Shown here one piece after another: positions 1 to 64,000 of a stretch of DNA of 64,000 bases. Position 1 is the stretch's first letter, and each line of letters starts with the position of its first letter. The translations under genes were made by a program, and so were the position numbers. The stretch is from positions 124,001 through 188,000 of IMG/VR virus record IMGVR_UViG_3300024239_000015, one strand, 5' to 3'. The notes beneath the pieces were generated by a model. The model was not told where the DNA came from and searched no databases. It saw nothing but the letters and a program-made list of their open reading frames with translations.

Positions 1-245
1 AATGGAGTGAGGCCAAACCGAGGAATAGCAGCTTGAACAAACTCTTTGACTAAACCATCGGCTGTGTCGGTCTCTTCGTACTCTAAAGCAACGGTTTCTT
101 TCAGCTGAATATCGTGGTCTCCTACTAAAGGGGTAACGAACACCCCTTGATACACGAAGGGTTGGTCTTCTTCAAGTAACCGACGACGAAGCATATCCGC
201 TTCGCTAAAGTCTTTGTTCTTAGTGATGGATACGACGTTGTCCAT
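1..245 (-). CDS. Hypothetical protein, runs off the window edge
   Basis: Hand-translated: ATG at 245-243 with GGAGG upstream, MDNVVSITKNKDFSEADMLRRRLLEEDQPF..., open to base 1. Confidence 0.7.
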   Translation of the reverse strand, partial: MDNVVSITKNKDFSEADMLRRRLLEEDQPFVYQGVFVTPLVGDHDIQLKETVALEYEETDTADGLVKEFVQAAIPRFGLTP

Positions 246-246
246 T

Positions 247-600
247 CTACTCGCCTCCGCGATAAGTGTACTCAACAGCAAGTTTGAACTTGACCTCTAC
301 GGGCACAAATTCCAACCCATCGGGCGTAGCGATTGTAAATCCAAGTGGGTCGCCTACCCATTCTAAAAATAAACTACCTGTCCATTTATTGGCTTTGATC
401 ATCAACGTGGGATCACAAAAACACAACTGGACGTTGTAAAGTCCAGTGACTCGTAAACTTACGGCTTGGTGATCCGACCACCCTTGAGTGAATAACTCTA
501 GAGAAAGATCTAGAGGAGTCCCATCGAGCATACAGACAGCGAGGTCAGTGATTTGTGCATGTGCTGCGGTTACTTTCAGATCGGTAATTTTGATGTTCAT
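247..600 (-). CDS. Hypothetical protein
   Basis: 117-aa ORF in a tightly packed co-oriented run. Confidence 0.75.
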   Translation of the reverse strand: MNIKITDLKVTAAHAQITDLAVCMLDGTPLDLSLELFTQGWSDHQAVSLRVTGLYNVQLCFCDPTLMIKANKWTGSLFLEWVGDPLGFTIATPDGLEFVPVEVKFKLAVEYTYRGGE

Positions 601-620
601 TTAAACCCCCCCCCTTTGGA

Positions 621-1148
621 TCACCAACGATCGGCTATGCTTTTGACCATGACTAACCACTGTTTACGGTACGTTTGTGAAACGATTTGATACGCCAAAC
701 GTTCATAATACTTCGGTTTATCTGTAGAAAGAAACACGGTATCAAAGTGGTGTCTACAGTGGTCTTCTAAAGTCCTCACTAGCAATTTCCCTACTCCAGA
801 ACGCTGCCACTGCCACGCTACGCAAAGTTGGTTCAACGAAACGCACTCTGCATCAAACGCACAAGGACTGGCGTTAAGAAAGCCGATCAATACCCCATTG
901 TCAACGTACACCCCAAGCGTTACACTTTTAGGACGAGTTAGGTCTTCTAGAAAGCGATCAAAGTACTCATTAGCTACAGCACGATTAGTGAGTGTCGTTT
1001 GGTGTGCGCCTAGAAAGATTTCTACAACGCGTTGATGGTCTGTTCCTTCTATGACAGCCACGTAACAGGACGTTGTGTCCGTATCCCGTAAGACGTGCTG
1101 AGTTTGGTGCGCGTCGCTCATTAGGTCCTTCAGTTCAGGTGTGCTCAT
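621..1148 (-). CDS. GNAT-family acetyltransferase
   Basis: Acetyl-CoA motif A (LCVAWQWQRSGVGKLLV = Q/RxxGxG) and C-terminal KYYERLAY typical of GNATs. Confidence 0.8.
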   Translation of the reverse strand: MSTPELKDLMSDAHQTQHVLRDTDTTSCYVAVIEGTDHQRVVEIFLGAHQTTLTNRAVANEYFDRFLEDLTRPKSVTLGVYVDNGVLIGFLNASPCAFDAECVSLNQLCVAWQWQRSGVGKLLVRTLEDHCRHHFDTVFLSTDKPKYYERLAYQIVSQTYRKQWLVMVKSIADRW

Positions 1149-1417
1149 GTTGGTTCCTTTTCTGGTTCAGAAAGTGACTTTAGCCAGTTGATGAATTTCT
1201 CACGCTCCCATCTCGGACTTCCTCCCAATTTAAAATCTGGGAGAGGCACTGCCGTAATATTCCCGCGAGAGTCCCTAAGTGGCACGTAGTCAGGGTGTTC
1301 CGGAGAGTACCGCATCCTCTCCAGAGTACGACGACTAACGCTTAGAAGACGGTATATGTCAGACAGTGTTAAGTACCTCGGTATTTCCCAAGATACACCA
1401 CCGGAAATAATCATCAT
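1145..1417 (-). CDS. AlpA/excisionase-like winged HTH DNA-binding protein
   Basis: YLTLSDIYRLLSVSRRTLERM...PDFKLGGSPRWEREKFINWL pattern; overlaps neighbours by 4 nt. Confidence 0.7.
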   Translation of the reverse strand: MMIISGGVSWEIPRYLTLSDIYRLLSVSRRTLERMRYSPEHPDYVPLRDSRGNITAVPLPDFKLGGSPRWEREKFINWLKSLSEPEKEPT

Positions 1418-1719
1418 TCTACCACCGCCTCGTATAGGTTAAAGGTAATGACCGGCTCTACGCTCCGGTCGGTTAAACGCTCGCTGATGTAACAGAACGG
1501 TCCGTTGTCTGGGTGGTCTAACCACACCACGAGGTTGTTGTTCTCAAAGAAACTCAGCGCTTCGTAATAGTTTCCACGGCTAGGCCAGACGTGGGAGATG
1601 GGTAGTTGTGTGGACAACTGCTTCACTAACGGGTTCAGCGTTTTAAAGTGCGCTCGAAGTACCGCGTCTGTCGTAGGAGAGACGGTGGTACCGATTTTGA
1701 TGTCGACGTATTCGTACAT
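1414..1719 (-). CDS. Hypothetical protein
   Basis: 101-aa ORF overlapping the next gene. Confidence 0.7.
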   Translation of the reverse strand: MYEYVDIKIGTTVSPTTDAVLRAHFKTLNPLVKQLSTQLPISHVWPSRGNYYEALSFFENNNLVVWLDHPDNGPFCYISERLTDRSVEPVITFNLYEAVVE

Positions 1720-1722
1720 GGT

Positions 1723-2145
1723 TCAATCCTCTTCTTCCCAATCGATGCAAGCGGTCGCTACACGAACCGATTCATCGCCACTGTATGGGGTGACCAATGA
1801 ACACTGCAACCACACCCGGTCTTTAGGGGCGCAATAAGGACTATCAAAACAGACGTACGTTTGTCTCCAGGTCAACAAAGGAGCATGGCAGTTGTTCTTC
1901 ACATCCATTGCTTGGGTTATTTTCCACTCAACGCGATGCTGGTGTTTGTGTTGTGGGTTGCGTGTTTCCCAAACGTTACAGACCGCAAAGAAAGTTTCTG
2001 TACCGGAATTCATTCCAATTTCAGACAATTCAACTGAGATGTGTGACGGTACCAAATACACCAGGTTCTGCGCAGCACAGGTGACTCCACAAACGGTAGT
2101 GTGCATGAGTTCCGATGGCGGTAAATCAATTTCGATTCGTTTCAT
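1723..2145 (-). CDS. Hypothetical protein
   Basis: 140-aa ORF with GAGGAG upstream. Confidence 0.7.
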   Translation of the reverse strand: MKRIEIDLPPSELMHTTVCGVTCAAQNLVYLVPSHISVELSEIGMNSGTETFFAVCNVWETRNPQHKHQHRVEWKITQAMDVKNNCHAPLLTWRQTYVCFDSPYCAPKDRVWLQCSLVTPYSGDESVRVATACIDWEEED

Positions 2146-2155
2146 AGTCTACTCC

Positions 2156-2389
2156 TCAGTCCCGTTCCAGGTACTTACAGAAATGTCCCGGTTTGTTCGG
2201 CGTGGATACCCATACGACCACACATTCCTCTTTAGGTTGTACGACGATGGGATTGTTTTTAGCGTACTCAGAATCACTCAGATCGACGTGAATACAAGCA
2301 GGTTGATCGAGCATGCTCTTTTCACCAAAAGCGCTTAGAATCAATTCTACGGCTCTTTGTGGGCAATCTTGATTTAGTACTTGGTACAT
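2156..2389 (-). CDS. Hypothetical protein
   Basis: Track ORF 2156..2467; start moved to ATG 2389 (MYQVLNQ) behind an AAGGA RBS. Confidence 0.6.
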   Translation of the reverse strand: MYQVLNQDCPQRAVELILSAFGEKSMLDQPACIHVDLSDSEYAKNNPIVVQPKEECVVVWVSTPNKPGHFCKYLERD

Positions 2390-2394
2390 ACCGT

Positions 2395-3423
2395 TTATTC
2401 CTTCTCTTTTAATCCGAATGAGTTTATAACAGGAGTGGTTTTTAACAGCTCTTGTAAACGTTCCCACTCGCCCTCTACTGTCAACGCGATGAAGTCTATC
2501 CCACCAACAGTTCTTGGTGGGGTACCCAGGAACCCAAGGAAGACAGGTTCTCTTTTAACTGGTGGTTCATCAGGAACTTTAACCTCACACGCCAATCCAC
2601 CGCGATACACATAAGCGTACGTTAAGCGATCGTCAAAGTCGTCGTCTTCGTGCGCCCATACCGCTAACAGTTGTCCTTCTTCAGCTACAAGAAACGGAGA
2701 GACTAATGTAAAGAACGCTTGTAAGCAATCCGGATACACCTTCCCTTCTCTGTGTAACTCCAGTTTCTTCCGATCGACTTCCGTGGTCAGTAACTCGTAG
2801 AACCATTCTTCGTCCTTAAAGTCTTCTGAGAAAAAGAAATGTGGACGTTGGATTTGTTCTAAGTGAGTATAAGGCCAACCTAGAGACAAATCAAAAGGAA
2901 CGTCCTTCTCGTAGTGGTGTTCGATTGCTTCCAGGAACTCAGGTATCCGAGGGAAGAATTTTCCCTCAGGGTCTTTGAGTTTTATCTGAACGTGTACTTT
3001 ATGGCGATCGCTCATGCTGTTATTCTCTTCGTCCTCAGACCACTCGACCTCGGCTATAATCACACGTCCCATACCCCTTGGGTAATCGACGGTAAAGTCC
3101 GATACCTGCGCGTGCACTCTATCGCTAGGTGGCGTGTATTTATCCGACATATTCGCGTACGTCTGTTTGGACTCCACGGTCACCTCTTCCAGATTGGAAG
3201 AACGTTCACACGTAAAACGAACCCAAAACTCATGAGGCTCGTTTACGCGGTAGGTGTTAAAGGCACCTTCGAGACAATACGTGCATGAGTCCACAGCGGT
3301 AAGTTTTGTGGGGGTGTACGTACCTCCTTCTGGCAATAACACCGACAGTGTGCTTATGGAGAATTCTCCATGCTGTATAGTGAAATTCTTAGGTAAACGT
3401 ACGTCGTATTCTTTTAGTTCCAT
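2395..3423 (-). CDS. Hypothetical protein (342 aa)
   Basis: Long ORF with GGAGAG RBS, first gene after a degenerate promoter-like motif. Confidence 0.8.
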   Translation of the reverse strand: MELKEYDVRLPKNFTIQHGEFSISTLSVLLPEGGTYTPTKLTAVDSCTYCLEGAFNTYRVNEPHEFWVRFTCERSSNLEEVTVESKQTYANMSDKYTPPSDRVHAQVSDFTVDYPRGMGRVIIAEVEWSEDEENNSMSDRHKVHVQIKLKDPEGKFFPRIPEFLEAIEHHYEKDVPFDLSLGWPYTHLEQIQRPHFFFSEDFKDEEWFYELLTTEVDRKKLELHREGKVYPDCLQAFFTLVSPFLVAEEGQLLAVWAHEDDDFDDRLTYAYVYRGGLACEVKVPDEPPVKREPVFLGFLGTPPRTVGGIDFIALTVEGEWERLQELLKTTPVINSFGLKEKE

Positions 3424-3460
3424 GGTACTCTCCGATGGTTCTTTAGTTTAGTTCCTAAAG

Positions 3461-3486
3461 ATAATGTAGGTCTATAAACACTTCGA
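3461..3486 (-). promoter_or_regulatory. Degenerate copy of the 26-bp phage promoter-like motif
   Basis: ataatgtaggtctataaacacttcga aligns without gaps to atattaaatacctataaaacattcga. Confidence 0.4.
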
Positions 3487-3530
3487 TTAGTCTATGCTGT
3501 GAATTATGACACAAAAAAAGAAACGGCATA

Positions 3531-3555
3531 CGGGGAGGGTGTGAAACCCTCCCCG
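3531..3555 (-). terminator. Intrinsic terminator
   Basis: cggggagggt/accctccccg stem, followed on the minus strand by TATGCCG and a T run. Confidence 0.8.
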
Positions 3556-3562
3556 CTTTGCG

Positions 3563-4021
3563 TTAATGGAGCACTCTGACTTTTACTTTTTCTATCTTAA
3601 ACAGAATACACGCAGTTTCGGTATCTTCGTCCACGGTTTCGATCGCCATGTAGAGTACGTCGTCTGTAGGCACGAATAACGTACAACGGACTGCTATATC
3701 TGCTTTGGCTTCACTGCAAATATAAAACAACGTCAGGACGCACTCTAGAACTCGATCAGGAAACGCGTTCAGCTCAAGCTCGACAAGCGCTGAGTCAATA
3801 AACTCACTTGCGATGTCTCCAAACGCATCTCCTGCGCCTCTCACGCACTCTAGACACAGCACTTCTTCCAGTGACCCTTCTGCTTCTTCTGGTGTTGTGA
3901 ACACATACCCTTCTACGATGTACTGTGTAAGCTCCCCGTTAATTAACCGCACTAAGTGTTCTTGCGTATCCCGTTGCTGTTGTGTGAGGTGTTCGGTCTC
4001 TACAGTCTCTACTATCGGCAT
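3563..4021 (-). CDS. Hypothetical acidic protein
   Basis: 152-aa ORF, GGAG RBS. Confidence 0.75.
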   Translation of the reverse strand: MPIVETVETEHLTQQQRDTQEHLVRLINGELTQYIVEGYVFTTPEEAEGSLEEVLCLECVRGAGDAFGDIASEFIDSALVELELNAFPDRVLECVLTLFYICSEAKADIAVRCTLFVPTDDVLYMAIETVDEDTETACILFKIEKVKVRVLH

Positions 4022-4045
4022 AGCGTACTCCTTTTTTCTTCAGAT

Positions 4046-4459
4046 TCACTGGATTACTTTGAATCCACGATCGAATATTGCTAATCTCACTAACTCTTCA
4101 ATGAGCTCTGGGTCTTTCGCACACGTGTATTTAACGACTTCTCCATCCTTTACCATGATACTTAATACCTCACGGTCTCCCATTAAGACCCTCGCGTAAT
4201 GCGGAAACATCACGACTTCTAGATCCTCACGCGTACGTACACACATGGTGGATTTCCCCATACCAGGAACATCGACGATTTCATCGGAGACTTCCTTAAA
4301 ACCCGCCAAATGGTTTTGTAAGTCATAGAAAAGCGGGAGCAAACGCTGTCGTTGCTCCCGCTTCATCGCTTTGTGTTTTAACCACAGATACCTTACCAAG
4401 TGTAACAGTAACACCGAACACGCCCCTACGACAATTCCTAACAGCAAAGTTTCTGACAT
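4046..4459 (-). CDS. Hypothetical protein with N-terminal membrane anchor
   Basis: LLLGIVVGACSVLLLHLVRYLW hydrophobic N-terminus, AAGGAG RBS. Confidence 0.75.
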   Translation of the reverse strand: MSETLLLGIVVGACSVLLLHLVRYLWLKHKAMKREQRQRLLPLFYDLQNHLAGFKEVSDEIVDVPGMGKSTMCVRTREDLEVVMFPHYARVLMGDREVLSIMVKDGEVVKYTCAKDPELIEELVRLAIFDRGFKVIQ

Positions 4460-4469
4460 GTCTCACTCC

Positions 4470-4871
4470 TTACGCAAATGCTTTGTTGATTAATTGTTTT
4501 GCTTCTTCTACGTCACCAGTAAACACAAAGTGTGTTACTTCCGTGGTTCCGTCCTTTCCCGTGTGGTGATGGATTCTTACTAACTGTCCTCCCTGGTACG
4601 ACAGTTGCACGTAGTTCTCACACACGTACACGGTGTAGCTTCCTTTCCCGTAGCTTGAGACTTCAAACGTACGTCCTGTCTCTCCACTGGTGACGTCTCG
4701 GGCGTACTCGTAATGAAACCCCCAATCCGCTGGAGTGCTCAATTTGTATAAAACCTCTTCTACGTAAGGCTTGTGGCGATTTTGTTCTCTTTGTTCTAGA
4801 TCTGCCAACCAGCCTATTAACAGCAGGCCAGCGAACACCGTCAACACAACGTAGATCGTATTCTCATTCAT
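4470..4871 (-). CDS. Hypothetical protein with N-terminal membrane anchor
   Basis: IYVVLTVFAGLLLIGWLA hydrophobic N-terminus, GAGGAG RBS. Confidence 0.75.
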   Translation of the reverse strand: MNENTIYVVLTVFAGLLLIGWLADLEQREQNRHKPYVEEVLYKLSTPADWGFHYEYARDVTSGETGRTFEVSSYGKGSYTVYVCENYVQLSYQGGQLVRIHHHTGKDGTTEVTHFVFTGDVEEAKQLINKAFA

Positions 4872-4881
4872 TTCTCTCTCC

Positions 4882-5586
4882 TCAGTTTTTTGTTTGTACG
4901 TAACGGTCTAACAGTTCCCAATTCAATGGCGTATACAAAGGTTCTATTTGTAACCCTTCTTTACTGAACGTGAGTACCTGCCCTTTGTGTTTCTCTATCA
5001 GCCCTAATTCGGCTTTCCCTAGTATCCGGTGTTCCTTTTTATACACCGAGTATTTCTTCCATCGAGCTTGCATTTTCTTTTTATCTCTGGTGTCCTTAAA
5101 GTCTCCAGCAAAGAAGCTCTGGAATAAACCCAACTTTGCTGTAGGTAAACCACACACCCGCACCACGGCTTCTGACTGTTGGACAAAGACTTGATCTACA
5201 GCCTGTTCTTTTAACGCCTCGAGGTGTTCTACTAATTGTCCTTCTGCGTCTTTAAAAACCTTCAGTACTTTCCCTACCGTAACACGCTCCCCTACGGTTT
5301 CTGTTAAACGTTTCGCTAGACTCCCCATGCGTTTATACAACAATGAAACGTCCTCCACCAACAAGTGTTCAAAGAACGCAACCTGCGAGCAGCTAGACGT
5401 ATTCCCAAACGACTGCGTGTACGTAAGGTCTGGGTGATACAACACTTGTAGACAGGCAGATATTTCTTTTGGGGAGATTCCTAATTCTACTTTCATGTAT
5501 TTACGGATCTGTTTGTTCAGTAACTTATCGAATACCACGACTGGTTCTTTATGACTGTAGTCTCCGTATTTCATCACTCTACGCAT
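4882..5586 (-). CDS. Hypothetical basic protein
   Basis: 234-aa ORF, first gene after the promoter-like motif at 5622. Confidence 0.75.
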   Translation of the reverse strand: MRRVMKYGDYSHKEPVVVFDKLLNKQIRKYMKVELGISPKEISACLQVLYHPDLTYTQSFGNTSSCSQVAFFEHLLVEDVSLLYKRMGSLAKRLTETVGERVTVGKVLKVFKDAEGQLVEHLEALKEQAVDQVFVQQSEAVVRVCGLPTAKLGLFQSFFAGDFKDTRDKKKMQARWKKYSVYKKEHRILGKAELGLIEKHKGQVLTFSKEGLQIEPLYTPLNWELLDRYVQTKN

Positions 5587-5621
5587 GGTACGTATACCTT
5601 TGATTGATTGTCTCTACCTGT

Positions 5622-5647
5622 ATATTAAATACCTGTAATTCTTTCCA
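5622..5647 (-). promoter_or_regulatory. 26-bp phage promoter-like motif
   Basis: atattaaatacctgtaatt..., first 13 nt identical to the consensus. Confidence 0.6.
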
Positions 5648-5659
5648 GACCGCATAGAC

Positions 5660-5945
5660 GGGAGGGGTGTGTCCCCTCCCTCTTAGCTACTGGACTCTCG
5701 TCTTAGGAGAAGGGTAGTGGGTGTAAGCACCCACGCTACTCCTGTCTGTCTAGAGAGAGTACTACCTCTCTCTAGGGATAGGGATGGTGAGTGTCTGGAC
5801 ACTCACACTACTGAAGGATACTGTCTGTATTATGACAGACAGTTCTCTCTCCTGTATCTGTAGATACAGGGAATAAGGATATCGTTCATAGAGAGGATAA
5901 GGAAGTCATTCACTACGTTCATTCCTCTATACCTTATCTCTCTAT
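5660..5945. repeat. Array of about seven inverted repeats in a divergent intergenic region
   Basis: Stems at 5660-5680, 5714-5739, 5750-5775, 5787-5806, 5820-5843, 5851-5870 and 5888-5902/5932-5945, read directly from the sequence. Confidence 0.85.
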
Positions 5946-6105
5946 TCTCTCTACTATATTAACTAATAGTTACACACACAAAAAGCCCCACCCCAACCCC
6001 TCCCATTGCTGGAAAGAGGCAGTAGTCAGTGACTACATAGTATACGTAGACTCAGTGTAAAAAATAACTATTCTTTGATACAAAGAGTAGTGAGCGAGGT
6101 GTGTG

Positions 6106-6366
6106 ATGCAACAATCTGTAACCATTCCTGCGAATGGGTATATAAAGGTTTTAGTGAACGTACGTCCTGGTGCTGTGTTCTCTGTAGTGCCTGGTGTAGG
6201 AGGACACATGCACGTCGAGTTCACGGTAGTCGACGGAGGACATCGATATCTGTGGGATAAAGCGAGTGTAAACAGTCCTACGTGGCATGTGGTAGACTGT
6301 CCTATGGCTGAAGTGTATGTAAAGGCAGACGTAGCTGCTGGTGTATTTGAATGGAGAAACCCATGA
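6106..6366 (+). CDS. Hypothetical protein translationally coupled to the endolysin
   Basis: GAGGT RBS; its TGA overlaps the endolysin ATG (ATGA at 6363-6366). Confidence 0.7.
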   Translation: MQQSVTIPANGYIKVLVNVRPGAVFSVVPGVGGHMHVEFTVVDGGHRYLWDKASVNSPTWHVVDCPMAEVYVKADVAAGVFEWRNP

Positions 6367-6974
6367 AACAACCGTTAACGAAGAATGAATGTATCCACGA
6401 AGTCGTGGTGGTAGAAGGTGGGTACGTGGATGACCCGAATGACTTAGGGGGAGAGACCAACTATGGGATCACCAAAGAGACAGCAATGAAGTACAAACAC
6501 TGGTGGGCTCACTACAAGTGGGACGGAAACATGCGGACAATGCCAGTGGATTTTGTGTATGCGGTGTATGACGTGGAGTATTGGCAACGTTTGAACTTAG
6601 ACACCATCGCAAAACGCTCTGTAACGCTCGCTAGTCGATTATTTGACTTTGGTGTGAATGCTGGTATAGCTAACGCAGCACAAGCGCTACAACGCAGTTT
6701 AAACGTGTTAAATAAGCAGGGTACTTTGTATCCTGATATTGAGTTAGGGACGATCATTGGTCCTGTGACTCTAAAAGCGTTTGAAGGGTATGCGAATACC
6801 GTGACGAAAGACTCAGCTGGGTTTGAGAAACTGACGTTGATGATCTACGGTTTACAGATCGCACACTACGTGAAGATCTCGGAAGAGCGTCAGAAGAACG
6901 AAGACTTTACACGGGGGTGGGTGAACCGTGTATGGAAAGCATTCTGGAATTACGCGGAGTGGTTGACACCTTAG
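6363..6974 (+). CDS. Endolysin, glycoside hydrolase family 108 with C-terminal peptidoglycan-binding domain
   Basis: Catalytic EGGYVDDPNDLGGETNYGIT motif; C-terminal QIAHY...NEDFTRGWVNRV; start at 6363 behind GGAG. Confidence 0.92.
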   Translation: MKQPLTKNECIHEVVVVEGGYVDDPNDLGGETNYGITKETAMKYKHWWAHYKWDGNMRTMPVDFVYAVYDVEYWQRLNLDTIAKRSVTLASRLFDFGVNAGIANAAQALQRSLNVLNKQGTLYPDIELGTIIGPVTLKAFEGYANTVTKDSAGFEKLTLMIYGLQIAHYVKISEERQKNEDFTRGWVNRVWKAFWNYAEWLTP

Positions 6975-6979
6975 GTGTA

Positions 6980-7012
6980 GCATAGAGGGAGGCGTAAAGC
7001 CTCCCTCTATGC
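6980..7012. terminator. Bidirectional terminator between convergent genes
   Basis: gcatagagggaggc/gcctccctctatgc perfect stem. Confidence 0.85.
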
Positions 7013-7039
7013 TGGGTTTGTAACCAAGATACGAACTCG

Positions 7040-8257
7040 TTATTTTGCTCTTACGTAATCAACGAAGCTACCGGAAGATGTCGCGCTTGGTGTTCCCGCC
7101 AGAAAACCTCCAATTGTATTTCCCACAAACACTCTCTGTGACGTCAATACCGTCGGCATCGAATGATCGACTTCCACGTAGTTCACAAAATCCGTTGTCG
7201 TGTAAAAACGCCCCTCCTCGCCGTTGGTCCAGTGTTTGTTGTCGAAGAAACCTGCGTAAGACAAGAAATACGTTTTGTTGGCCCCGAGCGGAAAATCGGT
7301 CATAGTAGCACCAGAGTTATTACTATAATAAAATCCTCTATTGCCAGCCGCATCGGAGTAAGGCACTATATTTCTAAAAGACCCACCACCAGGAAGTAGA
7401 TGAAACGAGAAAGTCCTAGGTAAACTCAACCCACTCGTGTCCACAACCGCACCTAACGTAAAACTAAACGTAGAGTCGTTGGCATAAAGCAAACGGAACG
7501 CGGTACCTCCACTAAAACGCGCCATAACGACGTAGTTGGTACCGTCCCAAACAATTCCGTAGGGCCACCAGTTAGACGAGGTGTTCACGTCTACGGTGAC
7601 TCTAGTCGGACTTGTGTTGGTCAGGTTGTTGGCTTTCTCGATGGCGAATCTGGAATGTGTGCCCGTGTCCGATCTACTTTTGCGGAGCACCGCAAAGTTA
7701 TTAGGGCTGGCAGCATACCAATCAGGCCAACCGTGCGTCCCATCCGCCACAGACGACGACGCGATGGTCCACGCGACACCGTCCGTGCTATGCCCAAAAA
7801 TCCAGGTATGGTCGTTTTGGGAAGCTAAATAAATCACTCTGTTGAATCCGGGATGCCAAAACCCTACGTTTAAAGAGCCGTTGGTGATTATAGTTCCAAT
7901 GTTATTCAAAAAGAAAGACCACCCCACCCCACCATCGTCACTGACCACGGTACCTTTAGGACCACCACTCGCGCTCTGAACTGGAATTACAATCCTGCCA
8001 GTGGATGGTATCTGACACGGAGTTGCGATTCCCAAAACGTTACCATAAAGAGTAGGTAATACAGAACTCGTACTTAAGTTTAGTCTTCCAAAACGCCAGA
8101 ACGTCGTATCGATCAGATTTTGGTCCGATAGTACAGTACCCGTACGCACATACACTTTTGTACCGTCGATGTGCACGTGAGGCGTTCGTTCATAGAAGGT
8201 CGTCTTGGCCCCAACAGCTACATCACCACCACCGAAAAATCTCGCTAAATTACCCAT
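7040..8257 (-). CDS. Tail-associated beta-propeller (Asp-box) putative receptor-binding protein
   Basis: Asp-box-like SDDGGVGW, STDGVAW, SNNSGATM; paralogous to 19208..20482; ends the fibre cluster. Confidence 0.65.
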   Translation of the reverse strand: MGNLARFFGGGDVAVGAKTTFYERTPHVHIDGTKVYVRTGTVLSDQNLIDTTFWRFGRLNLSTSSVLPTLYGNVLGIATPCQIPSTGRIVIPVQSASGGPKGTVVSDDGGVGWSFFLNNIGTIITNGSLNVGFWHPGFNRVIYLASQNDHTWIFGHSTDGVAWTIASSSVADGTHGWPDWYAASPNNFAVLRKSRSDTGTHSRFAIEKANNLTNTSPTRVTVDVNTSSNWWPYGIVWDGTNYVVMARFSGGTAFRLLYANDSTFSFTLGAVVDTSGLSLPRTFSFHLLPGGGSFRNIVPYSDAAGNRGFYYSNNSGATMTDFPLGANKTYFLSYAGFFDNKHWTNGEEGRFYTTTDFVNYVEVDHSMPTVLTSQRVFVGNTIGGFLAGTPSATSSGSFVDYVRAK

Positions 8258-8272
8258 TGGGGTAGTCTCCTT

Positions 8273-8608
8273 TTATTTACGGAATGTAAAGGTTGTGGTA
8301 TCGAGCGAGTATTTACTCAACTCTACTTTTAATGCGTCTTCCCAGCCAGTCCCTGGCGTAGGCTCTTTGACCCCAAAATACGCCTGAAGAAACTCCGTAG
8401 CTTCTGGAATAACCTTTTCAGCCACATACCTTGCTGCACTCCCACCGTAGTTATTCGTAATGGCAGCTTGCGCGTCGTTACTAACCGCGATTGCTTCCTC
8501 GTTCTGTCCCGACTGCGGGTTGTATAACGCGACCCAAAAGTCATTATCCATTCCTAATTGAAACTGGATAATGAAGCGATCATACGTCGCTACGTCTATT
8601 TTAAACAT
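8273..8608 (-). CDS. Hypothetical protein, possible tail-fibre accessory/chaperone
   Basis: 111-aa ORF downstream of the long fibre. Confidence 0.6.
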   Translation of the reverse strand: MFKIDVATYDRFIIQFQLGMDNDFWVALYNPQSGQNEEAIAVSNDAQAAITNNYGGSAARYVAEKVIPEATEFLQAYFGVKEPTPGTGWEDALKVELSKYSLDTTTFTFRK

Positions 8609-8618
8609 ACCCTACCCC

Positions 8619-9005
8619 TTACGGAAGTAATTTAAAACCTTGTGCAGCATCGTCTGAAAAGCCGTAACGAAAAAGCCACAGTAACTGTTCCAATACCCCC
8701 GTTGGGTACTCTGGAAGCGTTCCACCTGTTGCTTTTAAAAGCTTCTCATTCCCTACACGGATGAAGTCGTCTAAGAACGCTTTGGTATTCCCGTCATAAC
8801 GCTGAGTGATTTCAGCTTCCACGTAGTCTATCGCGTGTACTAGCTCAAAGTCACTTGACGCACTGCTAGGACCACCAGCAGTGATTTGTTTTACCATCAC
8901 CACCCCCGCAGGGATGTCAGGCGAGCCTGCATTCACACCCACAGCACACACGTACCCATTGACGACACGTATCGTGTCTTCTGGGGTAGGTAAATACCCT
9001 TTCAT
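8619..9005 (-). CDS. Hypothetical protein, possible tail-fibre accessory/chaperone
   Basis: ATG 9005 (MKGYLPT) behind AAGGAG; directly follows the long fibre. Confidence 0.6.
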   Translation of the reverse strand: MKGYLPTPEDTIRVVNGYVCAVGVNAGSPDIPAGVVMVKQITAGGPSSASSDFELVHAIDYVEAEITQRYDGNTKAFLDDFIRVGNEKLLKATGGTLPEYPTGVLEQLLWLFRYGFSDDAAQGFKLLP

Positions 9006-9057
9006 ACACACTCCTTAAGAATCAGTAAGTCGAGTGGGAGTCTCCCCCCACTCTAGG

Positions 9058-12000
9058 TTATAACTGCACCACCCAATCCGTACCATCACGAATCACACGC
9101 AGCTCCCCGTTCACACTTTCGAACCATGGGTTGCTATCGGTGGTTCCATCTGGTAAGTAGAAGGTTCCACTGGTGGTTGTAAAAGTCACACGATTGGCGG
9201 TAAACGGTTTATACACCACGACATGGTCTTGGTCGATGAACGTGTTGTCCAACACGATCGACACGTTCCCTAACCGCGTATCTGCGTAGAGTTTTCCTTC
9301 TCCAGCGACCCGAGTGAGGTTGCGTGTACCGGCTGTTGCTTTCGTGTACGTAGCGACTGTCGGCGTAGACGCTTCTGACGGTTGTAATACCCCGCCTACA
9401 AACATCCATCCCGTGGTCCCTCCCACAAACACCAACCGACTGGTAGTCCCACTTTGGTTGACGTCGACGTCTTCCACTAACCCCATGATCGACTGTCCGT
9501 TTCTCTTCAGTACGAGTTTGTTTAAACCAAACTTACTCGCAGCGTCGTAGAAACTGACGGTGTCATTTACAGCTGGTGTGGCGGGTAACGTTAACTCCAC
9601 GATGCCCGCAGTGGTGTCTACGCCGTACACCGTCTTACTGACAGCTGTCGTATTCGCAGAGATCAACTGGAACGTTTCCCCCCCAGCGGCGTCTCCTCCC
9701 AACGCAGCAAGAGAAATCTCTTGTTCTACGGTGAGATACCCGGAGCCCAAGGCAGCGGCAGTTGCGATACCTACCGACGCTACGTTGTTGTAATCGACAA
9801 TCTCAACAAAAAGCGACATGTTTGTCATCGCTTCGGTGGCGTGTACGTCGATGTACGCGAAGTTACCTGTGTAGCTTGGATGGTAGACGATTCGGATTTT
9901 ATCAAACACAGCCCCGGAATAGTTACCGTAGTCCAACAACTTCACTTGTGGGTTTTGTCCGAAATAACACGAGTATTGTACACGTACAACGCCATGATCT
10001 CCCGATACACTCCAACGTAAGTTTAGTATGCCGTCAAATCGGTTAATCCCAGAACTGGAAGAAACAAGCCGGTACCACCCATTGACTACCGTATTAACCG
10101 TAGCGCTGCTGGTTCTAAGTGCCCTTGAACTTAAGTCATACGCTTGTTTGACGGCTGTAGCAGATGCCGACAACGTAGAGCTGGTTGTAGAAACACTGTC
10201 CGATAACTGGGAGATACCCGCGACACTGGTGGTGGCGACGGGTAGTCTCGCTACCGGTACCGTACCAGTATTTAAGTTACTGGCGTTGGTGTAATACGAG
10301 CCTTCTTGGTCGTCCAGTAGGTCGACGTTTAAGTTGGCTACTTTGGTCGTAGACGCAACGATCAACGGCGCGGTGCCTGTAGCGATTTCGGAGATCAACA
10401 CATTCGCACTGATACGCTCAAAGAACTCACGTGCAGACCCACGCACTGCAGTGTAGATCGTGCCTGTAGACGTGCCTACAGCAAGCCCCGTCCCGTAGGT
10501 GATGGTGTGACTTCCATTAGAAGCAATCATCTCCGATTCAACATGGTAAACACGATGCCAAGCGTCATTCCAGACCTGGATTTCGTGTTGACCTTGTCCG
10601 GTTTGTACTACTCGTATTTGACTTCCGGGACCAAACACATTTGCGTTGTCTGGTACGTTCAGCGTTGTTCCGCTCGCGCGTACTAAACTTACAGTGTAAT
10701 AGCTGGTCTTCAGAAATTCCGATGCTGTCTGTGAACCAAAATTGTTTTGCGGGTCGACTAACTTAAATCGCCACGCGACAGCACTATAAGCACTATTGGC
10801 TAGAGTAACTGTAACCAGAGTTCTCCATGTTTGTTCCGCACCCCACGCTGGCGACCATGCATATTTGGCAAAAGATAAATTCCCGTAACGCAACCCAGCC
10901 GCCAGCACTTTCATCCCAGTTAAGGTTTGAGTACTAGTGATGTCTACCGCATCCGTCAGTCCGTAGCCCACCACCGTAGTGGGATTCGTACCTGCTGTAA
11001 CCCGCCCTTTCGCGTCCACTGTGACACTGCGATACGTACCCGCAGTCACTCCACTGTTTGCAAGCGTAAGCGCACCTGTGGCGTTCGCAGACCCGTTAAA
11101 CGACGCCGACCACGTACCATCTCCTGTAATAGCGATGGTTCGTGTGTTTGTCAACGTTAACGCACTGTTTACATTCAAAGCGATGGCGTCATTGTCTAAT
11201 AACCGAACTCGTTTATCAACAATAACCAGTCCGGTTAAATCACCGGCGGCGAAGTTAGGTTGGTCGCTGTATAACGTGTAACTAGCAACGCCTGCAGAGT
11301 CGGTGTGTATGACAACAGCAGTCAGTTGGGCGTACGTGGTATCCCAACGCATGTAGAAATCCACAACAGTAGGGCCTGCATTAGAAACAACCACATACCC
11401 TAACGTAAAGTGAGGGCTTTCATCCCCCACGATTTGTGCGGTAACAAATGGGTTAGAACCAAAAGCGGCCTGTTGTTTCACCCGTAACGTAATTTCACAC
11501 GCCCGTAAAATACCATCCCCAGATCCGACAGAGGTCCCTTCCAACAAAACAATCATTTCGCTGTATAGGTTCGTTATCGTCATCGTGGAGATTTTCGTCC
11601 AACGTCCGCTGAGCGTACCACCGGAATTCGTTGTACTGATACGGCGTTGTAACTGACTCGCTGTGGCTGCGTTCCCTGTGGTATTTTGGTTGAGTGTAGG
11701 AATGTCTGCCGCTACTAACGTCGTACCACCTGTCACACGTCCTTTCGCGTCTACAGTCACTTTCGTGTACGTACCCGCGGTGACTCCTGAGTTCGCCAAG
11801 GTTGCAGTGCCAGACACGTTTGCAGAACCATCGAAGTTCACCGTCCAGCTGACGTCACCCGTGGAGGTGATGCTTCTGACGGTTTGTAGCTTCACTGCAG
11901 TATCTGCGGTACCCGCTGCGGGGTTGACCCACACGTACGCACTACCCGACCATCTGTACAGCCGGCCTGTGTCTATCGCGAGATACAGTTTACTGGTTTC

Positions 12001-15000
12001 TCCAGTGACTGGGAAGGACGCGAGTGTAGCGTACTCCAACACGTCGTCCACGTAACTCGGTAATTGCGCTGCAGGTACTTTACCATCCGCACCTAACGTC
12101 GCTACGCCGTTCACGGCTCCTTTTTCACTCAATGGTATTTTTGTCAGTGAGGAATCGTAGGCCGCTTTGACAGCCGAAGCTGTTGCAGCCTCAGTGGTAC
12201 TGGTGGAGGTCACGGTGTTGTTTAATTGCACCACACCCGTCTGTGCTGTCGACGCGCTACGAATGGTTTGGGTGCTTGCTGAGGTAATCCGACCTTTTGC
12301 GTCTACTACAATGACCGGTACGCCAATCGTACTACCATACGTCGCTGCTGTTACACCGGAGTTACTGAGCGTAAGTGCGCTAGTCACGTTACCGCTACCA
12401 TCAAACAACACACTCCACGTACCGTCACCAGTAATAGAGATCGTCCGTGCTGTGGCCAGTTTAGTCGCTGTGCCGGTATTGATGGAGTCGAGCGTGGTAT
12501 TCACCCAGCCGGTTCCGCTGCGTGTCAGCACTTGCCCGTCTATCGGAGACGTCACCGTCACGTTCGACAGTGAGTCCAACGTGTGGTTGTGCGTAGACGA
12601 CGCAGCATCGGTAATCCCGTATCCCGCTAAGGTGGTGGGCTTGCCTGTGGTGATCTTCGACCAGTCTAATGCAGGAATGTCTGCCGCTACTAACGTCGTA
12701 CCACCTGTCACACGACCGTAGTTATCTACAGTGACTTTCGGGTACGTACCGGAGGTTATCTTTAAGTAGAAGTTGGCTTGGTAGGTGCTGTAACCAGCTG
12801 GGATAGACCCTAACGTTCCGACTGGAGTCAACGACCATCCTAACATACTACTGGACTGGACGTCCATTTGAATTGCAGTATGCGTACCCGACGCTCGTAG
12901 TTCTACAAACGCATAGTTTCCAGCATAGGTCGTGTGGTACACAACACGTACTGCATCAAATCCACCTGAACCAAAACGACTGAAATCCTTCTGGATCGCT
13001 GTGGGTTCTAGCCCATAGTAGATCGATGAGTCAAAACGCACAGAACCGTGATGGGAACTGATAGACCACCGCACCCAGAACTCTCCCGTGCAGCGATCCA
13101 CACCCACCGGCGATGAAGCGACACGATACCACGTACCCGACGTTGTGTTTAACGTCCCACTAGTTCTTGCTGCGTGAGGAGTGGTGTCACGCAACACTTT
13201 CCCTTGGTTTGCAGTTAATGCTAAGGTGGTGCTGGTGCTGGTTAAGTTGTCATTGAGTTGTACTAAACCCGTTTGCGATGTAGTTCCAAGACGGACTGAG
13301 TTGTGAGCGATGGATGTCACCCGCCCTTTGGCATCTACGGTGACAGTAGGTATAGTTACGTTGTTACCAAACGTACCCGCCGTCACGCCACTGTTCGCTA
13401 ACGTAAACGCCGCACTGACGTTTGCAGAGCCGTTAAAGTCCACAGTCCACGTACCGTCACCGGTCGTGGAGATCGTTCTTGAAGTCTGTAACGTCGTTGC
13501 AGTCCCAGCATTCCCTGTAACAGAGATACCCCAGGTTCCTACAGCGTTGCTCCCATCCAGTAACGCACCATCAGAAATTCCGTATCCAGCAAGTGTCGAT
13601 GGTTTACCTGTGGTAATCTTCGACCAATCTAAACTAGGAATATCCGCTGCTACTAAAGACGACCCGTTGGTGACTCGTCCTTTCGCATCTACGGTGACCT
13701 TCGGATAGGTGCCTGCAACCACACCAGAGTTACTGAGTGTAAGTGCTCCTGTGGAGTTCGCAGAACCGTCGTACGTCGTGGACCACGTCGCATCGCCTGT
13801 AATACTCAACGTACGCGCAGTCGCGAGTTTAGTCGCTGTGGATGCATTACCAGTCAGCGCACCTATAAAGGTAGGTGCTGTAATATTCCCCACAAACAGC
13901 ACATCTGGTCCAGTAACGAAGTACGAAAACACAACGTGTGCGACTCCATCGGCTCTACGGAAGAAACTCACCCGATCGGCAGCTTCCCCCGTCGCGAACG
14001 CTGGAGAAGCGTCACCGTTGTAGAACATACCACCACCGAACGTGGTCGATTGCCCGACGTAGACATATCCAGTTCCCTGGACGTCCCCGTGGGCCTCAAA
14101 GCCAGCTCGATGTGCATCGCCCGCTAAAGCGCGTACGACCGTATTTGCTGCACGGTTCGTTGCACCCACGTCGACATTTCCGTCGATTGTCCCGCCGGCT
14201 TTAGGAAAAGCTCCGATATCTGCTAAAGTAAACTCCACATCCGCAGAACCGTTGACTGATCTGGTTAGTAAACCAATGGTGATGTTTCTTGCGGTACCCC
14301 ACGTCAGTGTGGTGATATTCGCTGTACCATCAAACGACGTCCCGTTGATCGTCCGTGCGGTTTGTAACTTGACAGCGGCATCGGCTGTACCTGAGTTTTC
14401 ATTGATCCAGATATACACACTACCTGACCAACGATACTGCCGGTTGTCATCCAAAGCGACGTAGATCTTTCCAGTCTCACCTGTAGCTGGAAATGCGGCT
14501 AAGTTCGGATACTCAAGAATGTCATCCACGTAACTCGGCAATTGAGACGACGGCACCAACCCCTGGGCATCCAACGTGGCTACGCCGTTTGCTACCCCAC
14601 GTTGTGCGAGAGGAATCATCGTCGCAGCGTAGTCGTAAGTCACTTTCACTGCGTTGGTAGTTGCTGCCTCAGTGGTACTGGTAGAGGTCACGGTGTTGTT
14701 TAATTGCACCACACCCGTTTGACTCGTCGTCGCGCTACGGATTGTCGTGTTAGAAACAGCGGTGATTCTACCTTTCGCATCAACAGTCACTGTAGGAACA
14801 GCAATGCTGGTGCCGTAACTCCCTGCGGTAGCGCCAGAATTAGCCAAAGTGAACGCTAACCCTAAGTTGGCAGAACCGTTGAAACTTCCAGAGGCTGTGC
14901 CATCACCAGTAATAGAGATGGTCCGGGCTGTAGTCAGTGTTGCTGCACTACCAGAGATACTAATCGCCCACGTACCGGTAGCACTCGTACCGTCGTTCTT

Positions 15001-15993
15001 AGGCACGTCGGTAATTCCGTACCCGTCACGCGTCGTAGGTTTACCTGTAGTAATTTTACTCCAGTCTAGGTTAGGGATGTCCGTCGCACTTAACGTCGTG
15101 GCAGTAGTCACACGACCTTTCGCGTCTACTGTGACTTTCGTGTACGTCCCAGTGACTACGCCAGTGTTCACTAACGTGACAGGAATCGTGACGTTTGTCG
15201 TACCATTGAAAGAGATTCCACCGGTGGCGTCACCACCCACGGATAACGTCCGTGCGGTTTCTAAGCGGGTGGCTGTAAGTGCGTTACCCGACACAGACAT
15301 AGGCCATACGGAACCGTACTCTGTAGAGTTGGTTGCAAGTTCTAAACGCGCACTGGTCGGATTCCACCCAATCTTCACTGCAATCGCCGGACTCTGTCCT
15401 GCACCAGTACCTTGCTGTACTGGAATGAACCCTAAATTAGGTTCTTTAGAATCCAGAGCTGCTTGCAAACCCGTCACTGTAGAGATAGGTTGTTCACCGG
15501 TGTGGTTGGTACGGGACAATAAAAACGCATCCGTTTGGTTTTTCGTCGCTTCGGCGGCTATGCCGTCTAATTTCACGTAGTGTGACGTCGACATAAAACC
15601 CGCTTGAGCACCGGAAGCTAACGCGTGGGCGCTACCTCCTGCACCAAAGTGGCTATTCAGCTGAGCTTGTAGTTTACGAAACGCCTCAAAAACACTATCG
15701 GTGGCTGCAATAGCGGCTACGGTACCTGGGGTAAAACCAACCAGTACCGTGTCACGCACTCTCGCTTGCGTGAAGTAGAGGTTAGTCGCCCCTTCTGGTA
15801 CAGCGTCACTACTGACGACATCCGCAGAGTCTTCATACCCTACTCCTGGGACGTAGTTATACAACCGTCCGGTATCTATGGTTTTGTAGGTGTATTGCGT
15901 ACTGCCCGTGACGGGTAAGTCGGCAAACGTAGCGACCTCGACGATGTCGTTTAAGTACCCTGGTAAATTCGCGGTTATATTAATCGACGTCAT
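9058..15993 (-). CDS. Long tail fibre protein (2311 aa) with many internal repeats
   Basis: Repeats of ARTISITGDGTW..FNGSAN...TL.NSGV.AGTY.KVTVDAKGRVT, TSTSTTEAAT..AVK.AYD fibre repeats and LPSYVDD.LEY modules; start reassigned to 15993 (ATGA overlap with upstream stop, GGAG RBS). Confidence 0.9.
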   Translation of the reverse strand: MTSINITANLPGYLNDIVEVATFADLPVTGSTQYTYKTIDTGRLYNYVPGVGYEDSADVVSSDAVPEGATNLYFTQARVRDTVLVGFTPGTVAAIAATDSVFEAFRKLQAQLNSHFGAGGSAHALASGAQAGFMSTSHYVKLDGIAAEATKNQTDAFLLSRTNHTGEQPISTVTGLQAALDSKEPNLGFIPVQQGTGAGQSPAIAVKIGWNPTSARLELATNSTEYGSVWPMSVSGNALTATRLETARTLSVGGDATGGISFNGTTNVTIPVTLVNTGVVTGTYTKVTVDAKGRVTTATTLSATDIPNLDWSKITTGKPTTRDGYGITDVPKNDGTSATGTWAISISGSAATLTTARTISITGDGTASGSFNGSANLGLAFTLANSGATAGSYGTSIAVPTVTVDAKGRITAVSNTTIRSATTSQTGVVQLNNTVTSTSTTEAATTNAVKVTYDYAATMIPLAQRGVANGVATLDAQGLVPSSQLPSYVDDILEYPNLAAFPATGETGKIYVALDDNRQYRWSGSVYIWINENSGTADAAVKLQTARTINGTSFDGTANITTLTWGTARNITIGLLTRSVNGSADVEFTLADIGAFPKAGGTIDGNVDVGATNRAANTVVRALAGDAHRAGFEAHGDVQGTGYVYVGQSTTFGGGMFYNGDASPAFATGEAADRVSFFRRADGVAHVVFSYFVTGPDVLFVGNITAPTFIGALTGNASTATKLATARTLSITGDATWSTTYDGSANSTGALTLSNSGVVAGTYPKVTVDAKGRVTNGSSLVAADIPSLDWSKITTGKPSTLAGYGISDGALLDGSNAVGTWGISVTGNAGTATTLQTSRTISTTGDGTWTVDFNGSANVSAAFTLANSGVTAGTFGNNVTIPTVTVDAKGRVTSIAHNSVRLGTTSQTGLVQLNDNLTSTSTTLALTANQGKVLRDTTPHAARTSGTLNTTSGTWYRVASSPVGVDRCTGEFWVRWSISSHHGSVRFDSSIYYGLEPTAIQKDFSRFGSGGFDAVRVVYHTTYAGNYAFVELRASGTHTAIQMDVQSSSMLGWSLTPVGTLGSIPAGYSTYQANFYLKITSGTYPKVTVDNYGRVTGGTTLVAADIPALDWSKITTGKPTTLAGYGITDAASSTHNHTLDSLSNVTVTSPIDGQVLTRSGTGWVNTTLDSINTGTATKLATARTISITGDGTWSVLFDGSGNVTSALTLSNSGVTAATYGSTIGVPVIVVDAKGRITSASTQTIRSASTAQTGVVQLNNTVTSTSTTEAATASAVKAAYDSSLTKIPLSEKGAVNGVATLGADGKVPAAQLPSYVDDVLEYATLASFPVTGETSKLYLAIDTGRLYRWSGSAYVWVNPAAGTADTAVKLQTVRSITSTGDVSWTVNFDGSANVSGTATLANSGVTAGTYTKVTVDAKGRVTGGTTLVAADIPTLNQNTTGNAATASQLQRRISTTNSGGTLSGRWTKISTMTITNLYSEMIVLLEGTSVGSGDGILRACEITLRVKQQAAFGSNPFVTAQIVGDESPHFTLGYVVVSNAGPTVVDFYMRWDTTYAQLTAVVIHTDSAGVASYTLYSDQPNFAAGDLTGLVIVDKRVRLLDNDAIALNVNSALTLTNTRTIAITGDGTWSASFNGSANATGALTLANSGVTAGTYRSVTVDAKGRVTAGTNPTTVVGYGLTDAVDITSTQTLTGMKVLAAGLRYGNLSFAKYAWSPAWGAEQTWRTLVTVTLANSAYSAVAWRFKLVDPQNNFGSQTASEFLKTSYYTVSLVRASGTTLNVPDNANVFGPGSQIRVVQTGQGQHEIQVWNDAWHRVYHVESEMIASNGSHTITYGTGLAVGTSTGTIYTAVRGSAREFFERISANVLISEIATGTAPLIVASTTKVANLNVDLLDDQEGSYYTNASNLNTGTVPVARLPVATTSVAGISQLSDSVSTTSSTLSASATAVKQAYDLSSRALRTSSATVNTVVNGWYRLVSSSSGINRFDGILNLRWSVSGDHGVVRVQYSCYFGQNPQVKLLDYGNYSGAVFDKIRIVYHPSYTGNFAYIDVHATEAMTNMSLFVEIVDYNNVASVGIATAAALGSGYLTVEQEISLAALGGDAAGGETFQLISANTTAVSKTVYGVDTTAGIVELTLPATPAVNDTVSFYDAASKFGLNKLVLKRNGQSIMGLVEDVDVNQSGTTSRLVFVGGTTGWMFVGGVLQPSEASTPTVATYTKATAGTRNLTRVAGEGKLYADTRLGNVSIVLDNTFIDQDHVVVYKPFTANRVTFTTTSGTFYLPDGTTDSNPWFESVNGELRVIRDGTDWVVQL

Positions 15994-16865
15994 AACCGAG
16001 CTCTCCATGTAGTGTCATTTATTTTTATAAACCGAATGGTCATTACGTTGCTGTAGTTGACAGACGGTGCAGTTTGGTTGTTAAACAAGATCAGTTCGTT
16101 CGCTACGTCGTTTACTGTGATCACCGCAGTAAAGGTATCATCCGCTGTGTCTACTGTAACGATACTGCCGATAGGGACGGTATTTAGCAAAGGCAAGAAC
16201 ACGTTGACGTTGTTTGCTGTCACCATGTAGTTCCGTCCAGGGAGTGCAGAAAACACATCGGTGGAGACGAGAACCACTTTTGCGTTCTCAGTGAGTCGAT
16301 TGACTTCTTCTGTCAGGTACGCCACTTGCGCTTGCAATGCAGCAGAGATCTCTATTTTCTCTGCGATATCCAGTAGTGCGTCTCTGACGTCTTCCATGCC
16401 ATACAGCTCACTCGCGTGGTGTAGGTGTGGTGCTGGAGGAAACTGCACTGGCGCACCGACTAAGTCCACCCACGCCACAGGACGGTCGTCTAAGTTTAAT
16501 AACTGTAGGTACGCTGCAACGGTGTCGGGGTAGGTGACATACGACCCACCAGGCACTTGGTAGTCAAGTTCAACGTCGCCGTAGACGTCAGGATTTAAAA
16601 GCTGGATGATAAAGAAAGCAGCATGCCCTGAGCGTACTGTGATCTCAGAGTTCAGCTCCAAGAATCGATAGTCTTTGTTTCTTTCTAAAGGAGTGGGGTT
16701 TCCCACTTGCCGTAATTCAAAACCGTGTCCGTAGAACACGCCTTCACGTGGGACGATCGTCCTTTGCACGTACTGGGGGATGGTCCATTGTTCACCTGTA
16801 ATGCGATTGCTTAACGCCTCAGCAGTCAGGTCTAATGGGTACTTGTTTAACGCCGGTGTACTCAT
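15990..16865 (-). CDS. Baseplate/tail-fibre adaptor, phiKZ gp131-like family paralogue
   Basis: N-terminal YPLDLTAEALSNRITGE and PVQFPPAPHLHHASELYGMEDV shared with 17294..18193 and 20495..21919. Confidence 0.7.
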   Translation of the reverse strand: MSTPALNKYPLDLTAEALSNRITGEQWTIPQYVQRTIVPREGVFYGHGFELRQVGNPTPLERNKDYRFLELNSEITVRSGHAAFFIIQLLNPDVYGDVELDYQVPGGSYVTYPDTVAAYLQLLNLDDRPVAWVDLVGAPVQFPPAPHLHHASELYGMEDVRDALLDIAEKIEISAALQAQVAYLTEEVNRLTENAKVVLVSTDVFSALPGRNYMVTANNVNVFLPLLNTVPIGSIVTVDTADDTFTAVITVNDVANELILFNNQTAPSVNYSNVMTIRFIKINDTTWRARL

Positions 16866-16902
16866 TGCTCACTCCGGTCCTCAAAAAAAGACGTGAATAA
16901 AA

Positions 16903-16928
16903 GGCGGAGTGGTATGACCCACTCCGCC
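16903..16928 (-). terminator. Intrinsic terminator/hairpin
   Basis: ggcggagtgg/ccactccgcc stem with a downstream T run on the minus strand. Confidence 0.7.
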
Positions 16929-16943
16929 CACTGCTTTGGTGTT

Positions 16944-17312
16944 TTACAGTTGAATCACCCACTGTGTGGCACTCAACTTAACCAGTGTGATTTCAGCCGG
17001 CGTGTTTTCTACGTAAGGGGCGTTGTCTACGGTTCCATCAGGCATCAGCAGGTCTGCTCCTGGAATACGGTAGTCGACTCGTCCTACGGAGAATGCTTTT
17101 TGTAAAGTGACTTGATCTTTGATTGCATACGTTGCGTGATCTAACGTCACGGTGACCGAGGTGTCTCTGGTATCCACCACGTACCGTGCCACTCCTGACA
17201 CACGAGAGAGCGTCAGTGTAGGAACGTCAATGGTATCGCCTAACAAGATCGTGTTCGTTCCGGAGACCGATGCTTTTCGTTGAGCTAGATTAATCATTCT
17301 AAAATACTCCAT
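16944..17312 (-). CDS. Small virion protein homologous to the C-terminal tip of the long tail fibre
   Basis: DTRDTSVTVTLD...MPDGTVDNAPYVE...WVIQL versus fibre DTRLGNVSIVLD...LPDGTTDSNPWFE...WVVQL. Confidence 0.7.
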   Translation of the reverse strand: MEYFRMINLAQRKASVSGTNTILLGDTIDVPTLTLSRVSGVARYVVDTRDTSVTVTLDHATYAIKDQVTLQKAFSVGRVDYRIPGADLLMPDGTVDNAPYVENTPAEITLVKLSATQWVIQL

Positions 17313-18193
17313 CGATCTGCAGCAGTTTTCATCACAAAGAACGAGCGATCTAGGTTACAAAGGGCAGAGGTATCGGTTACACCCCACCATTCGAGCAGCT
17401 CTGCTCCTCCTGGGGTTTGTAACGTCCACGTGTGTCCTGGGGTTTGACTGAAAACGATTTTGTCTCCAAGCGCTACTGAGCCAATCGCTGGAAGTGTTGC
17501 AACCAGACCATCTCCGACGTGGTAGTGCTTTGAGACTTGTACCGTAGAGTCTACAGAGAGAAACGTACCAAAAGCAAACCCTACACTTTTATTGACGTTA
17601 GGAAGAATACTGTTGTACGCATTCTCTACGTTACCTAGCCGTGTGAGGATTTCTGTGATCTGAGCTTCGTTTCCTTGCCCCATAGCGTTGAGGATTTCTG
17701 TCAGCGCATTAACAACGTGCTCCATTCCGTAGAGTTCACTCGCGTGGTGTAGGTGAGGAGACGGTGGAAACTGGACAGGTAAACCGACGATGTTCTGCCA
17801 CTGGACAGGACGGTCGTCTAAGTTCAGCGCATCAAGGATCAACTGGATTGCTGCAAAGTTACTGGAGTACGTCCCACCGATGACTTGGTAGTCACAGGAG
17901 AGTGCTCCTTCAATCGCTGGGTTGATAATGTTCACGATCGCGTACACAGGTTTACTGGAACGGATCGTTGCATCGGAGTACAGATACAGTAACTGGTAGT
18001 CGGTGCCTTGAGTCAGTGTTTCTCCGCCAGGCAAACGAGTGAGGACTAAACTCTCTCCGTAAAACGGTCCTTCGTATAACGCAAACGCACGATTCCGGTT
18101 GAGTGGAATCGTTTTCAGCTCCCCTGTAATACGGTTAGTAAGTGCAGTACCCGTCAAATCCAACGGGTACTTAGCAATTGACGGATATGACAT
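17294..18193 (-). CDS. Baseplate/tail-fibre adaptor, gp131-like paralogue
   Basis: KYPLDLTGTALTNRITGE and PVQFPPSPHLHHASELYGMEHV. Confidence 0.7.
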   Translation of the reverse strand: MSYPSIAKYPLDLTGTALTNRITGELKTIPLNRNRAFALYEGPFYGESLVLTRLPGGETLTQGTDYQLLYLYSDATIRSSKPVYAIVNIINPAIEGALSCDYQVIGGTYSSNFAAIQLILDALNLDDRPVQWQNIVGLPVQFPPSPHLHHASELYGMEHVVNALTEILNAMGQGNEAQITEILTRLGNVENAYNSILPNVNKSVGFAFGTFLSVDSTVQVSKHYHVGDGLVATLPAIGSVALGDKIVFSQTPGHTWTLQTPGGAELLEWWGVTDTSALCNLDRSFFVMKTAADRWSILE

Positions 18194-18208
18194 CTCTGAC
18201 TCCAGGGT

Positions 18209-18691
18209 TTACTTAAGATGGACGGTCGGTAAGTTTAACAACCATAAGTCCTGTGGAACGATTCGGTTTAAGGACTCATCGGTACGGATCAGTGGGATAC
18301 CTGCTTCCTCGAATACAAAAGGTACGTACTCACTACAGATCCACCGATTGGGGTTATGCCAATCCCGTTGGAAGACGATCCCAAAGATGGCTAAGTAGTC
18401 GTAGTGTTTTCCAAGCTCTGCCTCGGCGATTGCTTTGGCGTTGAGGTAAGTGGCAGCATCTACAGTAACCGATACCACAGCAACAGATTTGTAACGGTCT
18501 ATAAAGTCGTTTAAAGAAGTCGTGATCACTCCTTTAAACGCAACAGCTTCATAGACTTTCGGTTGACTGAGGTAATGCGGGTGGTCAAACAACAACCCGC
18601 AGTGACTCCACTTTGACCACGTCCATCCACGAATGGCTTTACCGCCTATCTTTGTACTTGAACCAAAAATGATCTTCAGTTCACATTCCAT
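18209..18691 (-). CDS. Permuted papain-like (YiiX/YebB-type NlpC/P60) amidase
   Basis: His motif WSHCGL precedes LGKHYDY and the Cys motif WICSEYV (permuted order); start at 18691 behind AAGGAG. Confidence 0.8.
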   Translation of the reverse strand: MECELKIIFGSSTKIGGKAIRGWTWSKWSHCGLLFDHPHYLSQPKVYEAVAFKGVITTSLNDFIDRYKSVAVVSVTVDAATYLNAKAIAEAELGKHYDYLAIFGIVFQRDWHNPNRWICSEYVPFVFEEAGIPLIRTDESLNRIVPQDLWLLNLPTVHLK

Positions 18692-18726
18692 GACTTTTCT
18701 CCTTTTACGGGGTGGACGTAGCGTAC

Positions 18727-19197
18727 TCATGCTAAAAACGTGATGTCGGCAGACACTACTTTAAACGGAGCTCCGATGGCCTTCAACGCCACGTTACAAC
18801 GGTCAATCAGAATTTTCCAGTCTCCGCCAACGTCAGGTATTTTACCCCAAATAGTTAACTCGCCGTCTACAATAGTGGCGTTGAGGTATACTTCGTCTGT
18901 CGTCGCACGGCCAGCAGCGTGTCTCACGAACGGTAATTTTAAAACCATGGGTTGTCCTTCCAACGGATGTCCTTCCGGCCACACGTAGCTGATCTCCAGT
19001 AACGGCGTGCCGTCTTGAGCTTTTAAGCCGGCAGATACAGATAACGTATCTGCCGGAGAGCAGTAGTAAAAGCCGTTGGGATACGGCAGTGCCTCAACTC
19101 CCGCCACAGTTACGTTTTTATTGGGTAAGATCACGTCGAGTCTGAGATCGACCGCGATTGTAGGTTGTTCGCGCGCGTCTATGATGCTATTCGTCAT
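18727..19197 (-). CDS. Hypothetical protein in the tail cluster
   Basis: 156-aa ORF with GAGG RBS. Confidence 0.7.
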   Translation of the reverse strand: MTNSIIDAREQPTIAVDLRLDVILPNKNVTVAGVEALPYPNGFYYCSPADTLSVSAGLKAQDGTPLLEISYVWPEGHPLEGQPMVLKLPFVRHAAGRATTDEVYLNATIVDGELTIWGKIPDVGGDWKILIDRCNVALKAIGAPFKVVSADITFLA

Positions 19198-19207
19198 CGA
19201 TCGTTCC

Positions 19208-20482
19208 TCATTTTATTCTAACGTAATCGTACTGACCCGATACACTATCGTACACTGAACCAGCAGCCGGAATACTTATCACACCACCCCCGCTAGTCAC
19301 GGATGTGAGTGTTTGATTGGGTAGCGACATGGCTCCTCTCTTTCCCTGTATGAAAACATTGGCAGCACTTTTCACTCCGTACGGACGAATGGTTGTCATC
19401 TCCCACGTAATCAGATCCGCTGTTCTCCACACCTGAGCGAGTGGGTTAGTACTCGGATGCTCGTAAGCGTACCAGTACCCGTCCGCATAAAAGGAGGTAT
19501 ACAACGCAAAACCATTGGGTGATACCACATCAACACGCGACCAAGAAACACCGCTGTCGTTGCTGTAATAAAAACCAGAACGTAAACGTACTGGGTCGTA
19601 AAAAGGAACACAGAGTTTATGAGATGCTGGGCCCAAGAAAAAGAACCCGATGGTCGCGTTAGTTCCAAAAACAGCTGGAGCCGGACCATCCGTCGACACG
19701 TCCATCGATATCCCAGCAGACCAAGTCCCAGTCGCGCCGGTAGCGGAGCGATAGGCTCGAAAAATATAAGAGCCGTTCGACCACAACGCAACTACGTTTG
19801 TGCCGTCGTGTATCAAATCGATTAAATTTGGTTCTGTGGCTGTGTAGCTCGCGATTGTTGGGGCTCCGGTGGTTGAAATCAGTGCGATGTAAGCTGTGTC
19901 GCTAGATTTTGTGTTCGAGTGAGCGTACATTCGGGAAGAATCGCTCGTCGTGCGCACTGCCGTGCCGGCGGCAAAAGCGATCGCCGATCCTCCATTAGCG
20001 GTACTCCACGTTATCGCGTCGGTCGACGTGTGTATTCTCGACTCAGAATCAACAGCGAAATACCGAGAAATTCCTGGGACGTACGCATTCCCGATCACTC
20101 TCTGGTTTTGGGTGATCGTAGGACTAACAGTACAACGCACCCACGTCAACCCTCCGTCATCGGAATACCATGCCGCACAATCCGCGGCATTACTGCCGGT
20201 GTGGATTAAACTCAACCTGTTAGAAGGCCCCAGAGCATGAAATGCCGCAACGGTGTTCTTGGCGTCGCGTAATAAAACATTGAGTGGTATCCAAAGTTTA
20301 CCGGGCGTCCAGTAAGTTGTATCGTAGTAGTTCTGGTCTCTCTCGAGGAACCCTACTTGTAGGTAGACTCTACCACCAGTTTCGTAACGCACATCGGTGG
20401 TACCTCGATACATCCTTATCAACTCACCGACTTCAGCGCCAGCGGCGCTGCTGTTGGGAAAAAATTGACTAAAATCAGCCAT
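19208..20482 (-). CDS. Tail-associated beta-propeller (Asp-box) putative receptor-binding protein
   Basis: SDDGGLTW, STDAITW, SNDSGVSW Asp boxes; ends YDYVRIK versus VDYVRAK in 7040..8257. Confidence 0.65.
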   Translation of the reverse strand: MADFSQFFPNSSAAGAEVGELIRMYRGTTDVRYETGGRVYLQVGFLERDQNYYDTTYWTPGKLWIPLNVLLRDAKNTVAAFHALGPSNRLSLIHTGSNAADCAAWYSDDGGLTWVRCTVSPTITQNQRVIGNAYVPGISRYFAVDSESRIHTSTDAITWSTANGGSAIAFAAGTAVRTTSDSSRMYAHSNTKSSDTAYIALISTTGAPTIASYTATEPNLIDLIHDGTNVVALWSNGSYIFRAYRSATGATGTWSAGISMDVSTDGPAPAVFGTNATIGFFFLGPASHKLCVPFYDPVRLRSGFYYSNDSGVSWSRVDVVSPNGFALYTSFYADGYWYAYEHPSTNPLAQVWRTADLITWEMTTIRPYGVKSAANVFIQGKRGAMSLPNQTLTSVTSGGGVISIPAAGSVYDSVSGQYDYVRIK

Positions 20483-20494
20483 TTATAAAACTCC

Positions 20495-21919
20495 TCACAC
20501 ACCAGCTGTGGTGGTTGCAAACAGACGCCATTTATTCAGAGCCGTAGAGTAGATCAACCGACCCCCCACACGAGACTCATTCACGACTAACGTGCCATCT
20601 GTCATTATGTTTTTACCATTCCCATTGAACGTCATTGGGTTTGTTTCGAAATCAGTGTCGCTCGCGACCCATTCCACCGCTTCACCATCACTTGGATTAA
20701 ACGGCAAAAAGTAGGTACACGGACCTAACGCGTTGTCTGGATACAATTGAATTCCACTGGCAAGGTAAGAGTTATTCAGCGGCATGACCCATTTCCCACT
20801 CTCCTGCTCGAACGTGAATTCCATCAACGTGTTCACTACTACCCCAGCGTTTAATACCACCACGTTTCCGCTGGTTTGCGTGTAGTTAGCGACATTGACA
20901 GCTAAGCCGTCTTTCTTCACCGTCACAGTACCCGGTACGTACTTAAACCGATACTCTGTTTGACCAGCGGTAGCGACGATCCTCACGTACCGACTTTGAT
21001 GCCGTGTACTTGGGTTTAACAAGAACCACTGAGCACTACGATGTACCAACTGGTAACTACAACCCGCTTTGATATCACCTGGCGCTAAAGGACGTGTGTT
21101 GTCTTTATACACCGTCAGTGCAGATAACGCACCAATCTTTGCAGTGACTGGACCTGTGTTGGTGTATGTCGCTACGAAACTGATCAACAACCCTTCTGCG
21201 TAGTTAGTAAGGGTGTACGTCCCCGGTTGGTTGAGTTCCAACACGTTATCCGTCCCACCTGCAAACCCAGTACTCGCACCAGAGAGCTGGGCTTGGAACT
21301 GTCCTGTGAGCTCCGATTGTTTCACGTACTGTGCGTGGGCATCTGGGTCATTTCTGTGCACCAGTATAGCCTGCGTAATCGCTGCGCTGTTGCTCGTGAT
21401 GTTCTGCGCGATCTCACGTATCGCGTCTACGACTTCATTCATCCCCACTAAGTCACTGGAGTGGTGAGTGTGGAGCAATGGGTCATACACGTACGGTTTG
21501 GCCGCTACGCTTTCCCACGTGGTGGTACGGGGGTCTACTAACACATTCGCTAACGTGTTGAGTAACTCGATTTCGTTTAAGGTGTAAGGACCACCTAGCG
21601 TTTGGTACGTGAGTTCTAATCGACCTGTGAACGCCGTGTTCGTTAACAGTAAACTACCATACACCGGCTTAAACGGTTCGGTGTTACTCTGTGCTTCGAA
21701 CGCATGTGTGAGCACAAAGTCGATATTCTTCGTTAAGTACAGTCCGCTTGTGACGTCTTTGACTAAAACGCTCTCTCCAAAGTAAGGAGCGCAGCGTGGG
21801 ATAATAAAATTGTACACACGGCCAGGATCGGCAGTGATCTCATGCACTTCCCTCTCGATTTTATTCGAGACGGCCTCTCCTCCCGGATCAAGGGGAAAGG
21901 TATAGCTCAGTTGTAACAT
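20495..21919 (-). CDS. Baseplate/tail-fibre adaptor, gp131-like paralogue with extended C-terminus
   Basis: FPLDPGGEAVSNKIERE, PLLHTHHSSDLVGMNEV; C-terminal module similar to the one in the long fibre. Confidence 0.7.
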   Translation of the reverse strand: MLQLSYTFPLDPGGEAVSNKIEREVHEITADPGRVYNFIIPRCAPYFGESVLVKDVTSGLYLTKNIDFVLTHAFEAQSNTEPFKPVYGSLLLTNTAFTGRLELTYQTLGGPYTLNEIELLNTLANVLVDPRTTTWESVAAKPYVYDPLLHTHHSSDLVGMNEVVDAIREIAQNITSNSAAITQAILVHRNDPDAHAQYVKQSELTGQFQAQLSGASTGFAGGTDNVLELNQPGTYTLTNYAEGLLISFVATYTNTGPVTAKIGALSALTVYKDNTRPLAPGDIKAGCSYQLVHRSAQWFLLNPSTRHQSRYVRIVATAGQTEYRFKYVPGTVTVKKDGLAVNVANYTQTSGNVVVLNAGVVVNTLMEFTFEQESGKWVMPLNNSYLASGIQLYPDNALGPCTYFLPFNPSDGEAVEWVASDTDFETNPMTFNGNGKNIMTDGTLVVNESRVGGRLIYSTALNKWRLFATTTAGV

Positions 21920-21991
21920 ATGAATGATCTCTCTTCGATGTACCGTGGGTTAACATAGAATTACCTCGGTCTTTACCATGGAGTAGCCCCA

Positions 21992-23227
21992 GTGTATAGC
22001 TATATTACCGCCTTTGTACAGACGTCCGTTTACGACGGACAGTACCGTCAGACCGACATCCAACACCTGCAATTGAACCAAATCTTTTTCAGGTATCCAC
22101 GGGGGTACGTCCTCTTAAACAATGACGTCTTCAGTCGTGAGGAGACCTTAAACCTGTACGACTTACCAGAAATCTGGAGAACCTCAGAGTACACACTCAA
22201 CCAGTTCTTAGTCCAGAATGGAAACTTGGTGTTACCGACCACCACCAACCCTTTGACGTTTACGTGGCATAGAGCGCAGTACTACAACGTCCACTACGCT
22301 ACGTTTAAACAAACGCCAGTGAACCGAGCGTTTCATATCGACTACGAACTCTCGTATGACCAACAGATTGACGTGTTACTCACGAAACCTTCCGTGGATT
22401 ACTTTGCTATCCAGCAAAACTGTTTATTCACCGCAGGAGGTTTACTGCACTTTACAGAAGGAGCAGTGCATGGTCTTACAGTCTACGATGCAGCAAGAAC
22501 CTTACGCAAGAAGAATGATAACCAAATGGGGATCATTGACTTCCAACGGGTGTCTACGCTCTCGTGTGTGAACCTGACTCGACACGACGTCTACAAACAA
22601 AAAGACACACAGCCTTTGTCTGACGTGCTGTACGTGAGTTTACCGGAACCGATCAACGGACGAAAAGTCCTCCTTTCTATAGGAGGGTTTTTAGTCGTAC
22701 CCGATCAACACAACTTTCTGGTAGGGGACCAGACCTACAAGATTGACTTCAAACGGTTTAACTGGCTAGAGCGATTCTTTATCCTCCAACGGTTAACGGA
22801 CATGGACTGGGAAATAGAACACTTAGGGGAGTACGCATCGAAAGAGCAAGTCTTTGCCGATGAAACTATCCGTAAACTGTTTGACTTGTCTCAGACGTTT
22901 GTGATCTACTTAGACCTGGAAGAAGAACTCTTCATTACCAGACACCCCGTGGAGCAGTCGAAGTTACCTGGACTTTACTACAGCTACGAGAAAATCGGTT
23001 TACCATTACTTGGTAGTGAAGGCAGACTCATCGATTACAAACACAGTAAGTTCGCTGGCGTGTGGAGTTTGCAAACCAACGACTACATGGATCGTACCAA
23101 CATTTTCCATTCTACGGATTGGGTAGAAACTCCAGAAGTCGTAGGAGAGTTTCCAGATCCAAACAAACCTGCGAAATACGCTGGTGCGCATTTCTTGGTG
23201 TTCTCTAAGTCCTCAACGGAGACCTAA
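21992..23227 (+). CDS. Conserved phiKZ-like virion structural protein
   Basis: 411-aa ORF divergent from the fibre cluster; assignment from recalled jumbo-phage synteny. Confidence 0.55.
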   Translation: MYSYITAFVQTSVYDGQYRQTDIQHLQLNQIFFRYPRGYVLLNNDVFSREETLNLYDLPEIWRTSEYTLNQFLVQNGNLVLPTTTNPLTFTWHRAQYYNVHYATFKQTPVNRAFHIDYELSYDQQIDVLLTKPSVDYFAIQQNCLFTAGGLLHFTEGAVHGLTVYDAARTLRKKNDNQMGIIDFQRVSTLSCVNLTRHDVYKQKDTQPLSDVLYVSLPEPINGRKVLLSIGGFLVVPDQHNFLVGDQTYKIDFKRFNWLERFFILQRLTDMDWEIEHLGEYASKEQVFADETIRKLFDLSQTFVIYLDLEEELFITRHPVEQSKLPGLYYSYEKIGLPLLGSEGRLIDYKHSKFAGVWSLQTNDYMDRTNIFHSTDWVETPEVVGEFPDPNKPAKYAGAHFLVFSKSSTET

Positions 23228-23231
23228 CTCT

Positions 23232-23822
23232 ATGTTTAATTTATTTAGTATACCGATCTCACCCGAAGGATGGAAAACCATCCGACAGGTGGTGTTGTTT
23301 GTTCTGTGTGTGGTGTTCCTTGTAGGGGGTGGGTATTACCTCGGGAAGAAAGCAGAACAAACCGCACAGGCGGAACGTAAAGTCGTAGCTCTGGAAAAGT
23401 ATCAAAAAGATACGGAAACCCTCCGTGAGCAGCGAGATGAGTTACAAAAAAAGTACGCGAACAAAACTGAAACCGTACGTATTGAATACAGAGAGGTAAT
23501 TAAGTATGTGGACAAAACTGAAACTGAGCTTGTGGATCAGCTTCGCAATGATAAACTTAGGTTGTCAGTCCGCCTCCGTGACGCAGAGGCCAGTGCCGCC
23601 ACCGCTAATCTTGCAGCCTCCGCCATCGGAACTCATGCAGAACGTCGAGCCGAACTTCACGAAGAGACTGCTACAGCTCTTATCCGTCTCACCAGCGACG
23701 CTGATAGAACCGCAGTCACCCTTGGTTCCTGCCAACGATACATCCAACTCCAGTACGACCAAGTAAACGAGTATAACTCAAAGAACGCTGAGTTTTACAA
23801 AGAAAACGGGTATACCTTTTAA
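23232..23822 (+). CDS. Inner-membrane spanin (Rz-like)
   Basis: Single N-terminal TM (VVLFVLCVVFLVGGGYYLG), periplasmic coiled coil, Rz-type LRNDKLRLSVRL; contains a nested lipoprotein gene. Confidence 0.8.
   Translation: MFNLFSIPISPEGWKTIRQVVLFVLCVVFLVGGGYYLGKKAEQTAQAERKVVALEKYQKDTETLREQRDELQKKYANKTETVRIEYREVIKYVDKTETELVDQLRNDKLRLSVRLRDAEASAATANLAASAIGTHAERRAELHEETATALIRLTSDADRTAVTLGSCQRYIQLQYDQVNEYNSKNAEFYKENGYTF
23506..23766 (+). CDS. Outer-membrane spanin lipoprotein (Rz1-like), nested in the +1 frame
   Basis: Signal peptide with lipobox-like INLG-C, then Pro-rich RPVPPPLILQPPPSELM; lies wholly within the i-spanin gene. Confidence 0.8.
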   Translation: MWTKLKLSLWISFAMINLGCQSASVTQRPVPPPLILQPPPSELMQNVEPNFTKRLLQLLSVSPATLIEPQSPLVPANDTSNSSTTK

Positions 23823-23846
23823 AGCAAAAAAGAAATGAAGCAACAT

Positions 23847-23877
23847 ATAGAGGAGTCCCGTTGTGGGACTCCTCTAT
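23847..23877. terminator. Bidirectional terminator
   Basis: atagaggagtccc/gggactcctctat stem between convergent genes. Confidence 0.85.
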
Positions 23878-23887
23878 GCGGGTTAGT

Positions 23888-24619
23888 TTACGCGCCTACG
23901 CTTTGGTCTACCTTGGATAAGATAAAGTCAAATTCGTAGTCTGCTAACTTCAGGTTGATGCGGTTTCCTTCAGCGCCTAAAGTCGACAGGTCTGAGTTTT
24001 GTATCAGACTGACTAGACGGTACAACAACCAGAAACGTACAGCGCCAGTTTTTACGAAGTTTGGTACGTAGGTTAATACGTATTCAACGGCTGTCAGTAA
24101 ATCGTCTGGGTCTAAGTTACTGTTCGGTAACACGGACACAGTACGCTTCCTGTTCACAACCATCGACAATTCAAATCTGTCGCTGTTGGTAGGTTTGTCG
24201 GTGTACTTCGTTTTACCATCGGGAGCCAAACCAATCTCAATGGTGAAACCAGGGGCGATTTCATTTAAGTTCAGTCGGTTCCACTCGCTGTGGGCGTAGA
24301 AGTAACCGATGTCACTGAAATCCACAGCATCGGTAGCTAACGCTTTTAAGATTTCAAAGTGTTCAGCTATCCGCGTTTTGTAGAAGTCCAGTTGTGGTTC
24401 GTACCCGCCGATGTTTTTATACGGCACCAGTGCGTCAAACGCTTTTGGTAAGTCACGCATCAGTAAACCAAAGTCCGGATACTCCGTCTGGAAACTCAGT
24501 TGATGTGCCCAACCCGCTGGAGTGTGAATACCGACATCGCCCGTGTCCACATTAACGCTGGCTTGCCAGATGTAGTGAAATGTTGGTAAAAGTGCTTGTG
24601 TGGTTGTTGGTGTAGACAT
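23888..24619 (-). CDS. Hypothetical protein
   Basis: 243-aa ORF, AAGGAG RBS. Confidence 0.75.
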   Translation of the reverse strand: MSTPTTTQALLPTFHYIWQASVNVDTGDVGIHTPAGWAHQLSFQTEYPDFGLLMRDLPKAFDALVPYKNIGGYEPQLDFYKTRIAEHFEILKALATDAVDFSDIGYFYAHSEWNRLNLNEIAPGFTIEIGLAPDGKTKYTDKPTNSDRFELSMVVNRKRTVSVLPNSNLDPDDLLTAVEYVLTYVPNFVKTGAVRFWLLYRLVSLIQNSDLSTLGAEGNRINLKLADYEFDFILSKVDQSVGA

Positions 24620-24652
24620 TAAAGTCTCCTTTTGGTTGATTGCGTTGTTGTT

Positions 24653-25135
24653 TTAAACAGAAAACCCAAAGACCATACGGATCTGTCCGTATTCTTCGGT
24701 GAGCCGTTTTACTTCATCGACCAATGATACAATCGGGGTTTTCAGAACCCCCAAGTTATTCAGAGCATCGATGTTCCGATGGTACCACTGAATCAGCAGT
24801 TCACCATAGAGCCAACTGTGGGTGTGGTCACCAATGAACAACAGACCACTTTGAGTTCTTGTCTTACCCATAAACACAGTTTCAATAGGGTTAGTTAACT
24901 GTATATGGTCGCCGTTTACAAGTTGTAGGTCGTCGGGTAGTCCATTTATCCTCACCACAGAAGTGTCCACGCCGTGACTTTGCAGATAGGTTAAGTGGAC
25001 GGTTGGCGCGCCTACCAAGGCCGCAAACAAAACGTAGTTGCGGCCAAAGGTCCAGTTGTGTGATACATCCACCCACCGCGTTTGTTCGCCGACCTGTATT
25101 TTCTTCTGAAACGTACCGTGTATATCAGTACCCAT
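24653..25135 (-). CDS. Phage hypothetical protein (MG[T/C]DIH...RNY.LFAAL type)
   Basis: N-terminal MGTDIHG and GRNYVLFAALVG resemble a widespread uncharacterised phage family (recalled, not searched). Confidence 0.7.
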   Translation of the reverse strand: MGTDIHGTFQKKIQVGEQTRWVDVSHNWTFGRNYVLFAALVGAPTVHLTYLQSHGVDTSVVRINGLPDDLQLVNGDHIQLTNPIETVFMGKTRTQSGLLFIGDHTHSWLYGELLIQWYHRNIDALNNLGVLKTPIVSLVDEVKRLTEEYGQIRMVFGFSV

Positions 25136-25143
25136 TTAAAACC

Positions 25144-25650
25144 TCACTTATGGACGTACACGTCGTAATAGTCAAACTGAATCGCTGCTCTGTGGTACGG
25201 GTAGTCCGTATCAAAGTCGCGGTTTGTCATCAACCCATAAAACACACGAATGTATTCCCATCCTAAACTATCTGAGGGCATGAAGGTTTCCTGCAACCAT
25301 TTAAAGTCACCAGAAGTCACATTCGATAAATCGTTCGGGTTACACCCACGAATTTCTTCGATGCAGTCTGTACCTGCTGGGTTGTACGCATCGAAGTACA
25401 AATACATACCAGAGACGTTCAGGAAGAAGTACGCATGCTCGCCGTTGTCGCAGAAAGTTGGAGTTAACCCGTGAAGTGTTTTCAACACCGCCCCGACAGC
25501 AAATGCGGTCACACCACAATCGCCAGAGTTCATCTTTTCTAACAACACCGCTTCGTGTGGGTGGTTAGAATTAAACGGAATGTTCTTCCGGTGGACTAAC
25601 CCGTAATACTCACACCACCTTTCGAAAATGTGTGCGACTAAATGTCTCAT
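25144..25650 (-). CDS. Hypothetical protein with possible Cys-His-Asp triad
   Basis: NSGDCGVTAF, EHAYF, YFDAY; start at 25650. Confidence 0.65.
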   Translation of the reverse strand: MRHLVAHIFERWCEYYGLVHRKNIPFNSNHPHEAVLLEKMNSGDCGVTAFAVGAVLKTLHGLTPTFCDNGEHAYFFLNVSGMYLYFDAYNPAGTDCIEEIRGCNPNDLSNVTSGDFKWLQETFMPSDSLGWEYIRVFYGLMTNRDFDTDYPYHRAAIQFDYYDVYVHK

Positions 25651-26243
25651 TGTCCAGACTCCCATTTCACGGCTAATGAGTAATGTAACTCATGTAGCCC
25701 TTGTTTTAATAACAGTTGGTCGACGATAGGTTCAGAACCTATTTCAATTCTCTCCAAACGACTGAGTAACGCTTCCCAAATCATCCACTCTGGAAACCAA
25801 CCTAACACACCCGCGGTAATACTCTCATTCAGCGCACCTAAGTCTCGTGTGTAACGAACTTCAGACGTCGCTGACTTGAGTATCAACACAACCTGTAACT
25901 CAGAATCCCAATAATAAGGCTTTAAGTTACTTAGCTTGGTGTAGTACTCTTCGTTATTCCAAATGAGGCGATGCCCAGTCCGCTCTGTTTTAATCGGCTG
26001 TACCGCGTAGTCGATATCATCCAGCAGATTCTCAATCGCTGTCAACGTCTCACCGTCACTGTGGGTGATATCTTTTACTACACTACGTAGTTTCAGTAAC
26101 TCATTGCGACCAGCCACCGTTTTTGTGAACTGGAGCGAATCGAGTTCTTGACCAAAACCTACGTATGCTCGTACCGAATTGGGTATTTCCGGTAAACTGA
26201 CGTCAACTTTCCAACGTCTGGTGATTAAAGTGTTTTGTGACAT
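25647..26243 (-). CDS. Hypothetical protein
   Basis: 198-aa ORF, GGAGGGAG RBS. Confidence 0.75.
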   Translation of the reverse strand: MSQNTLITRRWKVDVSLPEIPNSVRAYVGFGQELDSLQFTKTVAGRNELLKLRSVVKDITHSDGETLTAIENLLDDIDYAVQPIKTERTGHRLIWNNEEYYTKLSNLKPYYWDSELQVVLILKSATSEVRYTRDLGALNESITAGVLGWFPEWMIWEALLSRLERIEIGSEPIVDQLLLKQGLHELHYSLAVKWESGQ

Positions 26244-26265
26244 ACTCCCTCCTTTGGGGCAAAAA

Positions 26266-26289
26266 GAAAAGGGACCGAAGTCCCTTTTC
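26266..26289 (-). terminator. Intrinsic terminator (UUCG loop on minus strand)
   Basis: gaaaagggac-cgaa-gtcccttttc. Confidence 0.85.
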
Positions 26290-26293
26290 CGTA

Positions 26294-27505
26294 TTACGCT
26301 TCTAACGCGTAGGTTTCATCACCGGCGGACTCCATAGGTTCGGAAGTCTCCACTGGCTCTGCTGTACCGCACGCCACTTTCAGTGAGTCAACCAACGCCG
26401 CGTCTAAATCGGTAGGACCGGAGTCTGTACCCACTTCAGGTTCTGGTTGGGTTTCAACCTCAGGCTTACGGCGTTTCTCACGTTTAGGTTTGGCGATAGG
26501 CTCAGCGCTGACTGGAACTACAGTGGTTTCTGGTGCTGTACTCACTGGGTCTTTGTTAAGCTCCGGGATAGCTGCTTTTAATGCATCAGCCATCACAGAG
26601 TTCACTGGAGCTTTCGGTGGGGTAGGTTTACGCGCAGGTTTCAGTTCTTCCTGTTTTACTTCCACTGGAGCTTTCTGTTTCTGTTTAGGAGGACGAGGAG
26701 ATTTTAGCCCGGCACGCGCACGTGCCCATGGGTCATTCGGGTCCAGAGTGACTTCCACCGGAGTCTCCTCTTTTACCGTAGAAGCGACGACAGCTTCTTC
26801 TGACACACGACCAGCAAACCGCACCGGTTCAGCAAACTCCACGACGAACTCAATTTCTAACCCCAATACGTTAATGCGTCGGGTGTTTTTCATCCGACCG
26901 TCTTGCCAGTGACGGAAGACTTCTAACGCTTGGATGGTCAGATACACACACAGCAACTCTAAACCGTGCTCACCCAACTCACGCTCACCTGCAATGTAAA
27001 TCGCTGCACTACGCACTAACGCATTACTGACCGCATCACCTGTACCGTGTAACACCACCGCACGCTTGTTACGCTGTCCTGAAAACACACGCGTTGTAAA
27101 CGTATACGGAATCGACGTTTCCGTGACTTCGACCCTCGCTTGTGCGTTGAAACTCACACCCCACACACCGCGGGTGTCTTCCCAACGTAGACCGAACTCT
27201 GTCGCTTTTAGTTTGTGTTCGGAGGCTAAGGCTTCCGTGGAAGTCATCAAAGACATCTGTCTGATCAAACGGTCGCATTCACTTTTAACCTCAGGGTCTC
27301 CTTGGAACAACTCCATGAATGCTTTCAGGTTCATCACACCGTCCCACCACGTGATAGGGTAGTGCTCTTTCATCAATGTGGTAACGTTCCCTAACTGAGG
27401 AACTACACAATGACCAATCACACCACCGTTGAACGTGGTGTTGATTCTGAATCCGTCGAACTGTGCGATGTCTTTGGTGGCTTTCTTTGTATTGGTATTT
27501 TCCAT
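26294..27505 (-). CDS. Hypothetical protein with disordered Pro/Lys/Glu-rich C-terminus
   Basis: 403-aa ORF. Confidence 0.8.
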   Translation of the reverse strand: MENTNTKKATKDIAQFDGFRINTTFNGGVIGHCVVPQLGNVTTLMKEHYPITWWDGVMNLKAFMELFQGDPEVKSECDRLIRQMSLMTSTEALASEHKLKATEFGLRWEDTRGVWGVSFNAQARVEVTETSIPYTFTTRVFSGQRNKRAVVLHGTGDAVSNALVRSAAIYIAGERELGEHGLELLCVYLTIQALEVFRHWQDGRMKNTRRINVLGLEIEFVVEFAEPVRFAGRVSEEAVVASTVKEETPVEVTLDPNDPWARARAGLKSPRPPKQKQKAPVEVKQEELKPARKPTPPKAPVNSVMADALKAAIPELNKDPVSTAPETTVVPVSAEPIAKPKREKRRKPEVETQPEPEVGTDSGPTDLDAALVDSLKVACGTAEPVETSEPMESAGDETYALEA

Positions 27506-27618
27506 GAGTGGGCTCTCTTTTGTTTAGAGTTTTTTAATAAACACCTTTAAGGGAGTGGGGTACCGAATCCTACTCCCTTGTCGTCAGGTGCTGTCGTTGT
27601 GTGCAGGTAGGTGTACAC

Positions 27619-27969
27619 CTACCAGCGGATTTCTTGTTGCGCACGTCTGCGCTCACGAGCGTAAAACGTCACTCCACGTACCAACACGCAGAGTAATAAA
27701 ACTAATGCTTGGAAACTCGAGTAAGGCAAAGCGACGATTACTGAAAATATCGCAACCCCTATCCCATTGGCTAACAAAGTTAAAATGAACACCCTTGCAA
27801 CCAAGTGGTTGGTTGCTCCCGGTTTATCAGGCAGTGCGATGTAGGCTATCCCTAAAACCACGAGTGGTGTTATCACACAAAACCACTCAATGGGATTAAA
27901 CCCTGAGTATTCGAGGTAGTACGACACCCACGCAGCAACCCACGTGAAGGCAGTTAGAAATAAACTCAT
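27619..27969 (-). CDS. Hypothetical multi-pass membrane protein
   Basis: 3-4 hydrophobic segments. Confidence 0.65.
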   Translation of the reverse strand: MSLFLTAFTWVAAWVSYYLEYSGFNPIEWFCVITPLVVLGIAYIALPDKPGATNHLVARVFILTLLANGIGVAIFSVIVALPYSSFQALVLLLCVLVRGVTFYARERRRAQQEIRW

Positions 27970-28127
27970 TTGTGTTTCTCCCTGAGTTGTTTTAAGAGCG
28001 CTAAATCGCGTTGCAGCGCAGCTAACTCTTTCTTTTTGAGAGTGGAATCCATTTGACTGGACTCCACCACGAATTTTCGATACGCGAGGTCTTGGGAGAT
28101 CCTCGCTGCTAAACTAGCGCTGTTCAT
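27966..28127 (-). CDS. Small hypothetical coiled-coil protein
   Basis: MNSASLAARISQDL..., overlaps both neighbours. Confidence 0.55.
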   Translation of the reverse strand: MNSASLAARISQDLAYRKFVVESSQMDSTLKKKELAALQRDLALLKQLREKHK

Positions 28128-28473
28128 TCTCAAACCTTTTGGGTATGAAACTAACCGCGTGAGTAACATAGGTAAGAACTTCTGACACAACAATAAACCC
28201 CACGATGTTTGTGAACCACGCCCAGGGAGTTTCTGCATATAAGAGAAATACAGAAGCGCACACAGCCGTATGCGAGCACGCCAACATCACCACCGTATCC
28301 TTCGACGTGATATAACGACCTAAACACCATCCTATCACCGTGTGGTGTCCTGCAAGCACCAATGCAACTAACGCCCAGCCTTGGAGTTCTGGGAACACCC
28401 ATTGCGCCATAGCAAATATCGCACTAAATACCACCACCATCCTGACGTGATCAAAATTTTTGTAATTTAACAT
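28114..28473 (-). CDS. Hypothetical multi-pass membrane protein
   Basis: Four hydrophobic segments; AGGAGG RBS before ATG 28473; first gene after the promoter-like motif. Confidence 0.7.
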   Translation of the reverse strand: MLNYKNFDHVRMVVVFSAIFAMAQWVFPELQGWALVALVLAGHHTVIGWCLGRYITSKDTVVMLACSHTAVCASVFLLYAETPWAWFTNIVGFIVVSEVLTYVTHAVSFIPKRFENEQR

Positions 28474-28519
28474 CTTTAAATCCTCCTGATTGACGCGATG
28501 TCTATCGCGCTTCACCGTG

Positions 28520-28545
28520 ATATTAAATACCTATAAAAAATTCGA
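28520..28545 (-). promoter_or_regulatory. 26-bp phage promoter-like motif
   Basis: atattaaatacctataaaaaattcga. Confidence 0.75.
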
Positions 28546-28555
28546 AACGGCATAA

Positions 28556-28575
28556 AGGGAGCTACGTAGCTCCCT
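28556..28575 (-). terminator. Intrinsic terminator/hairpin
   Basis: agggagcta/tagctccct followed by TATGCCG on the minus strand. Confidence 0.7.
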
Positions 28576-28587
28576 GTGCTATGTTTT

Positions 28588-29201
28588 CTAACCATCCGAC
28601 GGAGGTGGAGGTGGGCGTAGATTGTACTCGTCGTCAGTGGTAGGTTTGGCTCTTCCTTTGGAGTGTCGTAAGTCGGCTAGTTTGCTCACGAGTGAACCCG
28701 CAGGTGTGGACTCGACCACCGCTTGCATCAACGCTTTAGTTTCGTCGTTGATAATCCCAAAGTACTTCCACATCACAAACCCTGGAACGATATACGGTAA
28801 TACCATTTGTTCCCAATCCGGTAAGGTCTTTGTGTGATAACTCACCCAGAGAATCATCCCGGTGTACGCGAGTGTCAGCACGGTGACTAAGAAACACATC
28901 CCTATCGCGACTAACGGTTTTAAGATCTTTCCCGATCTAGACCGTTCGAGTTGTGTTCTTGCTTCTTTACGCTGACGTTCTGATTCCAAACCGTCGTTAA
29001 GTTCCCACGCAAGTATCTTTTTCTGGTGGTAACTTTCGAGCGTTTCGATTAAGTCTCTGGCTTGGTTTCCAGTGAGCTCTTTATACGAATGTTTGAGTGT
29101 GGTGTGTTTGTTAATCTCTTCGACTAACATCGCTCCTTCTGGGAGCGCGGAGCGAAGGTATTCGTCTCCCAACAGTGTTAAATAACGGTCTACCTTCATC
29201 A
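28588..29201 (-). CDS. Membrane protein with two central TM helices (holin-like candidate)
   Basis: LVAIGMCFLVTVLTLAYTGMILW and MVLPYIVPGFVMW; CAGGAG RBS before ATG 29201. Confidence 0.65.
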
Positions 29202-29240
29202 TAGCTCTCCTGATCCTAAACACAGGATTGGACAAAAAAG

Positions 29241-29260
29241 AAAGGACCCGAAGGTCCTTT
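29241..29260 (-). terminator. Intrinsic terminator (UUCG loop)
   Basis: aaaggacc-cgaa-ggtccttt plus T run. Confidence 0.85.
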
Positions 29261-29268
29261 GCTTTTGT

Positions 29269-29703
29269 TTACCGACCATTAACGCCACGCTGCGGCCACA
29301 CAAGCGTTCCGAAAGAGACCGGATCGATGCTCTGTGGAGCCCTAAATTCTATCGGCGGTTTACCCTGAGCTGGAACTTTAATCCGAGCAGCGGTAGCTGA
29401 CACATACACCGACGAGTGAGTGTCTGTAAAGTCATCCATGTCCAGAATATCCGCCGCGGTGGTACAACGAGTCGTGTCAAGTTTTGCACTATTACCCATC
29501 AATACTTTTGCTGTGAGTGGGTGGTCCGTAGCGATTTGTAGTAGACCGCTTTTGGTAATACCTGACACCAGACGGTCACCTTTCTCGGTAGCGAATGACC
29601 CACCGCCGATATCACACTCCTTCACACCACTCTTGTCTTCCCGTGTTGAGCTGATTTGCACCGCCCAACGTTTGAGAAGCCGGTTGAAGTCCACTTCACT
29701 CAT
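29269..29703 (-). CDS. Hypothetical protein
   Basis: Start MSEVDFNRLL at 29703 behind GGAG, overlapping the ATPase stop. Confidence 0.65.
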   Translation of the reverse strand: MSEVDFNRLLKRWAVQISSTREDKSGVKECDIGGGSFATEKGDRLVSGITKSGLLQIATDHPLTAKVLMGNSAKLDTTRCTTAADILDMDDFTDTHSSVYVSATAARIKVPAQGKPPIEFRAPQSIDPVSFGTLVWPQRGVNGR

Positions 29704-30823
29704 CCGCCGACTCCGTTTCCTTCTCTGGGTAAAGTACCTGGACTTCAACCGGTGGTCTGTAGTCACTGAGCACACCCACACCTAACGTCTTGACGTGAAT
29801 GTAGTACTTCACCTTCGACGGAAGATTCGCAGCGTTAGACGTACGGATCGTGCTGTACTCACCGCCACGCCCTACTTCAGGTAACCCGTACTCAACGTCC
29901 AGCTCCCGAATGCGACTGCCTGTTTCCGTAACAAAGTACAGGATCGCATTTTTGGCGTCACGACGATCCATCGCATAACCCCAACCTTTCGGTAAAGGAT
30001 TTTCTGGATCAAACGCAATGCCCCATTCTACGTTCACCCACACTGGACGAGGCACGTTCATGACGTTCAGCAGATAGCCTAAGTCATAACGACCACCGAA
30101 CGATTGAATCTGGCGAATAAGATCAATCAGCATATTCGGACTTAACGCCTGTTGGTCTACGTAATCCAGCAAGAACTCGCCAGTTTCAGGATCTACGATC
30201 AAGTCATCGATGATTTCTTTTGCTTCTGAGCGTTTAAGCACGCTGTACTCAAAGCGGAACAAGAAACGTCCTGTGCGATTTAAAAACGCATCAGGAAGTT
30301 TATCCACCTCGTTCTGTGTGATCAAGAACAACGCTTTTTGGATCTTCGCGTCACTGAAGAACGTCAGCAAGTCGTCCTGCTCGGCTTTCTCCGCGTAGCG
30401 TTTGTTGAACTCATCAAACAGAAACACGCACTCGCCGTTGACCAACTCATACAGGAAGGTCAGCATAGACGCAGGTACGGTGTGGTCAATCACAAACACA
30501 GGGTGTCCGTTCTTCACCGCTTCATTACACAAGTCATACGCTAATACGGATTTCCCCGTACCTTTCATCCCCAGTAACAACACACCCACCGACTCCACAC
30601 GACGACTGAGTGTGTCTAAGATCAGCTCTTTACGGCGGTGGTGATCGCCGTAGATCTTAGTGGGCATTGGGTAGGGGTCAACGTGAATCAACGCTACAGT
30701 TTTGTCGGTGGTTTGCAAACGATACATCGCGGCTGGTAAGCGCTCTGTGGTAGGAGCTGGGTGGAAGTGTTCGACTAACACACCGTTGTTCATCTGTACT
30801 AAACGAATATTTTTATTAGACAT
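29696..30823 (-). CDS. AAA+ ATPase
   Basis: Walker A GMKGTGKS, Walker B VFLFDEF, sensor TQN, arginine finger NRTGRF. Confidence 0.88.
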   Translation of the reverse strand: MSNKNIRLVQMNNGVLVEHFHPAPTTERLPAAMYRLQTTDKTVALIHVDPYPMPTKIYGDHHRRKELILDTLSRRVESVGVLLLGMKGTGKSVLAYDLCNEAVKNGHPVFVIDHTVPASMLTFLYELVNGECVFLFDEFNKRYAEKAEQDDLLTFFSDAKIQKALFLITQNEVDKLPDAFLNRTGRFLFRFEYSVLKRSEAKEIIDDLIVDPETGEFLLDYVDQQALSPNMLIDLIRQIQSFGGRYDLGYLLNVMNVPRPVWVNVEWGIAFDPENPLPKGWGYAMDRRDAKNAILYFVTETGSRIRELDVEYGLPEVGRGGEYSTIRTSNAANLPSKVKYYIHVKTLGVGVLSDYRPPVEVQVLYPEKETESADE

Positions 30824-30857
30824 GACCTGCACCTTTTATTTGAGAATGGGAGCATAA

Positions 30858-30879
30858 AGGGAGAGTCTGTACTCTCCCT
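30858..30879 (-). terminator. Intrinsic terminator
   Basis: agggagagt/actctccct followed by TTATGC. Confidence 0.75.
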
Positions 30880-30884
30880 CTGGA

Positions 30885-31796
30885 TTAACGTGTTAACACG
30901 TCGATTAAGTTTTCGAATGTTTTATGTGGGACTTCAATCAAGCGATCCAGTAAAGGACCTCCGTTTTCCAACACTTCACGGTGGTTCTGATCGGAGTACA
31001 CCACTTTCGCAACCGCTAGGTCGATGAGACGTCTGGTGTCACGAGTACCCCAGTTGTCTGCGTGGTCGCTACTTTGGACTTCGGCATACGGTCTGCAGGT
31101 TTCTGCAACCGTTTTATGTTGTCCTCTGATATCGTACCATGCGTCACCGATTTTAGAGTACACGTGACCTTCTACAGGGTCGTACCAAGCAGCGACCACG
31201 TCACCAAAGATCGACTTCAGGATTTTGTAGAAGTTCCAGCACTGCCCTTCTGTGTACAGTAACGTAAGATCTGGATGGGATTCGCGAATAGACGTGATGA
31301 TTCCCAGTATCCAACTTTCATTCGGTAGATACTGCTGGTTCTTACTGAAATCCACCGTAGTGACCATTGTCGCATAATTGGCCGATAACGAAACCGCTTC
31401 TCCCAACACCCAATTCGTCGCTTCTTCCGTGGGTACTAAGGTGGTGGTTTCAGTATCGTAGTTCCAGACCGGTTCACTCGCCTGTTTTGTCGGCGTTACA
31501 TTTTTCGCAGGAGACTTTAACAAGTCGTCAAGAGGGTGTTTGCCGTCGTAACAAAGCATGGCGAGAGTATCCAATTCATCGGTTAACGTCTTCCACGTTT
31601 GCTGTAACCAGAACCTCCCACCGACGTAGGTAGATACACGGTTGGGGACTAAACCCGACGTTAAGTACTCGTTGGCGCGAGCAACAACTTTCACCGACTC
31701 ACAGTACTCCAAAGCTTGCTCCAGAAACCGTTTGAGTCTCGGATCTTCTACTGGTGTCACGGCCGACACTACGATGTATAAAGGTAATTTAGTCAT
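30885..31796 (-). CDS. Hypothetical protein with C-terminal Cys-His-Asp module
   Basis: YTEGQCWNFY...EGHVY...WYDIRG. Confidence 0.7.
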   Translation of the reverse strand: MTKLPLYIVVSAVTPVEDPRLKRFLEQALEYCESVKVVARANEYLTSGLVPNRVSTYVGGRFWLQQTWKTLTDELDTLAMLCYDGKHPLDDLLKSPAKNVTPTKQASEPVWNYDTETTTLVPTEEATNWVLGEAVSLSANYATMVTTVDFSKNQQYLPNESWILGIITSIRESHPDLTLLYTEGQCWNFYKILKSIFGDVVAAWYDPVEGHVYSKIGDAWYDIRGQHKTVAETCRPYAEVQSSDHADNWGTRDTRRLIDLAVAKVVYSDQNHREVLENGGPLLDRLIEVPHKTFENLIDVLTR

Positions 31797-32244
31797 CGAT
31801 TTCAGTTCCTGAGTTATTCGCTAAGTCATCCACCGTACCTACGTGACGTACGGTTTGATTCACCACCCCTTGCGTGGGCACTAAACCAAAGACGTGAGTG
31901 TAGAACACACCTTGCTCATCTGACATCTGCACCACACAGGACAGAAAGTCAGAACCCGCTACAGCGTGAGTAGATACGACGGTCCCCGTTTTGATGTGCT
32001 GTTTAGGCACGTCTAAAAACTTCTTCAACACTTCAGCTGCACGATCCGCCGAAACATCCGCACTTACAAAGAACACTTGCTCAGCAGCGCCTTGCGCAGA
32101 GTGCGCGATTAACGCTAACGCTCCTTGCTGTGCTTCTGAGTTAAACACCACAAACTTCCCACCGATTCGAAAGGTGGCAGCAATGGGTGTCGCTTCATCG
32201 ATTTCACGACGTAACTGAGCGGTGTTGAATGATGTTGCTAACAT
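31789..32244 (-). CDS. Hypothetical protein
   Basis: 151-aa ORF, AAGGAG RBS. Confidence 0.7.
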   Translation of the reverse strand: MLATSFNTAQLRREIDEATPIAATFRIGGKFVVFNSEAQQGALALIAHSAQGAAEQVFFVSADVSADRAAEVLKKFLDVPKQHIKTGTVVSTHAVAGSDFLSCVVQMSDEQGVFYTHVFGLVPTQGVVNQTVRHVGTVDDLANNSGTEIDD

Positions 32245-32257
32245 AGGTCGAACTCCT

Positions 32258-32644
32258 TTAGCGCAAAGAAAGCAGAGCGCGAAGCTCTGCTATGTTTTTT
32301 AGTGTGTGTTTCAGATCAGCCATTTGTTGTTCGTACATCAGGCCAAGTTGGGTAGACGTGTAACGTCCGGTGGATACAAAGTGAAGCTGTGCGATTTGTT
32401 TCTCGATTTCCAGTAGTCGATCCAGTGCGGGAACCACACAAGGAAAATCGTCTTCACTCACCGCACAGAACAGACGCCAGTACATCACCGCCATCTGTAA
32501 GTAAATCCAGCTGTTAGGAAAGATCCATGGGAGGTCCGTTCCTACTTTCTGTGTATACTTTAGATTGTACCACATACTCTTGAAACTGACTAGAAGGAAC
32601 AATTTCACGAGGTGATACACAATCCCTAAACCGTACATACCCAC
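32258..32644 (-). CDS. Hypothetical protein
   Basis: 128-aa ORF. Confidence 0.65.
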   Translation of the reverse strand: MGMYGLGIVYHLVKLFLLVSFKSMWYNLKYTQKVGTDLPWIFPNSWIYLQMAVMYWRLFCAVSEDDFPCVVPALDRLLEIEKQIAQLHFVSTGRYTSTQLGLMYEQQMADLKHTLKNIAELRALLSLR

Positions 32645-32649
32645 CTCCC

Positions 32650-32892
32650 TTAATGCACACGTTGAGGTGTGTATTGTTTAATGTACGTCAACGCCATCTG
32701 GATAGTCGCGATCCAATCTTCGGAATCCGACAAGCCACGACGGTATGCATGAACGTGGTCAAATGCAAGAAGCGAGCAAAGCGTTGCTACGTCGTCCAGC
32801 ACACGTAAGAGTTCTGGGTGCTTGTGCACACCGACGATTAGACGCTGGTGCTCTGCGCTACACTGTAAAACTAAAGCGGTTGAATGTTTCAT
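32650..32892 (-). CDS. Hypothetical protein
   Basis: 80-aa ORF after the promoter-like motif. Confidence 0.6.
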   Translation of the reverse strand: MKHSTALVLQCSAEHQRLIVGVHKHPELLRVLDDVATLCSLLAFDHVHAYRRGLSDSEDWIATIQMALTYIKQYTPQRVH

Positions 32893-32954
32893 GGGTAAAA
32901 TCCTTCAATAAAGAAAAGTCCTGTGAGCGGAGTTTACAACTCCTACTCACTGGG

Positions 32955-32980
32955 ATATTAAATACCTATAAAACATTCGA
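32955..32980 (-). promoter_or_regulatory. 26-bp phage promoter-like motif
   Basis: atattaaatacctataaaacattcga. Confidence 0.75.
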
Positions 32981-32985
32981 TTCGG

Positions 32986-33411
32986 TTACTTAGGTAGAGT
33001 CAGCCCACTTAAGACGTCGACTACGAACTTACGATCACTGGGGTCGATTTGCCGTACTAAGTCAATCGCTTTGAGTAACGTCAAGTCGTCTACTCCTACG
33101 AACTCTGCTTTGTGATCACGTAAGGTCTGTTTGAACGACTCTAAACTTTGGTACAGGTTTAAGAACTTCGGGAGTCCGTAGATTGCACAGAGTATCCCAG
33201 CCACGTAAGTAGGGTGGTAATGGCTAGGCACCACGTAACGTATCCCTAATACTCCGGTCTTTACTTTCTTTAAGGTAAAACGGAATCCATTCCGAAGTCC
33301 AGCACTGTACTGTGGGTCTTTGGGCAAAACGATTTCATTGACCTTTTCAGTAGGGACTTCTAGACTACGATCTAGGTGTAATTCATCCACAGCGCACCTC
33401 CAACTCAGCAA
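32986..33411 (-). CDS. Hypothetical protein
   Basis: ORF overlapping the tmk stop; the exact start is uncertain. Confidence 0.65.
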   Translation of the reverse strand: MLSWRCAVDELHLDRSLEVPTEKVNEIVLPKDPQYSAGLRNGFRFTLKKVKTGVLGIRYVVPSHYHPTYVAGILCAIYGLPKFLNLYQSLESFKQTLRDHKAEFVGVDDLTLLKAIDLVRQIDPSDRKFVVDVLSGLTLPK

Positions 33412-34039
33412 GCTTAGACAGTAGCTCTTTCTGTACGTCCTCTATAGGGGCCTCAGCGTTCACTACAACGCATGCAGCTGCAGTTTGATCCAATCCCATA
33501 GCCTCACTGGTAAACATCGCTCTAAACTCGTTACAGACGCGTTTAAAGAACTCCGAACCCCTACGTTCGATCATGTCCATCCCTGTGGCGTTTCTACGTC
33601 GTTCTAAAGCCGTTTCTACCGAACAGTCTAAGTAGATCACCACGTCAGGTCGGTAGTCGTCCAAACCAGACCACACGAGTTCTTCCACTTGTGCTACTTC
33701 ATCCGGAATGCCTAACCCAGCGCCTTGATACGCTCGTGTGCTCCAGACAAATCGATCGTAGATCACGTCCCACCCAGCGTCCAGTGCAGGAATCGCTACT
33801 TCAGTCAACGCTTCTCTACGAGAGGCTGCAAAGAGTAGTAGCTCAGTAATCGGTGTCCGTGGGTACTCCGTACTTTTCAAGATTCGACGAATCTCTGTAC
33901 CGATGACGGTTTGACCGGGCTCTGCGACGACAAGCACCGCTCTGCCGTTTTGTTCTAAGTGCTGTTTGAGTAGCTCGATCTGTGTACCTTTCCCACAACC
34001 ATCTAACCCTTCTACTACGTAAAACGTACCTTTCTCCAT
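33383..34039 (-). CDS. tmk: Thymidylate (dTMP) kinase
   Basis: P-loop VVEGLDGCGKGTQ, EP-G, ELLLFAASR, YDRFVWSTRAYQG. Confidence 0.95.
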   Translation of the reverse strand: MEKGTFYVVEGLDGCGKGTQIELLKQHLEQNGRAVLVVAEPGQTVIGTEIRRILKSTEYPRTPITELLLFAASRREALTEVAIPALDAGWDVIYDRFVWSTRAYQGAGLGIPDEVAQVEELVWSGLDDYRPDVVIYLDCSVETALERRRNATGMDMIERRGSEFFKRVCNEFRAMFTSEAMGLDQTAAACVVVNAEAPIEDVQKELLSKLAELEVRCG

Positions 34040-34122
34040 TTTCTAAAACCTCTTGTGTCAGATTACAAGTTTACTCGCTGGGGTAAAATAAAACGGCATA
34101 GAAGGAGGGTTTCCCCTCCACT

Positions 34123-34713
34123 CTAGCGACGTAACTGCAGAGCAAAGGTTGTGGCTGACCAGTACCCTACTGCAATGGCATCGTACGTGTGTTCATCTAA
34201 CTCCAGAAAAGGAACTGAAGGATGGATAAACAACCGTCCTGCGTCTACCAACGCACGGATGGACTCTTGTACGTTTTCTTTCGACCCTTTACGCGTCAGT
34301 GCCCCTACGGACAGTTTCGCTGTAGGAGGATCTACAAACTGTACTTGGAGTGAAGGATCATACCCAAGCACAGTGTGGGTAATTACATTACAGCATTCCA
34401 CCAACGCAGCGTACGCTTGAGGGAAACGCCCCATAAAAGGGGCTTCACTCGCCACGACGTGTGGTTGGTATTGAAACAACAACTGTTGTAGGTTCTGTCG
34501 ATGGTAGTCTAGTTTGATGGCACGTTGTCCTATACTCCACTGTAAGGAAGAGTCAAAGTCTGCGTACCGATCCGCGCTAAAGGTTCCACCGTACACCAGG
34601 GTGATTCTCCCACTGACTAAACAGAGTTCTATCCACGCTACGCCCAGGGTGTTCGTCCCTGGGTCGAGGGCGAGGATACGTAACGGTTCTGTAGTAAAGT
34701 GTGCGTTCAACAT
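34123..34713 (-). CDS. ruvC: RuvC-like Holliday junction resolvase
   Basis: ILALDPGTNTLG, VASEAPF, EHTYDAIAVGY: RNase H-fold acidic tetrad. Confidence 0.85.
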   Translation of the reverse strand: MLNAHFTTEPLRILALDPGTNTLGVAWIELCLVSGRITLVYGGTFSADRYADFDSSLQWSIGQRAIKLDYHRQNLQQLLFQYQPHVVASEAPFMGRFPQAYAALVECCNVITHTVLGYDPSLQVQFVDPPTAKLSVGALTRKGSKENVQESIRALVDAGRLFIHPSVPFLELDEHTYDAIAVGYWSATTFALQLRR

Positions 34714-35570
34714 TACTCTTCAATTAACATTGGTTCGGTAGCACCAATGTCAAACGTCATGTCAAAACCCGTACTTACAAACGCTAAACTGTAGTACGTC
34801 GAGATAAAGTGAGTGATCTGCACACCGACTGCCTCGTTGAACGGAATGGTAGCACCCCCCGTGGTTTGTACGTTCACCACACGGTCTAACCCACTACACA
34901 CAGCAATCTCAGACACCACAGAGAACAGTGGATCTCCGTAGAGTACGCTACAGACGTTGTAGTACTCTTGAACGTCTTGTGCACTGAACACCACAGGCAC
35001 TGGAGAGCTGACTTCTAGAAAGTCACCGTCTTCTAATGCTGGGGTAGACGTACTCGGTGGGAGCACTGGTTGTGTAGGAGACAGATCCCCACTGTTCGGC
35101 ACAAACGGCACTGAGTTCTCCACACCCCCTACTACGGTCGTTAACGAGTAGTCAATCGTGGTGTTCGACAGATCCAACCGTTTTAAGTAGTACGCGTAGT
35201 ACTGTAAACCACCGTGTTCTTCTTGACGACGTAACGCGTATTTGTTTCGCTCTACTTCCGGTAAGTCATCGGTGATTAACCGTAAAACAAAAGGCACGAT
35301 TTCAAACGGTGCGGCATCACGTGGACGGTGTTTCACTGGTGCATCATATCCTACCCCACTTTCAGTGTGGTTTAAACGCCGTGTGCCTTTACGACCAATC
35401 GCGTAGTAGCCTACCTGTGGGTAGACGCCTGCTGCAATCGTAGAAGGGTGTTGGATGGCTAACGCTTGGTTTAATGTAGAGTTAGGCAGTATCGTGTACG
35501 GTCGACGTAACAACAAAGCATTCTGGAGTCCTGCCCCATAGACGGTCCGCGTAATAATTTCGCTGGCCAT
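34713..35570 (-). CDS. Conserved phiKZ-like virion (baseplate) structural protein
   Basis: 285-aa ORF in conserved jumbo-phage position (recalled synteny). Confidence 0.6.
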   Translation of the reverse strand: MASEIITRTVYGAGLQNALLLRRPYTILPNSTLNQALAIQHPSTIAAGVYPQVGYYAIGRKGTRRLNHTESGVGYDAPVKHRPRDAAPFEIVPFVLRLITDDLPEVERNKYALRRQEEHGGLQYYAYYLKRLDLSNTTIDYSLTTVVGGVENSVPFVPNSGDLSPTQPVLPPSTSTPALEDGDFLEVSSPVPVVFSAQDVQEYYNVCSVLYGDPLFSVVSEIAVCSGLDRVVNVQTTGGATIPFNEAVGVQITHFISTYYSLAFVSTGFDMTFDIGATEPMLIEE

Positions 35571-35625
35571 TGATCACCTCAATTCTGTTTTATAAGTAAA
35601 AATGGACTAAATGACATACGATGGT

Positions 35626-37731
35626 TTAGGTGTTGTCTCGCACACGCAAGATGCGACTCTCAGAGAGTGCTAACCGATACCGTGTCCCGACTCGTGTTTG
35701 GGGTTGGAGTTGCAGCTGAGTTTCTGCGCGTAGACGATGAGGCGTATACGTCATTCCTAACCGTAAGGTAGAGGCACGACCTACGTCTGTTTTCACAACA
35801 CTGTACGTACGACACCGCACAGACAGTGGAGTGATGTCCGCTTGGTGGAGCATGCTCTCTCCAGACACTACACTCTGGATGTTGTCGATCCGAGCACGTA
35901 ATACTTCCAGTGCAATAGCTGAGCTGGAATTGATCGTGGGGATAAACTGATTTGAGTATGCGCTCAGTGCTGCTGTGACTGCCAGTAACGACTTCTGCAA
36001 TTCGGCTAGAGTCAGTTCAGAGTTGACGTCCGCTCCAGTAGCGAGACGAATGGTTTCCTCTAACGTCAGTTGGATGTCAGAGTCATTAAGTAAATGTAAG
36101 TTCCATCCACGGCTAGTGAAAAACTCTTCAAACGTCGTTGGCGTGTCTACAAACACACACGTCGCTTTTCGATAACACCGATTCGTGGTTTCTTCAAGCT
36201 GTCCTCGTTTGACGTGACGTTCTTCTCGAGTGAACTGACGATGGTGCAGTAACATCCGTTGGTGGATTTCCCCACAGAGGAAATAGAACGCTTCAGTAGA
36301 CACCACAAACTCAATAGGGATCAAGTCTGAAAGTGTTTCTTGAATGTCAGCGTCTGTTAAACGAGACGACATGCTCTGGAGTTCACTGGTGGTTGGTGGT
36401 ACACGACGTCGTACGAAGTTGACCTCGTACGGTTGGATCTCTTGCTCCAAGATCTCAAACCCATTCACTCGGTTCATTGCATACACGTACCAGACCGCTG
36501 CTTCTTTGACCGACATCCGGATCAAGTCCCCGTTGTTGGGGTTACGTACAGTGATCACTGCACCGTAGCGTTGGTAAGTACTTAAGAAAATCCAGTGGTC
36601 TAGTAACACGTCAGACAACGCGTACGGTTTACGATTGGTGTTATCCACCATCACAGACTCTAACACTTTCGTTGGTAAAGACGCAAGTCGTGTACGCTCT
36701 AAGTCGTGTCGTACGTTGACCTTCTCTTCAGCGACGTCTTTGTCGTTGTCTCGCGCGTAGGGAATCTGTAACTCAACGATTTCTTCTAAGCTACGGATAC
36801 GGTCGGTGTATGGATTCTCATCGATTCGATTGAGCGCTAACCGATCGAGTTGTAACTCTGGGTATAGGTTGTCCTCTAACCCTTCGGTGAGCTGTTTCAC
36901 GTAGTGCTGACCTAAAGGGATATTCCGTTTAGTCAGTAAGTGTTCTACTAACGTCTGGAAGGTGTGTTCTTTCCCACCGTTGGTACGCAACCACTGCATG
37001 TTCCGATACAACCACAACGCCTGCTCAGTCGTGAGGGCTCTGCGATGCACAGAGAAATTCCCAAAGCCATCCAAGTAATTCCAGATGTGGTAACTGTGCG
37101 CACGATTCGTACGGACATTTTCTTGCCGTACGGTTTCTATCCACGCTGGAACGTGACTGAAGAGTTCTCCATACACGGCAGCTGGATAGCAGTTGTGCGC
37201 AAAGACTTGATCGGAGTCATACCAGCGAGCCAAGTAGCGTTGCATGTACCCTTGCACACGGAGGATCAAGTCGTCTTCTTGGGGTTCTACAAGCGTTCTG
37301 TCCCACGCCAGAATCGTATGGTCTTGTGCAGCAATAGAGACAGACAAAGGGACTGGGTTCAGTATCCCTTTGATCAATAGCACTTGTTCTGGGTACTTAG
37401 CCAATAGCTCGTTGTAAAAACTACCGCCACGACGATACGTCCGTAACGTCAATCGGTGGTCGACTAACGCTGCTTTTGTAAATGGAATCTCCAACGTCGT
37501 GTCTAATGAGATCACAGTCATCGGAGTGTCTAATGGATGGTACTCACCTGCAAGATGTAAATAGTAGCGCCACGTCTGGGGTTGCTCTAAAAGCACGGTC
37601 TGTCCAGTGACGACCGATTCTCGTAAGATCTTGTTGTTCATGGCCATAGCCGTGGCTACCGATTTCACCACGAACGAACGTGCGAGTTGAAATATACCCT
37701 GACGGTATATCTTCTGGTACGAATCGGTCAT
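35626..37731 (-). CDS. Conserved phiKZ-like virion (baseplate) structural protein
   Basis: 701-aa ORF divergent from portal. Confidence 0.6.
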   Translation of the reverse strand: MTDSYQKIYRQGIFQLARSFVVKSVATAMAMNNKILRESVVTGQTVLLEQPQTWRYYLHLAGEYHPLDTPMTVISLDTTLEIPFTKAALVDHRLTLRTYRRGGSFYNELLAKYPEQVLLIKGILNPVPLSVSIAAQDHTILAWDRTLVEPQEDDLILRVQGYMQRYLARWYDSDQVFAHNCYPAAVYGELFSHVPAWIETVRQENVRTNRAHSYHIWNYLDGFGNFSVHRRALTTEQALWLYRNMQWLRTNGGKEHTFQTLVEHLLTKRNIPLGQHYVKQLTEGLEDNLYPELQLDRLALNRIDENPYTDRIRSLEEIVELQIPYARDNDKDVAEEKVNVRHDLERTRLASLPTKVLESVMVDNTNRKPYALSDVLLDHWIFLSTYQRYGAVITVRNPNNGDLIRMSVKEAAVWYVYAMNRVNGFEILEQEIQPYEVNFVRRRVPPTTSELQSMSSRLTDADIQETLSDLIPIEFVVSTEAFYFLCGEIHQRMLLHHRQFTREERHVKRGQLEETTNRCYRKATCVFVDTPTTFEEFFTSRGWNLHLLNDSDIQLTLEETIRLATGADVNSELTLAELQKSLLAVTAALSAYSNQFIPTINSSSAIALEVLRARIDNIQSVVSGESMLHQADITPLSVRCRTYSVVKTDVGRASTLRLGMTYTPHRLRAETQLQLQPQTRVGTRYRLALSESRILRVRDNT

Positions 37732-37776
37732 TTATTGGTTCTCTCTTTTTTAAAAAAACACAGAAAGGTTCCACTC

Positions 37777-40497
37777 ATGAAACCAGTGATTACTCAAGGA
37801 AAAAGACTACAGGCGTTTCGAGAAAACCCAGTCGGAGCAGCCGTTGCTCTGAAGTTAGTCAAAGATCAACGCCATGCAGCACCTATTCGAAATGGAGCCA
37901 TAGCACCAGAGACGTCTACGCTTTCTAAACTCTCACAAACGACCGCCACGCGGATTGAAGATGCAAGGAATATCTTCGCGATTCTTCCAGAGACAGAACT
38001 CGTCAGACAGATCCTCGTGTCGTGCATCGTAAGTCCAAATGACTTACGCTCCCCTGAGCTTACATGGAAAGTGGAGAACTCCGTGCTGGCTCCAGCGCTT
38101 AGTAACGACTTACTGAAAGTGCTACGCGAGCACTTCGAGAAAGTCTATAAGATTAAAAATGACCTTCCGGAGTGGCTGTCGGATGCGTTGTTTGAGAAAG
38201 GCTCTCACCCTTTAGTGGTGCTACCAGAGTCGTCCATAGACGATCTGATTAACGTCAAGCCACGGTTAGCAAATGAAGCCTTTAAAAGCTACTTTGACGA
38301 GTCAGGTACGACACTGCGCCCGTTGGGCTTTCTTGGAAACCCGACCAGAGAACCAGCGTCACCTACCCCACGGGCTGCATTAGAGTCAGCGATGGGGTCA
38401 GCCAAACCCACCGCAGCGTACGATCCAAAGTTGGCGATTGGCGATGGCTTGATTACCGTGATCGATAGTTTCGACGCACTGAAACTTCCGAAGCTCTCAC
38501 ACGAGTTACGTAAGAACGTCACTAAACAGAAGATCCGTGATCACTTACCTAACGCAACGCGTAGTTCACTTGAAGCGATTAAAGTCACAGTGAAGCACAA
38601 AGAGCAGAAAGGGAATCCGAATGACCTGAACAGTCTGTATCGGAATAAACAAATGTTGGTGCGGGAAGTACAAACCGTTGCAACAACCGCACAGGCCAGT
38701 CGTGCTCCGATTGGCCATCCGTTGGTCTTACATTGCCCTGCTGAGGCGGTAATTCCTGTCACCCTACCGGGTTCTCCTAAAACAGCAGTGGGCTACTTTA
38801 TTCTGATTGATGAATTAGGTAATCCATTGTCACGTGCTCAGGCGAGTAGTTACTACAACCAGTTAAACTCTCGACTGAACCGGATGGGACAGAACTCAGG
38901 TGAACGTGGAGCGACTGACTTACTGAGTCGTTTGAACCAATACAGTACGGGGTTAATCCACGACGACCAAACGGTAGATATGTCAAAGATGTATCAGGCG
39001 TACGGGATGGTGGTGGACCAAGAGCTGAAGTCTCGGATCAAGAACGGAATCAACGGACAGGACGTAGAGATCGCTAAACCTGAAGAGGCCTACCGCATTA
39101 TGTTAGCGCGTCAGCTTGCGAACCAGCGTACGCAACTACTCTGGATTCCAGAAGAGCTGATGACGTACGTGGCGTATGACTACGACGACTTTGGGATTGG
39201 GGTCTCGCTGATCGAACGCTCAAAGATTCTCTCCAGTATCCGTGCGGTGTTAACTGTAACCAACACATTGACTGCGATTAAGAACTCTACCGCACGTCGA
39301 AGTATCGAGATCCAGTTAGACCCACGAGAAGAAGACCCACGTAAAGCGGTGGATATGCTGGTGACGGAAATCGCTCGTGTGCAAGGCGGTGCGTACCCGA
39401 TTGGTAGTTTTTCTCCTGTACAAATCCAAGACAACGTGAGGATGGCAGGGATTGAAGTCAACGTCACAGGACACCCTGCATATCCTGAAACGAAAGTCTC
39501 TCAGAATGACATCCAGTCTAACCGGGTGGAGATTGACTCTAACTTTGACGACACGATGCGTAAGCGTTGGTTGATGTCGTTTGGTTTAACTCCTGAAACT
39601 ATCGATACGGCATCAGGTGCTGATTTTGCAGCCTCTGTGATTCAGTCTAATGCGTTACTGAACAAACGCGTTGCAGTGTACCAAGAAACAACCAGTGAGT
39701 TCTTGGTAGATCACGTACGTAAGTACACGCAAGCATCTGGGGGTTTGTTAAAAGAATTGTACACGAAAATCGTAGAGTACATCAACGATGAATCCAAACC
39801 TGTATTGAAAGACGACCAAACGGGTGAGGACATTCAAGACGTTGCGCCAGATGACGTACTGGAATCGTTCTTGGATTCACTGAAGATCACACTACCTGCT
39901 CCAGACTCTACCAAACTGGAAACGACACGTGACTTACTGACAAACTACCAAGACTTGCTGAAACAAGCAGTGGAAGAATTCTTACCGCGTGACGTATTGG
40001 CTGCGATGGGTGGGAGTGAAGGCTCTGATCGCTACGATCAAACCAAAGCGGCTGTGATCAGTTACTTCACTCGGAAGTTCATGGCAGAAAACAACATCCT
40101 ACCAGAACTGCAAGAGTTACTGAACAACGACGAGTTAGAGCAAACGGGATTCAACTTAAAAGAAGACCACTTGGCTTTATACGAGGCGTTACAGGTCACG
40201 ATTGGGGACTTTGTGAAAGGGGTGGCGTACTACAACGACAAACGAAACGAGCAAGTGAATGCGGAGTTAGAGCAAGAGCCTGCGGCGTCGGATGACACGA
40301 CGACCACCGATACCACAGAAGACACAGGAGGGGATGACGACTTTGGTGGAGACGACTCGTTTGGAGACGACTTCAACTTAGACGAAGAGCCTGAAACGGA
40401 AGAAACGGAAACTGAACCAGAGGAAACAGAAGAGCCTGAGGCTACCGCCGAAGAAACTCCGAAAGAAGAACCTGGATTAGACGAAGAACCTACGTAA
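37777..40497 (+). CDS. Portal protein (phiKZ gp129-like) with acidic tail
   Basis: ~906 aa from ATG 37777; opposite strand to neighbours as in phiKZ-like phages; D/E-rich C-terminus; ALE/SLE sites near the N-terminus. Confidence 0.7.
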   Translation: MKPVITQGKRLQAFRENPVGAAVALKLVKDQRHAAPIRNGAIAPETSTLSKLSQTTATRIEDARNIFAILPETELVRQILVSCIVSPNDLRSPELTWKVENSVLAPALSNDLLKVLREHFEKVYKIKNDLPEWLSDALFEKGSHPLVVLPESSIDDLINVKPRLANEAFKSYFDESGTTLRPLGFLGNPTREPASPTPRAALESAMGSAKPTAAYDPKLAIGDGLITVIDSFDALKLPKLSHELRKNVTKQKIRDHLPNATRSSLEAIKVTVKHKEQKGNPNDLNSLYRNKQMLVREVQTVATTAQASRAPIGHPLVLHCPAEAVIPVTLPGSPKTAVGYFILIDELGNPLSRAQASSYYNQLNSRLNRMGQNSGERGATDLLSRLNQYSTGLIHDDQTVDMSKMYQAYGMVVDQELKSRIKNGINGQDVEIAKPEEAYRIMLARQLANQRTQLLWIPEELMTYVAYDYDDFGIGVSLIERSKILSSIRAVLTVTNTLTAIKNSTARRSIEIQLDPREEDPRKAVDMLVTEIARVQGGAYPIGSFSPVQIQDNVRMAGIEVNVTGHPAYPETKVSQNDIQSNRVEIDSNFDDTMRKRWLMSFGLTPETIDTASGADFAASVIQSNALLNKRVAVYQETTSEFLVDHVRKYTQASGGLLKELYTKIVEYINDESKPVLKDDQTGEDIQDVAPDDVLESFLDSLKITLPAPDSTKLETTRDLLTNYQDLLKQAVEEFLPRDVLAAMGGSEGSDRYDQTKAAVISYFTRKFMAENNILPELQELLNNDELEQTGFNLKEDHLALYEALQVTIGDFVKGVAYYNDKRNEQVNAELEQEPAASDDTTTTDTTEDTGGDDDFGGDDSFGDDFNLDEEPETEETETEPEETEEPEATAEETPKEEPGLDEEPT

Positions 40498-40509
40498 GTA
40501 GACCAGCAT

Positions 40510-40533
40510 AGGGAGGAGCTTGAGCTCCTCCCT
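40510..40533. terminator. Bidirectional terminator
   Basis: agggaggagct/agctcctccct between convergent genes. Confidence 0.8.
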
Positions 40534-41244
40534 TTATGCTTTCATTTCTAAGCGAGGACGACCTTGTGGGATCACAGAGAAATGGTCACGGTATAGACTC
40601 TTGATCTGTGTTTCTATCTCAGGAGTTTTCTCTCCGTGTTGTGCGGTGATTAAGTCACTGCCTTGTAACCACTCTGGTAAGACTTTGTAGTCATTCCGTG
40701 TAGACTCTAAGTACTCTGGTAACTCTAAGTCGATTTTCACCCACGGACAGATAGCGTCACTGTCTGTAAAGAAGACGTCCACTTCGTACACCAGTTGAGT
40801 CTTTTCGTCGGGTTGGTCTGGATGACTGACGGTAGGACCACTCACACGAAACCTTTGCTTGTACATTCCTTCTGTAAACAGAGTTTTGAAATGCATAAAC
40901 ATCGCACGACTGGATTCTACTTCGACTTCACTTTTACCAAACGAGTCATCACTGGACCAGACTTTCGTCGTCAGGATGTACTCGTCTTCTATAGCGTCTT
41001 CGGATACCCGACTGTAACGGTCTGTGCAGGCCCGCATGCGTATCGTCCCGTTTTCGGCACGGTGACTAAACTGCTCTTGGATTTCTGTGCTGATCGCTTT
41101 AGCTTGTAACTCTACAAACTGCTCTGGAGTAAACTGCGTGTAGAACACCAACTCAATCTCTTTGCGTGCTTGTCCGTCTACCATAGACTCTAAGGCAAGT
41201 AAAGACTCTACAGACAGTAAAGCACTCTTTAAGGAAGTAACCAT
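40534..41244 (-). CDS. CYTH-like (triphosphate tunnel metalloenzyme) protein with N-terminal SxE/AxE sites
   Basis: KEIELVF (ExExK-like), RMR, YILTTK, EVE, YEVDVF, KIDLE; start at 41244 behind GAGAGG. Confidence 0.7.
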   Translation of the reverse strand: MVTSLKSALLSVESLLALESMVDGQARKEIELVFYTQFTPEQFVELQAKAISTEIQEQFSHRAENGTIRMRACTDRYSRVSEDAIEDEYILTTKVWSSDDSFGKSEVEVESSRAMFMHFKTLFTEGMYKQRFRVSGPTVSHPDQPDEKTQLVYEVDVFFTDSDAICPWVKIDLELPEYLESTRNDYKVLPEWLQGSDLITAQHGEKTPEIETQIKSLYRDHFSVIPQGRPRLEMKA

Positions 41245-41295
41245 TTGAACCCCTCTCAAGGGAAAAAAAGAACACATAGAATTTAAACCAAAAAA

Positions 41296-41319
41296 AAGAG
41301 GAACCCGAAGGCTCCTCTT
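41296..41319 (-). terminator. Intrinsic terminator (UUCG loop)
   Basis: aagagga..cgaa..tcctctt plus T8. Confidence 0.75.
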
Positions 41320-41354
41320 CAAAATTCCCCTGTGAAGGAGAGGTACAAGTGTTG

Positions 41355-43181
41355 TTATAACTCGGTGGCGCTGTAACGAATCACGTAGGTTGTACTACCA
41401 TCTGCGTCTTTGTTCAGAGCAATCAGTTCGAAGATCTGATTGTCTTGCGTAGTAAAGAACCGACGAGTATGACCGTACTTCGACGTTACGCCTTTCTCTA
41501 CCAGCGTTCCTAAGAAGCTGTGTAAAGCAGGGAACGACTCACGAGTGACTGCACCAATGGCTTCTTCCATCAGAATCCCAAGCTGTGCTGAGAGCATTGG
41601 AATCTGTGCGACTAAAGAAACCTCACGACGCCAGATGCTGCGCGTCACGAACTCAGAGTTGTGGTCTACCGTCAGCTGACGTAAATAAGGAGCTTTCTCA
41701 AGTTCCTCTGCGCTCACGTGACAGTAGTTACACGCTCGTTTGATCAACTGTTTCATGTGGGCTGGTATACCCACTAAAGAATTCCAGTTTGGACCGAAAC
41801 GTTCTTTTGCAAAACTACGTAAGCGTTCGTTCGCTGGTTCGTAGTCTGCTGAGAAACTCGTCATCTCAAACGACTGATCTCCTACAGAGTATTGACGATA
41901 CGTGTTGTACATCCGTGTCAGTCGGGTGTTTAAGTCCCCGGCTAACAAACGAACGATTTCGCTCTTTGCGCAACTCAGTGCTGGAGTCAGTAACTCCAGT
42001 AACGCATCTACCGAAAGTTCATTCAGATGTGTACCGTAATCGAAGAACCCTTTGAGGCCTTGCTCGTAGTCACTGAATAACTTGTACTCCAGCTTCTGGT
42101 CATCCGACATATTCGCGTCAGAGTCAAATGCGCACACCAGTTGGTGAGAGATCACTGTAAAGTAGCCTACGCCATTTTGGTACGCTTCTCCACCCTTCGC
42201 TATACGCTCCTGACGCATCAGAGTCGCAGGAGTCAGTGCAGCCAGTACACCAGGGGCGTAAATCGGCTCTAAGCGCTCAAAGAGCTCTACGCTGTCTGTG
42301 GCTTGATACAGTGGAGAGTCTGTAGCTTTTGCACTACTACGTGGAACGTCTACAATAAAGTCCCAGAAGTTCTGACCGCCTAAGACGTCACCTACGTCAA
42401 TGGTCGTAGGAGTGACTAAGCCAGTGAATAAATGATCTTCTAACCGCACGGTTGGGTCCTCTTCTATCCGTTCTATACACACACCGTCTACGACAGTGCT
42501 AGTTTTTACAACGCCGTCTAGCGCTTGGAAGACTAAACTAGCAGGACAACCTGCTGGATACACTTTGCGACTCACAAGTACCTCCACGGGGGTTGCTGTA
42601 GAGGCCATAGGAGCACTCACAGTCGTATGGGTTTGTACAGGGGTATGGATAGCAGAGGTTGCTAAACTTACCTGCTGAGGTTGGTAACTCCCAGAGACCG
42701 GAATGTGGTTTGGTACAACCACCTGCGGTTGGTACTGCTGCTGTGGGAAGTACGTCGACATCGGCTCTGATGGACGAGCGTGTACTGGAGGGACGTATGT
42801 ATTTGGAGCCTGCTGTAAACGCTGCTCAAAATTCATTAAGTCACGATCCAGCTGTGCTCGTGTGTTGAGCATAGCGTTGTAGTCCGCTTGCTCTTGTGGA
42901 GACATTTGGTACAACAGATTCGGGTTCTGAGACACCAGTGTCGCTGCCTGCACACCCGCAGAGATTTTCACCGCTTCACGGATGTACGATCCGCTTTGCG
43001 CCATTTGCAGTTGTGTGGCTTGGAACATCACCGCTACTGCATTGGTGTTTTGTGTTAGCTTCTGCATGTTCTGTGGAACACGGCAGTAGTCCGCTAACGT
43101 CCTGTACATTACGCCATTGTTAGCGTACTGGTTTACGAACTGCACCAACTCAGTGTGGACTAATTGAATTAAATTACTCAT
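41355..43181 (-). CDS. Conserved jumbo-phage hypothetical protein with Gln/Pro-rich linker
   Basis: 608-aa ORF downstream of the RNAP subunit. Confidence 0.75.
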   Translation of the reverse strand: MSNLIQLVHTELVQFVNQYANNGVMYRTLADYCRVPQNMQKLTQNTNAVAVMFQATQLQMAQSGSYIREAVKISAGVQAATLVSQNPNLLYQMSPQEQADYNAMLNTRAQLDRDLMNFEQRLQQAPNTYVPPVHARPSEPMSTYFPQQQYQPQVVVPNHIPVSGSYQPQQVSLATSAIHTPVQTHTTVSAPMASTATPVEVLVSRKVYPAGCPASLVFQALDGVVKTSTVVDGVCIERIEEDPTVRLEDHLFTGLVTPTTIDVGDVLGGQNFWDFIVDVPRSSAKATDSPLYQATDSVELFERLEPIYAPGVLAALTPATLMRQERIAKGGEAYQNGVGYFTVISHQLVCAFDSDANMSDDQKLEYKLFSDYEQGLKGFFDYGTHLNELSVDALLELLTPALSCAKSEIVRLLAGDLNTRLTRMYNTYRQYSVGDQSFEMTSFSADYEPANERLRSFAKERFGPNWNSLVGIPAHMKQLIKRACNYCHVSAEELEKAPYLRQLTVDHNSEFVTRSIWRREVSLVAQIPMLSAQLGILMEEAIGAVTRESFPALHSFLGTLVEKGVTSKYGHTRRFFTTQDNQIFELIALNKDADGSTTYVIRYSATEL

Positions 43182-43211
43182 GTACCTTTTCCTTCTTTAC
43201 CTTTTATTCTT

Positions 43212-44813
43212 TTAACGTTCAAAGATCTCTTGTGCACGATCCAGCAAAGGTTGGAACTCGGGGTTCGGTAACACCGTTCCATCTGCTTGGACGTTTGCAG
43301 CTAAGTTTAACTTACCACGGCCTGTGGGGTCTGACTTCGGTTGGTTGGGGTAACTACCAACACTGGCGATACTGGAATGCAGCGCACGTGCGGGATCGGT
43401 CAAACTGACTTTACTCCGGCTACGTCCCCCTGTAGCATCACTTTGTAACACCAACGCACCAGTGAACTTATACGCCATATTGTCTCCAGGAGACGACACC
43501 ACGCTTACTTCCCCATGCCCTCTGGAGAGGTTAAAGATCAGTTCGGGTTTGATGTACTTAGAGATTGCCATTGTCAGACGCCGCTCGTTCAGCTGCCGTC
43601 GGTTGTCATTCTTAATACGGAATGAGAACTTAAAGATCGCTTGCACGATGTCTGATAACACATACCGCAGTACGCGTAAGCGTTTTCCATGCATGGTCCC
43701 AGGGTTGGTGGTCATGATCCACATCGAGATGTTTTGGATGACGTACGCAAAGAACTCGTAGGTATCATTGCAATAAATACCTGCTTCAGCAAGCTCTTCC
43801 CGCACCACTGCATCCACGTAGGAATCAGTGGAGTCCAAATGCACCAAGGTGTTTTCATACACCTTCCCTTCCCGTGAGTCATTCTTGAAGATAATCAACC
43901 CCAGAATGGTTGTCCACACCCGTACGTGATCACAGTACTGAGGGAGTAACCGTTCTGGATAGTTATCCACCACGTAGAAAAACCCAGCAATTAAGTTACA
44001 GCTAAACTCATTCCAAAACTCCCGTGGGATCGCTAACCGTACTTTAGAAGGACGGTACATTTTCCTCGCTACACCGCGAATCGTTTTTGGAGCTACCCCT
44101 AACGACGTACAGATCACCCAATCGGATTCTGGGAAGTCTGAGAGTTTACGTTCTGGACCAAACAGCTGTACGTTACACGTCTCCCCAAAGATGCGTTTAA
44201 ACGTACCGATCACTCCAAACTTACAGAACAAGTAATGTGTCAGTGTGGTGTACATGACGTTCTTACCTGATTCTTTTTCAGCGTAGGAGTGCACGCCGCT
44301 CCACACCGCATAGCCTGTCGCTGGTTTCCCGTTTTGTTGGAAGGAGTGACTCAAGCGCTCGTATGTGAGCTTGCTACGACTGAACGGCATATAGATCCCG
44401 TTTTTTGTCACGGAGATCGTAATGTCAGCCAGTACTGGATGGATGGTGTGTTCTGGACCACGTAAGCGTATTCTGCCTGCTTGATCCGTAAAAGGTAAAT
44501 ACAAATACCGAGGCTCGAGTTGACGCCCTTGGTAGGAAAGATACACTTTGGTTAAAAAGACATCGGTAGGTGCCATTTCTAATTGGTGCTTTCCATGCCG
44601 TTTTCCAGAGACGAAGTTAAAGTGTTCTTCTGGAGTACAGCGTTCCATTCGTAAGTACTTGACAGACTCTGGCCAGTCTTCTGCAGCACAGCGCCAGATC
44701 ATGTCAATGTGAGACATGGCGTGTTTGAGGTGGGTGTACACCACGCCTTCTTTCACGTGTGGGTTAAAGGGCGGTACGACTGCTTTCGCCGCCCGCTGGA
44801 GTAGTTGACTCAA
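43212..44813 (-). CDS. Non-virion RNA polymerase beta subunit, N-terminal part (phiKZ gp123-like)
   Basis: 533 aa, GRIRLRGPEHTIHPVLAD; position two genes downstream of the major capsid as in phiKZ. Confidence 0.75.
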   Translation of the reverse strand: MSQLLQRAAKAVVPPFNPHVKEGVVYTHLKHAMSHIDMIWRCAAEDWPESVKYLRMERCTPEEHFNFVSGKRHGKHQLEMAPTDVFLTKVYLSYQGRQLEPRYLYLPFTDQAGRIRLRGPEHTIHPVLADITISVTKNGIYMPFSRSKLTYERLSHSFQQNGKPATGYAVWSGVHSYAEKESGKNVMYTTLTHYLFCKFGVIGTFKRIFGETCNVQLFGPERKLSDFPESDWVICTSLGVAPKTIRGVARKMYRPSKVRLAIPREFWNEFSCNLIAGFFYVVDNYPERLLPQYCDHVRVWTTILGLIIFKNDSREGKVYENTLVHLDSTDSYVDAVVREELAEAGIYCNDTYEFFAYVIQNISMWIMTTNPGTMHGKRLRVLRYVLSDIVQAIFKFSFRIKNDNRRQLNERRLTMAISKYIKPELIFNLSRGHGEVSVVSSPGDNMAYKFTGALVLQSDATGGRSRSKVSLTDPARALHSSIASVGSYPNQPKSDPTGRGKLNLAANVQADGTVLPNPEFQPLLDRAQEIFER

Positions 44814-44845
44814 TAGCTTTCCTCCTAGTCAAAGGGTTGGTGGGT

Positions 44846-45988
44846 TTACTTCCGTGCAATAGCCACTAAACTAATCACTAACGTAACGACACTGATACCC
44901 AGCTTGATGATATCGCTGAGGTCTTTACGCTGTGCTTGTTTGTCAGCTAAACGGTCTTCTTCGTACTTCTTCTTCAGATCACGTTCGAAGTCTTTTCTCT
45001 CCTGTTTGGCTTTACGCTTGCGTGCTTTGCGTTCTTCCTCCAGGATGTCTTTATCTGCGTCGTACTTGTCGTTGGCGATGTCTTTCTTTAGACGCAACAA
45101 CTCAGCATCGAGTTCTTGTTGTTTTGCTTTGAGCTCACGTTCTTTACGTGTGATCTCATCGCCGAACTCTAATGCAGCACGCGCTGATTTAAAGAACTTA
45201 TACGGACTTTTATCGGTGTCGTAATCGGTCACAGAGATATAAGTCAGTATGTTATTTTTAGCCGCATTCCCCAGTTTCTGCCACCCCCACGTGTAGACGT
45301 AAAAACCACAGGGTCGGTCTTTGTCTTTTTGTGGTGTGATAGTGACTACGTGACCCCCTACGTTAACGTAGTGCTCACCAATCAGGTTTTCGTTGTCGAT
45401 CAGTTCAAACAGTAACCCACATGGATTTTGTTTGACGGGTGCGTCGTCTAGACTTTCTCGACACTCTTGTAGTACAGAGTGAGGGTGGATAGGCCAGTCG
45501 TCGTCCCTTGTTTTTCCAGTACGGTCTACGAACACGACATCTAAGTCCGTTGAGTAGATAAACCCGCCGGCGTCTTTGATATCCTCGTAGTGATGGTAAC
45601 TGGTTTTTACGTATCCACGGCCTTTGGTGTTTAAGCGCCATTTCGGGATACGGTCGATTTCTTCTTTGCTGAGTAGATGTAGCTGTGGGTTGTCTTCTAA
45701 CTCGATCAGGTCAGGACGCATGGTGTGGTCGATAATTTGTTCGACCATCAACCGTCCTTCTAACGTGGGATCTCTAGAGGTCCCTGAGGATGGAATCTTT
45801 ACTGCGCTTCCGTCGCGCAGGACCATCCATAAGTCTTTTCCTGTAAAGTTGTAATAACGCACGTCACTCATGATCGCGTTACGCGTACCTAAGTCCGTAC
45901 AGTCTCGCTCTACGACGCGAGCTTTTACAGGACGCGCGTTTGGAACACGCGCTAGATATTGTCCTAATAAATTCGCTGGGTTATTCAC
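44846..45988 (-). CDS. Conserved jumbo-phage protein with coiled coil and C-terminal TM
   Basis: K/E-rich helix, then IIKLGISVVTLVISLVAIA. Confidence 0.75.
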   Translation of the reverse strand: MNNPANLLGQYLARVPNARPVKARVVERDCTDLGTRNAIMSDVRYYNFTGKDLWMVLRDGSAVKIPSSGTSRDPTLEGRLMVEQIIDHTMRPDLIELEDNPQLHLLSKEEIDRIPKWRLNTKGRGYVKTSYHHYEDIKDAGGFIYSTDLDVVFVDRTGKTRDDDWPIHPHSVLQECRESLDDAPVKQNPCGLLFELIDNENLIGEHYVNVGGHVVTITPQKDKDRPCGFYVYTWGWQKLGNAAKNNILTYISVTDYDTDKSPYKFFKSARAALEFGDEITRKERELKAKQQELDAELLRLKKDIANDKYDADKDILEEERKARKRKAKQERKDFERDLKKKYEEDRLADKQAQRKDLSDIIKLGISVVTLVISLVAIARK

Positions 45989-46181
45989 GATACCACTGAA
46001 TCCTTTTACAGTCTCTTTTGAAAAGAACGAAGCTAATGGGAAAACGCTGTACTAAGCGACCTTAGTTGGACGCTACCTAAAAGCTCGGGTCACCCCGCGT
46101 GACCAATTCAACCAAGCGACTTCTAAACGTTCCACGGTTTAGGGAGTTGCGAGGCTGAATGATCGTAGATTACTCAAAAAA

Positions 46182-46207
46182 ATAATATATATCTGTAATG
46201 GATTCGA
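46182..46207 (-). promoter_or_regulatory. Degenerate copy of the 26-bp promoter-like motif
   Basis: ataatatatatctgtaatggattcga, abutting the capsid terminator like the 28520 and 60318 copies. Confidence 0.5.
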
Positions 46208-46214
46208 CACGGCA

Positions 46215-46243
46215 TAGAAGGAGAGCACGAAGCTCTCCTTCTA
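46215..46243 (-). terminator. Terminator of the major capsid gene
   Basis: tagaaggagagc/gctctccttcta followed by TGCCG. Confidence 0.8.
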
Positions 46244-46264
46244 AAGGGTATTCCACAATGGCGC

Positions 46265-48409
46265 TTATGGCGTTACTGGGTTGTTGATGAACTCGACTGC
46301 ACCAGAGGTGATCAGTTCCAGTTCTTCTACGTCGATCTCGATCTGCACTGGGCAGTTCAGGATGTGACGGTTACGACGTTGTACGCCTACTTCCATCGCT
46401 AATGAACCATCGCGGATCATCTGGATTTCACCGACTAACTCAGGAATCCAAATGTGGTTACCGTAGTTCAGTGGGTGGTACTCAGCACCATCAGTTAAAC
46501 GCAGGGCGATCATGATCTTACCGCGCATTAAACGGTTGTTGGTAGAAACCACTTCTGGTTTCAGCAGAGGACCTACAGTACGGTCATCACCTTGTACCAT
46601 CAGGTATTGTGGTAATGTAGTATCTGTACCCATTACGACGGTTGGTTTCTGTTCTACACCGCCAGTCATTGCTGACACGGCTGCCCAGTAACCAGACACA
46701 GTCATTGCTTCAGCAACAGCCTGACCGATCAACGTGGTGAAATAACCTTGGATGTCAGCCAGCTTGTCCTGAGAACGAACGCTGTTTAACACTTCAGACA
46801 TTTTCACGTTGATGTAACGGTAGTAAGGCTTCACTAACTCACGACCTAAACCTTCCACTTTTGGAACGATACCAGTGTCCTGGTACGCTTCATACGCAGA
46901 ACGAATCAGAGACGCGTTGTCCAGCAGTTGCTGTACAGCAGCGTTGTTCGTTTGTACGCGAGTGGTGTTGATCAGTGACTCCGTGTTCACAGAAGCATCG
47001 TAAGACGCGTCGGCGTTTACTGGCTTGGTGTAGTGCACTGGAGCGTGTACTGGGATGGTGTAACCTTCACGACGGATGTTTTGTTCCACCAGGATACCAC
47101 GGCTGCGGTAGTTGCTGTTGGTACGACGAGCTGACAACTCAAAGCTATCTAATTCGAACGTTACACCAGTCACGTCAGCTGCGCCAGTACCGATGTTGTT
47201 ACCGTTAGCGTCGAATACGCGAACGATTTCCACCTGACCTGACATGTACAGGTTACCTGACTGAACGTTCAGATCACCTTTGAAGCGCAGACGCACTTGT
47301 ACTTTACCAGTGAATGCAGCAAACGCAGGAACCACAGCACCAGCGATGTCTTTGGTTGCAGAACTGAACGTTACTGTGTCGACGTTCATGTTCAGTAACA
47401 TCTCTCTCCAATCGCCTTCTGGCGTTTTGAAGAACTGAGTGCCTGGAGCATTACGTAGATCAACGAACACGTAGCTTTCGTCAGTGGCTTTGGTCACTTT
47501 CAACCAAGCACCTACTACTTTCGCAGCTGGGTCAATGGCATCTTGCTCAGTGAACACGTTGTTGCTCAGCAGCGTTGGGTGAGCAGACAGACCTAACAGA
47601 CCGATTGACTTATCAAACACCAGCGGAGCAGTAGGAACGTTGACAGAACCCACGGCACGAGTAGAGGCTAAACCAGCTACTGCAGAGAAATAAGCGTTCT
47701 GACTGTTGTCTGGGTTTTTGTACGGCACCAGGTCAGTGATGTTGTTTTTCAGGATGTCAGGGTTTACCACTGCATCTAACAGAGACTTACGGTTGAAGTC
47801 AGCTTCAGCACCACCGTTCACGTGTTTGTAGCCTGGGTACACTAACGTACGGTCTACTTGCACCATGAAGATCGATTGGTCAGGAGTAGCAACGATCGTT
47901 GGGAAAAACGCTTCAGCGAAATCGTCCTGACGGGCAGACAGTACGTTCCACGTGATGGTCTGCTCAATGTAGTTTTGAGCGTTGGTACGGTCGAAAGCTT
48001 CCTGAGAGAAATTCGGTTGGAATAACATCTCACCGTTCTGAGCGTTTGGAGTCCACTGTACAGAAGGAACACCCGCTTTCGAACCCCAGCTGTTTAAGTT
48101 GTTACGTGCTAACGCAACGACTGTAGCGGCTTCTAAACCTAAGCTTAAACGCTCTAACGCAGCTTTGTTGCCAGTCAGATCGATTTTACTGTTTTCGAAA
48201 GCAGTTTTCAACGCACCTTCCAGTTCGTTATTCACAGAACTGAACGTACCTTTTAATGCTTGGGTATCCTGGAAGCTCAGAGACTCTGCGGACAGAATCT
48301 TTTGGCCTACGGCAGAATCTGCAGCTTGGCGAGCCAGTGCTGCTTTTACTTGTGTTTGCAGATTACCTACAAACGTACCGGCCGATTGGCCTAATGCGAA
48401 CTTTGACAT
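46265..48409 (-). CDS. Major capsid protein (phiKZ gp120-like)
   Basis: 714 aa; QDDFAEAFFPTIVATPDQ; highly-expressed codon usage; propeptide with several SxE/AxE sites ending FSQE-AFD. Confidence 0.9.
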   Translation of the reverse strand: MSKFALGQSAGTFVGNLQTQVKAALARQAADSAVGQKILSAESLSFQDTQALKGTFSSVNNELEGALKTAFENSKIDLTGNKAALERLSLGLEAATVVALARNNLNSWGSKAGVPSVQWTPNAQNGEMLFQPNFSQEAFDRTNAQNYIEQTITWNVLSARQDDFAEAFFPTIVATPDQSIFMVQVDRTLVYPGYKHVNGGAEADFNRKSLLDAVVNPDILKNNITDLVPYKNPDNSQNAYFSAVAGLASTRAVGSVNVPTAPLVFDKSIGLLGLSAHPTLLSNNVFTEQDAIDPAAKVVGAWLKVTKATDESYVFVDLRNAPGTQFFKTPEGDWREMLLNMNVDTVTFSSATKDIAGAVVPAFAAFTGKVQVRLRFKGDLNVQSGNLYMSGQVEIVRVFDANGNNIGTGAADVTGVTFELDSFELSARRTNSNYRSRGILVEQNIRREGYTIPVHAPVHYTKPVNADASYDASVNTESLINTTRVQTNNAAVQQLLDNASLIRSAYEAYQDTGIVPKVEGLGRELVKPYYRYINVKMSEVLNSVRSQDKLADIQGYFTTLIGQAVAEAMTVSGYWAAVSAMTGGVEQKPTVVMGTDTTLPQYLMVQGDDRTVGPLLKPEVVSTNNRLMRGKIMIALRLTDGAEYHPLNYGNHIWIPELVGEIQMIRDGSLAMEVGVQRRNRHILNCPVQIEIDVEELELITSGAVEFINNPVTP

Positions 48410-48487
48410 AGTCGATGCCTTCCTTTACTCTTAACGTTAAGATTCATACTACCGACGACACCGGGGCCGCCAGAAGCACTCAAATGA

Positions 48488-49033
48488 TTAATGCGTTTGT
48501 TCCAGCGCACAGAAAAGTTTGAACATTTCTGACTGTTCCAGCTCCCGGTGCGTCATCATTTTATTCAGCTCAATCAAGGTTTGTTCTAAGAACGCACTTT
48601 GTTCAAACTGAATCCAACTCCCCACGCCCATAAAGGCGATGGTTTCGTCAGAGACGCAGCACGGTACATAGGATGTTCTACGTACTGTAACGGGGACTGA
48701 GATCTCACTCAGCTCCACCCCACTCCGTTCTGCTACAGCCACTGCTGTATCGAACTCTGCTTCTGCAGCTTGTAGCTTGCTGCGATGTTTGGTTAACCAC
48801 GCATCGTTTTGTGGGTGGTCGGTAAAACTTTTAAAAGCGCCCGTTAGCCCTTTCAAATACCGTTCACGGCGATTGTGGTATGCGACGTAAAAACATACGT
48901 CCTGTACAGATAATTTGTCCTCCAGTAACGAGAGGTTCGTAAAGTCACTGACTGGTATTTGTCTAGACGTCGCTAGTTCTTTAAACCACTCTGGGATTAA
49001 AGCGACGTAACGAGTCACGGGATTTTGCATCAT
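48488..49033 (-). CDS. Conserved jumbo-phage protein (gp119-like position)
   Basis: 181-aa ORF between capsid and helicase. Confidence 0.7.
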   Translation of the reverse strand: MMQNPVTRYVALIPEWFKELATSRQIPVSDFTNLSLLEDKLSVQDVCFYVAYHNRRERYLKGLTGAFKSFTDHPQNDAWLTKHRSKLQAAEAEFDTAVAVAERSGVELSEISVPVTVRRTSYVPCCVSDETIAFMGVGSWIQFEQSAFLEQTLIELNKMMTHRELEQSEMFKLFCALEQTH

Positions 49034-49084
49034 AGTGAAATCCGCTTTTAAAAGGTTTATGGTTAATTAACAACAGGAGTTACG

Positions 49085-50251
49085 ATGGACGCTACCATGA
49101 TTCTGGTGCAGGCTTTATCTCTAGCCTACTGGGAAAGCCGTTTACAACACACGTCCGGCGGGTCCATACAATTGCTTAGCAACGTGTTAGAAGAAGTCCC
49201 TATCCCAGATCAGAACATCGATGGGGATCGTACACGAGAGATCGTCGTGGGGTTACGTGGTTTAGTGCTGCAGTATATCAACAAACCCGACCAAGGTGCG
49301 ATGAACCTTGGTACACTCCTGCAACGAGTAAGGATTATCTGTCGTGATCAAAATTCGATCTACGACGCATTTGCTAATGGTTTAGCAGATGGCTTAGAAG
49401 GCATTGAGATTCAAAAACGTTGCTTTTTATACGCACAGGAACTTTCTGACTTTGTGAACTTACGGAAGTTTCAAAAACAAGTCAAAGGGTTCTACGCCAA
49501 ACACGCGTACTCAGGCGAGCAGATCGACATCGCTTCAGCCGCAGCAGAAATGATCGAACAGTTAGAGCACTACGTGTATCACCGCGAGGGAGCTTTAATA
49601 GACGGAATTTCAGGGATTGTCGACTATGTCGATATTTCTGACGAAGAGAAAATGCAGGACTTGTTTAAGAAAGCTCAGGAGGAGTCGTCTTCTGAGGGTA
49701 TTCTGAAAGTAGGCTGGCAGGGGCTGACTCGGATGTTCGGTTGGCACGGCGGTCTGAGGCGAGGCGACTTTTACTTAATCGGTGCGCTGCAACACAACTA
49801 CAAATCAGGGATGGTTCTGAACCTCACTAAACAAGTTGCTTTGTATAACACACCGTACATGATCGACCCGAAGAAGAAGCCACTGATACTTGTTGTAGCC
49901 GCTGAAAACGCTACGACAGACAACATGACGTTTTTGTACTCTTCTTTAGTAGAGAATGAAACACAGCAACCAGCGGACTTGACTAGGGTCTCCTACGAGG
50001 AGATGACGTCCTATGTGAAGCGACGTTTAGGCGTGAACGGATACCACTTCCACCACGTACGTGTAAACCCCTCTGACTTTGGTTACCCAGAACTCTTTAC
50101 GTTGATTCTGAAACTAGAAGCAGAAGGATACGAGATACACCTACTGACGATTGACTACCTGAACATGTTCAGTAAAAAAGGTTGTACGGCTGGTGCCCAA
50201 GGGCAAGACGTGCGTGACCTATTTAGACGTGTAAGAAACTTTTGTGCTCCT
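49085..50251 (+). CDS. dnaB: Replicative DnaB-like helicase, exon 1 (phiKZ gp118-like)
   Basis: Variant Walker A GALQHNYKSG, Walker B LLTIDYLNM; ends RNFCAP directly before a TAA at the intron start. Confidence 0.85.
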
Positions 50252-50637
50252 TAATTACAGGGCGTTAAAGCCGTAAGGTTTTAATGAAACCTCTCTGAAC
50301 TGCTGGAAACCCCTAAAGCTGTTTCACCACTGCGAGGCGAAAGCCAAAGCCACGGTTTGAAAACGAAACGGATGTACAATGGGCAACCGTGAGACCTAAG
50401 GTCTCCTGTAGCAGCCAAGTCCCCTCCCGTCCTTGAGACGCGGGGAAAGGTTCAACGACTATCCCGTAGCTGGGAGTAGGACTCAAGTGAGTCCCAAGTG
50501 GAGAGCTCCTCCTATTCTACTAAGAGTAGAGGATGAAATGATATAGTCTGTTCTGTAGGGAAAGCCTACAGCTGCGTACCCACGCTGTGAAGCGTAAGAC
50601 GCGGGAGAGGTCTCACGAACCTCTCCGAACATAAAAG
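50249..50637 (+). ncRNA. Group I self-splicing intron (IA2-like), no homing endonuclease
   Basis: P3 ctctct(50291)/ggagag(50500); P4 ctgctg(50300)/tagcag(50409); P7 gactat(50457)/atagtc(50543); R ttcaacgactat; S atgatatagtc; P7.1 and P7.2 hairpins; GNRA-capped P2/P5/P9 stems; terminal G at 50637. Confidence 0.92.
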
Positions 50638-51012
50638 AGAAGAATAGCGGTCATGACACCGGCTCAGATCAGCACAGAGGCGAAGTACTTGTTGAGGAAT
50701 GGTGTAGATGACTTCGTGAAAGAAATCGCCAACAAAGGCTACTGGGACTCCTGTAAAACGATCGACCAAGAAGTCGATATGGAAATGTTGATCCATATCG
50801 TGAAACTCGATGGTCGGAGTTACTTAACGGTACAACGTGGGAAACACCGTGGCTTAGGCACCCGCATGACACCTGAGACAGATCTGTATACCGTACTTCC
50901 GTTTGAGCCTGTAGGTGGTATACGAGATGACATCCATGGTCGTGATACCAGTATGTCTCGTCCAGGGGGCGCTAACCTACACGGGGATGGCGGTGAGTGG
51001 TTTGCAGCATGA
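50638..51012 (+). CDS. dnaB: Replicative DnaB-like helicase, exon 2
   Basis: RRIAVMTPAQISTEAK...TIDQEVD...TVQRGKHRG are C-terminal DnaB motifs (H3/H4, Arg finger), in frame with exon 1 after splicing. Confidence 0.85.
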   Translation, partial: RRIAVMTPAQISTEAKYLLRNGVDDFVKEIANKGYWDSCKTIDQEVDMEMLIHIVKLDGRSYLTVQRGKHRGLGTRMTPETDLYTVLPFEPVGGIRDDIHGRDTSMSRPGGANLHGDGGEWFAA

Positions 51013-51401
51013 TCGACTACTATCTGTGGGGGATACTCCTTAAAAGTATCCTCGTGCTTATCTATTACTGGAATAAACACGAGCATCGAATTGCGTCAAG
51101 ACAACTCAACGTCACAGGACACCTTACAGCGATTTGGTCAGCGTGTATCTTAGCGTATACGCTCTGTCGTCAAACCCCTGTGCTTTTAGAGCAGTGGTTA
51201 TACGCCGTCGCTACTGTTGCGTTATTGGAGTTTATACTCTGGGTCCTTGAAGTACATTTCAAGCGAGTCTCTGTACTTAGAGGAAAACTTCTGTATAAAG
51301 AACACATGGACATCACCAAGGTCTTGCAAGGATTTGTACGCAGTAAAGCAATCTGGCTGTATTTACCCTACTGGAGTTTTTTACTCTGGTACAGCGCGTA
51401 A
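50997..51401 (+). CDS. Hypothetical multi-pass membrane protein
   Basis: 3-4 hydrophobic segments; the likely start ATG at 51009 overlaps the helicase stop. Confidence 0.65.
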   Translation: MVCSMIDYYLWGILLKSILVLIYYWNKHEHRIASRQLNVTGHLTAIWSACILAYTLCRQTPVLLEQWLYAVATVALLEFILWVLEVHFKRVSVLRGKLLYKEHMDITKVLQGFVRSKAIWLYLPYWSFLLWYSA

Positions 51402-51430
51402 TACAAAAAAAGAAATGAAGCAAAAAAAGT

Positions 51431-51462
51431 GCATAGAGGAGGCCCGAAGGCCTCCTCTATGC
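51431..51462. terminator. Terminator (UUCG loop on minus strand)
   Basis: gcatagaggaggcc-cgaa-ggcctcctctatgc with A runs on the left. Confidence 0.85.
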
Positions 51463-51466
51463 TAAG

Positions 51467-51855
51467 TAAGGTATGAAAGGTTAACACGGGTCTACGGACG
51501 AACATGGGTGAGTATTTCTACGATCATTCGTTAGCGTAGGTTTAGGTGTTGTGTGACTTTTAGTCATGCCGCCGTCGCGGTGTCTTGGAAGACGACTAGA
51601 AGTCAGTGACAAGGCAGGTTGGAAGGCTGCGCTCACCTTTATTACGCCGACTGTTCGTGTGGCACGCAAACGAGACGCGTGTGGAGGACTTTTCGGGACT
51701 CTTACATGACGCAGTAATCTTGGGGACTGCGTGGGCCGGAAACCACCGGTTGGCCGCTGCGCGGACAAGCAGTATTCCTTGTTTACCAAAGCCGGAGAGC
51801 TCTTGCTGTCTCCTGTAAAGGAGAGTAGCCAAATTGCCGCATCTTTCATACCTTA
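51467..51855 (+). ncRNA. Candidate large structured non-coding RNA of unknown class
   Basis: Perfect 13-bp closing stem (taaggtatgaaag/ctttcatacctta), long-range helices and at least eight local hairpins; G-U pairs and a GNRA loop favour the plus strand; no credible ORF. Confidence 0.6.
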
Positions 51856-52077
51856 AACTCCCTTCGGATGTTCGAGCACGAACGCTCGTGTAGATACACT
51901 CGTCAGAGTGCAGCTACGCAAACGAGGTGGTTAGCGAGGTTTGGTATTAATCGCGTACACTGTGAAAACGTACGTTTTACCATTGATCGCTAACTGAACA
52001 GTTTGGGGTTCTTGCATGGTGGATGTGTCCTAAAAGTTGAGTGGGGGAATGGGGGAATGTTCTACAGCGGCATAAAA

Positions 52078-52097
52078 GTGGGAGCTCACGCTCCCAC
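52078..52097 (-). terminator. Hairpin/terminator overlapping the stop of 52086..52328
   Basis: gtgggagc/gctcccac followed by TTTTATGCCG. Confidence 0.7.
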
Positions 52098-52328
52098 GTA
52101 GACACGTTGTGCCTGTGGAAAGTTGCGGGCTAGTAATTCAACATTCAGAGCAGTTTGGATGTCACGGATAAATTGCGCATCTAACTCTTCTGGAACGTCA
52201 CCTACTAACTCGTATGCAACTTTTACGGTTTGTTCGCCGGATTTTACTACGACGAAACCGTCTGGGATACCGACTTCACCTAATTGTTTCAGGTGGACTT
52301 CTACGTTGGGTCTTACTAAGGTTGCCAT
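52086..52328 (-). CDS. Small hypothetical protein in its own promoter-terminator unit
   Basis: 80 aa, CAGGAG RBS, promoter-like motif ~70 bp upstream. Confidence 0.75.
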   Translation of the reverse strand: MATLVRPNVEVHLKQLGEVGIPDGFVVVKSGEQTVKVAYELVGDVPEELDAQFIRDIQTALNVELLARNFPQAQRVYVGA

Positions 52329-52395
52329 GGTGTTTGCTCCTGTTGGCTGGGTGGAAAATTCCTAGGGATCTGACGTCAAGCGTCATATCAACTTT

Positions 52396-52421
52396 ATATT
52401 AAATATCTATAAAAGATTCGA
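52396..52421 (-). promoter_or_regulatory. 26-bp phage promoter-like motif
   Basis: atattaaatatctataaaagattcga. Confidence 0.7.
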
Positions 52422-52426
52422 GTCAG

Positions 52427-52457
52427 GCTACTCTAGGGCACTGCGCCCTAGAGTAGC
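52427..52457 (-). terminator. Intrinsic terminator/hairpin
   Basis: gctactctagggc/gccctagagtagc. Confidence 0.75.
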
Positions 52458-52467
52458 TTTATGTCGG

Positions 52468-53808
52468 TTAAGTTTTTGGGATAAAATACACCATGACCGA
52501 AGCCGTGGTTTGGTACGTCTCTGTGGTAAACCCAGGACGTTCTAACGCGGTATATGCCTCTACCCCAAGGACTGTGCCGTAGCCTTCTACTAAGCCTTGT
52601 GGGCCTTGATAGAAAATACGCATGGGCATACCGGGGACTAACAACTCAGGGTCTGCATCATTCCATACGAAATGTGCCAGTTGACCTTTACGCGCTGAGA
52701 GTTTAGAAAGCTCTCGTGCGATGTTGTCCGTCACACGACGCTGAAGCATCGGAGCGTTGTTGAGTTTAGACTCACGCTCCTGGACTTGTACTGTCGCTGC
52801 GGTTTTATCGGGCTGTAAAACACCCACTCCGTTCTCGACTTTCACAAACTCATTAAACTGTTTGGTGGCAACGCTAAACATTGCACCATTGCCTTCTGAG
52901 GTTTGTTTTTGGTCACTAAAGTCAAAATGCTTTACTGCCCCAGTAATTACAACAGTCACTCGATCGTTCTTTACGTCGTAGGTTCGTTCGGTGATCACCT
53001 GGTTGCGTGGGATGATATAAAAGTCCACGGCATATTTACTTTTGTTGTATCGCGTCGTGTCATACAACGGATATACATACAATAACTGTCGGTGTGAAAA
53101 AATACCGATGTCGTTGTTGTAGATCCCTCCCCCATGTTTCTGTAGATACCCTGGTAGGTTATAAAGCTCTACACCGTGTTGGATGTTGATCTGTTTCCTG
53201 ACGGTTTTGTTATCAGGCGTCACAAACTCCAACCCCTTTAATCGCTCGTTCTCTAACCCTTTGGTTTGGCTGATCGCTTGGGTGAGTAAACACTTGAGTA
53301 AATCTCCTGGTGTGGAGTTGACGTAAGGTCCACCAAAACGAACGTATTGCAGTTTATCAAACTCTATTGGAATCAACTGAAACTTTACGTTGACAAAGGT
53401 CTGAGTCCCGCTGACTTGTGCAAGACCTGACATACTGTTCTGTCCTAAGAGTCCAGGGTCTGTGTTCTCTAAAAGGACAGCACGGTAAGTACGCAGCGTA
53501 GGTGGGAGGGACTTGATGATCCCTCCCTGTAGTTCACCGACGACAATCCGTTTCAAATCTACCTTTAAGTCGTTTCTGTGTGGGTACACGTATTGACGGT
53601 ATTGTTCTAACACCATTAAGACTTCCAGAAAGCTTGTTTCCATAAACCCTTTGACAAAGTCTTTCTCTTGGTCAAAGTTTACTACCTTCCATGGAGAGAA
53701 CTTTCCTTTGGGGACTCGAAACTCAGCCGTCAGTTGTACAAACACAGGCCGAGGGGCACGTTGGATTTGCCGTACTGCCTCGGTGTAAAACATCGGTTTT
53801 AACGCCAT
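52468..53808 (-). CDS. Virion tail/baseplate hub protein (phiKZ gp101-like position)
   Basis: 446 aa; recalled synteny gp98-gp101. Confidence 0.55.
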   Translation of the reverse strand: MALKPMFYTEAVRQIQRAPRPVFVQLTAEFRVPKGKFSPWKVVNFDQEKDFVKGFMETSFLEVLMVLEQYRQYVYPHRNDLKVDLKRIVVGELQGGIIKSLPPTLRTYRAVLLENTDPGLLGQNSMSGLAQVSGTQTFVNVKFQLIPIEFDKLQYVRFGGPYVNSTPGDLLKCLLTQAISQTKGLENERLKGLEFVTPDNKTVRKQINIQHGVELYNLPGYLQKHGGGIYNNDIGIFSHRQLLYVYPLYDTTRYNKSKYAVDFYIIPRNQVITERTYDVKNDRVTVVITGAVKHFDFSDQKQTSEGNGAMFSVATKQFNEFVKVENGVGVLQPDKTAATVQVQERESKLNNAPMLQRRVTDNIARELSKLSARKGQLAHFVWNDADPELLVPGMPMRIFYQGPQGLVEGYGTVLGVEAYTALERPGFTTETYQTTASVMVYFIPKT

Positions 53809-54437
53809 GCGCGTACCCTCTCCCGACCTAAACCACTGAGTGCTGCGTTAAACACGTCAGGGGCTTCGTTGGTGTAGGTTTTCTGCTCACGTTCAAAGAG
53901 TGGGTTTGTGCCCACACCGTGTCTCCAATACTCCAACATCTGCAAGAAGTCAGAGGGAGGAGCCACAGGCTCAGGTCGCCATCGCTCTACCACAGGGTGG
54001 AGTGCGTTGATAAACTCTTGTAAGTCACTCGCGTCTTGTAAGACACGTTGTTTCTCAGGAGACGCTTGAATGGCACGTTGGCTGAAAAACATCGACTCAC
54101 TAAAGTACTCCGCGAGGACTTGGACGTGTTCGACCAGTAAGTCGTACAACTTTGCGATTTCTTGGGGTTTCTCGAACTGCACTGGAACGCCATCCAAGAT
54201 CAACTCTAGAATCGATTTGATCTGTGGAGTTTGTTCTGGGTCTCGTACCGCAGGGAGCTGACACAACACCATTTGCTTTAAAGCTGCTTCGTCGTGTTTT
54301 AAGTCCCCACTGGTGGGAGTTCCGTACAACTGGATGTGGTGATCAGTCAGTAAGTGGACTTGTGGAGCTTGTACCCACCAGAAGTAGTTAAACAACTTCC
54401 AGATAGGGGTAGCCTCCAAAGAAGGATACGTACGCAT
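53799..54437 (-). CDS. Conserved jumbo-phage hypothetical protein (gp100-like position)
   Basis: 212 aa, overlapping neighbours. Confidence 0.6.
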   Translation of the reverse strand: MRTYPSLEATPIWKLFNYFWWVQAPQVHLLTDHHIQLYGTPTSGDLKHDEAALKQMVLCQLPAVRDPEQTPQIKSILELILDGVPVQFEKPQEIAKLYDLLVEHVQVLAEYFSESMFFSQRAIQASPEKQRVLQDASDLQEFINALHPVVERWRPEPVAPPSDFLQMLEYWRHGVGTNPLFEREQKTYTNEAPDVFNAALSGLGRERVRAWR

Positions 54438-55759
54438 TAGTTAATCGCTCCTAAAGCATACACGCTTAAAAACAACACTAAAGGAGTAAAGTAAAACCGC
54501 TGTACTTCACTGAGGTTGTCAAGATCGCGTGCTAAGGTTAATACCCTGGCGAGCTGAGGGGTTTGATTGTCTAACACCGCTTTGAGTTCTTGCTCTAGTA
54601 CACACGTAGCAACGTAGTCCCTGTAGAACGCCTCAGAAACGACGTAGGCGGGCTCTAGAGGCCATAGGGGTACAGACACACTACTTTGTGTGTGTAAGAG
54701 CCCTGAAAGCTCTGTGGTGCTGATTTGAGCACTGAACGATTGGATCGTAGGTGGGGTACCTATCCAGTTAATCGGACGTGTGGCGTTGGGGTGGTCTTGA
54801 GCAGACTTCACCACAAGGTCAATCCCACTGTAGCGAATGGTTCTGTACAAAGGAGGTTGGAATACCGTCTTTGTAGGCAGTAACGCAAAATCACGACGAC
54901 ACCGCACCAGCTGCTTCGTGTCTCCTTTGAGTAGAACGTCAAATAGTGTCGTGACTGTTGCTGAGTTCACGTCATCGCACACCAGCTGTTCCGCTTTCTG
55001 GTAGAACCGATAGCGGTCTTTCGGAACCAGGTGGGAGATAAAGTCTACGACGTAAGGATCGTACGTGGTAGTGTCTTGGTCAGGAACCAAGAACGCTTCA
55101 AACTCATGCACGTAGTTTTGTTCAAAGTACTGGTTGATCAACGTCTGCTGTAGAGTCAGTAACGTCTGGTACTGTGCGTACTCCGACTCGACTAACATTG
55201 GGTTTCTACCCACACGTAAGAAATCACGAACGTAGATCACGTCCTTAGTGACTTTCTTTTCAAGATCTCGTGACGTGACGTCGTCCAGTAAGGAACGTAA
55301 CTCGTAACGGATTTCATACGCAGGTTGCTGGAAGATCGACTTCGGCTCAGCTGACGTTAGCGTAAAGAACCCAAGCTGTCCCGGACGGACTGGGGCGATA
55401 AACATATCCCCTACGTTGGGTACCACGTGCGGAAATACAAACGCGGTCCCTTCGACTTTGAACTCAGCGTTTTCAGTTAAGGACTGAGGCTCAATAGGTG
55501 TCGTGACTTTAAACTCAAACTCACGGATTCGCACGTACTGCTGGAGTGCAGGAGGGATACTGGGTGAGTACGCTGTAGGCTCACTGTCTACCCCTAACAC
55601 CTGACTGTAGTACGTAACTACCCACTTGGAGCCTTTGACGTGTGTGAGTAAATCGGTCGTTGGGATTAACCGCGTGTCGTTGGTAATCCCTCGGTAGGGT
55701 TGAGTCACTAAGTCCACAGGGGTTTGTGGAGGTGTGGTGTCATCGGTAAAGAAACTCAT
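54437..55759 (-). CDS. Virion neck/head-tail protein (gp99-like position)
   Basis: 440 aa; PNVGDMFIA motif; recalled synteny. Confidence 0.55.
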   Translation of the reverse strand: MSFFTDDTTPPQTPVDLVTQPYRGITNDTRLIPTTDLLTHVKGSKWVVTYYSQVLGVDSEPTAYSPSIPPALQQYVRIREFEFKVTTPIEPQSLTENAEFKVEGTAFVFPHVVPNVGDMFIAPVRPGQLGFFTLTSAEPKSIFQQPAYEIRYELRSLLDDVTSRDLEKKVTKDVIYVRDFLRVGRNPMLVESEYAQYQTLLTLQQTLINQYFEQNYVHEFEAFLVPDQDTTTYDPYVVDFISHLVPKDRYRFYQKAEQLVCDDVNSATVTTLFDVLLKGDTKQLVRCRRDFALLPTKTVFQPPLYRTIRYSGIDLVVKSAQDHPNATRPINWIGTPPTIQSFSAQISTTELSGLLHTQSSVSVPLWPLEPAYVVSEAFYRDYVATCVLEQELKAVLDNQTPQLARVLTLARDLDNLSEVQRFYFTPLVLFLSVYALGAIN

Positions 55760-57291
55760 GCTAAACGTCCTCTGCGGGTTTTAATTAGTAACTCATTGAA
55801 CATCCACCACCGGACTTCAAAACTGGTTGCACGTTGTTGACCTATTTTGCGTAGTCGTCCTACGACCTTGTCGTACCCTTCTTTCTCTACTAAGCGATTA
55901 GCGATCACCCGAGGAGTAAGTCCTTGGGGTTGCATAGGCGGATACACCCAGCGTAAGACCTTTAAACACACCTGAGGGTTTTGACGAAACCGTAGTTCGG
56001 TCTGTGTGTCTAGCAGGTCTAAGCCCCACAGGACGTTAAACCGAAACCGGTACTCTAACCGTGGGTCTAAGTCACGACTGCAAGTGATCACGAAGTTCTC
56101 GTCCATACTTAAGTAGGTGTAGTCAATGGGCACACCCCCTTCGTAGATCTCAATCTGTACTGGACAGTTATTCGCACCAAACAAAAATGCACGTTCTTGT
56201 TTTAGATACTCTAAAAGCTCAGGAACGATTTCGTACTCACCCAACTGAGTTAACGTCAGTACCGTACGAGGGGTGTCTGGGTTAATCAACAGCAACGAGG
56301 TGACGATGTTCAAGTAGTTGGCGTTTGGATACTTCGGTAACCAATCGTCGTAATGAGGGATAGTAATCCCTACCGTGTAGTCTTTCGTCAACCACGAGAA
56401 ACTCCGTGGTGTGTCAAGGATTTCGTCAATAAATCCTTTATCCGCTAAAGCTTCTGGTTTATAACTCGGTAGACGGTCATACAGTTTCGCTGGTACGGGC
56501 TGTTGATGCACCAATACAGGAATCTTCCCAATAATCGAAATCGGACGTTGGTACTGGAACACAAAGTCAAACGTCGCTTCGTACGTTGCACCGGTGGTTT
56601 TACTGGGTTCACTAGGTAGGGTATCACGGAACCACCCTTGTACGTTGATCTGGTCTTCCTGCACGTACGGTTCCATTTCCGAACCATCCAGTTTGGTAAT
56701 AAACGTAAACTTTTCTAGTGCAGCGTGGTTCTTCCAGTACACACCGAAGTCTTCTGCGTAGCCTTGTTTGGTTTCCCGTAAACGATGTAACTCTAAAAGG
56801 GTAGCAAACGCTGCAGGTGGGAATGGATACTGGTAACTGACTTTGTGGAGCTGATGTGCTTTGTTATTCCGTAGCTGCCTTACGAAGTTGTCTCTCCAAC
56901 GTACCGCGTCTTGTTTGTCTTCAGAGCGGAACGTGAAGGACAACGTCACTTCCATCGTGGTCGTAACGGGACGGTAAGCGATCCCTAAGTCGGTGTCTAA
57001 GAACAAATACTTCTGATCTTTCGTGGTAGAGTTCTGCGCGATCAACGTCGGTTCGTACTCGAGCTCTTGGTGTTTCACAAACACCGCTTGACGTTGGTCA
57101 AACTGAGGCCCTACTCCTTCTTCTAACCATCCTGAATTTGTTAAACGCAGGACTTGTTGGTCTCCAAAGAACCCCACGAAGGTTTGGTCGTGTATACCAC
57201 TATTGGCTAACACCTGTTTTAAAATAGATACTGCCACAGGACGGGTGATGCTCTGGTACGTCTCTGGTAGCATGTAGTTGATCAAAGGCAT
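55756..57291 (-). CDS. Virion structural protein (gp98-like position, tail completion)
   Basis: MPLINYMLPETYQSITRPV start behind GGGAG. Confidence 0.55.
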   Translation of the reverse strand: MPLINYMLPETYQSITRPVAVSILKQVLANSGIHDQTFVGFFGDQQVLRLTNSGWLEEGVGPQFDQRQAVFVKHQELEYEPTLIAQNSTTKDQKYLFLDTDLGIAYRPVTTTMEVTLSFTFRSEDKQDAVRWRDNFVRQLRNNKAHQLHKVSYQYPFPPAAFATLLELHRLRETKQGYAEDFGVYWKNHAALEKFTFITKLDGSEMEPYVQEDQINVQGWFRDTLPSEPSKTTGATYEATFDFVFQYQRPISIIGKIPVLVHQQPVPAKLYDRLPSYKPEALADKGFIDEILDTPRSFSWLTKDYTVGITIPHYDDWLPKYPNANYLNIVTSLLLINPDTPRTVLTLTQLGEYEIVPELLEYLKQERAFLFGANNCPVQIEIYEGGVPIDYTYLSMDENFVITCSRDLDPRLEYRFRFNVLWGLDLLDTQTELRFRQNPQVCLKVLRWVYPPMQPQGLTPRVIANRLVEKEGYDKVVGRLRKIGQQRATSFEVRWWMFNELLIKTRRGRLA

Positions 57292-57342
57292 GGGGATGTC
57301 TCCCTGAGACAAAAAAAAAGAAATAGGTTCAAAACTATACGA

Positions 57343-57366
57343 TTACGGGGCTTTTCAGCCCCGTAA
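57343..57366 (-). terminator. Intrinsic terminator/hairpin
   Basis: ttacggggct/agccccgtaa with a T9 run further downstream. Confidence 0.7.
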
Positions 57367-57373
57367 CACGTTT

Positions 57374-57877
57374 TTAGCTTACATGCTTTAACCGTTTAGA
57401 AGTCCAGAGTTCGGCATAGAACTCAAGAATCCAAAACGACTTCTTCGCGTCCACGACAACAAATTGTTCACCGCCACCAAAGGTGTAATAGTGCGTCAAA
57501 GGGAGTGTGTTAGCTAGAAACAGTTTTGTAAGATCAGGGTGTTGTTGGAAACGTAACAGAATCGCACGCTTGAACTCCTCCTGAAAGTTCTCGAGTGGAA
57601 TTTGCCGGTAGTTCTTTCCTACCCGTTTTGCATCGTATCCCGAGAGTTCACGTAACGAGTCCCATTGTTTCCCCGTCCCTAACCAGTACCAGAACGCTTC
57701 TAATGACTTAAACTCTCCGTACTCTGGGTGCGTAAACCCCAGAGGAGAGAAATTCGTCAGTAACCGCCCTAGCTCAGTTCTTGCTTTGGAATAGATGTTG
57801 ACATGCGTCACACCGTCCTCGCTCAGTTGGGTGAGTTCTAACTCACCCTCTGTGCTCCCTACTTTGAAGGTTTTCAT
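57374..57877 (-). CDS. NADAR-like protein (degenerate)
   Basis: FKSLEAFWY, LRELSGYDAKRVGK, LLRFQQHPDL resemble the NADAR N-terminal and central motifs. Confidence 0.45.
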   Translation of the reverse strand: MKTFKVGSTEGELELTQLSEDGVTHVNIYSKARTELGRLLTNFSPLGFTHPEYGEFKSLEAFWYWLGTGKQWDSLRELSGYDAKRVGKNYRQIPLENFQEEFKRAILLRFQQHPDLTKLFLANTLPLTHYYTFGGGEQFVVVDAKKSFWILEFYAELWTSKRLKHVS

Positions 57878-57886
57878 CCATACCCC

Positions 57887-58849
57887 TTAGTGCAGGTGTT
57901 TGTGCTCTGCTGAAATGGAGTTCGTAGGTTCTCCAGTATCGTGACTGTGGTTCACTAAACCGAGCATCGCCATGAAATGTTCAATACGACGACTCACCTG
58001 AGCAGTGATCTTCACACCGTTTTCAAACTGAGGGATCACACTTACTACACGACGGTTCTGTACACGCACTTCCCAGCTATAGCCCGTAGCCACGACTTTG
58101 TTAGACACAGGACGGTTCAGTAACTCCACTGAGAACACACCCTCGTTGAGTTTCTGTGGGTACGACAAGAACGTAAACCCTACAAACTCAACGACCTCTA
58201 ACCCATGGGGGTTTAGGTGTGTGTTTAAGTAGTACTGTAGTTCTTGGTCTGTCAAACGAGTCGCTAACGCACTGGCTTGCATTTCGGCTAAGTACAGCTG
58301 CTCGTTGAGACGCACTACACAGGTTCGTGTACCTGTTTGTATTTTAGCGACGTCCTCCACTTTGAGGTCACACAGAGGAGTCGTTACTTCAAACTCATCC
58401 ATAGTCTCCCCATACTCAACGCGGGGTGCGTCACCGTAACTACCTAGGAGCAACGTGTCTATCCCAGAGACCTCAACGTCTCCTACGTGTTTGATTGGGG
58501 TGTATAAGTCTAAGTACTCACACCAGCCAAACTGAATACCTGCTAACTCCAGAACTTCAGGTAGCTGTCCGCCGTAGGTGGTGTTGGCTGCAGCGCCATA
58601 CCGTACGTTCTGTAATTGCATCACAGGACGTTCCGTCACACCGAAGCACTCAGTGTCTTTCTCCAATACGCTGAAGAACTTGGTGGCGTAATTACGACCA
58701 CCTAACTTCACTTCCTCTACAAGGTCGTATGGGGTCTCTAAGTTTAAAGCGATTTTCTGTACACAGGCTGGGAAAGGGCTCACCCCACCAGATTTTAAGT
58801 CGATAATCACAAATTGTTTACGTACGTCAAAAGTCTCTTTAATAAACAT
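57887..58849 (-). CDS. Hypothetical protein
   Basis: Start at ATG 58849 (MFIKETF). Confidence 0.75.
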   Translation of the reverse strand: MFIKETFDVRKQFVIIDLKSGGVSPFPACVQKIALNLETPYDLVEEVKLGGRNYATKFFSVLEKDTECFGVTERPVMQLQNVRYGAAANTTYGGQLPEVLELAGIQFGWCEYLDLYTPIKHVGDVEVSGIDTLLLGSYGDAPRVEYGETMDEFEVTTPLCDLKVEDVAKIQTGTRTCVVRLNEQLYLAEMQASALATRLTDQELQYYLNTHLNPHGLEVVEFVGFTFLSYPQKLNEGVFSVELLNRPVSNKVVATGYSWEVRVQNRRVVSVIPQFENGVKITAQVSRRIEHFMAMLGLVNHSHDTGEPTNSISAEHKHLH

Positions 58850-58862
58850 AATGGTCGTCCTC

Positions 58863-59186
58863 TTAAGCTGCGATTGTGATACGGTTACGGTAGTCAGCAC
58901 GTACGTGGTCTGGAAGCTGTTTTAGTACTTCTGCCCGTAACGTGTTGGCAAGTACACCAGACGGTAAACGTAAGCTACGTGTACCTGTGAAGTAAAAGGC
59001 ATTCATTCCGTCTAAACAGATCGACGGGTTGGTTTGGGTTTCGTCCCAGTTTCCTGCATGTACAGGGACCAGTGACAAATGAAATTTTTCTGCTGCTCTT
59101 TCAGCAGCACGACGTAACGCAACGTCTTCCTGAGTACGGGCTGCTGTATTGAATGCGGCAAACAGTTTTTTGATGGTTGTGAACAT
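58863..59186 (-). CDS. Hypothetical protein
   Basis: 107-aa ORF. Confidence 0.65.
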   Translation of the reverse strand: MFTTIKKLFAAFNTAARTQEDVALRRAAERAAEKFHLSLVPVHAGNWDETQTNPSICLDGMNAFYFTGTRSLRLPSGVLANTLRAEVLKQLPDHVRADYRNRITIAA

Positions 59187-59244
59187 AGTCTAGCTTCCTT
59201 TTTTTGAGAGTGGGGTGAGGCTGTGCGGTGGCACAGCCTTTGTA

Positions 59245-59565
59245 TCATAAACGAGCGATTTCTTCTTGGCTTAAAAACCAGAACCACTCGGTAGGTTTCA
59301 GTACCGTTTCCTTTCCAGAGTCGTCAAAGATGACGTAGTTAGACTCCACGAACTTCCCTTGGAGGTTTTCATGTCCGTAGGTTTGTCGTAAGTAACGAAT
59401 GGTCTCTGGAGTAGGGACAGCGCGAGTCAGTAAGTCTTTCGGCGTCTCACGCATGCGGCGCAGGATGGCTTTGGTTAAAGCTCTGCGAGAACGGATACTG
59501 CCGTAACCGATTAAGTCTTCACAGTGTGGTGGGATGCCTTGATAAGGGGCGATTCCTTCCAGCAC
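59245..59565 (-). CDS. Hypothetical protein (start uncertain)
   Basis: The frame stays open upstream to ~59698 with no ATG/GTG/TTG. Confidence 0.55.
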   Translation of the reverse strand: MLEGIAPYQGIPPHCEDLIGYGSIRSRRALTKAILRRMRETPKDLLTRAVPTPETIRYLRQTYGHENLQGKFVESNYVIFDDSGKETVLKPTEWFWFLSQEEIARL

Positions 59566-59644
59566 GTATGATCCATCGGTTGGGTCTTTCTTTACTATCG
59601 CAAAACAGCTGTGGAAGGCTGTCCTACGAATAATCAGCCGGTTA

Positions 59645-60283
59645 TCAGGCTTCTGCTTCAGTGGGGGCAGCAGCCAGCTGGGGTGCCTCCTTAGGCAGTT
59701 TTAATACCGCCAAGAACTGGTTGTAGTACTCGACCAGTAACGGTGAGTACAGATCCAGCTCTTTCTGAGTCGCTTTCGCGTCTTTAGCCACTAAAGGTTT
59801 TGGGAGTGTAAACTCACGACCCTTTAAGTCATCTTCGCTAAAGAGGGATAACCAGTTTTTCTCGTTGTACGTACCGCAGTGTGTGCGTAAGGTGTATAAC
59901 ACGTCACCGACTTTACGGATTAACTCACGTCGTGTGGTCTCACGCATGAAGTACCACTTTAAACTGTACTTCGTTGCAAACTGAGTGAAGAGCTCACTAG
60001 CGAGTTCCAGCTGTGCTAATGCGAAGCATGCTGCTAACACACGTGGGTTCTTACGCCATTCCAGGACCTGTTCTAAGGTTTGTTGAATGGCGTACTCGAC
60101 ATGCACGTTCATGTGTGGGTCGGGTAACGTATCCGCGATGGCGGTGGATAAACCCAACACGGATAGACGCACTTCGCGTACGACCTCTGGCGTAAGCTCA
60201 GTTTGCTTTAAGAGCTCTGCTTTGGTTTCCGCGAACAGTCGAATTTGACGTTCTTTATACTCATTTAAATCTAAAGCTGACAT
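59645..60283 (-). CDS. Hypothetical protein
   Basis: 212 aa, AAGGAG RBS, first gene after the promoter-like motif. Confidence 0.8.
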   Translation of the reverse strand: MSALDLNEYKERQIRLFAETKAELLKQTELTPEVVREVRLSVLGLSTAIADTLPDPHMNVHVEYAIQQTLEQVLEWRKNPRVLAACFALAQLELASELFTQFATKYSLKWYFMRETTRRELIRKVGDVLYTLRTHCGTYNEKNWLSLFSEDDLKGREFTLPKPLVAKDAKATQKELDLYSPLLVEYYNQFLAVLKLPKEAPQLAAAPTEAEA

Positions 60284-60317
60284 AGTTAAGTCTCCTTATA
60301 TGGCTATTGTCCCAACC

Positions 60318-60343
60318 ATATTAAATACCTATAAAAGTTTCGA
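60318..60343 (-). promoter_or_regulatory. 26-bp phage promoter-like motif
   Basis: atattaaatacctataaaagtttcga. Confidence 0.75.
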
Positions 60344-60353
60344 AACGGCATAA

Positions 60354-60377
60354 AAGGAGTACCCGAAGGTACTCCTT
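60354..60377 (-). terminator. Intrinsic terminator (UUCG loop)
   Basis: aaggagtacc-cgaa-ggtactcctt followed by TTATGCCG. Confidence 0.85.
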
Positions 60378-60387
60378 GTTTTATGGC

Positions 60388-61800
60388 TTACTCTTTGTCT
60401 ACCGGGTAGGCAGCAATATGAGTAGCGATCATCGCCTGTGCGGCTTTCACCACACGCAACGACAACTCACACGCACGGCCCATAGGCTGGGTAGCCCACG
60501 TAGCGAATGCCGTTTGGTAACGCAGTAAGTCCTGGTAGTTTTCTTTCTGACCAGGAGTAGCTTCCGCTTTACCGAAGGTTTCAGAACAACGTTTAGACGA
60601 CTGTTTCAGTTTGTCAGAAGCGTCTTTCAGTTTCTTCGATTTACCGTTACGATAGTCTGCCACTAAACGCAATACGGCAGCGCACTTACCGACCAATTTC
60701 TTCAGATCGGCTGGTGTCAGCACGTCAATATCGCCCGCTTTGTACGTTTCAAATTTTGGATTATCAACAATCGCAAAATTCGCTGATCGTACTTTAGCGG
60801 AGGTAGCGTCATCGGTCGGAAGGTGAGCCACTAAGAACTTACCGCCTGGCAGAGGCGCGGACATCTTCACTTCAATACCGTCTTCGGTTTTCTTGTAGCG
60901 ATCGTCAGAACTACCTGGCTTAGGCAGGATACCCATTACACTGCTGTTACGCAGTGCGGCGCGGGCTTTACCAGCCGCTTCAGCCAATGCTTTCTCAGAC
61001 TCTTCGGTTTTAAACCCAGTGAACACTTTGTCTAAATCGTCAGCTAAACCTAAGATTTCAGAAGAGTGTTTGTCCAATAAAGAAGACAGTAACCGCTCTA
61101 CTTCATTCAACGCGTCGTTCGCGTCAGCGAACTTGTTCGGTGCTTTACCGTTGCTGGTTAAGTACTTACCGGCAGTGCCCGTAGAGACTTTGTCTTTCGT
61201 GGGCTGTTTACCTTCGATTTTACCGATGCGGGCAATCAACTCTTTGTTCTTCGCGTTTTCACGACCTAACGTCGAGAACACCGCTTCCACAAAGCGCATG
61301 AATGCTTCCCAGGCTTGAGACACTAAACCAGAGACAAAGTTCCAGAAACGACGAGCCATCTCACGGAAACCTTCAGCTTCCTGTGACAACTTACGTTTCG
61401 TGTAACCCATGGATTCTAACGCAGCATTTAAGCTGGTAGCGTCTTCCGGGATCTCTTGGTCGTGACCTAATTCCACTGCAGCATCGATTGGGGTGTCAGC
61501 AGCAGCTAAGTCACCTAAAGCTTCGGTTAATAAAACCTCACCTGGGGTAGACTCTTCTACAGTTTGATCCAATATTTCAGCAGCAGACTCCATCGCTACA
61601 GCACGGTTAGCCATATCGTTGGCGCGCTCTAAGTCAATTTCTGACTCAGCTAATGCGCTAGAAGCATCTACGGCCGCTTGTTCAGCGTCCATATCTTCCA
61701 GTGGTTCTGGTAAGTCAGGAATATCCACTAACGCTTCTGCTTCTGCAACTTCGGCGTTTTGTTCCATTTCTTCCAGTGCTAAAAAACGTTTTAAAACCAT
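60388..61800 (-). CDS. Internal head (inner-body) protein, phiKZ gp93/95/97-like family
   Basis: RFLALEE N-terminus, acidic propeptide with AME/ALE/SQE sites, helix FWNFVSGLVSQAWEAF. Confidence 0.75.
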   Translation of the reverse strand: MVLKRFLALEEMEQNAEVAEAEALVDIPDLPEPLEDMDAEQAAVDASSALAESEIDLERANDMANRAVAMESAAEILDQTVEESTPGEVLLTEALGDLAAADTPIDAAVELGHDQEIPEDATSLNAALESMGYTKRKLSQEAEGFREMARRFWNFVSGLVSQAWEAFMRFVEAVFSTLGRENAKNKELIARIGKIEGKQPTKDKVSTGTAGKYLTSNGKAPNKFADANDALNEVERLLSSLLDKHSSEILGLADDLDKVFTGFKTEESEKALAEAAGKARAALRNSSVMGILPKPGSSDDRYKKTEDGIEVKMSAPLPGGKFLVAHLPTDDATSAKVRSANFAIVDNPKFETYKAGDIDVLTPADLKKLVGKCAAVLRLVADYRNGKSKKLKDASDKLKQSSKRCSETFGKAEATPGQKENYQDLLRYQTAFATWATQPMGRACELSLRVVKAAQAMIATHIAAYPVDKE

Positions 61801-61833
61801 CTTTAAATTCCTTTACTCAAAAGGTTCTGTGAG

Positions 61834-61855
61834 AGGGGGAGTTTAGACTCCCCCT
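61834..61855 (-). terminator. Hairpin between inner-head genes
   Basis: agggggagt/actccccct. Confidence 0.6.
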
Positions 61856-61871
61856 ACGGAACGTAAACGAC

Positions 61872-63317
61872 TTACTCAGAAGCGTACTGAGCTAAGGACT
61901 TCTCAGCGTAGCTTAACGCCGCAACGCCAGTAGACGTAGCGTAAGAAATACCAGACTTAGCGAAGTTCAGGCTACCGCGAGCAACGTGCTGTACGATTTT
62001 CAGTACAGACTTAATTGCTGTCTTAGAACCTTCGTCTGCACCTTCGCCAGCTTCTGCGTTCTTAGCGAACTGATCGCCTGCTTCACGCAGTTGTTTGATC
62101 GCTTGTTGTACCTGATCGTTTTTGGTTTTGTAACCAACGATCATCTGGCCGATTTCTTCCACAGTCTTCGCGATAGCTTTGCAGTCTTCGATAGAAGCTA
62201 CTGGAACTTCTTCGTAGTCGGCTTCTATGTCTTTCTTAAACATACCGAATGCTGAGGTCTTTACACATTTCAGTACAACAGTACCTACCGTACCCTGAGC
62301 AGCAGCCCAACGTGTCAGCCACTGAACGACTTTGTTAGAGTCTTTGTACGCTTTGTCATCTTTGAAATCGTCGCGTACGGTCACTGTTGCAACAGCGTAA
62401 CCACCAGGTAATACAGGACCAGCAACAGCATGGTAGATCGATTCGTCTTGTTTGAAGGCACTACCAGCTTCTTTGATGTAGTCGTCGGTAGTAGAAACAG
62501 CTTCAACGACATCGTTAGCTAACGTTGTGTAGATGTCCATGTTGTTCGTGAATTTGAAACTACGTAAAACATCGGCCATCGCTTTAGCGCGTTCAGCACC
62601 TTTAGTAGCGGCTTCACCACACGCGTGGTTGATCATCGTTTTAACATCATCTAAACCACCAGTCACGTTTTCAAACTTGCCGTCTTTGTTACACAGTTTG
62701 GTCGCGGCACCGGCTTTCATCGTCTGGGCTTTCTTCTCGCCTTTGGCTTTACTTGCTTTTTCGAACACGCCCTGAGCGGATTTCACCATACGACCAGCTG
62801 AGCTGATGTGAGTTTGAATGAATTCGTTCACCTTCGCTAAGAACTCGGTGACCATCTTCACAATCATCGCCCACACTTCTTTGATCTTCGTACCGACAGA
62901 TTCCTGAGACAGCGTAGTGGCACGCAGTTTAGACTGTGACACACCAAACGCTTCGCAGCTTGGAGCTGTGTTCTTTAAACCCACGCGGTTTAATTCACGG
63001 TTCAGTGCGAATTGGAAATACGTGGCAGATTCCTGAGACAAACCACCGGCAGTAGCGTCACGACCTAACATCGCATGCAGTGACTCCAGGGCTTCCTGTA
63101 CATCTTCTGCTTCTTCGATGCCTTCTTCCATCTCATCCAGCTCAGCCGCGTCTTCTGCGATTTCAGCCAGCTCTTGTTGTAAAGGCAGAGTCGTAGACAC
63201 TTCTACGTCTACGTCAGTAGTGGTGGTCACGGACTGTTGGCCTTCAGTACCGTCTTCGTTCTGGGCTACGATAGCTTCGCTTTCCAGCGCCAGGAAACGA
63301 TTTAATTTCTTTGCCAT
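61872..63317 (-). CDS. Internal head (inner-body) protein, phiKZ gp93/95/97-like family
   Basis: RFLALES, ALE/SQE sites, KIKEVWAMIVKMV helix; paralogue of 60388..61800. Confidence 0.75.
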   Translation of the reverse strand: MAKKLNRFLALESEAIVAQNEDGTEGQQSVTTTTDVDVEVSTTLPLQQELAEIAEDAAELDEMEEGIEEAEDVQEALESLHAMLGRDATAGGLSQESATYFQFALNRELNRVGLKNTAPSCEAFGVSQSKLRATTLSQESVGTKIKEVWAMIVKMVTEFLAKVNEFIQTHISSAGRMVKSAQGVFEKASKAKGEKKAQTMKAGAATKLCNKDGKFENVTGGLDDVKTMINHACGEAATKGAERAKAMADVLRSFKFTNNMDIYTTLANDVVEAVSTTDDYIKEAGSAFKQDESIYHAVAGPVLPGGYAVATVTVRDDFKDDKAYKDSNKVVQWLTRWAAAQGTVGTVVLKCVKTSAFGMFKKDIEADYEEVPVASIEDCKAIAKTVEEIGQMIVGYKTKNDQVQQAIKQLREAGDQFAKNAEAGEGADEGSKTAIKSVLKIVQHVARGSLNFAKSGISYATSTGVAALSYAEKSLAQYASE

Positions 63318-63465
63318 GGTTAAAACTCCAATTGGATTAAAATTTGTTTTTTTAGAACACGTGTTCTACGCACCTACAAGCACGTGCACTTGGAAGTGCT
63401 TAGGTCACCGGACATACTCTGTAGTCCTGAGCAGCGGTCGGTACATAGCATTAAAGGAAAGACAG

Positions 63466-63496
63466 CATACAGGGAGGGTTCTACCCTCCCTGTATG
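63466..63496 (-). terminator. Intrinsic terminator
   Basis: catacagggagggt/accctccctgtatg. Confidence 0.8.
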
Positions 63497-63502
63497 GACG
63501 TA

Positions 63503-64000
63503 CTATTTCTGGATACTACGTTCAGCGTAATCTAAACAATGACCGATGTTTGGAATCGCCCACTTCACCACAGAGGTCATAAACGCCTGACTACCACGGA
63601 TCACGTGTTGTGAAATACGAAGCATCGCAGCAGCGGCAGCTTTCTCTTTCTCTCCCAAACCAGCCGCTTTGTCGGAGTTATCCGAAAAGTGGTCTGCTGC
63701 AGATTTGAGTGTTTCGATTGCACGTTTTACTTTATCACCACGTGTGCGGTAGGACAGAATTTTCTCAGCGGCTTTTTGTACGTTATCAACCACGTCGATC
63801 GCTACTTCTTTTGTCAGAGCGGGGACTTCTTTGAACTTAGGCTCCACGGGTCTGAATCTGAAACGTTCTGTTACCAACGAGTACGACGCGAGCATGGTGG
63901 GTACTTGTTGGAAGAACTTAGCGTTCCAGTTGATGATGTCTTTTTGTTGAGAATCTTTGTTGGTGTAATCCGGGCTGTTCTGATAGTCCGGTTTGATCAT
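63503..64000 (-). CDS. Internal head protein paralogue, C-terminal part (start outside window)
   Basis: KVKRAIETLKSAADHF...ISQHVIRGS...CLDYAERS matches the C-terminus of 61872..63317. Confidence 0.75.
   Translation of the reverse strand: MIKPDYQNSPDYTNKDSQQKDIINWNAKFFQQVPTMLASYSLVTERFRFRPVEPKFKEVPALTKEVAIDVVDNVQKAAEKILSYRTRGDKVKRAIETLKSAADHFSDNSDKAAGLGEKEKAAAAAMLRISQHVIRGSQAFMTSVVKWAIPNIGHCLDYAERSIQK

What the first reader, a model, noticed from the sequence alone, without database searches (positions are those of the whole stretch)
5660..5945. Dense array of near-perfect palindromes in a divergent intergenic region
Seen: about seven consecutive inverted repeats in ~290 bp with different sequences, including ctagagagag/ctctctctag, gtgagtgtc-tg-gacactcac, actgtctgt/acagacagt, cctgtatct-gt-agatacagg and atagagaggataagg/ccttatctctctat. 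They are purine/pyrimidine-skewed, and two have only 2-nt spacers. An AT-rich patch follows at ~5953-5984. One terminator would suffice here. Inference: perfect Watson-Crick symmetry with tiny loops suggests DNA cruciforms or protein-binding sites, such as a replication origin, a packaging site or a genome-anchoring site. A hairpin-rich small RNA is the alternative.
Basis: partly seen in the sequence, partly recalled or inferred. Interest (0 to 1): 0.65.

Follow-up and report, generated by a model that had tools for sequence, protein, structure and literature searches.

The report
Hairpin array in conserved phage noncoding locus
The palindromes are real and far beyond chance, and they lie inside a noncoding locus shared by a group of phiKZ-like jumbo phages that is most likely transcribed from the minus strand into a ~385-nt structured RNA, though a DNA-level role such as a replication origin is not excluded.

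Summary
There are seven stem-loops at 5660-5945. Five have perfect stems of 8-10 bp, against at most 2 in 5000 dinucleotide shuffles, and this is the densest such cluster in the 233-kb genome.

The window belongs to a phiKZ-like jumbo phage. The array sits in a 519-bp gap between divergent genes. On the minus strand it is bracketed by a rare promoter-like box (T-tract plus TATACTATG, 6036-6069) and by the phage's usual terminator signature (hairpin H1 plus TATGC).

Hairpin H7 carries a 13-nt loop sequence, TCACTWCGTTCAT, that is invariant in Aeromonas phiKZ-like phages whose RNA polymerase subunit is only 23-25% identical to the window's. The enclosing stem covaries. In those relatives the locus has compensatory changes and G.U pairs that work only on the minus strand.

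The five perfect palindromes (H2-H6) are specific to this lineage. They fill a spacer that is variable in the relatives.

Best reading (confidence about 0.45): a minus-strand structured leader or noncoding RNA of about 385 nt lying upstream of an early-type promoter.

Three features of the palindromes keep a DNA-level role alive: strict Watson-Crick symmetry, 2-nt spacers and no RNA-type tetraloops. No RNA data exist, and the function is unknown.

The parts
5652..6036 (-). Predicted structured transcript (leader or noncoding RNA, about 385 nt). It runs from the G of the TATG box to the TATGC that follows H1.
   Evidence: Promoter-like box and terminator signature on the same strand. Fold z-score -7.28. 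Both ends are inferred, not measured.
6036..6069 (-). Promoter-like box: a T-tract, about 10 nt, then TATACTATG. The start is predicted at 6036.
   Evidence: Three copies in the genome, all on the minus strand and all noncoding. The block is conserved in the Aeromonas phages as an invariant TATGTAATTG preceded by a T-tract. In phiKZ the G of the late-promoter TATG is the transcription start (PMC4666361).
6022..6036 (.). H9: a 7-bp palindrome with a 1-nt centre, at the predicted 5' end.
   Evidence: Sequence and folds.
5997..6019 (-). H8: a pyrimidine-rich arm paired with a G-rich arm. Three of its pairs are G.U, so it forms only on the minus strand.
   Evidence: Sequence and fold. It corresponds to the U/C-rich versus G-rich helix of the relatives.
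5986..6004 (-). G-rich tract on the minus strand. Four runs of 3-4 G separated by 1-2 nt fit the G-quadruplex pattern.
   Evidence: Sequence. G-rich tracts occupy the same position in all relatives.
5953..5984 (.). AT-rich patch containing the conserved ACTAAT block.
5888..5945 (.). H7, the core hairpin: a 14-bp stem with one bulge and a loop of about 29 nt. On the minus strand it is followed directly by the G that completes a TATG.
   Evidence: The outer stem has a different sequence in four lineages yet stays complementary.
5897..5930 (.). 34-nt block that matches AhC3_1 and PS2 at 33 of 34 positions.
5910..5922 (.). Invariant 13-nt core: TCACTWCGTTCAT on the plus strand, AUGAACGWAGUGA on the minus strand.
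   Evidence: Identical in 13 loci from four phage lineages apart from the A/T position; CF8 also differs just 5' of it. Single copy in this genome.
5851..5870 (.). H6: perfect palindrome, 9-bp arms, 2-nt spacer.
5820..5843 (.). H5: perfect 9-bp stem, 6-nt loop.
5787..5806 (.). H4: perfect palindrome, 9-bp arms, 2-nt spacer.
5750..5775 (.). H3: perfect 10-bp stem, 6-nt loop.
5714..5739 (.). H2: imperfect hairpin of 7 bp, a 2-nt bulge and 3 bp, with a 4-nt loop.
5652..5680 (-). H1 (5660-5680) followed on the minus strand by GTCTATGC. This is the phage's canonical terminator signature.
   Evidence: The genome-wide pattern of hairpin plus TATGC or a T-run lies 5-20 nt after stop codons. The phiKZ terminator motif is a stem-loop plus TTAT (PMC10914365).
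5617..5654 (-). AT-rich multi-copy promoter-like motif (TCGAA, spacer, TATAG, TAATAT), early type by analogy. It drives gene 4882-5586.
   Evidence: Weight-matrix score 34.6 bits. About 19 copies in the genome, all on the minus strand.
4882..5586 (-). 234-aa gene of unknown function downstream of the locus. Metagenome contigs carry an alternative allele.
6106..6974 (+). Plus-strand island: an 86-aa ORF (6106-6366) and an endolysin (6351-6974).
6979..7013 (.). Bidirectional terminator, a 15-bp stem that includes GCATA and TATGC, closing the plus-strand island.

Best explanation
The palindrome array is the middle part of a minus-strand transcription unit that encodes no protein.

Proposed course of events:
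- A phage RNA polymerase starts at the TATG box, at about 6036.
- It transcribes a short 5' hairpin, a G-rich segment, the conserved core hairpin H7, and then the five lineage-specific hairpins H6 to H2.
- It meets the phage's ordinary terminator, H1 plus TATGC, at about 5652.
- Directly downstream lies an AT-rich multi-copy promoter for the next gene cluster.

The unit therefore acts as a structured leader, attenuator or stable noncoding RNA placed in front of an early-type promoter.

The sequence-specific working part is the invariant loop AUGAACGWAGUGA on top of a covarying stem. It presumably binds a conserved partner, either a protein such as the phage RNA polymerase or another RNA.

The perfect palindromes H2-H6 are an expansion of a spacer that is unstructured or different in relatives. 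They most plausibly add stability, pausing or insulation.

What is shown: the structures, their statistical excess, the conservation pattern, the covariation and strand asymmetry in relatives, and the positions of the signals. What is inferred: transcription itself, both transcript ends, the promoter classes, the partner and the role of H2-H6.
For: 1. Canonical hairpins in this genome lie 5-20 nt after a stop codon and are followed on the transcribed strand by TATGC or a T-run. This matches the published phiKZ terminator motif (PMC10914365). H1 has exactly this signature on the minus strand, but no ORF precedes it.

2. The T-tract plus TATACTATGTAG motif occurs three times in the genome, always on the minus strand and always in noncoding sequence. 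One copy sits 18 nt before a gene start. Another, at genome position 22191, precedes a short hairpin, a TATGCGG and an early-type promoter, which is a miniature of this locus.

3. The same order of elements is found in AhC3_1 and in Chaoshanvirus phages: TATG box, G-rich segment, core hairpin, terminator-like hairpin, multi-copy AT-rich promoter. The motif ATAGATATTAT occurs 4-11 times per genome, on one strand only, with none in the controls.

4. RNAalifold on nine Aeromonas-phage loci gave -29.1 kcal/mol, 66 pairs and 15 compensatory pairs on the minus strand. The plus strand gave -13.3 kcal/mol, 23 pairs and 5 compensatory pairs.

5. Folding of the AhC3_1 locus gave -172 kcal/mol (z -5.6) on the minus strand and -118 kcal/mol (z -2.9) on the plus strand.

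6. The H7 stem covaries across four lineages while the loop stays invariant.

7. H8 in the window forms only on the minus strand. The predicted RNA folds with z -7.28.
Against: There are no RNA reads. Only four DNA metagenome runs from one study hold the sequence, and they are kept as contigs.

H1 and H3-H6 contain 45 Watson-Crick pairs and not one G.U pair. Two have 2-nt spacers, which an RNA hairpin cannot use. None has the GNRA- or UUCG-type loops common in this phage's ordinary terminators. That pattern fits DNA-level symmetry, or recent palindrome perfection, better than long-term RNA selection.

H2-H6 are absent from all relatives.

The second copy of the core in Ferozepurvirus (copy 'a') keeps the core but has no stem, no TATG box and no significant fold.

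The promoter assignments rest on motif recurrence and on analogy with phiKZ.
Confidence: 0.45

Rival explanations
1. The locus is a DNA-level cis element, most likely a replication origin of the transcription-primed kind. The TATG promoter fires across a C-rich template, giving a G-rich RNA that forms a stable R-loop or quadruplex. The palindromes extrude as cruciforms or fold in the displaced strand to load helicase or primase. The invariant core is an initiator-binding site.
For: The locus is single-copy in this genome and is one of its largest noncoding gaps.

The palindromes are perfectly Watson-Crick with short spacers.

The DNA folds are equally significant on both strands, with z -4.9 and -5.3.

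A G-rich tract lies downstream of a promoter, and there are AT-rich patches.

The Aeromonas phages carry 18-nt direct repeats of the form GGACCCC, spacer, CTTGAC.

The core is conserved even where no stem exists, in copy 'a'.

No origin is known for these phages.
Against: Cumulative GC skew falls monotonically and shows no inflection at this locus.

The 18-nt repeats are explained as one strand of a long RNA helix that has compensatory changes and G.U pairs.

The strand asymmetry of structure in relatives argues for selection at the RNA level.

The palindromes are not conserved in relatives, and no replication genes lie nearby.
Confidence: 0.22
2. The array is only a transcriptional insulator, a stack of pause or termination hairpins. 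It separates the late tail-fibre and lysis module on the right from the early-type gene cluster on the left. It makes no RNA product with a function of its own, and the core is a regulatory protein site for the neighbouring promoters.
For: The locus lies between tail-fibre and endolysin genes on one side and a cluster headed by an early-type promoter on the other.

H1 and H7 carry terminator signatures.

Perfect palindromes fold in transcripts of either strand.

The neighbouring gene slot is variable, both in the metagenome contigs and in Ferozepurvirus.
Against: H2-H6 lack a T-run or TATGC on either strand.

A dedicated bidirectional terminator already closes the plus-strand island at 6979-7013.

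Insulation does not explain a 13-nt invariant loop on a covarying stem, nor the conserved 5' domain in relatives.
Confidence: 0.18
3. The conserved core is the start of a tiny gene (MN[EV]V[NS]...). Its ribosome-binding site, GGAUAAGGA, is hidden in the H7 stem, as in a leader peptide or a small toxin.
For: On the minus strand an AUG lies 6-9 nt after a UAAGGA-like sequence in most lineages. That sequence pairs with CCUUAUCC.
Against: The open frames are 11-33 codons long and are unrelated beyond about 8 residues.

All variation inside the invariant block falls at second codon positions. No third position varies, even though the RNA polymerase subunit is only 23-25% identical between these phages. 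That pattern is the opposite of protein-level constraint.
Confidence: 0.05
4. The palindromes are a by-product of mutation with no selected function. Possible sources are template-switch perfection of quasi-palindromes and local duplication in period-2 low-complexity sequence.
For: The arms share a period-2 composition. Three units share a roughly 21-nt direct repeat at 67-76% identity (family D1). The stems are perfect and are absent from relatives.
Against: Five perfect stems were found against at most two in 5000 dinucleotide shuffles. The array is identical in contigs from four metagenome runs of one study. It sits in the densest structural cluster of the genome, within a conserved locus.
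Confidence: 0.07

Closest known systems
phiKZ-type intrinsic terminators (stem-loop followed by TTAT/TATG; Putzeys et al. 2024, PMC10914365)
   Same: H1, and weakly H7, are G+C-containing stem-loops followed on the minus strand by TATG(C). Dozens of ordinary inter-gene hairpins in this genome look the same.
   Different: H2-H6 have no such tail on either strand. No coding gene precedes H1. Seven hairpins are stacked where the genome otherwise uses one.
Short structured 5'UTR-derived and intergenic RNAs of phiKZ found by ONT-cappable-seq and Grad-seq (PMC10914365)
   Same: A promoter is followed by a structured noncoding stretch and a terminator upstream of a gene, in a phage of the same kind.
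   Different: The phiKZ RNAs are 71-196 nt long. No sequence or Rfam relationship was found. The present unit is about 385 nt, has about ten stem-loops and carries a deeply conserved loop.
Cis-acting antitermination or attenuation leader RNAs (HK022 put, lambda nut, riboswitch-type leaders). This comparison rests on my own knowledge.
   Same: The order is promoter, conserved structured RNA with sequence-specific loops, then a terminator before the genes.
   Different: There is no sequence similarity. Binding to a polymerase or any factor is untested. In the window an independent promoter follows the terminator.
Transcription-primed origins (T4 oriF and ori(uvsY), T7 primary origin, ColE1 RNA II). 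This comparison rests on my own knowledge.
   Same: A promoter fires into a region with AT-rich patches. The RNA is G-rich over a C-rich template.
   Different: There is no skew signal, no adjacent replication genes and no demonstrated R-loop. Covariation in relatives points to a folded RNA.
PeSL mobile regulatory cassettes of T4-type phages
   Same: A promoter plus stem-loop module lies next to a hypervariable block of small early genes. The core is present at two genomic sites in Ferozepurvirus.
   Different: PeSLs are short and occur many times per genome. This locus occurs once or twice per genome and is much larger.

Membership tests
phiKZ-type intrinsic terminator | Stem-loop followed on the transcribed strand by TTAT/TATG or a U-run | tested here: met
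   H1 is followed by GTCTATGC on the minus strand. H7 is followed by the G that completes a TATG. This is not met for H2-H6 on either strand.
phiKZ-type intrinsic terminator | Lies a few nucleotides downstream of a coding gene's stop codon | tested here: not met
   No ORF ends upstream of H1 on the minus strand. The nearest minus-strand gene ends at 7040, beyond a plus-strand island.
Any curated RNA family (Rfam 15), tRNA or tmRNA | Covariance-model score at the family's gathering threshold, or an ARAGORN call | tested here: not met
   No match at gathering score in the 64-kb window. The best match in the region had E = 1.1. ARAGORN found no genes in the whole genome.
Iteron-type or DnaA-type replication origin | Several copies of one initiator-binding repeat next to an AT-rich unwinding element | tested here: inconclusive
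   In the window the palindromes all differ, and the only direct repeat is 24 nt in two copies at 75% identity. A 32-nt AT-rich patch is present. Relatives carry 18-nt repeats, but these pair into an RNA helix.
Replication origin (any type) | Inflection of the strand-compositional skew, or a coverage peak | tested here: not met
   Cumulative GC skew is monotonic across the genome. Coverage could not be read from contigs.
N4-type hairpin promoters | 5-7 bp stem with a 3-nt loop and conserved bases, recognised by a virion single-subunit RNA polymerase | tested here: not met
   The stems are 8-10 bp, the loops are 2-6 nt and the hairpins share no sequence. The phage has phiKZ-type major head protein and RNA polymerase subunit.
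CRISPR array or RNA anti-CRISPR repeat unit | Repeated, near-identical units | tested here: not met
   Every hairpin has a different sequence. The only CRISPR-repeat model hit was weak (E 0.04) and lay inside the endolysin gene.
Headful pac site or defined genome terminus | Read-start pile-up, or termini mapping to the site | not testable with these tools
   Only contigs were available. The 127-bp terminal repeat of the record may be no more than an assembly overlap of a circularised contig (my inference). A related giant Aeromonas phage showed no defined termini by PhageTerm (PMC12390700).
Candidate new RNA family (core hairpin of Aeromonas-type phiKZ-like phages) | Invariant loop AUGAACGWAGUGA on a stem that covaries | tested here: met
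   This holds for the window, AhC3_1, three Chaoshanvirus phages and five Ferozepurvirus 'b' loci. It was absent, allowing up to 1 mismatch and judged against controls, from five other phiKZ-like genomes.
Candidate new RNA family | Actually transcribed, with defined ends | not testable with these tools
   No run on record as RNA holds the sequence.

The most novel reading that the evidence does not exclude
The locus encodes a previously unrecognised functional RNA of nucleus-forming jumbo phages. Its invariant loop docks onto a conserved machine. One version is the phage's own multisubunit RNA polymerase, acting in cis like a put element to control read-through into early-gene cassettes. The other is the replication apparatus, with the RNA serving as a primer or R-loop RNA, which would mark the first origin defined for this phage family.
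Probability: 0.15. Interest if true: 0.8.

Novelty: new variant of a known kind. Interest (0 to 1): 0.55.

Why it matters
Little is known about noncoding elements of nucleus-forming (phiKZ-like) jumbo phages, and I found no replication origin or regulatory RNA of this kind described for them. This locus is cheap to test. It is a single conserved noncoding site with a 13-nt sequence that has stayed fixed while core proteins diverged to about 24% identity. It is also present in Aeromonas phages that have been isolated in culture. Whether it proves to be a leader RNA, a trans-acting RNA or an origin, it would give a handle on how these phages switch or insulate early and late expression, or on where they start replication. 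The palindrome array itself shows how such a locus can expand in one lineage.

Tried and rejected
- **Known RNA families and tRNAs.** Rfam searches and ARAGORN found nothing.
- **Expression data.** The run search found only four DNA metagenome runs from one study, all kept as contigs. No transcript, read-end or coverage information could be obtained.
- **Closer relatives of the window phage.** Two flanking proteins and several DNA patterns returned only identical copies of the same phage. No covariation test of H2-H6 was therefore possible.
- **Host origin of the core.** Scans of bacterial genomes and metagenomes gave hit counts in line with my rough chance estimates, apart from one PS2-like contig and the source contig itself.
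- **A long-range closing helix (5640-5648 with 6009-6017).** I dropped this. The left arm is part of a promoter variant that also occurs at genome position 212759.
- **TATGC read as a late promoter.** The same tail also follows hairpins at convergent gene ends, so I treat it as part of the terminator.
- **The micro-ORF reading.** Rejected on the codon-position pattern.
- **Antisense target search for the loop in this genome.** No convincing target was found. A 12-nt identical copy inside a gene at genome 69692 has the wrong sense to be a target of the minus-strand RNA.
- **The core in five other phiKZ-like genomes.** It was absent.
- **Flanking proteins.** No Pfam or PHROG family matched.
- **Genome-wide sliding-window folding.** This timed out twice. 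I replaced it with folding of all long intergenic regions.
- **A pair count on a structure of my own over the 800-column alignment.** I left this out because it would have needed a very long typed structure string.

Full report
**What the window is**

The window is bases 124001-188000 of a 233,377-bp virus record. The record's 127-bp terminal overlap may be no more than an assembly overlap of a circularised contig (my inference). Its large proteins match phiKZ-type families: major head protein phrog_3231, an RNA polymerase subunit and internal head proteins. The major head protein is at most about 34% identical to that of any deposited phage.

Nearly all genes are on the minus strand, with small plus-strand islands. 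Cumulative GC skew falls monotonically and shows no origin-like turn. The genome has no tRNA genes. The window has no Rfam match at gathering score.

**Checking the observation**

| Hairpin | Coordinates | Form |
|---|---|---|
| H1 | 5660-5680 | perfect stem |
| H2 | 5714-5739 | imperfect |
| H3 | 5750-5775 | perfect stem |
| H4 | 5787-5806 | perfect arms, 2-nt spacer |
| H5 | 5820-5843 | perfect stem |
| H6 | 5851-5870 | perfect arms, 2-nt spacer |
| H7 | 5888-5945 | one bulge, large loop |

Five perfect stems of at least 8 bp lie in 301 nt. Among 5000 dinucleotide-preserving shuffles, none had more than two. This is the densest window for such hairpins in the genome. It also has the lowest folding energy per nucleotide of the 26 long intergenic regions. 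RNA-fold z-scores are -5.2 for the plus strand and -7.2 for the minus strand. The DNA folds are about equal on the two strands.

The gap is divergent. It lies between gene 4882-5586 on the minus strand and an 86-aa ORF (6106-6366) plus an endolysin (6351-6974) on the plus strand.

**The phage's own punctuation**

I listed every perfect hairpin in the genome against a rough gene map. The ordinary inter-gene hairpin has a purine-rich 5' arm. It lies 5-20 nt after a stop codon. On the transcribed strand it is followed by TATGC or a T-run. Hairpins at convergent gene ends carry the tail on both sides. This agrees with the published phiKZ terminator motif, a stem-loop followed by TTAT (PMC10914365).

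H1 has this signature on the minus strand, but no coding gene precedes it. Just downstream, at 5654-5617, lies a 34.6-bit copy of an AT-rich motif. That motif has about 19 copies in the genome, all on the minus strand, and looks like an early-type promoter.

At the other end of the gap, 6036-6069 holds a T-tract followed by TATACTATGTAG. The genome has three copies of this motif, all on the minus strand and all noncoding. One sits 18 nt before a gene. Another, at genome position 22191, is followed by one small hairpin, TATGCGG and an early-type promoter. That second site is the same layout as this locus in miniature.

In phiKZ the G of the late-promoter TATG is the transcription start (PMC4666361). 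By that analogy the unit would run from 6036 to about 5652 on the minus strand. That 387-nt stretch folds into about ten stem-loops with z -7.28. One of them, H8 at 5997-6019, needs three G.U pairs and so forms only on the minus strand.

**Relatives**

A BLAST search of the gap found only a short match in two Aeromonas jumbo phages. Following that lead gave homologous loci in four groups:
- AhC3_1;
- Chaoshanvirus (AerS_266, ZPAH34, CF8);
- Ferozepurvirus, which has two copies, 'a' and 'b';
- one metagenome contig, L060.

These are phiKZ-like phages with chimallin and two multisubunit polymerases (PMC10673249). Their polymerase subunit is only 23-25% identical to the window's. That is more distant than a Xanthomonas phage at 35%, which lacks the element.

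Despite this, a 34-nt block (5897-5930) matches AhC3_1 and PS2 at 33 of 34 positions. The 13-nt core TCACTWCGTTCAT is invariant in all thirteen loci.

In the window, AhC3_1, Chaoshanvirus and Ferozepurvirus 'b', this core sits in the loop of a 10-18 bp stem. The outer part of that stem has a different sequence in each lineage yet stays complementary. That is the pattern left by long divergence under selection for a stem and for a specific loop sequence. It is not the pattern of recent transfer.

**Strand evidence from relatives**

I aligned nine Aeromonas-phage loci on the minus strand. The order of elements is:
1. the upstream gene's terminator;
2. a T-tract and an invariant TATGTAATTG box;
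3. a U/C-rich strand paired with G-rich repeats, closed by an invariant 8-bp helix;
4. a small covarying hairpin;
5. the ACTAAT block;
6. the core hairpin;
7. an A-rich spacer;
8. a hairpin rich in G.U pairs followed by a U-rich run;
9. in AhC3_1 and Chaoshanvirus, a copy of ATAGATATTAT.

ATAGATATTAT occurs 4-11 times per genome on one strand only, with none in the controls.

RNAalifold gave 66 pairs, 15 of them compensatory, at -29.1 kcal/mol on the minus strand. On the plus strand it gave 23 pairs, 5 compensatory, at -13.3 kcal/mol. The AhC3_1 locus folds at -172 kcal/mol on the minus strand against -118 on the plus strand.

I take this as moderate evidence that the family is a minus-strand RNA. 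The 18-nt direct repeats, which look like iterons on the DNA, are one strand of that long RNA helix.

**Where the palindromes fit**

H2-H6 occupy the position of the A-rich spacer in relatives, between the core hairpin and the terminator. They are not conserved. They are therefore an expansion specific to this lineage.

Three of the units share a roughly 21-nt direct repeat (family D1), which suggests that the array grew by local duplication.

The palindromes differ from the phage's ordinary RNA hairpins in three ways. They have no G.U pair in 45 bp, counting H1 and H3-H6. Two have 2-nt spacers. None has a GNRA- or UUCG-type loop. These points favour DNA-level symmetry or recent palindrome perfection, and they are the main reason my confidence in the RNA reading stays below one half.

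**What it probably does**

My best reading is a minus-strand structured leader or noncoding RNA. It starts at a rare TATG-type promoter, carries a sequence-specific loop for a conserved partner, and ends at a terminator placed in front of an early-type promoter. The palindromes would add stability, pausing or insulation. Its function is not known.

The rivals are:
- a transcription-primed replication origin or another DNA site;
- a plain insulator;
- a micro-ORF, which the codon-position pattern rules against;
- a mutational by-product.

I found no paper describing an origin or such an RNA for these phages.

**Limits**

- No RNA data exist for this phage. The four DNA runs come from one study, may be the source of the assembly, and are kept as contigs.
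- The gene map I used is a rough longest-ORF map.
- The promoter classes are inferred from motif recurrence and from analogy with phiKZ.
- The alignments come from MAFFT and are not structure-aware.
- The covariation counts come from few and unevenly related sequences.

Noticed in passing
window 4957-5516: Contigs from two of the four metagenome runs carry a minor form in which 558 nt of gene 4882-5586 are replaced by 525 other letters. The branch point lies at 5516-5572, right beside the locus. The gene next to the array is therefore a variable cassette. The equivalent slot in Ferozepurvirus holds different small genes in different phages.
   Followed up: partly
window 3493, 5654, 28552, 32987, 46214, 52428, 60350 (minus strand). 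About 19 copies genome-wide.: An AT-rich promoter-like motif of about 38 nt (TCGAA, spacer, TATAG, TAATAT) is found only on the minus strand. It is often directly preceded by a hairpin plus TATGCCGT. It is probably the early, virion-polymerase promoter class of this phage.
   Followed up: partly
window 50653 (plus strand); G000 positions 5317, 18484, 86035, 204373: There are five copies of GATATAGTCTG, each followed by a 6-8 bp hairpin. The hairpins differ in sequence, and most have an A-rich 4-nt loop. They lie 37-113 nt upstream of gene starts. They may be a second promoter class with a 5' stabilising hairpin.
   Followed up: no
window 6979-7013: A 15-bp perfect bidirectional terminator whose stem includes GCATA and TATGC lies between the endolysin and the convergent minus-strand gene. 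Similar symmetric terminators mark most plus-strand islands.
   Followed up: partly
L003:2898-3157 and L089:2351-2852 (Aeromonas phage PS2): Ferozepurvirus genomes carry the conserved core twice. Copy 'b' is a structured copy between co-directional genes. Copy 'a' is a short unstructured copy at a divergent junction next to a 1050-aa gene. The core of copy 'a' is the closest match to the window's.
   Followed up: partly
L075, L077, L078, L084, L087 (IMG/VR contigs of 18-66 kb): An 18-nt match to the core (GTTATTCACTWCGTTCAT, continuing as ATAAC as in ZPAH34) is exactly conserved in five related smaller phage contigs. It lies just downstream of a sigma-70-like promoter, in a long noncoding region full of AAGATCTT and ATTTCAC repeats. 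The total number of hits across the collection is near my rough chance estimate, so this may be coincidence.
   Followed up: partly
window 29236-29695: A second long noncoding gap of 460 nt is strongly structured on the minus strand, at -0.34 kcal/mol per nt. Other large gaps lie at G000 214052-214697, 5318-5728 and 18485-18891.
   Followed up: no
window 9058-16008 and 15990-21919: A 2316-aa tail-fibre-like protein contains many repeated domains. It is followed by several proteins that share one N-terminal domain (phrog_2163). This suggests a set of interchangeable receptor-binding proteins, as reported for AerS_266.
   Followed up: no
G000 69692-69703 (outside the window): A 12-nt exact copy of the core (TTCACTACGTTC) lies inside a minus-strand coding gene. 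I estimate about 0.03 such copies by chance. Its sense is wrong for pairing with the minus-strand RNA.
   Followed up: partly
L069:1-724 (Aeromonas phage ZPAH34): The deposited circular record of ZPAH34 starts about 320 nt from the core, inside or beside the homologous region. I do not know whether that start was chosen for a reason.
   Followed up: no

What the first reader, a model, noticed from the sequence alone, without database searches (positions are those of the whole stretch)
50249..50637. ORF-less group I intron interrupting the replicative helicase
Seen: the DnaB-like frame stops at RNFCAP-TAA and resumes 386 nt later as RRIAVMTPAQISTEAK. The gap holds a full group I core: P3, P4, P6, P7 (gactat/atagtc), P7.1 and P7.2, P8, three P9 hairpins and a terminal G at 50637. 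The 5' splice site is after U50248 (the best P1 U-G pair, exon gtgct with ggcgt) or after U50251; both restore the frame and give a 512-513 aa helicase. Established: phage group I introns are mostly described in td, nrd, DNA polymerase, terminase or, in phiKZ-like phages, RNA polymerase genes, and often carry a homing endonuclease. DnaB genes more typically host inteins. Inference: an essential replication gene depends on RNA splicing. The intron also has an unusual extra hairpin (gagacctaaggtctc) inserted just before the P4 3' strand. Automated annotation would call two broken genes.
Basis: partly seen in the sequence, partly recalled or inferred. Interest (0 to 1): 0.75.

Follow-up and report, generated by a model that had tools for sequence, protein, structure and literature searches.

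The report
Self-splicing intron in jumbo-phage helicase
The only replicative-helicase gene of an uncultivated phiKZ-like jumbo phage is split by a 386-base ORF-less group I intron, an ordinary kind of mobile element at a helicase insertion site I found no report of.

Summary

**The split gene.** The DnaB-like helicase frame stops at 50252-50254 and resumes at 50638. The two pieces match adjoining parts of Pfam divDNAB (positions 1-239 and 240-350).

**The intron.** The 386 nt between them match Rfam Intron_gpI at 47.2 bits (cut-off 50, E 7.5e-11). They align with a family of phage group I introns whose core helices show many compensatory changes.

**The correction.** In 106 of 107 uninterrupted homologues, two residues lie between the Cys/Thr and the Arg/Lys, as in CAP|RR. 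The product is 513 aa.

**Same site in two other phage lineages.**
- One carries a 472-aa HNH endonuclease in the P1 loop.
- One keeps only a 59-codon remnant of that endonuclease.
- The window has none.

About 185 helicases inspected individually are uninterrupted.

**Other points.**
- The "extra hairpin" is a rare 23-nt insertion inside the P4 3' strand, shared with one other intron and supported by compensatory changes.
- The genome holds five more group I introns, in RNA polymerase and DNA polymerase genes.
- Splicing itself is untested, because no RNA data were listed.

Verdict: a new member of a known kind, of moderate interest.

The parts
49085..50251 (+). Helicase exon 1 (389 codons, ends ...RNFCAP). 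An AGGAG ribosome-binding site lies 6 nt upstream of the ATG.
   Evidence: ORF list. Pfam divDNAB 1-239, E 7e-81. PHROG 3213 1-384. Alignment to intact helicases.
50252..50637 (+). Group I intron, 386 nt, no ORF. It begins with an in-frame UAA and ends with the terminal G50637.
   Evidence: RF00028 at 47.2 bits, E 7.5e-11. Junction fixed by homologues. Longest + strand ORFs inside are under 40 aa.
50246..50265 (+). P1. Exon GCUCCU plus intron U52 pairs with the internal guide AGGGCGU (50259-50265). The splice-site pair is U50251-G50260, with one U-C mismatch at 50248/50263. The loop is only 6 nt.
   Evidence: Rfam alignment. Covariation: window CCU|/GGG against L081 and L166 UCU|/GGA.
50266..50283 (+). 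P2 hairpin, UAAAGCC-GUAA-GGUUUUA, with a GNRA loop.
   Evidence: Folds. Compensatory changes in L081 (AGAGU/ACUCU). 70% standard pairs across 24 introns against 32-47% in shifted controls.
50291..50296 (+). P3 5' strand, CUCUCU, pairing with 50500-50505.
   Evidence: RNAalifold: six pairs, five of them with 5-13 sequences changed on both sides, the sixth with one-sided changes only. 93% standard pairs against 43-54% in shifted controls.
50301..50306 (+). P4 5' strand, UGCUGG. UGCU pairs with AGCA at 50410-50413, and GG pairs with CC at 50387-50388. J4/5 (AAA) follows.
   Evidence: 97-100% standard pairs.
50310..50383 (+). P5 with its extension:
- P5: CCC/GGG, 50310-12 / 50381-83.
- P5a: CUGUUUC/GAAACGG, 50319-25 / 50365-71.
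- P5b: ACC/GGU.
- P5c: GGC-GAAA-GCC, 50336-45.
- The conserved UUGAAAA internal loop.
   Evidence: P5a covaries: L081 CGUGCUGA/UCAGCACG, L199 CUGUUCA/UGAACAG, L138 CUACAC/GUGUAG (read). This region is 83% identical to the same region of L166.
50389..50409 (+). Insertion in the P4 3' strand. 23 nt (50387-50409) stand where relatives have UC. The first two, CC (50387-88), keep the inner P4 pairs. The rest, listed here, is GU, then the hairpin GAGACC-UAA-GGUCUC (50391-50405), then CUGU.
   Evidence: 46 of 49 related introns have only 'UC' here. Only L098 has the 23-nt insertion, AGGAUC-AAA-GAUCCU, with 3 of 6 pairs changed on both sides.
50414..50451 (+). P6 (GCC/GGU), P6a (UCCCC/GGGGA) and P6b (CGUC-CUUGA-GACG).
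   Evidence: (97% and 92% standard pairs with many double changes).
50457..50461 (+). P7 5' strand, GACUA, within the conserved R element GGUUCAACGACUA. It pairs with UAGUC at 50544-50548, forming a pseudoknot with P3.
   Evidence: Invariant in 24 related introns, 100% paired. Rfam consensus match.
50462..50475 (+). P7.1 hairpin, UCCC-GUAGCU-GGGA.
   Evidence: 90% standard pairs with 17 double-change cells. Alignment.
50479..50494 (+). P7.2 hairpin, GGACUC-AAGU-GAGUCC.
   Evidence: RNAalifold pairs with 6-11 double changes. 93% standard pairs.
50500..50505 (+). P3 3' strand, GGAGAG.
50507..50533 (+). P8 hairpin: UCCUC/GAGGA plus UAUUCU/AGAGUA, with loop ACUA.
   Evidence: Folds. Family members have a hairpin at the same place, but the MAFFT register is unreliable there.
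50544..50548 (+). P7 3' strand, UAGUC, within the conserved S element GAUAUAGUC.
50553..50626 (+). The P9 domain:
- P9: 50553-50571, CUGUAGG-GAAAG-CCUACAG.
- P9.1: 50573-50603, with an inner GUGA tetraloop hairpin at 50582-50595.
- P9.2: 50604-50626.
   Evidence: Folds. P9 covaries. The stretch 50549-50637 is 92.6% identical to a co-resident intron in the RNA polymerase beta gene. Assembler contigs break here.
50638..51012 (+). Helicase exon 2: 124 codons, RRIAVMTPAQISTEAK...WFAA, with the stop at 51010-51012.
   Evidence: Pfam divDNAB 240-350, E 6e-40. PHROG 3213 386-506. Alignment.

Best explanation
Positions 50252-50637 are an ORF-less group I intron of IA type, with P7.1/P7.2, an extended P5 and a three-hairpin P9 domain. 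It lies in the single DnaB-like replicative helicase gene of a complete 233-kb phiKZ-like genome from a subsurface metagenome. The genome encodes a chimallin homologue.

**Inferred mechanism.**
1. The gene is transcribed as one pre-mRNA.
2. The ribozyme core folds, and the guide sequence 50259-50265 pairs with the exon end to form P1.
3. A free guanosine bound at P7 attacks after U50251.
4. The freed 3'-OH of U50251 attacks after the terminal G50637.
5. The joined exons read ...RNFCAP-RRIAVMTPAQ... and encode a 513-aa helicase.

Unspliced RNA would stop at the UAA that forms the first three intron bases, giving a 389-aa fragment without the C-terminal conserved PxQ(L/I)S stretch.

**Inferred history.** The intron belongs to a mobile lineage that homes to this one codon boundary between two highly conserved residues. 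Relatives at the same site show a full HNH endonuclease in the P1 loop (L081) or a 59-codon remnant (L166). The window shows complete loss. It can therefore no longer move by itself, but its presence destroys the endonuclease's presumed target. Its 3' domain has been exchanged with another intron of the same genome.

**Shown:** the sequence anatomy, homology, covariation, junction, sporadic distribution and single-copy host gene.
**Inferred:** that splicing actually occurs, the direction of endonuclease loss, and the immunity effect.
For: - **Rfam match.** RF00028 over the full model at 47.2 bits, E 7.5e-11. Homologues score 68-98 bits.
- **Exons.** They abut in Pfam divDNAB (239|240) and PHROG 3213.
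- **Junction.** CAP|RR fits 106 of 107 uninterrupted homologues without a gap.
- **Terminal bases.** U before the 5' site and G before the 3' site in all three same-site introns.
- **P1.** It covaries with the exon.
- **Family covariation.** 20 of 32 RNAalifold pairs have compensatory changes. P3, P4, P5, P6, P6a, P7, P7.1 and P7.2 are 90-100% paired, against 0-88% in shifted controls (at most 70% for every helix but the two-pair inner P4).
- **Core intact.** 69 of 74 conserved positions are kept.
- **Essential host gene.** It is the only divDNAB/DnaB_C match in a complete genome with terminal repeats.
- **Purifying selection on both exons.** Strain variants fall at third codon positions in 18 of 19 cases in exon 1 and 7 of 8 in exon 2.
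- **Viable phage.** It is abundant in several samples, and only the intron-containing DNA form was seen.
- **Sporadic same-site distribution.** L081 carries an HNH+NUMOD1 ORF, L166/L206 a remnant (E 7e-14), and relatives 45-57% identical to the L166 helicase are uninterrupted.
- **Intron better conserved than exons.** 72% against 52-63% nucleotide identity.
- **Company.** Five further group I introns lie in the same genome's RNA polymerase and DNA polymerase genes.
Against: - The Rfam score is just below the gathering threshold, and about 50 bits below its same-site relative L166. It also carries a rare insertion inside P4, so impaired catalysis cannot be excluded from sequence alone.
- P10 is weak. 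The first exon 2 bases pair poorly with the guide region (read).
- No RNA run could be listed, so there is no spliced read and no evidence of GTP addition.
- An ATG at 50653 could in principle start a separate 119-aa C-terminal fragment.
Confidence: 0.88

Rival explanations
1. The intron is a decayed relic that no longer splices. The helicase is then made as two separate polypeptides (389 aa plus a fragment started at ATG 50653) that assemble, or the gene is dead and the phage uses the host helicase.
For: - The RF00028 score of 47.2 is below the cut-off of 50 and far below relatives at 68-98 bits.
- There is an unusual insertion in P4.
- The homing endonuclease has been lost.
- An ATG lies 15 nt into exon 2.
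- No RNA evidence exists.
Against: - All core helices are intact and 69 of 74 conserved positions are kept, within the family range.
- L098, with the same P4 insertion, still scores 67.7 bits.
- Both exons are under purifying selection in the frames that splicing joins.
- Starting at 50653 would drop the Arg/Lys found at this position in 103 of 106 homologues. There is no AGGAG-type ribosome-binding site like that of exon 1.
- No promoter or terminator was detected between the exons.
- 106 of 107 homologues are single polypeptides.
Confidence: 0.08
2. The interruption is a different kind of element, such as a group II intron, intein, insertion sequence or miniature transposon, or it is an assembly artefact.
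For: DnaB-family genes commonly carry inteins (PMC4760082). Assembler contigs break inside the region at 50566-50582.
Against: - An in-frame stop sits at the first three bases, and no protein-coding capacity rules out an intein.
- The only significant Rfam match is group I.
- The same sequence occurs in an independent IMG/VR contig from another sample (L007). Contigs from four runs span both junctions.
- The contig breaks are explained by the 92.6% repeat shared with another intron.
Confidence: 0.02

Closest known systems
Phage group I introns of IA2 type (T4 td, nrdB and nrdD; Staphylococcus phage Twort and relatives; Bacillus SPO1 DNA polymerase intron)
   Same: - The same core: R element GGUUCAACGACUA, S element GAUAUAGUC, and P7.1 and P7.2 between P7 and P3.
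- The splice site follows a U paired with G, and the intron ends in G.
- It sits in a DNA-metabolism gene at a highly conserved codon.
- BLAST of the core finds Staphylococcus Twort-like nrdE introns and others at about 73% over 130 nt.
   Different: - The host gene is a divergent DnaB-like helicase of a phiKZ-like phage.
- There is no ORF.
- A 23-nt hairpin-bearing insertion lies within the P4 3' strand.
- The subgroup assignment rests on features recalled from the literature. No subgroup-specific model was run.
PhiPA3 RNA polymerase intron with the homing endonuclease gp210 (Birkholz et al. 2024, PMC11620839) and other introns of phiKZ-like phages
   Same: - Group I introns in core replication and transcription genes of nucleus-forming jumbo phages.
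- An HNH-family endonuclease is associated with the lineage.
- The window's core matches a PhiPA3 region at 73% over 130 nt.
- The window's own genome has four such introns in RNA polymerase genes and one in the DNA polymerase gene.
   Different: Here the target is the helicase, and the window's copy lacks the endonuclease. No competition effect has been tested.
Same-site helicase introns in uncultivated phages: L081 (IMGVR_UViG_3300002026_000083) and L166/L206 (IMGVR_UViG_3300009688_000416 and 3300028804_000078)
   Same: - Identical insertion point (…NFCxx|[RK]…).
- UAA as the first three intron bases.
- A homologous core: 72% overall, and 83% in P2 to the P5 extension with L166.
- P1 covaries with the exon.
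   Different: - L081 carries a 472-aa HNH+NUMOD1 endonuclease in the P1 loop, and L166 a 59-codon remnant. The window has an 8-nt stretch there between the splice site and the guide G.
- Neither has the P4 insertion.
- The window's P9 domain comes from another intron lineage.
Helicase-gene introns reported in Staphylococcus myoviruses (Romulus, Remus, K, G1; cited in PMC5526547)
   Same: A group I intron interrupts a phage helicase gene.
   Different: The phage family differs, and so probably does the helicase family. I did not check the insertion site or the homology of those introns.
DnaB inteins (Novikova et al. 2016, PMC4760082)
   Same: A selfish element inserted in a conserved motif region of the ATPase domain of a replicative helicase.
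   Different: Inteins splice at the protein level, whereas this element acts at the RNA level. The element here has an in-frame stop and a ribozyme fold.

Membership tests
Group I intron (Rfam RF00028) | Match to the covariance model at or above the curated gathering score (50 bits) | tested here: not met
   47.2 bits, E 7.5e-11, over the full model 1-253. This is 2.8 bits short. Same-family relatives score 67.7-98.5 bits. The shortfall coincides with large insertions (the P5 extension, the P4 hairpin, P7.1/P7.2).
Group I intron (Rfam RF00028) | Conserved core helices P3-P8, including the P3/P7 pseudoknot and the P, Q, R and S sequence elements | tested here: met
   All helices form in the window. 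Across 24 homologues P3, P4, P5, P6, P7, P7.1 and P7.2 are 90-100% paired, with many compensatory changes. 69 of 74 conserved positions are kept.
Group I intron (Rfam RF00028) | 5' splice site after a U that forms a U-G wobble with the internal guide sequence in P1 | tested here: met
   U50251-G50260 in the Rfam register. The exon and guide covary among three same-site introns.
Group I intron (Rfam RF00028) | Terminal G at the 3' end of the intron | tested here: met
   G50637 immediately precedes the codon that restores the alignment. G5920 in L081 and G4770 in L166 are equivalent.
Group I intron (Rfam RF00028) | Excision restores an uninterrupted host gene | tested here: met
   Pfam positions 239|240 abut. 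The junction CAP|RR aligns without a gap to 106 of 107 homologues.
Group I intron (Rfam RF00028) | Guanosine-dependent self-splicing | not testable with these tools
   No RNA run was listed. This needs in vitro transcription with GTP, or RT-PCR.
Subgroup IA (IA2-like) | Extra helices P7.1 and P7.2 between the P7 5' strand and the P3 3' strand | tested here: met
   Hairpins at 50462-50475 and 50479-50494 covary across the family.
Subgroup IA (IA2-like) | Match to a subgroup-specific model (GISSD or newer subgroup covariance models) | not tested
   Those models are not among the tools. The assignment rests on helix content and on BLAST similarity to T4-like and Twort-like phage introns.
Mobile (homing) group I intron | Encodes a homing endonuclease | tested here: not met
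   There is no ORF of 40 aa or more on the + strand inside 50252-50637. The only relative of the L081 endonuclease in the genome is the HNH ORF in the RNA polymerase beta gene, at 26-30% identity. The lineage is mobile (L081), but this copy is not autonomous.
Mobile (homing) group I intron | Sporadic presence at one conserved site among divergent host genes | tested here: met
   Three lineages are interrupted at the same codon. 107 other loci and 60 sampled GenBank phages are uninterrupted.
DnaB-like replicative helicase (Pfam divDNAB PF20307, PHROG 3213) | Match above the curated cut-off over the whole family profile | tested here: met
   272 bits plus 137 bits against a cut-off of 26. Together they cover profile positions 1-350 of 356.

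The most novel reading that the evidence does not exclude
Two readings are not excluded, and the probability covers either being true.

1. The ORF-less intron may be kept because it protects. By splitting the target of the helicase-directed HNH endonuclease carried by related phages (as in L081), it would make this phage immune to cleavage during co-infection. That would mirror the PhiPA3/PhiKZ intron-endonuclease competition, with the replicative helicase as a second battleground.
2. The rare hairpin inserted in the P4 3' strand, shared with an RNA polymerase intron of another jumbo phage, may be a new peripheral element. It could tune folding or bind a factor where splicing happens without coupled translation, inside a phage nucleus.
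Probability: 0.2. Interest if true: 0.6.

Novelty: new member of a known kind. Interest (0 to 1): 0.4.

Why it matters
- **Annotation.** Automated callers will report two broken helicase genes here, and broken polymerase genes elsewhere in this genome. The correct product is a 513-aa helicase.
- **A new homing site.** The finding adds the DnaB-like helicase to the core genes of phiKZ-like jumbo phages that mobile introns invade. I found no report of this in the held literature.
- **A natural series.** The three same-site introns show endonuclease present, endonuclease remnant, and endonuclease gone. This illustrates the homing cycle and gives a candidate endonuclease and target pair for phage-competition experiments.
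- **Splicing in a phage nucleus.** If the phage forms a nucleus, as its chimallin homologue suggests, six introns in replication and transcription genes must splice where translation is absent. That contrasts with the translation-dependent splicing described for T4.

Tried and rejected
- **Default Rfam scan of the window.** It found nothing. Only the E-value mode showed the 47.2-bit match.
Rejected on homologue alignment and P1 covariation.
- **Possible split helicases in GenBank.** Xoo-sp14 has only a mis-called start. Aeromonas phage AP1 is an unrelated partial match in a T4-like phage. Neither has an intron.
- **The search for related loci with an alignment that held the two exon pieces.** It failed for lack of conserved columns, and I repeated it with intact homologues.
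- **RNA evidence.** No RNA run was listed. DNA runs gave contigs only, with no intron-less DNA form.
- **A covariance model of the whole intron.** Not built, because the alignment exceeds 400 columns and calibration would exceed the time limit. I used RNAalifold and my own pair counts instead. MAFFT misregisters P5a, P5c, P8 and P9, so their low counts are alignment artefacts. I checked P5a by eye.
- **Literature.** No report of an intron in a phiKZ-like DnaB-like helicase turned up. The library does not cover subscription journals.
- **P10.** No convincing P10 pairing was found. A UUUUGU/AUAAAA pairing between the exon and the intron end is AU-rich, and I did not interpret it.
Full report
**1. 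The observation**

The + strand ORF from ATG 49085 runs to ...RNFCAP, followed by TAA at 50252-50254. A frame reading RRIAVMTPAQISTEAK... opens at 50638 and ends at 51012.

- Exon 1 matches Pfam divDNAB (PF20307) positions 1-239 (E 7e-81). Exon 2 matches positions 240-350 (E 6e-40).
- PHROG 3213 'DnaB-like replicative helicase' matches at 1-384 and 386-506.

The two pieces are therefore adjoining halves of one protein.

The default Rfam scan found nothing. A scan by E-value shows RF00028 (group I intron) over its full length at 50242-50571. The score is 47.2 bits against a cut-off of 50, with E 7.5e-11 locally and 6.9e-9 for the whole window. The strand folds better than all 100 shuffles (z = -3.69). 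The unconstrained fold already recovers P2, P3, P6, P7.1, P7.2, P8 and the P9 hairpins.

**2. Context**

The window is bases 124001-188000 of a 233,377-bp virus record with direct terminal repeats, estimated complete. The same contig appears as Ga0247724_1000005. Four DNA runs of one subsurface-metagenome study hold it.

The gene order is major head protein (-), small virion protein (-), helicase (+). This matches phiKZ, RP12, RTH11 and pEa_SNUABM_54. The genome also encodes a homologue of the phiKZ nuclear shell protein: a 604-aa ORF, E 1.8e-12, next to an RNA polymerase beta gene as in phiKZ. It is thus a phiKZ-like jumbo phage, probably nucleus-forming.

The interrupted gene is the only divDNAB or DnaB_C match in the genome.

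**3. Splice sites**

Intact helicases read NF[CT]xP[RK]... across the break. In 106 of 107 uninterrupted homologues exactly two residues separate the Cys/Thr from the Arg/Lys. The product must therefore read NFCAP|RRIAV.

- The 5' splice site is after U50251 and the 3' site after G50637.
- The intron is 386 nt and the protein 513 aa.

The Rfam alignment independently pairs U50251 with G50260 in P1.

Two same-site introns (section 5) confirm the register. At the third pair from the splice site the window has C-G, where L081 and L166 have U-A. In L166 the base three positions upstream is a G, so only this register offers a U there.

All three introns begin with UAA, so ribosomes stop at once on unspliced RNA.

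**4. Structure and covariation**

A 14-mer from P4-J4/5-P5 (TGCTGGAAACCCCT) retrieved 48 related introns from IMG/VR. I aligned 24 of them.

- RNAalifold predicts 32 pairs, and 20 have compensatory changes. They cover P3, P4, P5, P6, P6a, P7.2 and P9.
- My own counts on helices defined from the window give standard pairs as follows:

| Helix | Standard pairs |
|---|---|
| P3 | 93% |
| P4 | 97-100% |
| P5 | 99% |
| P6 | 97% |
| P6a | 92% |
| P7 | 100% |
| P7.1 | 90% |
| P7.2 | 93% |

- Partners shifted by 1-2 columns give 0-88% (at most 70% for every helix except the two-pair inner P4).
- P5a, P5c, P8 and P9 score low there only because MAFFT misregisters them. P5a plainly covaries when read by eye.
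- The window keeps 69 of 74 family-conserved positions, within the range of the other members.
- A fold constrained to the canonical topology gives the helix table used in 'parts'.

P7.1 and P7.2 place the intron in subgroup IA. The likeness to T4-like and Twort-like phage introns suggests IA2, but no subgroup model was available.

**5. The same site is occupied in other phages**

Among 83 IMG/VR helicase loci, only L007 (the same phage in another sample) and L081 are interrupted, both at this codon.

- **L081.** Its intron is 1777 nt long. It holds a 472-aa HNH+NUMOD1 endonuclease ORF between the 5' splice site and the guide sequence, that is, in the P1 loop. The ORF's stop codon lies in the P2 tetraloop. 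A core scoring 90.2 bits follows.
- **L166 and L206.** L166 came from the motif scan, and L206 is 99% identical. Both have a 527-nt intron at the same codon. Its P1 loop keeps only the last 59 codons of that endonuclease (39% identity, E 7e-14).
- **The window.** It has 8 nt there. It still reads ...YRALKP-stop in the corresponding frame, against ...YRTLES-stop in L081.

Relatives 45-57% identical to the L166 helicase, all 27 further metagenome loci, and 60 sampled GenBank phages out of 300 are uninterrupted.

Between the window and L081 or L166 the intron core is 72% identical, while 300 nt of flanking exon on each side are 52-63% identical.

This is the pattern expected of a homing intron lineage with endonuclease decay. 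The direction of change (loss rather than gain) is inferred from the L166 remnant.

**6. Mosaic origin and the extra hairpin**

The region from P2 through the P5 extension is 83% identical to L166. The last 89 nt (the P9 domain) are 92.6% identical to the second intron of an RNA polymerase beta gene in the same genome. Assembler contigs break at this repeat. This points to exchange between co-resident introns.

The two inner P4 pairs are kept by C50387 and C50388, so it forms a three-way junction inside P4.

Of 49 relatives, 46 have the two-base form. Only L098, in an RNA polymerase beta gene of another jumbo phage, has the insertion, at the same length. Three of its six pairs are changed on both sides. 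The hairpin is therefore a real, conserved but rare element. Its role is unknown.

**7. Is it functional?**

There is no direct evidence. No RNA run was listed.

The indirect evidence is as follows.
- The gene is single-copy in a complete genome.
- The phage is abundant in several samples, and only the intron-containing DNA form was seen.
- A co-occurring strain differs at third codon positions in 18 of 19 sites in exon 1 and 7 of 8 in exon 2. Both exons are therefore under purifying selection in the frames that splicing joins.
- No promoter-like or + strand terminator-like site separates the exons.

**8. Comparison with what is known**

- Group I introns in essential genes of phages, including jumbo and huge phages, are well documented (PMC11620839, PMC12880540, PMC7886860).
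- A helicase-gene intron is reported for Staphylococcus myoviruses (PMC5526547).
- I found no report for the DnaB-like helicase of phiKZ-like phages.
- The same genome carries five more RF00028 matches. Four are in three RNA polymerase beta-type genes, one of which also holds an HNH+NUMOD1 ORF. One is in the DNA polymerase gene.

**Verdict**

This is a genuine group I intron: a new member of a known kind at a helicase homing site I found no report of. It has a tidy endonuclease-decay series and a rare P4 insertion as added points of interest.

Noticed in passing
G000:C1:5377-5767(-), 18523-18903(-), 16870-17221(-), 204017-204368(+), 86051-86357(-) (loci L001, L002, L004, L005, L006; all outside the window): There are five more group I intron matches in the same genome, at 23-54 bits. 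They interrupt RNA polymerase beta-type genes (PHROG 3295, PHROG 2987 twice, PHROG 2986) and the DNA polymerase gene (PHROG 3011). Automated annotation would call all of these genes broken.
   Followed up: partly
G000:C1:17322-18296(-) (L002:300-1274, minus strand): A 325-aa HNH+NUMOD1 endonuclease ORF lies between the two introns of the PHROG 2987 RNA polymerase beta gene, next to the chimallin homologue. This mirrors the phiKZ gp54-gp55-gp56(HNH) arrangement. About 38 profile positions of the polymerase are unaccounted for between the two introns, so a short middle exon probably exists. I did not map it.
   Followed up: partly
window 50549-50637 and G000:C1 about 16790-16880(-): The P9 domains of the helicase intron and of the second RNA polymerase beta intron are 92.6% identical over 81 nt. 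This repeat breaks short-read contigs at 50566-50582 in all four runs.
   Followed up: yes
window 49988-50189 and 50701-50838 (runs X2, X3, X4): A co-occurring strain or close relative differs almost only at third codon positions of both helicase exons. One contig (X4, 50545-50645) keeps the intron 3' end with 3 changes, then continues into a diverged exon 2 reading RRIACISPGQIS. A diverged relative therefore carries the same intron.
   Followed up: partly
L138:3964-4241(-) and 4416-4683(-): Two group I introns (85 and 98 bits) lie about 175 nt apart in one IMG/VR contig. I did not identify the host gene.
   Followed up: no
window 31255-31337 (+): There is a weak match to the SAM-III (SMK box) riboswitch model: 29.8 bits against a cut-off of 45, E 0.006. 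It is probably chance. I did not examine it.
   Followed up: no
window 51431-51462: A perfect 14-bp GC-rich hairpin (GCATAGAGGAGGCC-TTCG-GGCCTCCTCTATGC) lies between convergent genes. A T-run follows it only on the minus strand. It looks like a terminator for the minus-strand genes downstream of the helicase block.
   Followed up: no
window 50240-50245 with 50631-50636: Exon 1 bases UUUUGU can pair with AUAAAA just before the terminal G in the constrained fold. This could bring the two splice sites together, or it could be an AU-rich coincidence. No canonical P10 was found.
   Followed up: no
H31/H32, Escherichia phage nepoznato 143329-143547(-): This is the best GenBank match to the window's intron (74% over positions 57-337 of the query). 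It lies in an unannotated stretch of an rV5-like phage, presumably an unannotated intron.
   Followed up: no
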